In this document: in pieces, positions 1 to 24,057 of the stretch
How the letters are laid out: every line of letters starts with the position of its first letter
Position numbering within the stretch: the stretch's first letter is position 1
From: a virus
Taxonomy: Duplodnaviria; Caudoviricetes
Virus record (IMG/VR): IMGVR_UViG_3300032731_000305
Coordinates: 1-24,057 of that record
Length of the DNA stretch: 24,057 bases
Reading direction: 5' to 3' (one strand)
Notes under the pieces: generated by a model
Told to the model about the DNA's origin: nothing
Seen by the model: only the letters and a program-made list of their open reading frames with translations
Databases searched by the model: none
Position numbers and translations under genes: made by a program

Positions 1-1586
1 AAGCTGAATCCACCAGTCGTTGAAACATTAATTACCTTCATTTGAGGAATGAGGTTATCTGAACCACCAGAATAATTGCCTTCTATATGTAAGAGAGAAG
101 TTGGACTCTCCGTCCCAATGCCGACAGCATCAGCAGAATCATCAAGATAAATATATCCACTAGTTGTAGCTGTACTTCCTATTCTAACATCATTACTATC
201 CTTAATAACTAAAGCAGAATTTCCATCATTAACTACTGCTCCATTAGTAACAAAAGCAAGTGTTCCACTTGAAGGTGCTTGAACATAATTATATCCTGCT
301 CTTCTAAAAAGTAAGTGAGATTCAGCAGAACTTGTTCCAACTCTCGCTGTTCCATTAACATCCAACTTCGCCCCTGGCGCCGTCGTCCCGATGCCGACCT
401 TATCTCCAGAAGTATCTACATAAAGGACATTGGTATCCACAGCCAAGTTACCAGCTAAATTGAGGCCGCCGGTAGAAGCCATAAAGTCTGTTCCGGCATT
501 ACCGATATTGGTGATGATGCTGTTTTGCATATCCAGGTTGCCGCCGAAGTTTAGGCTTCCGTTGGTAACGGTTACGCCGCCGATGTATGTGTCGCCTTCG
601 ACGTAGAGCTTGTATGAGCCGGGGTCGGTAGTGCCGATACCCACATTGCCAGTTGTATCAATATATATCAGATTTTCTGTCCCGTTAGCACCTAATCCTA
701 GCCCTCTACCAGACTTTCCCAAAATACTAAACCTTGTTGGAGAGGCACCCCATGTTATCTGTCCTTGAGCACCATTCCCAAAAGTCATAGTATCTCCAAA
801 ATCAGACGTTCCATCAACTTCTAATTTATAGTTTGGCGCCGTCGTCCCGATGCCGACGTTGCCGCTATCCAATATGACCATCTTAGTCTGAGGCGAACCT
901 GTATTGTCTGTAATAAAATGAAAATCTCCTTTATTAGTTGTTCCTGTATATCTATAAGCGATTCTAGCGTCTGCATTATTACTTCTAAAATCAAGATTAG
1001 CATAAGAGTTTGTAGTTGTATTCGAGTTATAAATCAAAAAACCACTTCCTGCAGCTCCACCGCCTAGACCGTTACCAGTTTCAACAGCAGCATCACTACT
1101 ACTAAATTGGAGTTGTAAGTTTTTATTTGGCGCCGTTGTCCCGATGCCGACGTTGCCGCCACTAACAATAACCATATCAACACTATTATCAGAACCCAAA
1201 GCAACAGGATACCTTTGTAAATTAATTAAATTCATTGACCTTGCCCCGCCATATCCCGCTGCAGTGCTACCAGCTAAAAAGAATCCACCTACCAAAGAAC
1301 TTGAATCATTACCAAACTCTAATACCGCATAATCTGAAGAAGTCATTTCTCTAATATTTATTCTACCGTTATAAACAGATAATTTATCAGTAGGCGCCGT
1401 CGTTCCAATACCAACACTATCAGAAGTAGTGGTTAAATATACGTCTGTGCCGTCATCTGTCCAACCAGTAGCTGATTGAGCACCAGTTCTAACAGATTGA
1501 TAAATTTTAACCTTTTGGTCTCCCTGTGCAAAACATAGAGAGGTTGTAGCAAGAAATATAACTGCATATTTGAGAAATTTTTTCAT
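1..1586 (-). CDS. Fibre/adhesin-like protein with six VGIGT(T/E)xP repeats and an N-terminal signal peptide; partial, continues past the left edge
   Basis: Not in the ORF track because it has no stop in the window. I translated it by hand from ATG 1586: open for 528 codons, MKKFLKYAVIFLATTSLCFAQGDQK...SVGIGTTAP...GNVGIGTTAP...GNVGIGTTAP...GNVGIGTTDP...KVGIGTTAP...AVGIGTESP. It is Gly/Ser/Thr-rich, as beta-structured fibres are. Confidence 0.85.
   Translation of the reverse strand, partial: MKKFLKYAVIFLATTSLCFAQGDQKVKIYQSVRTGAQSATGWTDDGTDVYLTTTSDSVGIGTTAPTDKLSVYNGRINIREMTSSDYAVLEFGNDSSSLVGGFFLAGSTAAGYGGARSMNLINLQRYPVALGSDNSVDMVIVSGGNVGIGTTAPNKNLQLQFSSSDAAVETGNGLGGGAAGSGFLIYNSNTTTNSYANLDFRSNNADARIAYRYTGTTNKGDFHFITDNTGSPQTKMVILDSGNVGIGTTAPNYKLEVDGTSDFGDTMTFGNGAQGQITWGASPTRFSILGKSGRGLGLGANGTENLIYIDTTGNVGIGTTDPGSYKLYVEGDTYIGGVTVTNGSLNFGGNLDMQNSIITNIGNAGTDFMASTGGLNLAGNLAVDTNVLYVDTSGDKVGIGTTAPGAKLDVNGTARVGTSSAESHLLFRRAGYNYVQAPSSGTLAFVTNGAVVNDGNSALVIKDSNDVRIGSTATTSGYIYLDDSADAVGIGTESPTSLLHIEGNYSGGSDNLIPQMKVINVSTTGGFS
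375..398. repeat. Fibre module-boundary repeat copy (tggcgccgtcgtcccgatgccgac)
   Basis: 24/24 identical to 834-857; encodes VGIGTTAP on the minus strand. Confidence 0.9.
832..865. repeat. Fibre module-boundary repeat copy containing the 29-bp quasi-palindrome 835-863
   Basis: 33/34 identical to 1126-1159; encodes GNVGIGTTAP. Confidence 0.9.
1126..1159. repeat. Fibre module-boundary repeat copy
   Basis: 33/34 identical to 832-865. Weaker copies lie at 111-125, 621-650 and 1392-1415. Confidence 0.9.
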
Positions 1587-1587
1587 A

Positions 1588-1926
1588 CTATTTACCTTCT
1601 TGAACTATGGCGACAATTGAACCTGCCGCAGTAATACCCCAGATGTCGACATTTGAACTCCATTCACCATAGTATGTATCGTAGGGCTGTAGGGGTGTTC
1701 CTATGGTCGCACCAGTAGCAGTTACTGTTGAATCCCCTATATATAAGACAGTAGTGGCATCACTATTTGTAATCAACACATATTCCCTACCAGCCAACGG
1801 GGCAGTTGGTAATTTATCTCTGGTGGTATCAACGGTTACACTGGTGGTCTTAATTGAATACTTTAATCCAATAGCACTACCAACAACCAAAAAGAATATT
1901 AATAATCCACACAATATTTTTTTCAT
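1588..1926 (-). CDS. Small beta-rich virion-type protein with a predicted signal peptide
   Basis: MKK + hydrophobic ILCGLLIFFLVV + GSAIG, then a Thr/Gly-rich domain (VLITNSD..VLYIGDSTVT..GTPLQP..IWGI); lies in the structural operon with a TAATG overlap. Confidence 0.7.
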   Translation of the reverse strand: MKKILCGLLIFFLVVGSAIGLKYSIKTTSVTVDTTRDKLPTAPLAGREYVLITNSDATTVLYIGDSTVTATGATIGTPLQPYDTYYGEWSSNVDIWGITAAGSIVAIVQEGK

Positions 1927-2447
1927 TAATCACCTATAATAGAATTTAAAAAATCAAGATGTTGTTTTGTAATAGTAGTATCTTTACCTTGTCTTTCTTC
2001 AGCTAACAATTTTTCTTTTATATCTTGCCTTTTTTTTCTAACTTTTTCTCCGTTAGATTCTAAAGCCTTGTTTATTCTTTCTGCTTCATCTGCATTGGTC
2101 TTAGCCCAATTAGATTCATTCATCGGTCTTAGTAGTTCTCTCTTTAATTTATCTAAATTTGGTTCTTTCCCGCCAAGAAAAGAAACCAAAGAAATTTCCT
2201 TGTTCCATCTTAAAAATGAACTGAGTATTTCAAATAATTTATTGGAGTATTCTGTGTGGGAATTGTTGAGTTTTTTATGAATTTCTATTTCAAATCTTTC
2301 ATACTTTAAATCTAAATCTTCTAATCTTTTGTTATTTGTGGTAAGTAACTTCTCAATAGCACTGTTCAAATCTACCTTAATGCTCTCAATAGCACTGAAT
2401 AGGTCTGTTTTAATGCTGTCAATCTTTGCTACATACTTTTTGAACAT
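1926..2447 (-). CDS. Hypothetical coiled-coil protein
   Basis: 173 aa; AGGAG RBS upstream; N-terminal 11-aa repeat SIKTDLFSAIE/SIKVDLNSAIE; Leu/Glu/Lys-rich. Confidence 0.7.
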   Translation of the reverse strand: MFKKYVAKIDSIKTDLFSAIESIKVDLNSAIEKLLTTNNKRLEDLDLKYERFEIEIHKKLNNSHTEYSNKLFEILSSFLRWNKEISLVSFLGGKEPNLDKLKRELLRPMNESNWAKTNADEAERINKALESNGEKVRKKRQDIKEKLLAEERQGKDTTITKQHLDFLNSIIGD

Positions 2448-2456
2448 ACACTCCTC

Positions 2457-2771
2457 CTAATCCATAATTAATAATCGTCCAGTAAATAAATCATCAGAAG
2501 ACGCATTATAAACCTTTACGGTGTATATTCCCATCATAGGCAAGTTTACTTCATCATCTAATATACCCGTTGCTGTTTTCTCACGCCTTACGGTGTCATA
2601 TATAATATTGTCGTGGTCATCTATAAGTTGTAATTCAAAAGTGGTAACAGATGTATCGTGTGCAGCTAGATAAATCTGATTGCAAATACCACCCTGAATA
2701 TTAAGAGTATTTGTAGAAAAAGTATTACTCGCAGCTCCCTGGCTATTGATTTCAAATACGTGAATATCCAT
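2457..2771 (-). CDS. Hypothetical virion-associated protein
   Basis: Start reassigned to ATG 2771 (MDIHVFEIN), which has an AAGGAG RBS; beta-rich; lies in the structural operon. Confidence 0.65.
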   Translation of the reverse strand: MDIHVFEINSQGAASNTFSTNTLNIQGGICNQIYLAAHDTSVTTFELQLIDDHDNIIYDTVRREKTATGILDDEVNLPMMGIYTVKVYNASSDDLFTGRLLIMD

Positions 2772-2779
2772 AAATCTCC

Positions 2780-3061
2780 TTATCCCAAGAACAACCATCC
2801 TGTACAAGCAGTTACTGTCTTAGCACTTAAATGTTCCATCCAAACTCCACCCACATCGATTGATTGTAGATTTGCGTGGGGATGAAGCCCGCCAATATGT
2901 TGTATGGCTGTAGACCCATTAATGCTAAGAATAAAAGATGCAGCAGCAGTATCCACTTCATAAATTAAAATTCTTTTGACAAATAAGGGTTTATTATTAT
3001 TGATTACCCCCTCACTATCTATGTGATATATATTTCCTAAATTTGCAATTAAAGCTCCCAT
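2780..3061 (-). CDS. Hypothetical virion-associated protein
   Basis: 93 aa, GGAGG RBS, beta-strand-like composition, structural operon. Confidence 0.65.
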   Translation of the reverse strand: MGALIANLGNIYHIDSEGVINNNKPLFVKRILIYEVDTAAASFILSINGSTAIQHIGGLHPHANLQSIDVGGVWMEHLSAKTVTACTGWLFLG

Positions 3062-3071
3062 CTTCCTCCTC

Positions 3072-3317
3072 CTAGGTCATTTCCTGCCATATTCCTGACT
3101 TCAGAGTAGGGTAGGCAGACCTATCTTTCCTAGCTCCTGAAGCGTTTCTTTCTCCTTCTCCACCTATATTTTTAGGATGAGGAGCGGGTTCATCAAATTC
3201 TGTGGGATGAACCCACCACTTACCATCCTTAATTAGTTCTCGCTTAAAATACTTAAAGCCAGACCTTTCGGATTCCTTAAGAAGATTTTTTCTTTTATCT
3301 CTCGGAATTCTTCCCAT
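3072..3317 (-). CDS. Small conserved phage protein (SERSGFKY..REL..W.V...FDEP motif)
   Basis: Resembles the CDRxGFxY...EL...VC..C.D..P small proteins often seen after capsid genes, here without cysteines; TAATG overlap with the upstream gene. Confidence 0.6.
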   Translation of the reverse strand: MGRIPRDKRKNLLKESERSGFKYFKRELIKDGKWWVHPTEFDEPAPHPKNIGGEGERNASGARKDRSAYPTLKSGIWQEMT

Positions 3318-4009
3318 TAGATTAATCCTAATAGTGTAGGTGAATCAATAAACCAATTAGTTCCATCAAAAGTTGCGTTAATACTTGCACTTGTTGGTAT
3401 CACTAATGTTCTAGCTGAAGCATTTACAAATGTTCCGTGTGTTCCACCAGAACCACTACAGAAGTGTAAATCTGCTTTTCCTATATTTGCAACCGTTATT
3501 TTCTGACCAACCCTGCCATCTGATAATGCTTTAATAACAGTTTTGCCAGCTGAGTTCATTTGAATAAATGATAAACCAGTTGCAGAAAAACCACCAGTAG
3601 ATGTTCCCCACCAACGTGCATCTCCAGAACCAACCACCGTAGTTATGTCTTGAGCACTATCTGCTTTGGAACGAAATAGTTCATACCAAGATGAGTTGTG
3701 ATTAACAAATGCTGCAAATTCGTTTGTAGCTATTGGGGATGATGCTTGTTCAACAATATTAGCACCATCAAAATCTACTTCACCTGTTCCTAAATTTCCC
3801 AGCAATACAAGTTGTCCTTCACAACCATTGTCAAAATATGATATGGTTAATGAACCAGTGGTATCAGCCCATAGTAAACTATATAAAGATACATCTGGGG
3901 TGGTATCACCAAGTCCAATTAAACCAGCTGTTTTGTGTGTAAAATTATCAAATTTTCCTAACGCTAATTGATGAAAGCGACTAGGATTTACTCTGTTTAA
4001 ATTTCCCAT
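3317..4009 (-). CDS. Putative head decoration/fibre-like protein with two internal repeats
   Basis: Start reassigned to ATG 4009 (AGGAGG RBS). Repeated domain TISYFDNGCEGQLVLL...SSWYE and VIKALSDGRVGQKITV...TNWFI; directly downstream of the capsid gene. Confidence 0.6.
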   Translation of the reverse strand: MGNLNRVNPSRFHQLALGKFDNFTHKTAGLIGLGDTTPDVSLYSLLWADTTGSLTISYFDNGCEGQLVLLGNLGTGEVDFDGANIVEQASSPIATNEFAAFVNHNSSWYELFRSKADSAQDITTVVGSGDARWWGTSTGGFSATGLSFIQMNSAGKTVIKALSDGRVGQKITVANIGKADLHFCSGSGGTHGTFVNASARTLVIPTSASINATFDGTNWFIDSPTLLGLI

Positions 4010-4027
4010 TTTTCCTCCTAAGCGTGG

Positions 4028-4049
4028 GGTGGGGTAAACTACCCCCACC
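4028..4049 (-). promoter_or_regulatory. GC-rich hairpin between the capsid gene and the next gene (attenuator or mRNA stabiliser)
   Basis: ggtggggta-aac-taccccc-acc stem with one bulge. It has no U-tract on the minus strand, so it is not a classic intrinsic terminator for this operon. Confidence 0.45.
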
Positions 4050-4069
4050 TTTTCGCACTTAGATTATTG

Positions 4070-4094
4070 TAACTTGTTGTAATACAAAGACTTA
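4070..4094. promoter_or_regulatory. 25-bp dyad TAACTTGTTGTAATACAAAGACTTA (protein-binding or recombinase-type site)
   Basis: Self-complementary pattern TAAnTnnTTGTAnTACAAnnAnTTA; its reverse complement matches 12824-12848 at 18/25. Confidence 0.45.
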
Positions 4095-5015
4095 TCAGCC
4101 TCCGCCAGAATGATATAAATTTCCAGCGTGGGCACATTCAACGCTAAACCTAAAGCTACCCTTAAATTTTGCGTCACCGGTCTCAAAATCACCATCTTTG
4201 GCAAAAGAAAGTTTTCTTCTGTCAAAAGCGATGACACCAGACTCTCTATTTGCTGGTTTTGCTACTAATGTAAAAGCATCAGTGTCAGTATAATATGGAC
4301 TGACAACAAGCTGGAGATTTTTCTCCTTTAATACGTTAATAGCATTATTCGCTGTTTCAGGGTCGTAACCAGATTGTAAAAGCTCTTTTGCCTTCCACGC
4401 ATTGTTCGGATGAACAATGATGTATTTAGCTTTTAAAATTTGATACCTACCTGATTCGTCTTTTATTGTTTCGAAGTTATCTATACAAGTCTGTAATGCT
4501 GTAGCAGATAAATCTGCTGCTGGACTTAATAGATTACTCCACGTTCCACCTGTGATGTAAGTATGGCTTGCTGTTGCTAAAGCCAACGTATCAGCACCAG
4601 TATGATTTGTGGTAGATGTTATATTGTTTAACATATCCCAAACCAATAGTGCCTTTGTTTCTCTCGCAGCCCTACCAAGTTCTTCGGTTAAAGACCTCAT
4701 TGTCGTTGGAATATCAGGATATAAAGAGTCTTCAATTAACTCTTCTGATAACTTAATACCTAACGAATAAGTCTTATGTACGAATTTCTTTGTTGGACCT
4801 TGTAGAATTTCATCATAGGTTATTGCATCGCCTTCAGGCTTGTGAGGGAAAATCCCTAATCCACCTGCGTAGGCGCATTCCTCGTATGCTCTCTTTGATG
4901 TTCTCGCGCTAACAAAACCACTCCAACTAACTTCTGTAGAAGCGGGACGATAGCCTTGAATCATAAAGGCGAACAAACCAGGAACGACAGCCTTATTAAA
5001 AGTTGACCTGTTCAT
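4095..5015 (-). CDS. Major capsid protein (HK97 fold, Mu gpT-like family)
   Basis: 306 aa with motifs S.RAYEE...GLG....KPEG.AITYD, HKTYSLG..LSEELIED.LY, DG/T.L..ASH, D.DFETGD.KFK...RFS; lies after portal and scaffold. Confidence 0.9.
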   Translation of the reverse strand: MNRSTFNKAVVPGLFAFMIQGYRPASTEVSWSGFVSARTSKRAYEECAYAGGLGIFPHKPEGDAITYDEILQGPTKKFVHKTYSLGIKLSEELIEDSLYPDIPTTMRSLTEELGRAARETKALLVWDMLNNITSTTNHTGADTLALATASHTYITGGTWSNLLSPAADLSATALQTCIDNFETIKDESGRYQILKAKYIIVHPNNAWKAKELLQSGYDPETANNAINVLKEKNLQLVVSPYYTDTDAFTLVAKPANRESGVIAFDRRKLSFAKDGDFETGDAKFKGSFRFSVECAHAGNLYHSGGG

Positions 5016-5027
5016 GATTTATTCTCC

Positions 5028-5648
5028 TTATAATAATTCACCTAATTCAAGATAAGCACCTGCTCTACTGAATTGGTGGTCGTTAATTCTGACAATCCAT
5101 TTGGCATATGCGCCAAAAGCATTGTCTGGTTTATCCCATAACTTGACTAACTGCAAGTTAAGGTTTGAAAGCGGTGCTGCCATTACTGTAGTTGCTGAAC
5201 CGATATGTACTGTACTTATACCAGAGATTGTACTACCAGAAGCTGCGGTAACACAAAACGGTACTGTTCCTAACCCGACTGCTGCCTGTGTTAAAGCTGT
5301 TCCATCAGTTGTCTCTTGTATTAAAAAGAGTTGTTCTGGTGAATCTGCAATCAACACATTCATATAACCATTAGCATCCACTGATGCTGCTGCTGGATTC
5401 GCAGGTGCGTAACCACTTTCTGATACACTCAAAGGAGACCAATCGCCGCCTAAAATGCCGACAACTGAACCCAATAGAGCTTCACCAGCAGTGGTTCCGT
5501 CCATAACTGCTAATTCGGCATATCCGCCATTATTTAATGTTGCTGGCTGATACATAAAAACAGGTACGCCCGTTACGTGCTTGTATACTTGTGCTCTGAT
5601 ATAAGGATATATAGGTCGCAATCCACAGAATTTATTTGTGTTTGCCAT
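5028..5648 (-). CDS. Putative capsid cement/decoration protein
   Basis: MANTN..GLRP start, V.D.P..LF.IQ and W.VRIN.H motifs typical of the gene just before gpT-like capsid genes; AAGGAG RBS. Confidence 0.65.
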   Translation of the reverse strand: MANTNKFCGLRPIYPYIRAQVYKHVTGVPVFMYQPATLNNGGYAELAVMDGTTAGEALLGSVVGILGGDWSPLSVSESGYAPANPAAASVDANGYMNVLIADSPEQLFLIQETTDGTALTQAAVGLGTVPFCVTAASGSTISGISTVHIGSATTVMAAPLSNLNLQLVKLWDKPDNAFGAYAKWIVRINDHQFSRAGAYLELGELL

Positions 5649-5670
5649 TTACTTACTCCTTATTTGCTAC

Positions 5671-6351
5671 TTAAAAGTCCTTCCCCTCCGTGTAAACTTG
5701 TTCCCCCGTGGGAACATTATCGGAATCGGAAGCACTCTCTGTTGGTTTATAAAAACCTGATTGTCCTTTTGAGAGTTTTTCTTCTCCTTTAGCTAAATGA
5801 GCTTTTAAGATGGCTGTTGATTTTTCTCCTGGTGTCCTACGTATTCTTTCTGCCATTTCTAAGGGCATATACATAAGCACCGTGTCTCCTCTTTCAATAG
5901 CTCCACTATTGGAAAATAAACGGTCAGGTATGTTTTTAAAACTTAACCTGTTGATAAAAACCCAACCCTTCAAATCTATAGCATCATCAATAGCCCTTTT
6001 CTTTTTATTAATCCAACGAAAAGCAACTTTATTTTGATACTGGCGAAGTTCCTGTGGAAGAGATAATCTATGCTCACCAGGAGCATATTGTCTCTCTTTC
6101 ATAAGTAAAACTTCATCTAGAGTCTTAGGTTGTGATTTTATCCTGTCAGCAATGTAGGCATCATCCTGAGCCATTACTACGTGAAGTTCAGGTTTCTGTT
6201 GTTCTACAAAAGGAACAGCTTCTTTATTAATCTTTTCTACATATTCCTCTTTATCCGCAGGTTTGTTATCTGGGATTGTTTCAAACTCTCTCTCTACACG
6301 TTTTTTTGGGCTTTCTTCAAGTCCCTCGTCTTTTAACGGATTATTGTTCAT
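5671..6351 (-). CDS. Conserved phage head-module protein
   Basis: 226 aa; FRWIN...GWVF...GD.VLM.MP motif pattern; between scaffold and capsid genes; ATGA overlap. Confidence 0.65.
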   Translation of the reverse strand: MNNNPLKDEGLEESPKKRVEREFETIPDNKPADKEEYVEKINKEAVPFVEQQKPELHVVMAQDDAYIADRIKSQPKTLDEVLLMKERQYAPGEHRLSLPQELRQYQNKVAFRWINKKKRAIDDAIDLKGWVFINRLSFKNIPDRLFSNSGAIERGDTVLMYMPLEMAERIRRTPGEKSTAILKAHLAKGEEKLSKGQSGFYKPTESASDSDNVPTGEQVYTEGKDF

Positions 6352-7139
6352 AATTCAAGCCCTCCTCCTGCTGTTTTTTTCAGGGTTCTGGCATATTCCT
6401 CATAGGAAATGCCGTTTGTATCGCAAAACTCTCTCTGTTCCCGTGAAAGAATTACTTTATTGGATGGGGTTGGTCTTGATGTCCCCAAAGAAGTTGCATT
6501 TGCATTAGCTAAACGCTCACGCTCATGATTAACCGCCTTGGTTGTTCTCCCATCAATATCATATCCTTTAACACGGAGTACATCTTCCATTTCCCGCATA
6601 ACGAGAATTGGACCATCAGGAGATGTTCTCCATCTTGGATTTTTGTTCAATACATCAAACCAGATTTGTGTATGTTCTGAACTAGAGTCATTAAGCTCTG
6701 GATATTTAGTAACAACTTTTTGTTCATTTGTTTCTTGAACTTGTTTACGTTCTCTCTCCTGAGCTTCTTTTTGAATCTTTGCTTGGTCGGCTTTATAGAT
6801 ATTTTCTGCTTCTTGTTTTGCAATTTTGCGGAAAGTACCCTGCCAATCACTTTGAACATCTTTGTCAAAATCCTCTGGTTTTGTTTCTTCTACCTTTGGT
6901 TGAGAAGTCATTTGTTCCCTTAAATCATCAATTTCTTTCTGTTGTTTAGAGATGATTCTATCTTGAGCATAAACCTTGTTTTTAAAGGAATCCTGTTTTG
7001 GTTCCTCTTTGGCTTTTGGCTCAGGCTCTTTCTCTTCCTCTGGCACTACTGGAGTACCTTCTTCCTCTAAAGAAACCTCTACTCCACCATCTTCGATTTC
7101 TTTGGTCTCAGGTTGTTTATCCTGGTTTTTCTCTTCCAT
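6348..7139 (-). CDS. Putative capsid scaffolding protein
   Basis: Acidic disordered N-terminus, coiled coil, and C-terminal V.LS.EQRE.C...GISYEEYA motif; between portal and capsid. Confidence 0.75.
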   Translation of the reverse strand: MEEKNQDKQPETKEIEDGGVEVSLEEEGTPVVPEEEKEPEPKAKEEPKQDSFKNKVYAQDRIISKQQKEIDDLREQMTSQPKVEETKPEDFDKDVQSDWQGTFRKIAKQEAENIYKADQAKIQKEAQERERKQVQETNEQKVVTKYPELNDSSSEHTQIWFDVLNKNPRWRTSPDGPILVMREMEDVLRVKGYDIDGRTTKAVNHERERLANANATSLGTSRPTPSNKVILSREQREFCDTNGISYEEYARTLKKTAGGGLEL

Positions 7140-7159
7140 TTTATTCTCCTTTCCTCAAC

Positions 7160-7420
7160 TTAATAAGTTGGAATCTCCTCTTCGGGGACTATTAACTCCT
7201 TGATGTGGTCTTCTAAAATTATTTCTCTATATAAAAACCCGTCAATCCACCTTTGTGTGCCATAAGCTTCATCTAACTTATGTTGACGGAGCTGGACTAC
7301 TAGTTCCTTGTTCTTTTGTTCTAGCCATTTGCCCGACAGGTCCTGGAAGATTTTCCACCCCTTGTGTTCCTTGAATTCCTTCAGGTCCTTGAGCTGTTCC
7401 TGTTTGTAATCCTGGTCCAC
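7160..7420 (-). CDS. Small head-module protein overlapping the portal 3' end
   Basis: GTG start with a GGAGG RBS; 86 aa with L......GWK.F pattern; 143-bp out-of-frame overlap with the portal gene. Confidence 0.65.
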   Translation of the reverse strand: MDQDYKQEQLKDLKEFKEHKGWKIFQDLSGKWLEQKNKELVVQLRQHKLDEAYGTQRWIDGFLYREIILEDHIKELIVPEEEIPTY

Positions 7421-9452
7421 CTTTTCCTCCTAACTGTTGCATCGCCATCATCTGTTGCATCATCTGCATATGTTCCTGAACGTGAGATTGAGTATATTGC
7501 ATAATCTGTTCAATCATCTCAGGATTTACCACTGCTAATGTTGGCGATTGTAAGACCTTTTGATGCGTTTGAATGTGCATCATATGGTTTTCTACCATTG
7601 TCGGTCTTACCTTTTCAAAATCCCCCTGAAGTATTTTAGTATTTTCTTCTTCGGGAGAATCCAGGTCATTCATATCTGGTTCTGGTCCCAGATATTCTGT
7701 TGGTTCAAATCTATGGGATTTAAGTAAATTAGCCGTAGCCCTATAAATTTTAATGGGGTCTGAAGCGACCAAGGGATTTTGCATTAACATCTGATATAAA
7801 AATACTGCTAACTGACGTTCTGTATTTTGAGAACCCATAGAAGCGTCTTCAAGTATATAGGCATCTAATTCAGTAGATAATCCTTCTTCTGAAAGTTCAT
7901 TGCCGTGGAAAATAGGTTCTCCATCTTCACCTAATACCCTGGTTTCTAATCCTGGTGGTATATTCTTTTGGACTTGGTCTAAAATTTTTGTAAGTATCCG
8001 AGCACAACCCTCTCTTAATCTCTGAGCAGGTATGGCAAATCTCTGCTCTGAAGCCATAACAATAGCCTGTGTTCTTGTAGCTGTTCCAGAACCACCCACA
8101 ACCTCTGACTCCTTACCCATTACGTAAGAAGAGGCACCTGTAAGCCTTTCAATAAACTCCAGCACGGTCTTCATTGCAATAAATAATCTTTCTGTGGGTA
8201 AGTTAAAATCAGGTAGGTAAACATTCCTTTGTGGGTCAGGAACAGGTATTCCCTTGTTTGGGGCTAAAGTAATATTCTGTGGAACTAAACTTCCCGATGG
8301 GTCATAAAAGAATGGTCTAAGCACTCCCAGAGTATTAGCGTCAGTCAACTGATTGAATATAGCGTCTAATTCATCGGCTAAGGGCTTAACCATTTCCAAT
8401 ATGCCTAATCCTTCAAGTTCGTCAGGTCTATCTATAAGGTCGTTAATCTTTGTAAAATCCAATGGTCTCTTGCCATTCTTGGTAATATCTTTAATGGCAA
8501 CAGCACCTAAATAAATTCTATTGTCAGGGTCTATAAGAATTCTTAAATCTTCTGGAAAACCATCTCTGTCTATATCTATTTTTTTGTAAATCTTTAGGAC
8601 ATCTACTGGTGTATTTCTTAATTTGGCTTCTTTAATAATTTCTAAGTTTTCGTCTGTGGAATCGCTGTATTGGGCATTAAGGCGGTCTTCAATTTTAGAC
8701 TTTAGTTCTGTGGTGATGTTAACTACTTTTCCGTCTTTCTCCATCTCCTCCAAATCAGAATAAAGATAGCGAAGCTTAATAATAACGGGTTCATCATATA
8801 TACTTTTTTGGGCTTCTTGGAAATAAATGCTTTTTTGTGGTATAATTTCGCACTTAGTTTTTTCTTCTATCCTAAATTTCTTTTCTTTGTTTACGGATGG
8901 TGTCCCGTCCTGTTCAAATAACTGTAATCCAAACTCATCTGTTATGGGAGTTTCTTCGGTTTCTCCCCTGTCGTAGTATTTAATATCCCAACTTATTTCT
9001 GTAAGACAATCCCCAAATCCAGTAACTACCTTTGTCCATTTGTCAAAGAAGTTCTTCATACGTATGTGAACACGTATCCACCAATCCATAAACTTATTGA
9101 TTCGGTCTACCTTTTCTTTGTCGGTTCTTTCACCAGGCATCCAACGCACTAAGTCCTCATTCCAAATAGCAGAAAACATCCTTGAGTGAAGCATCTCTAA
9201 AATAGCCATAGCTATTTTCATAGAGCGATTAGAACAATTTCTCCAGGGAACTGATTTTGGTTTTCTATTACCATAAAACATATCTGTGAGTTCGTCTAAT
9301 TTAGAATCAAAAGTAAATGCTACCCCTTTTGAATCTACTCCATAGTCTCTGGCATTGCGAGCATCCTCTGCCCTTTTGAAGTCGTCAATACAAACTTCTA
9401 CAAGGAGTTTTTGCATATCTTCTTTTATATCTATTTGGATTGGGTTCATCAT
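7278..9452 (-). CDS. Portal protein (P22/podovirus-like, long form)
   Basis: 724 aa immediately downstream of the terminase genes; G.G..E...PL.DELD.I.NQ..D, ERLTG.S.Y.MG, TAT motifs; Gln/Met-rich tail. Confidence 0.9.
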   Translation of the reverse strand: MMNPIQIDIKEDMQKLLVEVCIDDFKRAEDARNARDYGVDSKGVAFTFDSKLDELTDMFYGNRKPKSVPWRNCSNRSMKIAMAILEMLHSRMFSAIWNEDLVRWMPGERTDKEKVDRINKFMDWWIRVHIRMKNFFDKWTKVVTGFGDCLTEISWDIKYYDRGETEETPITDEFGLQLFEQDGTPSVNKEKKFRIEEKTKCEIIPQKSIYFQEAQKSIYDEPVIIKLRYLYSDLEEMEKDGKVVNITTELKSKIEDRLNAQYSDSTDENLEIIKEAKLRNTPVDVLKIYKKIDIDRDGFPEDLRILIDPDNRIYLGAVAIKDITKNGKRPLDFTKINDLIDRPDELEGLGILEMVKPLADELDAIFNQLTDANTLGVLRPFFYDPSGSLVPQNITLAPNKGIPVPDPQRNVYLPDFNLPTERLFIAMKTVLEFIERLTGASSYVMGKESEVVGGSGTATRTQAIVMASEQRFAIPAQRLREGCARILTKILDQVQKNIPPGLETRVLGEDGEPIFHGNELSEEGLSTELDAYILEDASMGSQNTERQLAVFLYQMLMQNPLVASDPIKIYRATANLLKSHRFEPTEYLGPEPDMNDLDSPEEENTKILQGDFEKVRPTMVENHMMHIQTHQKVLQSPTLAVVNPEMIEQIMQYTQSHVQEHMQMMQQMMAMQQLGGKGGPGLQTGTAQGPEGIQGTQGVENLPGPVGQMARTKEQGTSSPAPST

Positions 9453-9458
9453 TTACTC

Positions 9459-9614
9459 CTATGCAGTTCCGTTTCTACGTTTAAACTTTGCGGGCGATTT
9501 TTCTTTACCACCACCATCTATTTTAGAACCATATTTTTTTGTCCATTTTTTTGCTAACTTCGGTTCATTCATCCATAAGTATCTTCTTTGCTTCTCACTG
9601 CGAAATGGGGACAT
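9459..9614 (-). CDS. Small basic phage protein (PFRSEKQRRYLW..EP.LAKKW family), 51 aa
   Basis: Below the ORF-track cutoff; hand translation MSPFRSEKQRRYLWMNEPKLAKKWTKKYG...; TAATG overlap and GGAGG RBS. Confidence 0.75.
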   Translation of the reverse strand: MSPFRSEKQRRYLWMNEPKLAKKWTKKYGSKIDGGGKEKSPAKFKRRNGTA

Positions 9615-10144
9615 TACGCCTCCTGCTCAATTACGTTAGTCTTCACAATCTTTTCTTCTACTTCTTTTAACTTTTCTCTTAGTTCTTCATCAGAGAGTGC
9701 ATTATACTGGTTAAACTGTTGGAAGGTTACACTACCACTACCAGCGCCTTCAACTTCTTCTCTGGCTTCCTTAAGGCACTTAAGAGATAGATTAACTTTC
9801 TCTCCACCCCTTAGTTCTTGAGAGATAGTATATAACTCATCTGCTCTTTCTAACCTGATTTTCTTCTGTGCTATGGGAACGTCGTTAATTGTCGCTAAAA
9901 AGCTGGTTCTTAATTTTTCTATGAGTTCTTTGTTTTCTTTTTTATATTGGCTTATAGAAGAAGGACTTACCTTTATATTATGTTCTTCTTTAATAAGACT
10001 GATAATCTCTTTGGGCTTTTTGTATTGAGCCAAAAGATTGCATATATACATCTTGGCATCAGGAACTACAAAAATCCTTTTCTTGTTTTCAGGTTCGTTT
10101 GTTTCAAGTTCACCTGTTTCTTGTTTTTTTCCCCACCACATCAT
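9614..10144 (-). CDS. terS: Putative terminase small subunit (DUF2280-like)
   Basis: HTH-like ICNLLAQYKKPKEII..IKEE..I.VS...I.QY followed by R..F......VPIA.K..RL..L...Y and L...K.LKEAREEV, as in DUF2280-type small terminases. Confidence 0.65.
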   Translation of the reverse strand: MMWWGKKQETGELETNEPENKKRIFVVPDAKMYICNLLAQYKKPKEIISLIKEEHNIKVSPSSISQYKKENKELIEKLRTSFLATINDVPIAQKKIRLERADELYTISQELRGGEKVNLSLKCLKEAREEVEGAGSGSVTFQQFNQYNALSDEELREKLKEVEEKIVKTNVIEQEA

Positions 10145-11568
10145 TAGTAAATTGCTCCTCTAAAATCTGGTTCATACATCTGTGGTCCATCAAACGTGGG
10201 ACCATCAGCACCTAAATATCTTATACAATCAGACCCGTGTTTATCTTTTGGTTTTACTTCTTCCTTGGGGTCTCTATCTGTCTGACCCTTCCATTCGTCG
10301 TGTTGTAGGTTTCTCATTGAGTGAATAGTCTTTGGGGCAAAACGCCTGTCAAAAAACAATTTAGGTCTATTGTTTATATCTATGGGTCTATCTGCGTTAT
10401 AGTGCAAGAGGCTCTTAACCCTCATATGACCCGTATCTTTATTGTCGTTAGCCTCTGTAAATACACACTTAAACTTTCTAAGTTCTTCTATAAGAGAAAT
10501 GTCCATCCCTATCTTCGCTGGTCTTCTGCCAAAGTTTGGGTCTATAAGGCGTTTTCTCATATTCCATCCAAAGTATTTTTCAGTCGCTAAAATATTGGCA
10601 GCTAGTTCCTGAGTGGAACAATGTATTATGTTTTCATAAATTACGTAAATATCGTCAGTGCGGTCTATCATCGCCCAAATAATCCAGTGTGGTTGCCTGT
10701 CGTGTGGGTCAAGAACACAGATAACTGGATAACCCTGCTCATACTTAAAATCATCAATAAGGTGAACATCGGAAAATTCTTTATATACACGACCCCTTAA
10801 ATGGAAGAACGCCCCGTGAAGACGAGTTTCCTTTTCATCATCGGTGAGCATATCTTCCCACCTTTGAATGTCCTCTTCATTGAGAATAGCGTTGCCGTGT
10901 GTATCAAACTTATTGTCTCTTATGTCAGCAGTAAAGACATCTATGTTTTTACCATCTGCCGAATCAACAATCTCTTCTTTCATCCAGGGCTCCACTAGGG
11001 GAGTAAAGGTAAGTAAGGTGTAACCCCCCCTATCTATCAATCCCCTTTGAGTGGCTATATACCTTGCCCTGTTAACTGGTTCATCACCCCAGAACAGGTC
11101 TAAATCCTGCCCCTCAAAAGCCATCTGGTCCTGTTCCATTGTGAGAAATTCTATAAACGAGCCGTCTCTCGTAGAGAGTTTAGTTACATAACCTTGTGGA
11201 GAACGCTTAATGCGTTTGATTTCTCCTGCGGGTAAATATGCACGTAACTTCGGTTCTATAACTGTATCTATCTTAAAAAACTTATCTGTTGCTATCCTAA
11301 TTTTAATTGGTCCTTTAAATCTGCGTTCTCTGGGAAACCAATCTGGATATTTTTTGGTAACGTGCCAAGCAACTTCCATCGCCCCCAAAGTCGTTTTTCC
11401 TGCCCTATTTCCACCTACGTAACAAATTATTTTTGCTTTTGATTGGTGGGCTTTTACCTGAACCTTGTTGGGTATGTAGAAATCCATACCCCGTTCTTTC
11501 TTGCGATTTTCTAATTCTTTTAGGAGCCTTTCTCTTTCTTGAAGTTGTTCGGCGGTGCTTTTTTTCAC
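10144..11568 (-). CDS. terL: Terminase large subunit
   Basis: Walker A GGNRAGKT, Walker B FWGDE, motif III LTFTP, RNase H-like nuclease LDPH...IDP...HGSDCIRY. Confidence 0.96.
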   Translation of the reverse strand: MKKSTAEQLQERERLLKELENRKKERGMDFYIPNKVQVKAHQSKAKIICYVGGNRAGKTTLGAMEVAWHVTKKYPDWFPRERRFKGPIKIRIATDKFFKIDTVIEPKLRAYLPAGEIKRIKRSPQGYVTKLSTRDGSFIEFLTMEQDQMAFEGQDLDLFWGDEPVNRARYIATQRGLIDRGGYTLLTFTPLVEPWMKEEIVDSADGKNIDVFTADIRDNKFDTHGNAILNEEDIQRWEDMLTDDEKETRLHGAFFHLRGRVYKEFSDVHLIDDFKYEQGYPVICVLDPHDRQPHWIIWAMIDRTDDIYVIYENIIHCSTQELAANILATEKYFGWNMRKRLIDPNFGRRPAKIGMDISLIEELRKFKCVFTEANDNKDTGHMRVKSLLHYNADRPIDINNRPKLFFDRRFAPKTIHSMRNLQHDEWKGQTDRDPKEEVKPKDKHGSDCIRYLGADGPTFDGPQMYEPDFRGAIY

Positions 11569-11675
11569 TTCTTTTCACGTTTGTGTTTTTTAGCTCCAAA
11601 CTGTAAATCATACTGCCTTTTCTCTTCGGGAGAATATCCCTTCCACGGGGAAGCACCCTTCTTTTTTTTAGCCAT
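11565..11675 (-). CDS. Small basic hypothetical protein, 36 aa
   Basis: AAGGAG RBS; MAKKKKGASPWKGYSPEEKRQYDLQFGAKKHKREKK; its TGA overlaps the TerL GTG start. Confidence 0.6.
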   Translation of the reverse strand: MAKKKKGASPWKGYSPEEKRQYDLQFGAKKHKREKK

Positions 11676-11704
11676 ATGTCTCCTTAACTTGTAGACAAGT
11701 TCCC

Positions 11705-11884
11705 TTACTTATAACCTATTGAACTTAAGTCATTAATACAATTCTGACATAAACCGTCTTTTACGGCATACCTTGAACAACCCGCCGACTTGCATACTTC
11801 CTGAATGGGTTCTTTAGATATCTCAACTACCACCTCTGGTGCTTTTACTACTTTCTCTTTCTTTACTTTCTTTTTAAGTCTCAT
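11705..11884 (-). CDS. Small zinc-finger protein, 59 aa
   Basis: GGAGG RBS; hand translation MRLKKKVKK...CKSAGC...DGLCQNC...GYK. Confidence 0.6.
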   Translation of the reverse strand: MRLKKKVKKEKVVKAPEVVVEISKEPIQEVCKSAGCSRYAVKDGLCQNCINDLSSIGYK

Positions 11885-11886
11885 AA

Positions 11887-12435
11887 TTACCTCCTTGCTT
11901 TAATCCTAAATGATGATGCCAAGTTGGGGTTTATAGTGCATATTCTATCTATTAACCTTATAAATAGATTACAAGGGTATGTAGAATATTCACCCTTTAC
12001 GCTTAATATTTTAAATCCGTGCTTACGGAGTAGTTCTTTAAGGGCACGTGGACAGGTTACTCGTAAGTGCCCACCTAATCTCTCAGTGCCCCAATTAAAT
12101 GGTTTTCCCACATTATGCCTAAAAGACACTTCATATGTGTGGGGTAAATACCCCGATAATACTAATAGTCTATTAAACCAAGCCAATAGGTTAGGTGTGG
12201 ATATTTCCAAAATGGTCTTGTCATCCATAACCCGATAGCACTTATCTAAGAAGTCATCTGGGTCTTCCAGGTGTTCTATGAGGTGGTTAACCAAGATTAC
12301 ATCCCACTCAACCCCAGGGAACTCTTCTTTGGTAACATCAAATCCATACCTCTTATCCAGGACTACTATCTTAGCTCCAGGATAAGCCTTTTGAGCTCTA
12401 ATGCCCAGATTTCCCCCAATATCAAGGATTTTCAA
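11887..12435 (-). CDS. Class I SAM-dependent methyltransferase (glycan-cluster type)
   Basis: ILDIGGNLG motif I, DVILVNHLIEHL.DP, ISTPN, H.R....L..LL...GF pattern. Confidence 0.85.
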   Translation of the reverse strand: MKILDIGGNLGIRAQKAYPGAKIVVLDKRYGFDVTKEEFPGVEWDVILVNHLIEHLEDPDDFLDKCYRVMDDKTILEISTPNLLAWFNRLLVLSGYLPHTYEVSFRHNVGKPFNWGTERLGGHLRVTCPRALKELLRKHGFKILSVKGEYSTYPCNLFIRLIDRICTINPNLASSFRIKARR

Positions 12436-12661
12436 ATTTTTCCTCTTCGTCTATAAGTTCTTCTAAATCCATATTTATGTGGTTCTCAAGTATAGAGTTA
12501 AGTCCTTTAAGGGTAGCCAAAGACCCCCTATAACGTATAGTATAGTCTTCGGTGTCCTTGGACTTATACTTGTGCCTGACCCCTACAAAGCAAGAGGCGT
12601 CAAAGCGCTTAAGTAGTTCCTGTATAAGGGTTTCTGTTTCTATTAGTTCAATATTCATCAT
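12422..12661 (-). CDS. Hypothetical protein
   Basis: 79-aa ORF overlapping the methyltransferase start; first gene of the late block. Confidence 0.6.
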   Translation of the reverse strand: MMNIELIETETLIQELLKRFDASCFVGVRHKYKSKDTEDYTIRYRGSLATLKGLNSILENHINMDLEELIDEEEKFENP

Positions 12662-12823
12662 AACTTAAAAAATATATTTATTAAGTATTTTATCTTTCTT
12701 ACTTTAGGGTGGCGACTTGAGCCTTTTCCCTCACAAAATCAATGTCCACCATTTCTAAATGTCCACTAAACAGTAGACATTTACCCTTCCTCACCTTGGG
12801 GGGGGGTTGGAAAAATAAGTACC

Positions 12824-12848
12824 TAAGTGTTTGTACAACATATACTTA
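12824..12848. promoter_or_regulatory. 25-bp dyad TAAGTGTTTGTACAACATATACTTA
   Basis: TAAGT..ACTTA outer arms and TGT..ACA inner arms; related to 4070-4094. Confidence 0.45.
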
Positions 12849-12966
12849 CTAACTAAATGAGTGTATTGGACAAACTTAACTATATGACTGGGTTGGATAT
12901 ATAATATATAAACCCACCCGAATTTACAATCCAACAGGGTGCCCTATGCCACCCTATACCCTTGTA

Positions 12967-12994
12967 TGAGCCTATAATATTTATTATGTTGAAT
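12967..12994 (+). other. dif: dif-like XerC/XerD recombination site
   Basis: TGAGCCTATAA-TATTTA-TTATGTTGAAT has the 11-6-11 layout. The right arm matches the E. coli XerD arm TTATGTTAAAT at 10/11; the left arm ends CCTATAA as in Firmicute-type dif. Confidence 0.75.
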
Positions 12995-13397
12995 TATCGT
13001 TCGGGACTCGTATGTGTATGAGTAGTATGTGGTTAGGGTGTGCTTACTCTTCAGGTAATATATGTATTGTTCTTAACTTGTACTTATCTACATTTATCTA
13101 TTGTCTTGTATTATATATAGTATTTAAGACATTTATCGGACATAACGGACATTCTTTCTTTTCTTTCTTCGCCTAATGGTATACTGATATTGAATGGTAT
13201 ATTGATTGGTTTAGTTATAGCTAAACTAGATGACTTATACCCTGAATGTAACAATGTAATAGGTAATCATTATATTATACCCTTTTTCTTTTCTTTTTTC
13301 GCTTTTTATGAATTGTTATACCTTAAAGGGTATATTCGGTTTAAAAGACATTTGTTCGGTTTATAGAACATTTACGTGTTTTAATTGTATCAGATTT

Positions 13398-13435
13398 TGA
13401 AGCGATTAAGATACCTAATCGCTTCAGTATCTTAA
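13398..13435. promoter_or_regulatory. Perfect 11-bp hairpin with an overlapping alternative 9-bp stem
   Basis: tgaagcgatta (13398-13408) pairs with taatcgcttca (13416-13426); ttaagatac (13406-13414) pairs with gtatcttaa (13427-13435). Confidence 0.5.
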
Positions 13436-13570
13436 AGGAGTTTGTAGACTGTTACCTATATATATATCTACTCCCTTTCTTTCTTTTCTTCAGCTTACCT
13501 TGTATCAGTATTTAGGAAAGCTAGTATTTTTTTTCATTTTTTTCCTTCAACCTCAAACAAAGATAAAAAT

Positions 13571-13927
13571 CTAAAAATCTTCCAGTAGTTTCTTATCTGC
13601 TGGCTGACTCCACTTGGGTTTAATTTTAAGGACTCGAAGGTCGCCGTTCAAATAGAATCCACCCCAAGCGTGAATCAGCCGATGACAATTACAACAAAGC
13701 AACATACATTTATAGAGTTCCTGCTTTGCCTTTTCAAATCCTTTTTTAGTTTGTGCATATTGTGCAATATTCTTTTCTTTTAATTTTGGGTTTAAGTGGT
13801 GAAAATCATAACAACACGTAGGATATACTCCACCACATAAAGCACACCTATTGCCCTTGAGTTCAACAAGAGCATCTTTATGTTTGCGTTGGGCGTTATA
13901 ACGCCTCTTTGCTTCTTTCTCATTCAT
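13571..13927 (-). CDS. HNH endonuclease
   Basis: CALCG...YDFHHLNP..K...C.LLC.NCHR.IH zinc-binding HNH signature. Confidence 0.9.
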   Translation of the reverse strand: MNEKEAKRRYNAQRKHKDALVELKGNRCALCGGVYPTCCYDFHHLNPKLKEKNIAQYAQTKKGFEKAKQELYKCMLLCCNCHRLIHAWGGFYLNGDLRVLKIKPKWSQPADKKLLEDF

Positions 13928-14062
13928 AGCGACCTTCCTTTTTTGTTTATTCGTACGCTAAAAGGATAACATATAGACCCCCCCATATTTGGGAAATTCA
14001 AACTTTTTTTTTAAATGTGTTGTAAGTCGTTGGTATATATAGCAAAAAAAAGAAGATAAAAC

Positions 14063-14090
14063 TTGACAAGTTATATAAATATGTTAAACT
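14063..14090 (+). promoter_or_regulatory. Strong sigma70-type promoter
   Basis: TTGACA (14063-14068), 16-bp spacer, extended -10 TG-T-TAAACT (14082-14090), A-rich UP-like tract upstream; heads the plus-strand gene run. Confidence 0.75.
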
Positions 14091-14130
14091 TAGAGTATGA
14101 AAGATAAATCTAACCAGAAAGGAGCAAACA

Positions 14131-14304
14131 ATGACTAAGGTAATCAAAGAAATAGAAAAGCAATTAGATGACAGGGTAGTTTCATATTCAACAGATGATT
14201 TGAGATTTATTCGTTTTAAGACTTCTAATCGTACTTGGTGGGCAAAATTGACAAAGACAGGAAAACTCAAAAAGTACTCAATAAGAATTGATGTATATAA
14301 TTAG
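14131..14304 (+). CDS. Hypothetical protein, 57 aa
   Basis: AAAGGAG RBS; hand translation MTKVIKEIEKQLDD...WWAKLTKTGKLKKYSIRIDVYN; first gene after the promoter. Confidence 0.7.
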   Translation: MTKVIKEIEKQLDDRVVSYSTDDLRFIRFKTSNRTWWAKLTKTGKLKKYSIRIDVYN

Positions 14305-14334
14305 GTTAACCCAATATAAACAAAGGGGGAAAGA

Positions 14335-14613
14335 ATGAAACTGAAAGAACGGATTGAGGGGATAATTAGAGAGAATACTAAATATGCTCTTATTTCTGGA
14401 GAGTGTCTTGGTGTTGATGAATCCCAAGCCACCACCGACATACTCAAGGCGTTTGGGGAGAGTTTGTCGAAGAAGAAAGACCCATATCCATTTCCAAACA
14501 AAGAATCTTTAATAAACTATAAAAATAATTATTATCAGTCTAGGTATGATGAAGGCTACAACCAAGCCATAGATGATATTAATGAGGAGATGTTTGAAAA
14601 GGAGCAACTATGA
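14335..14613 (+). CDS. Small phage protein, MxLKERIE paralogue family
   Basis: Shares LKERIE and QATTDILKAF with 16970-17218; GYNQA C-terminal motif. Confidence 0.75.
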   Translation: MKLKERIEGIIRENTKYALISGECLGVDESQATTDILKAFGESLSKKKDPYPFPNKESLINYKNNYYQSRYDEGYNQAIDDINEEMFEKEQL

Positions 14614-14948
14614 AATGGTACTGGATACCTATTACAGCATTGACTATCTTAATCGGCTCCTGTTTAATAGCTAATGCAGAACAGTTTACGGTTGATGAGG
14701 TAGTCAGGGCAATCGGCAGGGTTGAAAACAGCGAGAAATACCCCTATGGAATTAAAAGCATAGACGCAAGGGGTAAAAAAGAGGTTGCTCGTAAGATATG
14801 CAGACAATCAGTTATAAATGCTTATAAACGTTGGGATAAACAGGGCGACTTTTTGGAGAGTATGGGCCAGCGATACTGTCCGCCCAACTGGAAGAGATGG
14901 AGTGAAATGGTCAAGTATTGGCTTGTTAGATACAGAAAGGAGGATTAA
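14610..14948 (+). CDS. Secreted lysozyme/lytic-transglycosylase-like protein
   Basis: Signal peptide ending ANA/EQF; AI..VEN (candidate catalytic Glu), PYGI and RYCP...W...V motifs suggest a minimal lysozyme-like fold. Confidence 0.55.
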   Translation: MKWYWIPITALTILIGSCLIANAEQFTVDEVVRAIGRVENSEKYPYGIKSIDARGKKEVARKICRQSVINAYKRWDKQGDFLESMGQRYCPPNWKRWSEMVKYWLVRYRKED

Positions 14949-14950
14949 AA

Positions 14951-15013
14951 ATGGAAAAGGCTTTCTTTATAGCGGTTACCTTAATTATAATAGTGATATT
15001 TATAACAAGATAG
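14951..15013 (+). CDS. 20-aa single-transmembrane peptide
   Basis: AAGGAGG RBS; MEKAFFIAVTLIIIVIFITR; fills the gap between two genes exactly. Confidence 0.55.
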   Translation: MEKAFFIAVTLIIIVIFITR

Positions 15014-15025
15014 AAAGGAGTGAAA

Positions 15026-15253
15026 ATGGAAAAAACTGGATATGAAATAGTTAAAGAATTAGACAAAAACAAACACTACAAGCTGGCCTGTGGCCACAAT
15101 AATGTAGGCCTTATGCCTGTGTGGCCATTTGAATTCGTTTGTTTGGAATGTGGTTTTAAAACTATGAGAGTAGAAATACAGAAAGGAGAAGGGGCTGTGG
15201 GAATATGGAAGCAGAGTATATATTTAAAGTCGCCAAATCAATCCACAACCTAA
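15026..15253 (+). CDS. Zinc-ribbon-like hypothetical protein
   Basis: AAAGGAG RBS; CGH...CLECG. Confidence 0.6.
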   Translation: MEKTGYEIVKELDKNKHYKLACGHNNVGLMPVWPFEFVCLECGFKTMRVEIQKGEGAVGIWKQSIYLKSPNQSTT

Positions 15254-15280
15254 TCATAGAGAAGATGTTTGGAGGGAAAA

Positions 15281-15610
15281 ATGAAGTGTAAAAATTGTTT
15301 TAACTGCAAAATGCGCATAAAAAAAAGAAAGAAAGACCTCAAAGGTGTTAGATATGGTGCTACTATGTTCGCTCCCAAGACCAAAGCACAAGGATTGGTC
15401 AAGCTGTTCTGTGCTAAGGGACTATGGACAGACAACAAGGGCAACGAAAAGGTATTCAAGACCATAAGAGAGCTTGATAATGACTTTTTTAAGGAGTTTG
15501 ACAACTGCCCCTATTATGAGGGCGAGGGAAATAGAGAAGAAAATACTCCAATGGTCAATGAGATTAACAGAAATATCAAGATTTTAAGAGACAGATTAAC
15601 GAGGGGGTGA
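15281..15610 (+). CDS. Cys-rich hypothetical protein
   Basis: GGAGG RBS before ATG 15281; CKNCFNC...C...CPYY. Confidence 0.65.
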   Translation: MKCKNCFNCKMRIKKRKKDLKGVRYGATMFAPKTKAQGLVKLFCAKGLWTDNKGNEKVFKTIRELDNDFFKEFDNCPYYEGEGNREENTPMVNEINRNIKILRDRLTRG

Positions 15611-15625
15611 GAAGGGGGGAATAAA

Positions 15626-15781
15626 ATGAGAAATTTATCGATAACACAAAAAATAGCAATTCAAATACTTGAAAGCATAGCTGAATATATGGGTGATGAA
15701 GATATGTTTGATTGTAAAGATGGCGATACAAAATGGTATGACCTCGAAGATATGATAACAAGGATTATAGAAGATAAATAA
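15626..15781 (+). CDS. Acidic hypothetical protein, 51 aa
   Basis: G-rich RBS; hand translation MRNLSITQKIAIQILESIAEYMGDEDMFDC...EDK. Confidence 0.6.
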   Translation: MRNLSITQKIAIQILESIAEYMGDEDMFDCKDGDTKWYDLEDMITRIIEDK

Positions 15782-15792
15782 GGGGGTGAGAT

Positions 15793-16002
15793 ATGCTATG
15801 TGAAATGTGTTTTAGACCCATTGAAAGTAGCGTATGTTTACAGATGTATATTTGCCAAGAGTGTTCAGACTGGTTAGAAGAGAAAGCAAATAGGGTTAGA
15901 GAGGAGGCAGAAGATGACCAAAATCACAGTAGATACTTGGGGAGAAAAGTTTGCCATAACGATAGACAAGACACAAGAAGATATTTGTTGGGTGGAGATT
16001 GA
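15793..16002 (+). CDS. CxxC-CxxC hypothetical protein
   Basis: GGGGGTG RBS; CEMC...CQEC. Confidence 0.6.
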   Translation: MLCEMCFRPIESSVCLQMYICQECSDWLEEKANRVREEAEDDQNHSRYLGRKVCHNDRQDTRRYLLGGD

Positions 16003-16084
16003 TTGCGGGGATAAATTATATCAAGGCTTTATAGCTTCAAAGGAGAGAATAGATATTCCCAAAGGCGAGTCATATAATATTTAA
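15914..16084 (+). CDS. Hypothetical protein, 56 aa
   Basis: GAGGAGG RBS; MTKITVDTWGEKFAITIDK...; overlaps the previous ORF and converges on the glycosyltransferase 3' end. Confidence 0.5.
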   Translation: MTKITVDTWGEKFAITIDKTQEDICWVEIDCGDKLYQGFIASKERIDIPKGESYNI

Positions 16085-16973
16085 TTCCTGTTGAGGTGTA
16101 AACATAAGGAAAGAGTTCTGTATCAGTTAGGACTCTTTCTTTTTGTATTTTATTTCGCTTTTTAAGGATATGTGGCAGGTTAACTATATTATACCAAAGC
16201 CCTTGAAATATCCAAAACGCCTTTTTAGGCGACTTAAACAGAAATAAGACGCCTGTAAATGCCCATAGGCAAAAGTTAATGAGTGCGATAGGCATATACC
16301 ATAGCCCTAAATTCTTGATTAACATAGTAATATAGTTTTTACAGCCGTGATAGTAAATGTATTCGGGATTATAATAAGACTTGTCTTTGCTTTCGGCGCA
16401 GTGAATAGCAGTGGCAAAAGGTAGTTGCATTACTTTATAACCTGCTAACCACACACGCCAAGACAGGTCTGTTTCTTCTCCATAGATAACAAAGTCCTCA
16501 TCAAAGCCACCTATATCATCAAAGAGTTTCTTTCTAATCATACAGCAAGCACCCTTACCACTTAATATGGGTGTGGGGTAGGCGGGACGCTTTGTGTTCT
16601 CAATCAAGAAACCAGTCCAGTTTAAATATACTCCGATAGAATCTAATGTTTCATCTGTGCGAAAAAGAGTGGCAAATACCATACCTACGTCATTGTGCCA
16701 GTCTAAATACCTCTGCATATTTTTTATACAAAGAATACAAAGAGTTACATCATCATCTAAAAAGCAGATATAATCGCCCATAGACAACTTAACGCCCTTG
16801 TTTCTCTTGTGGGTGGGTTCGTTTAATGGAGTATATACAGACCTTACATTAGGGAAGATGGTGGGTGTAGAGGAACAGACAATCTTTTCTACTCTTTCAT
16901 CTCTGAGTGAATGTAGGCAATCATAAATAAGCCTGCCTGTATGGTGGGGGATAACAACAGAAACATAACTCAT
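16029..16973 (-). CDS. Family 2 glycosyltransferase (WbbL/rhamnosyltransferase-like GT-A)
   Basis: VSVVIP, FLDDD (DxD), GACCMIR...IGGFDEDF..YGEETDLSWR...G motifs; hydrophobic C-terminal helix. Confidence 0.92.
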   Translation of the reverse strand: MSYVSVVIPHHTGRLIYDCLHSLRDERVEKIVCSSTPTIFPNVRSVYTPLNEPTHKRNKGVKLSMGDYICFLDDDVTLCILCIKNMQRYLDWHNDVGMVFATLFRTDETLDSIGVYLNWTGFLIENTKRPAYPTPILSGKGACCMIRKKLFDDIGGFDEDFVIYGEETDLSWRVWLAGYKVMQLPFATAIHCAESKDKSYYNPEYIYYHGCKNYITMLIKNLGLWYMPIALINFCLWAFTGVLFLFKSPKKAFWIFQGLWYNIVNLPHILKKRNKIQKERVLTDTELFPYVYTSTGIKYYMTRLWEYLFSPLKL

Positions 16974-17218
16974 TCTATCTCCTCTATAATTTCTTGTAGG
17001 ACATCATTCTTATAGGCATTAACATCTATATTTTCATATTCAACATTACAATCAATTAACTTCTTCTCTTCTACGTCCTCCCTAAATGCCTTGAGTATGT
17101 CGGTGGTAGCTTGGTCTACTGTATAATCTTCTAGATAATCATAATTTGACTCAGCTTCAACCATAATAGATTCTCTTAACTTTTGTGCTATCTCCTCAAT
17201 CCGTTCTTTTAGATTCAT
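16970..17218 (-). CDS. Small phage protein, MxLKERIE paralogue family
   Basis: Start reassigned to ATG 17218 (ATGA overlap, AAAGGGG RBS); MNLKERIEEIA...DQATTDILKAF. Confidence 0.75.
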   Translation of the reverse strand: MNLKERIEEIAQKLRESIMVEAESNYDYLEDYTVDQATTDILKAFREDVEEKKLIDCNVEYENIDVNAYKNDVLQEIIEEIE

Positions 17219-17904
17219 CTTTTCCCCTTTCTGTGTTGGGCTATGGCGTGGGAACATTTATTTACACATTGTTTTATTGTGTTTTTTAAAACTAACTGAG
17301 TAATACCATGTTCGCTTAAGCTATATTCAAATATAGAAGCACAAGCCTGTGTAATCGGTATCCTAATTTCTTTTGCCATCTTCCCTTCATCCACCTCAAT
17401 TTTAGATTTCTTAACCCATTCTTCACCATTAATGAATAGCTCTGTAATATTGTTATTCAAGGTTTTGTAGGCAAGATGTTTACAAGGTAAAACTCTGGTA
17501 TCTGATTTTTTGGTGCAGTCTTTCTCAAACTTATCCAACTCATCACATTTATCAGCCAGTATTGCATTGTTAATTCTTTGTTGCTCTATTAGGATTTCTT
17601 TCTTGATGTAGCCAGCAGAGATTTGTTTGGCAAGTTCTTTAGCATATTTAGTATTCTTCCCTGCTTGTCTTGCTGATTGATTCTCCAATACAAAAGTTCC
17701 TATTAACTCCTCCAACCCTTTATCCTCTGTAGGTTTGATGTAGCCCTCTTCTTCTATCGCCTTGAGAATATCAGTGATTAGTTCTGGTATTTTTTGCTTA
17801 CATATTACTTGCCTATGAGATTCATTGGGTTCATTGTCGTGTGCAAAGGTAACTGTGTGTAAATAATTCCAAGCTATCTCCTCAATCCGTTCTTTTAGGG
17901 TCAT
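17215..17904 (-). CDS. Multi-module protein, MxLKERIE paralogue family
   Basis: MTLKERIEEIA...ITDILKAI, followed by further modules ending GYIK/GYIK/WVKK. Confidence 0.7.
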   Translation of the reverse strand: MTLKERIEEIAWNYLHTVTFAHDNEPNESHRQVICKQKIPELITDILKAIEEEGYIKPTEDKGLEELIGTFVLENQSARQAGKNTKYAKELAKQISAGYIKKEILIEQQRINNAILADKCDELDKFEKDCTKKSDTRVLPCKHLAYKTLNNNITELFINGEEWVKKSKIEVDEGKMAKEIRIPITQACASIFEYSLSEHGITQLVLKNTIKQCVNKCSHAIAQHRKGKR

Positions 17905-18077
17905 CTTGGGTCTCCTTTAAATAATTTATTGATTGCTACCGCAATATCATACATTTTATCTATAGCTAACCTACAACAACCACAAATAATACAGGGCGAC
18001 AATAAAGAAGAAGAACCCAATCCCATTTCACCTGTTTTTATTTTTATATAACGACAACCTTCACAAGTTTTCTTCAT
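17901..18077 (-). CDS. Small Cys-rich protein
   Basis: Start reassigned to ATG 18077 with a GGAGG RBS; CEGC...CIICGCC. Confidence 0.6.
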   Translation of the reverse strand: MKKTCEGCRYIKIKTGEMGLGSSSLLSPCIICGCCRLAIDKMYDIAVAINKLFKGDPR

Positions 18078-18099
18078 CTCTCCTCCATTATATTTTTGG

Positions 18100-18208
18100 T
18101 GGTGGAGATGTCGTTTGTTGTTCCAGCCGTTCAACAAATCTTAAGATTATAGTCCTTTCCGCCTATGCACTTTGAATACGTCTGGCGAATACACTCGGCG
18201 ACATCCCC
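18100..18208 (-). ncRNA. Putative 109-nt tRNA-like RNA with an alanine-type acceptor stem and encoded CCA
   Basis: 5' GGGGATGTCG pairs with 3' CGACATCTCC-ACCA (10 bp, G3:U wobble, A discriminator); internal stems TTCGCC/GGCGGA and TTTGTTG/CAACAAA; fills the only intergenic gap in the local gene run. Confidence 0.6.
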
Positions 18209-18214
18209 TGATTA

Positions 18215-18664
18215 TCAATTTGACTCCTTGATGTTCTTCTTGGATAGGTTGTGGCATTGGTTGAATTTATAATTATAAACTTTATTATATTCTTCTTCGC
18301 TTAAAGATTTGTTACAAGTATAACAAAATTCATCTTGAATATAGTGGGTTTGATGTTCTCCACAATCTTTCTTCTCCACCAATTTACTTATAGCCCAGTC
18401 TTTGATTTGTTGGATAGCTTGGTCAAGTGATAATTGTTCAATAGTTTTACATTGTTTATATATTAATTCTTCTAATATATCATCTAATCTCAACTCTTTC
18501 TCGGGTTTCATCTTACTCCCTTCTTCCTCATCTTCGTTCAATTCTTTAAGTGCAGATTGTATTTGTTCTTTGACTATTTGAAGAAGTGGTAATCCAATTC
18601 TTTTAATATTATGACAATTTATCTCTGCATTTTCTAAATATTCTATTGCTTTTATTATGTTCAT
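18215..18664 (-). CDS. In-frame fusion: 51-aa helical ORF plus MKPEKELR-family protein (internal start 18511)
   Basis: ATG 18664 (ATGA overlap, GGAGG RBS) reads without a stop into MKPEKELR at 18511, which has its own GGGAG RBS; the insert has C..H....C..C. Confidence 0.65.
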   Translation of the reverse strand: MNIIKAIEYLENAEINCHNIKRIGLPLLQIVKEQIQSALKELNEDEEEGSKMKPEKELRLDDILEELIYKQCKTIEQLSLDQAIQQIKDWAISKLVEKKDCGEHQTHYIQDEFCYTCNKSLSEEEYNKVYNYKFNQCHNLSKKNIKESN

Positions 18665-18942
18665 CTCTCCTCCTTGATGTTCTTGCTGGATAGATAGTGG
18701 CATTGTCTATGACCATATTTTATAAAATCATTATCTCTTTTATTCCAATCAGCTGGCAAACTAGAAACATCTATAAAATTACCCTTCTTCTCCAACTTAC
18801 TCACAGCCCAGTCTTTGATTTCTGTAATAAGTTGGTTTAATTCTCTTTTATAATGATTATGATTTTTAGTATCTTTATAAGTCCAATCAACAAGACGACC
18901 TCTTGTTTCTATTATCTCTCTCAACTCTTTCTCGGGTTTCAT
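18661..18942 (-). CDS. Small phage protein, MKPEKELR paralogue
   Basis: Shares MKPEKELR, IKDWA.SKL and QCH.LS.KNIKE with 18215-18511. Confidence 0.75.
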   Translation of the reverse strand: MKPEKELREIIETRGRLVDWTYKDTKNHNHYKRELNQLITEIKDWAVSKLEKKGNFIDVSSLPADWNKRDNDFIKYGHRQCHYLSSKNIKEER

Positions 18943-19154
18943 CTTACTCCTTTCAAATGCTCAACACACTCCAAAGCGCACTTAATAGTATCACAAGTAT
19001 CTAATATAACTATTGGAATACTAGCTATATAATGGAAGTAGTCATATTCCTTTGATAACTTCCTTAACATCTTCTTATCCCCTATTGCTAATATATCATA
19101 GTCATTATACTTTGTAGGATGTATTACATAGAATATTCTAGGCTTCTTCATCAT
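18939..19154 (-). CDS. Hypothetical protein
   Basis: 71-aa ORF overlapping both neighbours in the operon. Confidence 0.6.
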   Translation of the reverse strand: MMKKPRIFYVIHPTKYNDYDILAIGDKKMLRKLSKEYDYFHYIASIPIVILDTCDTIKCALECVEHLKGVR

Positions 19155-19323
19155 ATTTGTCCCTCATAATATTCTCTATAGATTTTGGAGTAAATGTCAA
19201 CCATATCATTATAGTTTTAAATGTCTCAGCCCAGTCCCAAATATCACTATCATAATGTAATTGTTGAGACATCTTTGTTCCGTCGCTATTCTCTACTGTA
19301 ATAGTTATAAACTTATTTTCCAT
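19138..19323 (-). CDS. Hypothetical protein
   Basis: 61 aa, GAGGG RBS, W...F...M..LTF pattern common in small phage proteins. Confidence 0.6.
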   Translation of the reverse strand: MENKFITITVENSDGTKMSQQLHYDSDIWDWAETFKTIMIWLTFTPKSIENIMRDKYDEEA

Positions 19324-19330
19324 TTATCCC

Positions 19331-19687
19331 TCACTTTTCTATCTCCTTGAGTTTCTCCTCTATTGCTTGTTTGATAATCTTGCTACACCCACCCACCCCA
19401 CACTCTTCTATGGGCAAGTTATCTCTTTTTTGCCTCATTATAACAGCAGGACAGGGGTCGTTATCATCAAGTATCTGTAATAGGTATTTAACATCTATAT
19501 TGCACTCTAATAAAAAGGTCAATAACCTGCCTATTAACTGAAGATTATATGTGCAACCACCTTTCTTAGTGATAAGCATTATTTCGCTTATCTCAGCATC
19601 ATCTACATTAACCTGAACCCTTAACTTACCAGAACAATTATACTTCTCAAATCTCTTTATTCTTCTCTTGGGTCCTTCTTTTGTCAT
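19331..19687 (-). CDS. Stand-alone TSCPD-domain protein (class II RNR NrdJ C-terminal-like)
   Basis: C.GKL.V.VN....EI...K.GGC.....IGRL.T..L....V......L....CP...GCS..I..AI pattern. Confidence 0.65.
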   Translation of the reverse strand: MTKEGPKRRIKRFEKYNCSGKLRVQVNVDDAEISEIMLITKKGGCTYNLQLIGRLLTFLLECNIDVKYLLQILDDNDPCPAVIMRQKRDNLPIEECGVGGCSKIIKQAIEEKLKEIEK

Positions 19688-19808
19688 CTTTTATCCTCAT
19701 TCGTTGTTCTTCATCAATACATATACAACACCACCTTGAAGTGCCGTGTTTATATACGTGTCTTGTTTCTTTACAAAGGTCGCAATCTCTTATTGTGTAA
19801 TCTTCCAT
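19647..19808 (-). CDS. Small CxxC-CxxC protein, 53 aa
   Basis: AAGGAG RBS; hand translation MEDYTIRDCDLCKETRH...WCCICIDEEQR... Confidence 0.6.
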   Translation of the reverse strand: MEDYTIRDCDLCKETRHVYKHGTSRWCCICIDEEQRMRIKDDKRRTQEKNKEI

Positions 19809-20181
19809 ACAACTCCTTCTGTATTTCTTCTAATTCCAATATTGTCCATTTTTTAACCCTTCGAGATTCTTCTACTAATACCCCAACTCGATTTAAACCA
19901 TATTTTTTAATAAGATTAAGTGTGTATATAGCCAAATTCCCGTGGCGAAACTTGTTACAACTAACACATTGACAATTTATATTCATTTCATTAAAGTCTA
20001 AACGCTTGTGTATATAGTGTCCTGCGTGTTGTTCTTTCCAGGGCTTTCTATCGCCACAGGTAAAACACACACCCTTATCTCTACGCCTGACATACTCACT
20101 CATTAATTTCCATACTTTTTTGTGTAGGGTTTTAGTGCTTTTGTGTTTTATTCTTGGTTTTCTTTTTGAAGATTTTTTCAT
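19771..20181 (-). CDS. ninG: NinG/Rap-like recombination endonuclease
   Basis: S.YVR.RD...CFTCG...HAGHY...F.E.N...QC..CN....GN...Y...L..KYG is the lambda NinG signature; the start may be 20181 or 20193. Confidence 0.88.
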   Translation of the reverse strand: MKKSSKRKPRIKHKSTKTLHKKVWKLMSEYVRRRDKGVCFTCGDRKPWKEQHAGHYIHKRLDFNEMNINCQCVSCNKFRHGNLAIYTLNLIKKYGLNRVGVLVEESRRVKKWTILELEEIQKELYGRLHNKRLRPL

Positions 20182-20236
20182 AGTTTTTGTCAAATCTTTC
20201 TTTATTTACCTTTCTGTATCTTGAACCCTTACTCAT
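20132..20236 (-). CDS. Small basic protein, 34 aa (MSKGSRYR..KERFDKNYEKIF)
   Basis: Hand translation; bridges the methyltransferase stop and NinG start; the motif resembles a common tiny phage family. Confidence 0.5.
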   Translation of the reverse strand: MSKGSRYRKVNKERFDKNYEKIFKKKTKNKTQKH

Positions 20237-20906
20237 AGGGTTCATATCGTGAAGTTTTTTGAAGTTTATACCACCACACCCAATCCCCCTTACGTTTAAT
20301 GTCTACTATTTTATAACCAAAAGCACTACACAGACTTTCTATCTCTCCCCAATGATAACTTCTAACTATGTGGTCTTCTGTTGATACTAACTTATTGTTT
20401 TTATGTATGGTAATTTTAAACCTTAAATAAGGGGCATAATCAACGGCGAGGGGAGTTACGGTTCTTCTTATATCTCCAAAGGTTGTTTCTTTAATGGTGG
20501 GGGGCTGAATTAGTGTTGTTCCACAATCCCAACAATCAAATATAAAATATCCGTCCTCTTTTAAGGGCAACTTATCCATATAATAGATAAGGTCAGCATA
20601 ACCCACTACATTAAACATAGCAAAGACAGCATCTACTTTGGGTAATTCAGAATAATCAAATGTTCTTATATCACCTATAAGGAAGGTAGGAGAAAAGGGT
20701 TTTACTTCGCTAATCATATCAAGAGATTTTTCAATAATGGTAACCTTGGATTTATTCCAATACTGGGCGTGTCTACCTGTTCCACCACCCAGTTCCAAAA
20801 TGGAACGAGGTTGATTAGCCCACTTATAAACCATATCTGCTTCTTTTTTATAGTTTTTATTTTTATAAATTTTGTTATAAAACTGAGCATATTTTCCGAA
20901 GTTCAT
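20229..20906 (-). CDS. Class I SAM-dependent methyltransferase (sugar methyltransferase-like)
   Basis: YA..Y..IY..K.Y..EA N-terminus, ILELGGGTGRHA motif I, GDIR, D.V..MF.V.GY, G.FIFD.W. Confidence 0.87.
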   Translation of the reverse strand: MNFGKYAQFYNKIYKNKNYKKEADMVYKWANQPRSILELGGGTGRHAQYWNKSKVTIIEKSLDMISEVKPFSPTFLIGDIRTFDYSELPKVDAVFAMFNVVGYADLIYYMDKLPLKEDGYFIFDCWDCGTTLIQPPTIKETTFGDIRRTVTPLAVDYAPYLRFKITIHKNNKLVSTEDHIVRSYHWGEIESLCSAFGYKIVDIKRKGDWVWWYKLQKTSRYEPYE

Positions 20907-21148
20907 AAATAAGCCTTTCTAATTATCTTTTTTTGTAAGAGTTTCTCTTTCCAGATAGGAGATATGTTCCCTGTATTTCTCCAGCGAGATATAGTCATTG
21001 GGGAAGTGTGGAGTTTGTCTGCTAAACCCTTTATAGTTCTCCTAATGGGACGGATAAAACCTCTTTCATCTATTTTATAACCTTCCCAACGAGCCAAATA
21101 GTTGTTGAGCTCGGCTTTCCAGCGTATACTTTCTATTCTTTTATTCAT
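20903..21148 (-). CDS. HTH DNA-binding protein (Cro/XRE-like)
   Basis: TIKGLADKLHTSPMTISRWRNTG helix-turn-helix. Confidence 0.7.
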   Translation of the reverse strand: MNKRIESIRWKAELNNYLARWEGYKIDERGFIRPIRRTIKGLADKLHTSPMTISRWRNTGNISPIWKEKLLQKKIIRKAYL

Positions 21149-21479
21149 TAAACATTGGCAAGGTAGGAGAGTTTGTATTCTTCTCTATTTGTTTTAGGGT
21201 TTCCAGTATATTACTAAGTAATATCTGTGTCCCTGTGTTTACAGGTGTTGGTTTAAGTTGGTGTGCAGGTTGTCTGGGGGTGGGTTTCCAAAATCCTGCT
21301 CCACATTCCCATTTACCATCTGTTCCTTTTGTCTTATTGGAACACTTATAATCGGGGTGTTTTGGTTCTTTTTTAAATGGATTGACTTCTGTAGGTTGCC
21401 CACAAATAGGACAAAGTGTTTCGTCGGGTATAAAATCCATCTCTTTTATTTTACCTTCTACATAATAATTTACTCTCAT
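21141..21479 (-). CDS. Zinc-ribbon protein (recombination module)
   Basis: CPICG......N..K..PK.PDYKC.......C..GFW motif. Confidence 0.65.
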   Translation of the reverse strand: MRVNYYVEGKIKEMDFIPDETLCPICGQPTEVNPFKKEPKHPDYKCSNKTKGTDGKWECGAGFWKPTPRQPAHQLKPTPVNTGTQILLSNILETLKQIEKNTNSPTLPMFNE

Positions 21480-21489
21480 ATTTTCCTCC

Positions 21490-21849
21490 TTATAGTCCTG
21501 TTCCTAAGTTTCTAATCTCTGTTTCTTTATATCTTAGTAGTGCCTTACAACCCTGGAACTCTCTCTCTTTTTGGTTCATTTCTTTTATCTTTAGTTCCAG
21601 TGTTGTTTTTACATCTATCAGTTTTAAACGGGTTGGTTCACACCTTTCTACTATCTTGTCATTAAGGGTGGTTACTGTGGATTTGGGGTCTATGGCTTGT
21701 TCCTTAAGGCGTTCTCTGGACACCATTAGGTTATACTGACCACTTATTATCTCAAGGTCTTTTCGTAAATAAATACCTTCTTCTTCTATTCTTCCTATCT
21801 CTGCTGGTAGTAATTCAATCTGTGTTTGTAGCGTGATTACATCAATCAT
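21490..21849 (-). CDS. Coiled-coil protein, possibly a UvsY-like recombination mediator
   Basis: Start reassigned to ATG 21849 (AAGGAG RBS); all-helical with a central K.TV..L...I turn; next to the nuclease gene. The function is inferred. Confidence 0.5.
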   Translation of the reverse strand: MIDVITLQTQIELLPAEIGRIEEEGIYLRKDLEIISGQYNLMVSRERLKEQAIDPKSTVTTLNDKIVERCEPTRLKLIDVKTTLELKIKEMNQKEREFQGCKALLRYKETEIRNLGTGL

Positions 21850-21985
21850 TTTCTCTCCTTTGTATATGTGCAAAACAATTGTGTCCATCATCTTTATAAA
21901 CATCAACCTTGCCACAAACAGGACATACTTGTATTACACTATTAAGTGGTTTTAAATCTTTTTTAGTCTTTGGTTTATTTGTCAT
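21842..21985 (-). CDS. Small zinc-finger protein, 47 aa
   Basis: GGAG RBS; hand translation MTNKPKTKK...VCPVCGKVD...GHNC. Confidence 0.6.
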   Translation of the reverse strand: MTNKPKTKKDLKPLNSVIQVCPVCGKVDVYKDDGHNCFAHIQRREND

Positions 21986-22002
21986 CTCCTACTCCCTCTT
22001 GG

Positions 22003-22785
22003 TTAAACGCCGAATTTATCCTTGAATGCTTTTCGCTTCTGCATAAACATAGAATAGTATTTATCTATATCATCACTTATCAATGGGTCTTGTTTAGATT
22101 TGGGGTTACAGGGTATAATCACTAACCTTTTTATGTCTGGTAGGCACTTACTATAAGCCGCTAACTGCATAAAGGCTTTGTCCTGACCACCCCTTAACAT
22201 ACTGCCACTCTTAAGGTCAAACACACACTTAACCCCACCATATAAGCCGTCAGCGTCATATGTCCCTGCATACCTATCAGTTAAGCTAAAGACTTCTTGT
22301 TCTGACTTACCAAAGATAAACTGCTCATCATATTTAATCCACTCCATTACATAATCATCTATATTTAGGTTATTAGCGATTAGCTGGTCTTTCTCTAATG
22401 AAGTTATGTCTACTTTTATATCTCCTGTTTTGATATATTTAGAAAAAGCCCTGTGTAAAATATCCCCTATCGTTCCAAAGACAGGATTACCCGTGTAGGG
22501 TTCGGGTGAAATTACGGTGGTAACAGAAGGTAGTTTAATTCCATCTTTCTCATAGAAGCGAAGATGTTTCATATCTTCAAGAAGTTTTACCAGTTTAATT
22601 TCTTTGACATTGTTGGCAAGGTGCTTATCAACCATTGCCTTCATCCTTATAAATTCTTGCCCTATATCAATAGTGCCCTCGGTTTCAATAACTAACTTTA
22701 GATTATACATTGGTCCTAAATTTTCATAGTTGCCTACATTGACAGTAGCTTTGTTCCCATAATTAAGTTCATAGGTCTTTTTCAT
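22003..22785 (-). CDS. PD-(D/E)XK exonuclease (phage recombination nuclease)
   Basis: PSVTTVI, G..LH, E......YAGTYD, DLKS, QLAAY motifs; start at ATG 22785 (ATGA overlap). Confidence 0.88.
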   Translation of the reverse strand: MKKTYELNYGNKATVNVGNYENLGPMYNLKLVIETEGTIDIGQEFIRMKAMVDKHLANNVKEIKLVKLLEDMKHLRFYEKDGIKLPSVTTVISPEPYTGNPVFGTIGDILHRAFSKYIKTGDIKVDITSLEKDQLIANNLNIDDYVMEWIKYDEQFIFGKSEQEVFSLTDRYAGTYDADGLYGGVKCVFDLKSGSMLRGGQDKAFMQLAAYSKCLPDIKRLVIIPCNPKSKQDPLISDDIDKYYSMFMQKRKAFKDKFGV

Positions 22786-22952
22786 TTTATCTTTCTTCCT
22801 TTCCATTCTTCTTTCTCATTGAGTATTTCGGTAACTTTAATGCTCCGGTAATCTGTTAAACTTTTTAGACTACCCAAAAAATCATTGACTAAACCTCTTT
22901 GGAAAATATTTTCTTCATCATATTCTACCTGAAACTTTAATATCTTTTCCAT
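22782..22952 (-). CDS. Hypothetical protein
   Basis: Start reassigned to ATG 22952 after an AAAGGGG RBS. Confidence 0.55.
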   Translation of the reverse strand: MEKILKFQVEYDEENIFQRGLVNDFLGSLKSLTDYRSIKVTEILNEKEEWKGRKIK

Positions 22953-23118
22953 CTTTTCCCCTTTCTGCTTCAAACAATTTTAAACCCAGGTTTATTCTAT
23001 CTAAAATGGGATAGCCCCAGTCAATAAAATCTTTATCTTCCACACAAGCCTTAATACACTCTTTTAAAAGTTCAAAGTTTTTTATCTTTGCTTTTATAAT
23101 ATTTCTCATATTCATCAA
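22918..23118 (-). CDS. Hypothetical protein
   Basis: 66-aa ORF overlapping both neighbours in the operon. Confidence 0.55.
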   Translation of the reverse strand: MMNMRNIIKAKIKNFELLKECIKACVEDKDFIDWGYPILDRINLGLKLFEAERGKDGKDIKVSGRI

Positions 23119-23686
23119 ATCCTACTTTAGATAATTTCTTAAATATGGGTATAATCTTTTTATTATATCTTTTTTTGATTGTATCCCAACAAAACCTATG
23201 TATTACTATTTGTCCGATTATTACCCATTCTCTTGAAGTGAATGTTTCTAATTTTTGTCGTTTAATCAATTCAAAACAAATGTCGTGGGACATATAGTAA
23301 TTTTTAGCACCCACAAGGTTAACACTCACAAGGTCAGCACCCATAAGGTTAGCACCCCTAAGGTCAGCACCCACAAGGTTAGCACTCCCAAGGTTAGCAC
23401 TCACAAGGTTAGCACTCCCAAGGTTAGCACCCATAAGGTTAGCACCCCAAAGGTCAGCACCCATAAGGTTAGCACCCCAAAGGTCAGCACCCACAAGGTT
23501 AGCACTCCCAAGGTTAGCACTCACAAGGTTAGCACTCCCAAGGTTAGCACCCACAAGGTTAGTACTCCAAAGGTCAGCACCCATAAGGTTAGCATCCCTA
23601 TTTTTTTCTAAACAATCTTTAATACTTTCATATTCACCACATAAAAGAATTTTATTATCCCAACGATTTTTGATTTCTATTTTCAT
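23072..23686 (-). CDS. Pentapeptide-repeat protein
   Basis: 19 A(N/D)Lxx repeats after an MKIEIKNRW N-terminus; AAGGAG RBS. Confidence 0.92.
   Translation of the reverse strand: MKIEIKNRWDNKILLCGEYESIKDCLEKNRDANLMGADLWSTNLVGANLGSANLVSANLGSANLVGADLWGANLMGADLWGANLMGANLGSANLVSANLGSANLVGADLRGANLMGADLVSVNLVGAKNYYMSHDICFELIKRQKLETFTSREWVIIGQIVIHRFCWDTIKKRYNKKIIPIFKKLSKVGFDEYEKYYKSKDKKL
23304..23598. repeat. 15-bp tandem repeat encoding pentapeptides, with a 120-bp higher-order duplication
   Basis: Unit approx. aaggt(t/c)agcac(c/t)cnn; 23341-23400 and 23461-23520 differ at one base. Confidence 0.92.
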
Positions 23687-23724
23687 CTCTCACTCTCCTT
23701 CTTTTAAAAGTTTAAAGTTATTTC

Positions 23725-23925
23725 TCACGGCAATAACCCCTTTCTTCCTATTACGTCTAGGTCATAATAGTGTTCATCATTTGTATCATAGTTTATGTTT
23801 TCTACGGTTTCAGAACTACCAACCAGTTTTCCTTTTTCATCATAGTAATAAGTCCAATAAGCATATGCGTTTGGAACCAACAACATCAATGCTAATAAAA
23901 TTATAATTATCTTCTTTATTTCCAT
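23725..23925 (-). CDS. Small secreted protein
   Basis: KK + IIIILLALMLLV + PNAYA signal peptide; YYYDEKGKLVG motif. Confidence 0.65.
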   Translation of the reverse strand: MEIKKIIIILLALMLLVPNAYAYWTYYYDEKGKLVGSSETVENINYDTNDEHYYDLDVIGRKGLLP

Positions 23926-24057
23926 ATCTTTACTCTATTTTTCTTTTGACGAGCAATTTTCCAAAAAGCTGATTGCTCAATCTTCTCATACTCAGCCAAA
24001 GCTGATTGCCTAATCTTCTCATACTCAGCCAAAGCTGATTGCTCAATCTTCTCATAC
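23916..24057 (-). CDS. 3' end of an 11-aa-repeat helical protein (partial)
   Basis: Hand translation YEKIEQSALAE-YEKIRQSALAE-YEKIEQSAFWKIARQKKNRVKIWK-stop. Confidence 0.7.
   Translation of the reverse strand, partial: YEKIEQSALAEYEKIRQSALAEYEKIEQSAFWKIARQKKNRVKIWK
23965..24057. repeat. 33-bp tandem repeat (at least 2.8 copies)
   Basis: aaagctgattgctcaatcttctcatactcagcc at 23965, 23998 and 24031 (truncated by the window edge). Confidence 0.9.

Follow-up and report, generated by a model that had tools for sequence, protein, structure and literature searches.

Modules of a phage fibre gene are exchanged, in frame, at a short peptide motif, VGIGT, for which one DNA spelling (the word) recurs in bacteria, archaea and phages. 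We propose that the word is a sequence-directed exchange site, cut near ATC/GGG by a predicted host nuclease of the Zn-ribbon/HTH/RecB type with a four-helix partner, and this proposal is given about an even chance. The window (the whole stretch of 24,057 nucleotides analysed) is a 24 kb freshwater phage contig from a virus record, in which the fibre gene is preceded by genes for terminase, portal and capsid. A relative of the capsid protein with 67% identity is named from an Omnitrophota assembly, which hints at the host and is the sole pointer to it. The fibre ORF matched a PHROG tail fibre (E 2e-22), the Bdellovibrio MAT fibre Bd2133 (8OND; E 8e-10) and Bd3182-type entries (E 0.002). Its kinship to solved MAT fibres and its repeated capping-loop motif suggest that it belongs to the MAT/S74 type. 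The sister allele on IMG/VR contig L190 has 995 amino acids and ends in an S74-like chaperone sequence, recognised by eye and without a Pfam match; PF13884 was matched by related cellular fibres. The single-sequence structure model of the fibre reached a pLDDT of 35. According to the available text of the paper on the MAT family, the peptide repeated here forms a structural capping loop that sits between beta-helix blocks, and a signal peptide and tip swapping are reported for the Bdellovibrio fibres (PMC10769870). The peptide repeat is therefore known, and the question is its DNA spelling. The features of the gene are as follows.

3..1586, minus strand: fibre gene, probably a MAT/S74-type trimeric beta-fibre; ORF of 528 amino acids, open at the contig end, with PHROG and Bd2133 matches
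1527..1586, minus strand: probable signal peptide, with a basic start and a hydrophobic core, by eye
1398..1421, minus strand: motif 1, a poor copy differing at 8 of 24 positions; allele C departs at 1402
1152..1415, minus strand: module 1, 88 codons, interior GC3 0.21
1134..1157, minus strand: motif 2, 23 of 24 positions as in the common word
858..1151, minus strand: module 2, 98 codons, interior GC3 0.20
840..863, minus strand: motif 3, the exact 24-mer; departure point of alleles B (841-849) and D (845)
835..863, no strand: imperfect dyad, present, not significant against GC-matched spellings
645..857, minus strand: module 3, 71 codons, interior GC3 0.24; replaced in alleles B, C and D
627..650, minus strand: motif 4, degenerate, differing at 6 of 24 positions; allele C rejoins at 641
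399..644, minus strand: module 4, 82 codons, interior GC3 0.58, foreign composition
381..404, minus strand: motif 5, 21 of 24 positions, exact from V onward
126..398, minus strand: module 5, 91 codons, interior GC3 0.04
108..131, minus strand: motif 6, a partial copy differing at 8 of 24 positions, with 3 mismatches to the 19-nt consensus

An earlier note on this DNA had described six VGIGT motifs, and all of their coordinates were reproduced (starts at 1415, 1151, 857, 644, 398 and 125; spacings of 264, 294, 213, 246 and 273). The three near-identical DNA copies that it listed were found as well: 375-398 equals 834-857, and 832-865 matches 1126-1159 at 33 of 34 positions. One GC-rich 24-nt spelling is used by three of the six motifs. 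With up to three mismatches allowed, the 19-nt consensus matched four of the six, against 0.15 expected. The note had also called the rest of the gene AT-ending, which agrees with the GC3 of the whole gene (0.295) but not with module 4. Since the interior values run from 0.04 to 0.58, the gene is a compositional mosaic. The view of the earlier note that the modules are unrelated was upheld for nine of the ten pairs, which were no closer than shuffles; modules 2 and 3 are weakly alike, their score being reached by one of 200 shuffles. A possible second DNA connector, at NIGNAGTDF, occurred only in this phage among 383 ORFs.

The exchange was observed between near-identical phages. Contig L190 comes from the same phage, matching 8,659 of 8,660 positions over 841-9500 and 100% (rounded) over 841-20000. 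The match stops inside motif 3, where L190 has ATA for the ATC of the window, and other modules follow in the frame of 995 amino acids. Contigs from runs X5-X8 of another study hold alleles breaking at 1402, 841 and 845, allele B included. Allele C is identical down to 1402 in motif 1, continues with 409 other letters and rejoins module 4 (90% identical) at 641; its motifs 1 and 4 are 420 nt apart, which keeps the frame. Allele D follows the window over 845-1158 without a difference and then has another flank. A contig of run X6 holds 841-1151 with other flanks, and module 1 had no cover there. In runs from which the window may originate, its module order (1-862 and 850-1437 without differences) occurs together with allele B. 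Contig depths of 19.2 and 7.1 sum to the upstream depth of 26.5, which serves as a consistency check only, and stretches without cover were not counted as absence. The chance of three independent breaks falling inside motif windows is about 0.0015. Module breakpoints at the motif, as the earlier note had expected, were thus found inside motifs 1 and 3. Duplicated modules within cellular genomes mostly run from a point 6-9 nt ahead of one motif to a point 16-18 nt inside the following one. A scan of metagenomes returned six distant relatives and no new alleles. Across genomes, the best cases reached 92% over 84 nt for two Patescibacteria and about 78% when bacterial records were compared with archaeal ones, and no whole module common to the domains at high identity was seen. 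One older junction lies outside any motif, at 506-512: the tail of module 4 (384-512) is present at 90% in allele B, with other sequence before it.

The spelling of the motif is common to distant lineages. The exact 23-mer was found at 37 viral loci, and the exact 24-mer at 150 genome loci in 6 of the 64 parts of GTDB, from which about 1,300 stretches are estimated. By the titles of the records themselves, these loci come from Patescibacteria, Omnitrophota, Elusimicrobia, Woese-, Pace- and Aenigmarchaeota, Methanosarcinales and others. The 14-mer core was present in 24 of 201 Patescibacteria and in 24 of 151 genomes of the Omnitrophota sample; the reversed control matched 0 and 2 times. Among 52 non-seed copies whose flank GC3 was below 0.35, GTC was used 42 times against 6 expected, GGG 41 against 6 and ACG 37 against 4. 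The Leu six codons downstream, which is conserved to the same degree, stayed mostly at background (TTA 21 against 22 expected), with CTG (8 against 2) as an exception. Fixed silent positions between diverging flanks, which the earlier note had asked about, were supported, and against local codon use. In a viral sample picked by peptide only (245 VGIGT copies), 15 copies match seven or eight of the eight codons, where 0.05 were expected, and 59 match none. Most copies in it are non-canonical, so the word marks a subclass of fibres.

It could be supposed that only the peptide is selected and that the spelling comes from ancestry or codon bias. The capping-loop role given in the accessible part of PMC10769870 would favour this, as would the local codon use that most viral copies follow. 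Against it, Gly is written GGC at one position of the motif and GGG at another (enriched 2.65 and 2.78 times in the viral sample, the other codon not being enriched in either case). No fixed spelling is seen at conserved residues nearby or in other common peptides; for ERMRI, the most frequent of the latter, the control gave no main spelling (7 of 94). Copies of the word also exist off-frame. For the canonical class the explanation is refuted by the fixed silent codons, the unfixed control and the off-frame copies, and we consider it scarcely credible.

A much stronger alternative is plain microhomology recombination, in which the phage has no dedicated enzyme and unrelated modules have no homology other than the word. 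Crossing over in the word would be the work of general or phage recombination, folding would keep the joins at the capping loop, and exchange within a pool would fix the spelling. We take this to be a serious possibility, somewhat below an even chance. It agrees with the conservation in fibres, which is uniform across the eight silent positions and falls off gradually towards both ends. In fibres the "free" positions are about as conserved as the fixed ones, which is better explained by homology than by binding. The swap of allele C at motif 1, a poor copy with five mismatches to the 19-nt consensus, and the junction outside the motifs are on the same side. So is the window itself, which codes for an exonuclease (phrog_298) and NinG. 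Swapping of T-even adhesins at conserved motifs, as presented in the available text of PMC3157838, offers a precedent.

The position of the crossover bears on both explanations. Silent variants were inherited in two blocks, G-N-V-G-I and G-T-T. The correlations, taken over 273 copies centred by locus (29 whole-gene loci; the set overlaps with one of 376 copies), were 0.41-0.60 within the first block, 0.30-0.45 within the second and 0.00 between I and the next G. In the 376 copies the latter value was 0.20, the smallest neighbour value in 96% of bootstraps. Microhomology does not account well for a linkage over 12 nt in the left half (0.41) that is far above the linkage over 3 nt across the centre (0.00). 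The best single changepoint in 522 copies lies between +9 and +12 (log-likelihood -1334, against -1396 for the next). A model with a free changepoint is better than the fixed one (-1308 against -1334) with 12 more parameters. Among 43 junction pairs, not all of them independent, non-canonical codons common to a pair went with the left flank at positions one to five (5, 7, 6, 5 and 6 cases) and with the right flank at positions six to eight (4, 6 and 5 cases). The Ile codon differs in three of the 22 pairs sharing the left side. Sites whose left half had fully diverged were still swapped with only 9-14 matching bases remaining, which also speaks against microhomology. The bounds of single crossovers vary, in its favour. 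Allele B already differs at +9, which puts its crossover at +8 or further left; allele C parts at +14 and has the non-canonical left part of the window, so its crossover lies right of +12 and thus right of the proposed cut. No linkage break was seen in the unbiased viral set, and in a toy simulation of homology against a fixed cut the linkage arose in neither model, so that the simulation does not separate the two. A rule by which crossovers take the longest perfect stretch would also put the boundary near the middle. Sequence-directed exchange and microhomology recombination may both operate.

A candidate for the cutting enzyme was found beside fibre genes of some microbes. The protein has 430-520 amino acids and combines an IS1-type Zn ribbon and an HTH-like region with a PD-(D/E)XK domain at its C-terminus; it was seen downstream of four fibre genes. 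The IS1/IS1595 Zn ribbon and a Cas4-like match were present in four of four proteins, and PDDEXK_1 was matched. Identity between the archaeal and bacterial proteins is 45-51%. At least 3,482 relatives exist, named from Aenigmarchaeota, Parcubacteria, Omnitrophota and Endomicrobia. The structure model has a pLDDT of 81.7, and a profile search of the PDB returned only Zn ribbons (E 0.03-0.05). The usual partner is a four-helix-bundle gene. At 9 of 14 nuclease loci that had not been picked by position, a fibre gene precedes the nuclease on the same strand, no more than about 4 kb away, one of these fibre genes being truncated at the start of its contig. This count excludes L201 and the four discovery loci, and L217 was removed for a weak partial match inside a fibre ORF. 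At the remaining five loci the partner comes first in four, three of which are on contigs with 2 kb or less upstream. The linkage of the genes was observed, and the role of the nuclease in the exchange is predicted. The nuclease was present in 9 of 55 genomes selected by the word. In random samples of incomplete assemblies it was found in 3 of 24 Patescibacteria that carry the word and, for the Omnitrophota phylum, in 1 of 24 such genomes, this single positive being the centre of its sample. It was not found in G002, a single chromosome carrying the word, nor in the window, the sister phage or IMG/VR. Its absence from most word-bearing genomes is a further point for microhomology. The REP/RAYT Y1 transposase (PF01797) was matched in four of five nuclease-bearing genomes and three of five others, mostly far from the word, and not in the archaeon G022. 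RAYT was rejected as the enzyme, having no consistent linkage to the word.

An argument for a sequence-specific factor comes from copies outside the fibre frame. Nuclease genes carry the word off-frame and on both strands, with the consensus CAANNTCGGCANNGGGACG. The pattern CGGCANNGGGAC, which was picked after the hits were known, occurs 11 times in 7 of 16 nuclease genes, in several frames and on both strands, against 0.00 in codon shuffles. Five flanking positions that had not been searched agree with the fibre word in 12, 18, 15, 13 and 15 of 19 copies. A form unable to encode Ile was found in three of six nuclease-bearing Patescibacteria and in 3 of 195 others (p 3e-4), and it also occurs in G041 and G160 within unrelated genes. 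No off-frame copies were found in five nuclease-free genomes, whose 24 matches all have an Ile-coding centre. The base changed in allele B is at a free position. Microhomology leaves unexplained both the off-frame, opposite-strand and unrelated-gene copies in nuclease-bearing genomes and their absence from the five nuclease-free ones.

The same copies allow a different order of events. The word may be the end of a tiny mobile element of the nuclease pair that spreads in a homing-like manner, with fibre swapping as a by-product; fibre genes would have adopted the word because one frame reads NVGIGT. Two related nuclease loci differ by an in-frame insert of 69 nt that ends at the word and for which no target duplication was seen, and a second GGGAC or GTCCC often stands 25-35 nt ahead of off-fibre copies, both of which fit such an element. 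A homing nuclease destroys its target. Nuclease-bearing genomes keep up to 21 intact 14-mers, and words stand inside the nuclease gene too, which argues against the element, as does the lack of its upstream part at the fibre copies. In G057 and G202 the pair lies just before a C-terminal intein half in a fibre gene, in favour of the element, like the fractured genes in the accessible text of PMC2677866. Taken together, we regard an element origin as improbable. It is compatible with the exchange-site explanation, and the main difference is which came first.

A classical tyrosine or serine recombinase recognising the dyad, as in shufflons and integrons, was the reading of the earlier note. The dyad at 835-863 is present with its nine Watson-Crick pairs and one G-T pair. 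Its folding is modest (z-scores of -1.07 and -1.80; 29 and 12 of 200 shuffles fold equally well). Only 0.4% of 3,000 random back-translations have nine pairs, so it surpasses unrestricted spellings, but 8 of 128 GC-ending ones equal it, which places it in the top 6%. The arms also use positions that vary in the off-frame copies. For these two reasons the dyad is rejected as a recognised feature. Six tests gave no support for compensatory covariation of its silent bases: Val-Thr favours pairing (p 0.001), Gly-Gly goes the opposite way (p 2e-6), and a control pair gave p 0.04. The note had seen no recombinase in the window, and none of the families was matched among the window ORFs scanned. An invertase was found neither in the ORFs of the window or the sister phage nor near fibre genes in five genomes. 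Likewise, no match to a tyrosine or serine recombinase was found on a fibre-bearing contig or closer than about 60 kb to the fibre gene in these five. The 24-mer was on both strands in 0 of 150 genome loci, 205 of 207 copies lie in long or open frames, and no strand-changing joint was among the joints listed. In-frame sites do occur in fibre genes, for example rix, Min, Gin and Cin in the available text of PMC6109161. Crossovers cluster near the centre of the word, and some CPR fibres begin with integrase SAM-like or HTH_17/MerR domains, which would suit a recombinase. Nevertheless, the copies are all direct, only non-catalytic SAM domains were matched, and no catalytic recombinase was among the scanned fibre neighbours. 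An adjacent recombinase is largely refuted for the five genomes and the scanned neighbours, and the classical reading as a whole is very improbable.

We therefore return to the exchange-site explanation, whose steps may be pictured as follows. A host nuclease would break or nick the word near ATC/GGG and so start the exchange. The ends would be rejoined with any donor carrying the same word, which would serve as homology. Joins at the capping loop would stay in frame, and since the peptide is a capping loop they should keep trimer folding, which we infer for the window protein. Modules ended by the consensus would spread best and keep the spelling uniform. The phage would borrow the enzyme from its host, none being encoded in the sequenced part. 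The likely purpose is a changed binding of the fibre. More tentatively, and short of an even chance, the 19-24 nt word may be a universal fibre connector in Patescibacteria, DPANN, Omnitrophota and phages, where the nuclease and an Avd-like helper would cut and cassettes would pass between domains without a recombinase.

These results bear on the question of how ultra-small symbionts, predators and their phages vary their adhesins. If the proposal is true, a single in-frame word makes one pool of interchangeable fibre blocks for bacteria, archaea and phages, and the common word would explain why assemblies break at fibre genes. If the nuclease drives the exchange, this is a new type of programmed gene shuffling; if it does not, a clear case of recombination fixing silent sites across domains is still obtained. 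With co-occurring alleles, a mapped crossover zone, a 19-nt consensus and a candidate enzyme in hand, the proposal is directly testable in vitro.

No description of the DNA word or of the nuclease pair was found in the literature searched, which covered few subscription papers. Integrons draw cassette-sized units from a cross-lineage pool through directly oriented attC sites, which form hairpins and need an integrase and attI. By these general features the present case differs, since no integrase was found near the fibre genes, the hairpin is weak instead of long and the sites are contained in a single reading frame. Fractured genes with free-standing homing endonucleases, as far as the available text goes (Dassa et al. 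2009, PMC2677866), are alike in the intein half beside the pair, seen here at two loci. A nuclease with a DNA-binding domain next to its presumed target gene was found at the 9 of 14 loci and not in the window. Unlike those enzymes, the candidate is RecB/Cas4-like with an IS1-type Zn ribbon and not Vsr-like, its presumed target is kept in many copies, and its own allele does not lack an intact target. The Bdellovibrio MAT fibres and S74-type phage fibres are of the same protein family, and the repeated peptide matches their capping-loop consensus; the accessible text of that paper does not mention DNA-level conservation or crossover sites, and "recombination" appears there in the methods only (Caulton et al. 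2024, PMC10769870).

The fibre shufflons Min, Gin, Cin and Rin likewise have short in-frame crossover sites that alter a receptor-binding protein; according to the available part of their description, they depend on a neighbouring invertase, on sites in inverted orientation and on silent tip cassettes (PMC6109161). In the present gene the crossover also falls inside a short in-frame site. Unlike in shufflons, the sites have direct orientation, foreign DNA takes the place of internal modules, and neither an invertase nor inverted sites were seen. Swapping at conserved motifs of T-even tail-fibre adhesins was reportedly described by Tetart in 1998. In the accessible text on T-even gp37/gp38, variable segments likewise stand between conserved glycine-rich motifs, exchanges fall in or near these motifs and the modules come from a common library; the swapping concerns one phage superfamily and is ascribed to general recombination (PMC3157838). 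Breakpoints within or near conserved motifs between variable segments were found here as well. We argue that the narrow crossover zone and the off-frame copies speak against the absence of a sequence-specific factor. In contrast to the T-even case, one exact spelling here extends over bacteria, archaea and phages, with off-frame copies and linkage to a nuclease gene.

The word, the GC-rich 24-nt spelling of the VGIGT linker, occurs in unrelated genes of genomes G041 and G160 (L407-L413), mostly on the non-coding strand. GGGAC or GTCCC is often located 25-35 nt upstream of these copies outside fibre genes. Such copies with their upstream motif could constitute a small insertion element. Among the genome loci L194-L406, two alternative half-sites recur: a left one, GGG AAT GTG GGG ATT, and a right one, GGC ACC/ACT ACC/ACT. 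In both of them, the fixed positions of the word are altered and CpG is lost. They are possibly locked sites. Half a word was also found at the start of two short orphan ORFs of the archaeon GW2011_AR5, followed by a copy of a terminal fibre module.

L361:12593-13018 and 16462-16731, orphan ORFs of GW2011_AR5

The candidate nuclease and its four-helix partner are followed at three loci by an intein half inside a fibre gene.

L395:2781-4979, L396:4611-6638 and L352:10254-15703, nuclease pair, then intein half

In a shorter nuclease subclass (L391, L385, L427, and L428), the four-helix gene precedes the nuclease gene. The two genes scanned contained no word copy, and a fibre gene was absent from the stretch in view. 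Giant Patescibacteria fibres carry DNA-binding domains of non-catalytic type at the N-terminus (integrase SAM-like, MerR, and HTH_17), and others have free-standing HTH_17 genes upstream.

L356:5844-6743, L368:16360-18402, L369:1804-2703, L373, L376 and L378, fibres with DNA-binding domains or upstream HTH_17 genes

In the window, the fibre and the 112-aa product of the preceding gene have signal-peptide-like N-termini, which is unusual among virion proteins. The phage fibre may be exported or displayed on the host surface.

1527-1586, signal-peptide-like start, fibre
1867-1926, signal-peptide-like start, 112-aa gene before the fibre

In addition to the fibre gene, a small-ORF region looks like a second cassette assembly with common boundary sequences. 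Its ORFs share repeats of 26-53 nt at their starts and ends (families D6-D10, D12, and I1-I3), with the peptides MxLKERIEEI and MKPEKELR.

14322-14460, 16975-17230, 17873-17907 and 18068-18954, both strands, repeat-bordered small ORFs
11887-12435, 16029-16973, 20229-20906 and 23072-23686, genes for two methyltransferases, one glycosyltransferase of family 2 and one protein with pentapeptide repeats
12662-13570, AT-rich stretch, roughly 0.9 kb, no long ORF, G run near 12800
23965-24057, contig end, three copies of a 27-nt repeat with 33-nt spacing

The ORF-poor stretch is a possible origin or genome end. The 27-nt repeat trio is either an effect of the assembly end or iteron-like.

Follow-up and report, generated by a model that had tools for sequence, protein, structure and literature searches.

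Can a bacteriophage encode an RNA that bears the alanine-accepting end of a tRNA on a body that is not that of a tRNA? This question is raised by 109 nt on the minus strand (18100..18208) of a 24,057-nt viral sequence, referred to here as the window, which is a tailed-phage fragment encoding a portal, a terminase, a major head protein, NinG, an exonuclease, methyltransferases, and a glycosyltransferase. A first-pass annotation made from the letters alone had described a non-cloverleaf RNA with a tRNA-Ala/tmRNA-type acceptor at this site and had offered several functions for it. The ends, the 10-bp terminal helix with G1-C, G2-C, and G3·U, and the terminal ACCA are all present as it had placed them, at 18208..18100 of the minus strand; RNA positions (n) are given below as 18209 minus the window coordinate. 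The element occupies a 137-nt gap within a run of minus-strand phage genes in which 7 of the 16 junctions overlap and just one gap is larger. It is preceded by an open reading frame (ORF) of 149 amino acids without a credible family (18215..18664, minus strand), the stop codon of which lies 6 nt before G1, and followed by a cysteine-rich ORF of 58 amino acids, also without a family (17901..18077, minus strand). A Shine-Dalgarno-like GGAGGAG is located at 18086-18080, 13 nt past the CCA of the element. The G+C content of the element is 47%, compared to 37% for the window as a whole.

The terminal helix, P1, is formed by nt 1-10 (18199..18208, minus strand) and nt 96-105 (18104..18113, minus strand), the latter strand holding the U of G3·U. 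It is followed by a discriminator A and an encoded CCA (nt 106-109; 18100..18103, minus strand) and then by a second CCA. In composition, P1 is a 7-bp alanine-type acceptor with three extra pairs (U-A, C-G, and G-C), and its pair probabilities were 0.86 to 1.0 both with and without flanks. The two internal arms described previously were also found, namely, a 6-bp arm (P2, nt 20-25/46-51; hairpin at 18158..18189, minus strand) and a 7-bp hairpin with an 11-nt loop (P4, nt 71-77/89-95; 18114..18138, minus strand). The fold z-score of the element was -2.25, with 6 of 200 shuffles as good, and that of the opposite strand was -0.82. According to 500 Markov simulations, the expected number of helices of at least 10 bp that carry G3·U and ACCA is 0.002 in a window of such composition; a rarity of this order could still be due to chance over a scan of 250,000 windows, and a homologue was therefore needed as proof. 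Contigs of four DNA runs had no listed variant within the element, and four other runs had nothing placed on the homologue described below; neither result carries evidential weight. The prediction that standard scanners would miss the element proved correct: ARAGORN detected no tRNA gene in it, Rfam returned no match at an E value of ≤1, and the sole match to a 191-nt stretch at an E value of ≤10 was unrelated and located in the flank. The covariance models for ribozymes and riboswitches of Rfam 15 matched neither this element nor the homologue described below.

A metagenome collection was scanned once using a pattern with both ends fixed (G1-G4, G7-G10, their partners, and ACCA). Four of the resulting 100 loci (L198, L230, L270, and L273) carry one 97-nt homologue (L270:764-860). 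Its interior aligned to that of the window element with a score of 77, as opposed to 22 for the next best of the other 96 loci and 13.9 ± 6.4 (maximum, 39; n = 5,000) for the shuffle control. The four contigs are near-identical, and the element and its near flanks are identical in all of them; they were therefore counted as one lineage, so that the number of distinct sequences is two. The homologue starts 8 nt past a stop codon and ends 4 nt ahead of an AAGGAG motif. Its upstream neighbors are a gene for a Sak4-like AAA ATPase and then a 179-aa gene in the SSB position that has no family, and its downstream neighbors are genes for an ERCC4 nuclease and a pentapeptide-repeat protein. The gene context differs between the two copies, with unrelated downstream genes, and a blastn search outside the element showed that the homologue contigs share just two weak patches with the window, both in the pentapeptide gene. 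In all four contigs, the Shine-Dalgarno site of the ERCC4 nuclease gene (L270, about 865-900, plus strand) precedes an ATC, and ATG is absent; this ATC is possibly a rare start codon. The fold z-score of the homologue was -2.77, and that of its opposite strand was +0.28. Taken together, the G·U pairs and the z-scores of the two copies (-2.25 and -2.77 versus -0.82 and +0.28) favor this strand of the element, as RNA.

The presence of G3·U and ACCA in the homologue has to be read with the pattern in mind. The first-pass annotation had expected both to be kept in homologues; formally they are, but by construction, since the search pattern, which included the discriminator A and CCA, itself demanded them. 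The second CCA is present in the window and missing in the homologue, and it is hence outside the conserved element; a CCACCA degradation tag was rejected as an interpretation for the same reason. Among the core positions left free by the pattern, 51 of 69 (74%) are identical. By calculation, about 20 fixed end positions drifting at this rate would all match the pattern in about 1 of 400 cases, and this low chance implies either that the ends are constrained or that many undetected homologues exist.

The differences between the two copies are informative on the fold. With the variable loop excluded, they comprise 17 substitutions and one indel, and all 17 substitutions fit one pairing model as eight compensatory pairs and one wobble, which is the covariation that had been proposed as a check. 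Helices P1 (1-10/96-105), P2 (20-25/46-51), and P4 (71-76/90-95) had been predicted from the window sequence by itself, prior to the discovery of the homologue. Eleven substitutions fall within these helices and amount to five compensatory pairs and one wobble: pair 5/101 of P1 is compensatory and pair 6/100 is the wobble (the other eight P1 pairs were fixed by the pattern), pair 25/46 of P2 is compensatory, and so are three of the six shared pairs of P4. When 11 substitutions were placed at random, all 22 previously predicted pairs survived in 0.0002 of the trials. The full model retains 32 of 32 pairs in both sequences, a level reached by 1 of 500 shuffles; since it was fitted to the same two sequences, its three extra pairs are to be taken as hypothetical. 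The two copies agree at each of the 32 core positions not involved in covarying pairs, and the P4 loop is conserved; the P2 loop is variable, with 20 nt in the window and 9 nt in the homologue. Compensation in helices, in another gene context, argues for a conserved structured RNA and against a decayed tRNA. Together with the ARAGORN and Rfam results, the two-sequence comparison thus bears out the earlier description of a non-cloverleaf element with an acceptor of the tRNA-Ala/tmRNA type that is neither a decayed canonical tRNA nor a member of a known Rfam family, and we consider it nearly certain that its fold has been selected.

The six substitutions left over pair perfectly as 11/82, 53/65, and 66/79; these pairs were chosen post hoc, and the probability of such an outcome by chance is 0.7 to 1.5%. 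Together with two adjoining invariant pairs, pair 11/82 predicts a pseudoknot of nt 11-13 with the P4 loop. The segment of nt 11-16 (18193..18198, minus strand) would accordingly have two sets of partners, nt 80-82 in this pseudoknot and nt 56-58 in stem 1 of another one. The second pseudoknot is predicted around pair 53/65, where a 3-bp stem (53-55/63-65, within nt 53-65; 18144..18156, minus strand) has a loop that would supply nt 56-58 for pairing with nt 14-16, in a layout that we take to be that of an H-type pseudoknot, with an A-rich linker. Pairs 14-16/56-58 were predicted by the single-sequence fold and are invariant, and nt 54-64 are identical in the two copies. A bulged anticodon-like hairpin that had been considered here was dropped in favor of the unbulged 53-55/63-65 stem. 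Each of the two pseudoknots is thus suggested by one post hoc compensatory pair in a comparison of two sequences, and the lone pair 66/79 is no more than a hint, which may be spatially incompatible with both knots together.

In searches of viral contigs for further copies, the pattern with exact ends matched one locus, which belongs to the same phage and is 100% identical over 320 nt. The pattern with loose ends matched 64 loci and gave no homologue besides the same phage (3 of the 64 were outside the length range of the alignment step and were covered by nhmmer alone), the interior pattern matched at least 120 loci from 5 of 64 parts, with no homologue among the matches listed, and three core patterns matched 5, 1, and 118 loci and detected the same phage alone. 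GTDB genomes yielded 0 and 17 loci, all of them chance matches, end-free patterns recovered no homologue in viral contigs or GTDB, and blastn searches of INPHARED and PLSDB returned nothing significant. A model of the element matched 1 of 11 terminase-related records, namely, a sister contig that is 57% complete and has no match to RF00005, and a search with the upstream 149-aa protein recovered the sister contig alone. The element is missing from both of the two near-complete terminase relatives, and its distribution is therefore patchy, like that of an accessory gene. It was undescribed in the literature searched, which left out most subscription journals and supplementary motif tables.

Several other elements were observed in these searches. 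One complete terminase relative (L442:1501-1570, plus strand) has, just ahead of a gene start, a tRNA-like element with D- and T-arms, a shrunken anticodon arm, and a non-alanine acceptor, which scores 34.5 bits with RF00005 and is missed by ARAGORN. Another relative (L443, about 1497-1590, minus strand) has a long terminal helix with a canonical T-arm and no CCA, ending right before a gene start. Four further loci (L004, L013, L024, and L043, around 601-717) carry related elements with a terminal helix of 11 to 12 bp leading to ACCA and an extra flanking inverted repeat; Rfam gave no match to this family. The window itself contains repeated gene-start and gene-end modules shared by small paralogous ORFs on both strands (14323-14460, 17078-17230, 17873-17907, 18224-18259, 18488-18523, 18670-18705, and 18919-18954), which are likely recombination joints. 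Upstream from the packaging genes lies a stretch of about 900 nt that has no long ORF (12662-13570), with several short inverted repeats visible by eye, possibly an origin, a genome end, or a packaging site, and the window has three copies of a 33-nt tandem repeat at its end (23965-24057).

We then compared the element with known RNA classes. The alanine acceptor set G3·U70, A73, and CCA is present, in the homologue by construction of the pattern, and G3·U70, G1-C72, G2-C71, A73, and CCA on a stable helix are the features of an AlaRS minihelix substrate. Most of the rest of a tRNA or tmRNA was not found. A motif check confirmed that the element has no GUUCRA T-loop, and neither sequence has a 5-bp T-stem with a UUCRA loop at the expected place. 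The 3' hairpin that had been assigned to the position of the T-arm is real but is not a T-arm, as the helix preceding it has 10 bp and a pseudoknot is predicted for its loop. Instead of an acceptor-T branch of 12 to 13 bp ending in a T-loop, there are the 10-bp P1 and the 6- to 7-bp P4 with a loop of 11 to 13 nt. The best candidate for an anticodon arm (5-bp stem, 7-nt loop, and U33) is a 3-bp stem with a 7-nt loop that lacks U33. RF00023 matched neither copy at an E value of ≤10, and the ARAGORN tmRNA model gave no match on the window, whereas three TLD-only positive controls scored 42 to 48 bits with RF00023. These controls (L005:601-681, L041:601-712, and L056:601-698, all minus strand) are viral TLD-only tmRNA-like genes of 81 to 112 nt that possess a canonical T-arm and CCA and are missed by ARAGORN. 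By eye, 7 of 9 letters of nt 17-25 are like the tmRNA D-loop consensus; alignment of the interior to DS6A, L005, L041, and L056 was at shuffle level in 8 of 8 comparisons. An acceptor of the plant virus type, built from a pseudoknot at a genome end, is likewise absent, the acceptor being a nested helix within the operon of a DNA phage. As judged from its sequence, the element falls outside the tmRNA, tRNA, and allo-tRNA families.

Other identities were considered and rejected. For a C4-type antisense RNA on a tRNA-like scaffold, the loops should be complementary to a phage mRNA; the 24-kb window had no such matches of at least 11 nt and three of 10 nt, versus 5.4 expected. At the conserved TATAAT, the promoter scan lists no site, and the G·U pairs indicate RNA. 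A protein-coding remnant is contradicted by the lack of an open frame common to both copies through the element. For an attachment site, no tyrosine integrase was detected in any of the three records searched, and compensation in the 5' strand would be needless.

The reading that we favor, with a probability of roughly 0.4, is that the RNA is excised, alanylated by the host AlaRS, and then serves as a nondecoding decoy for host factors that grip the acceptor end. It would act in the manner of an alanine minihelix or of a tmRNA without a message while standing outside those tmRNA and tRNA families. That its end is a functional alanine acceptor seems to us likely. The element is in operon sense, 6 to 8 nt past a stop codon and 4 to 13 nt ahead of a ribosome-binding site, with its CCA encoded, and the two-sequence comparison indicates that compensatory changes have preserved helices P1, P2, and P4, with two pseudoknots predicted. 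RNase P and 3' trimming would free it from the operon transcript, as for phage tRNAs. RNase P is reported to measure from the elbow and to pair with the 3' end (PMC4919913); the element has the 3' end feature but no elbow, so cleavage is putative. G3·U, G1-C, G2-C, and A73 would then make it an AlaRS substrate, in agreement with identity rules that name G3·U70 as the chief determinant for alanine and with the use of minihelices as substrates, as described in PMC9976931. P1 pairs 8-10 may mimic the T-stem surface read by EF-Tu: according to PMC3239215, pairs 49-65, 50-64, and 51-63 govern the affinity for EF-Tu, with U-A, C-G, and G-C as a tight-binding set, and P1 pairs 8-10 (U-A, C-G, and G-C) are the same as the three pairs that open the T-stem in L005 and L056, although they are pattern-fixed in the homologue. 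On the predicted model, the helix between the CCA end and the P4 loop would have 16 to 17 bp, versus the 12 bp usual for RNase P and EF-Tu. Finally, the element might sequester defenses or sensors that target the acceptor stem and the CCA tail, and the knotted body might provide stability or hold a specific partner. A target of this kind is exemplified by Cas12a3, which is described as cutting CCA tails and accepting truncated acceptor-stem substrates (PMC12851939). Without an anticodon arm or elbow, the element cannot decode, and the role as a decoy for anticodon nucleases that had been suggested initially is weakened by the lack of a canonical anticodon arm. A plain decoy leaves the invariance of all 32 noncovarying core positions unexplained.

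Placement before a ribosome-binding site in both phages, plus the elements of the relatives, fits a cis-acting role equally well, and such a role in the mRNA, as a tRNA-like cutting signal or a translation switch, is the main rival, though unlikely on balance. RNase P or another tRNA-processing nuclease might cut the polycistronic message at the element, or the 3' strand of the element might pair alternately within P1 and with the ribosome-binding site downstream. The position of the element is tight in both phages, with a stop codon on one side and a Shine-Dalgarno site on the other; in the window, its 3' end can form a -10.8-kcal/mol hairpin over the downstream Shine-Dalgarno site and start codon; both near-complete terminase relatives carry other nonstandard tRNA-like elements just before gene starts; and the gene downstream of the homologue is the one that has ATC and no ATG after its Shine-Dalgarno site. 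On the other hand, P1 dominates the predicted ensemble with flanks (0.86 to 0.99), the downstream genes of the two phages are unrelated, the CUCC/GGAG complementarity comes automatically with any alanine acceptor, and a cutting signal would not need G3·U. It appears improbable that the element is a highly remodeled tmRNA without a message that, in the manner of the DS6A TLD-only RNA, inhibits trans-translation in the host through competition for SmpB, AlaRS, or EF-Tu. TLD-like RNA is reported to inhibit tmRNA (PMC4131195 and PMC11915505, citing Mao 2009), the acceptor and the last 14 nt are tmRNA-type and close to those of L005, L041, and L056, and, by eye, short stretches at nt 17-25 and 54-57 are similar to the D-loop and GGAC consensus of tmRNA. 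However, the absence of a T-loop, the lack of an RF00023 match in either copy compared with the scores of the three TLD-only RNAs, and the shuffle-level interior speak against it, and the tmRNA competitor named in the first-pass annotation is weakened accordingly, given also the missing elbow and an interior unlike that of TLD-only tmRNAs.

The invariant loops would be best accounted for by a catalytic or ligand-binding double-pseudoknot core that would use, transfer, or sense the amino acid borne by its own 3' terminus. A compact double pseudoknot is a typical feature of small ribozymes, and here the single-stranded core is invariant (32 of 32 positions) and two pseudoknots are predicted within about 85 nt. 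Nevertheless, we hold this to be quite improbable, since each pseudoknot depends on one post hoc pair, with the stated probability that the six leftover substitutions pair by chance, and no Rfam ribozyme or riboswitch matched. A broader version, improbable as well, is that of a natural aminoacylated RNA whose body is not derived from tRNA, in which a ribozyme- or aptamer-like double-pseudoknot core is fused to an alanine acceptor helix and armed by the host AlaRS, after which the core would transfer, sense, or present the amino acid to a specific partner. Donation of alanine to a dedicated phage nonribosomal transferase, for DNA or protein modification, was also among the roles first suggested and is very improbable. 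A tRNA-dependent DNA-modifying phage enzyme is described in PMC13219725, and the window encodes two methyltransferases and a glycosyltransferase; yet no partner enzyme of an aminoacyl-transferase or GNAT family occurs among the window proteins scanned (a partial genome with many ORFs without a family), and the neighborhoods of the two copies have no modification gene in common. We regard a chance helix, a decayed tRNA or tmRNA, or an integration-site remnant as barely credible. Of the metagenome loci, 96 of 100 are unrelated, 23 of them with stems of at least 10 bp, and the sequence 3' of the element is similar to a gene-end module that recurs in the phage (repeat D12), but the fully compensated homologue in another gene context, the absence of a shared open frame, and the absence of a tyrosine integrase in 3 of 3 records argue against these readings.

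These data suggest that two distantly related phages share a small folded RNA with a tRNA-Ala-like tip on a predicted knotted, non-tRNA body. If the element is indeed charged, nature would have grafted AlaRS identity onto a fold other than that of tRNA. With a length of about 100 nt, the element is suited to bench studies of nondecoding aminoacyl-RNAs, be it a decoy, a processing signal, or a catalyst, and the two natural variants, with their eight compensatory pairs, represent ready-made swap experiments.

Several known systems resemble the element in part. Plant virus tRNA-like structures such as TYMV TLS-Val combine viral tRNA mimicry, pseudoknots, and an aminoacylated CCA end. That type ends an RNA genome and forms its acceptor arm from a pseudoknot, whereas the acceptor of the element is a plain helix, with the predicted knots distal, in a DNA phage. 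Alanine minihelices and microhelices that serve as AlaRS substrates share with it the continuous helix, G3·U70, A73, and CCA, but they are synthetic hairpins, as described in PMC9976931, and the element is natural and has a conserved body of 85 nt. The allo-tRNAs, with 8/4 or 9/3 branches and in some cases G3:U70, have a long acceptor of alanine identity, are in part phage-borne, and are difficult for scanners; according to PMC5389517, they keep a 12-bp branch, a T-loop, and an anticodon and can translate, while P1 and P4 of the element amount to 16 to 17 bp and there is no canonical anticodon arm. Also similar are the TLD-only (CDS-less) tmRNA of mycobacteriophage DS6A (L440) and the three TLD-only controls, which are phage-encoded, intergenic, and about 80 to 110 nt long, with a tmRNA-type terminal sequence. 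RNAs of the DS6A type have an alanine acceptor with G3·U and A73 and, as reported in PMC4131195 and PMC11915505, neither a message nor an anticodon. They retain a 7-bp acceptor and a 5-bp T-stem with a UUCRA loop, and the three tested match RF00023; the element has a continuous 10-bp helix, no T-loop, and an unrelated interior with predicted pseudoknots. Known message-less phage alanine RNAs thus retain the tRNA elbow, whereas this element retains the acceptor end alone, on an apparently knotted scaffold without an elbow that appears to be new.
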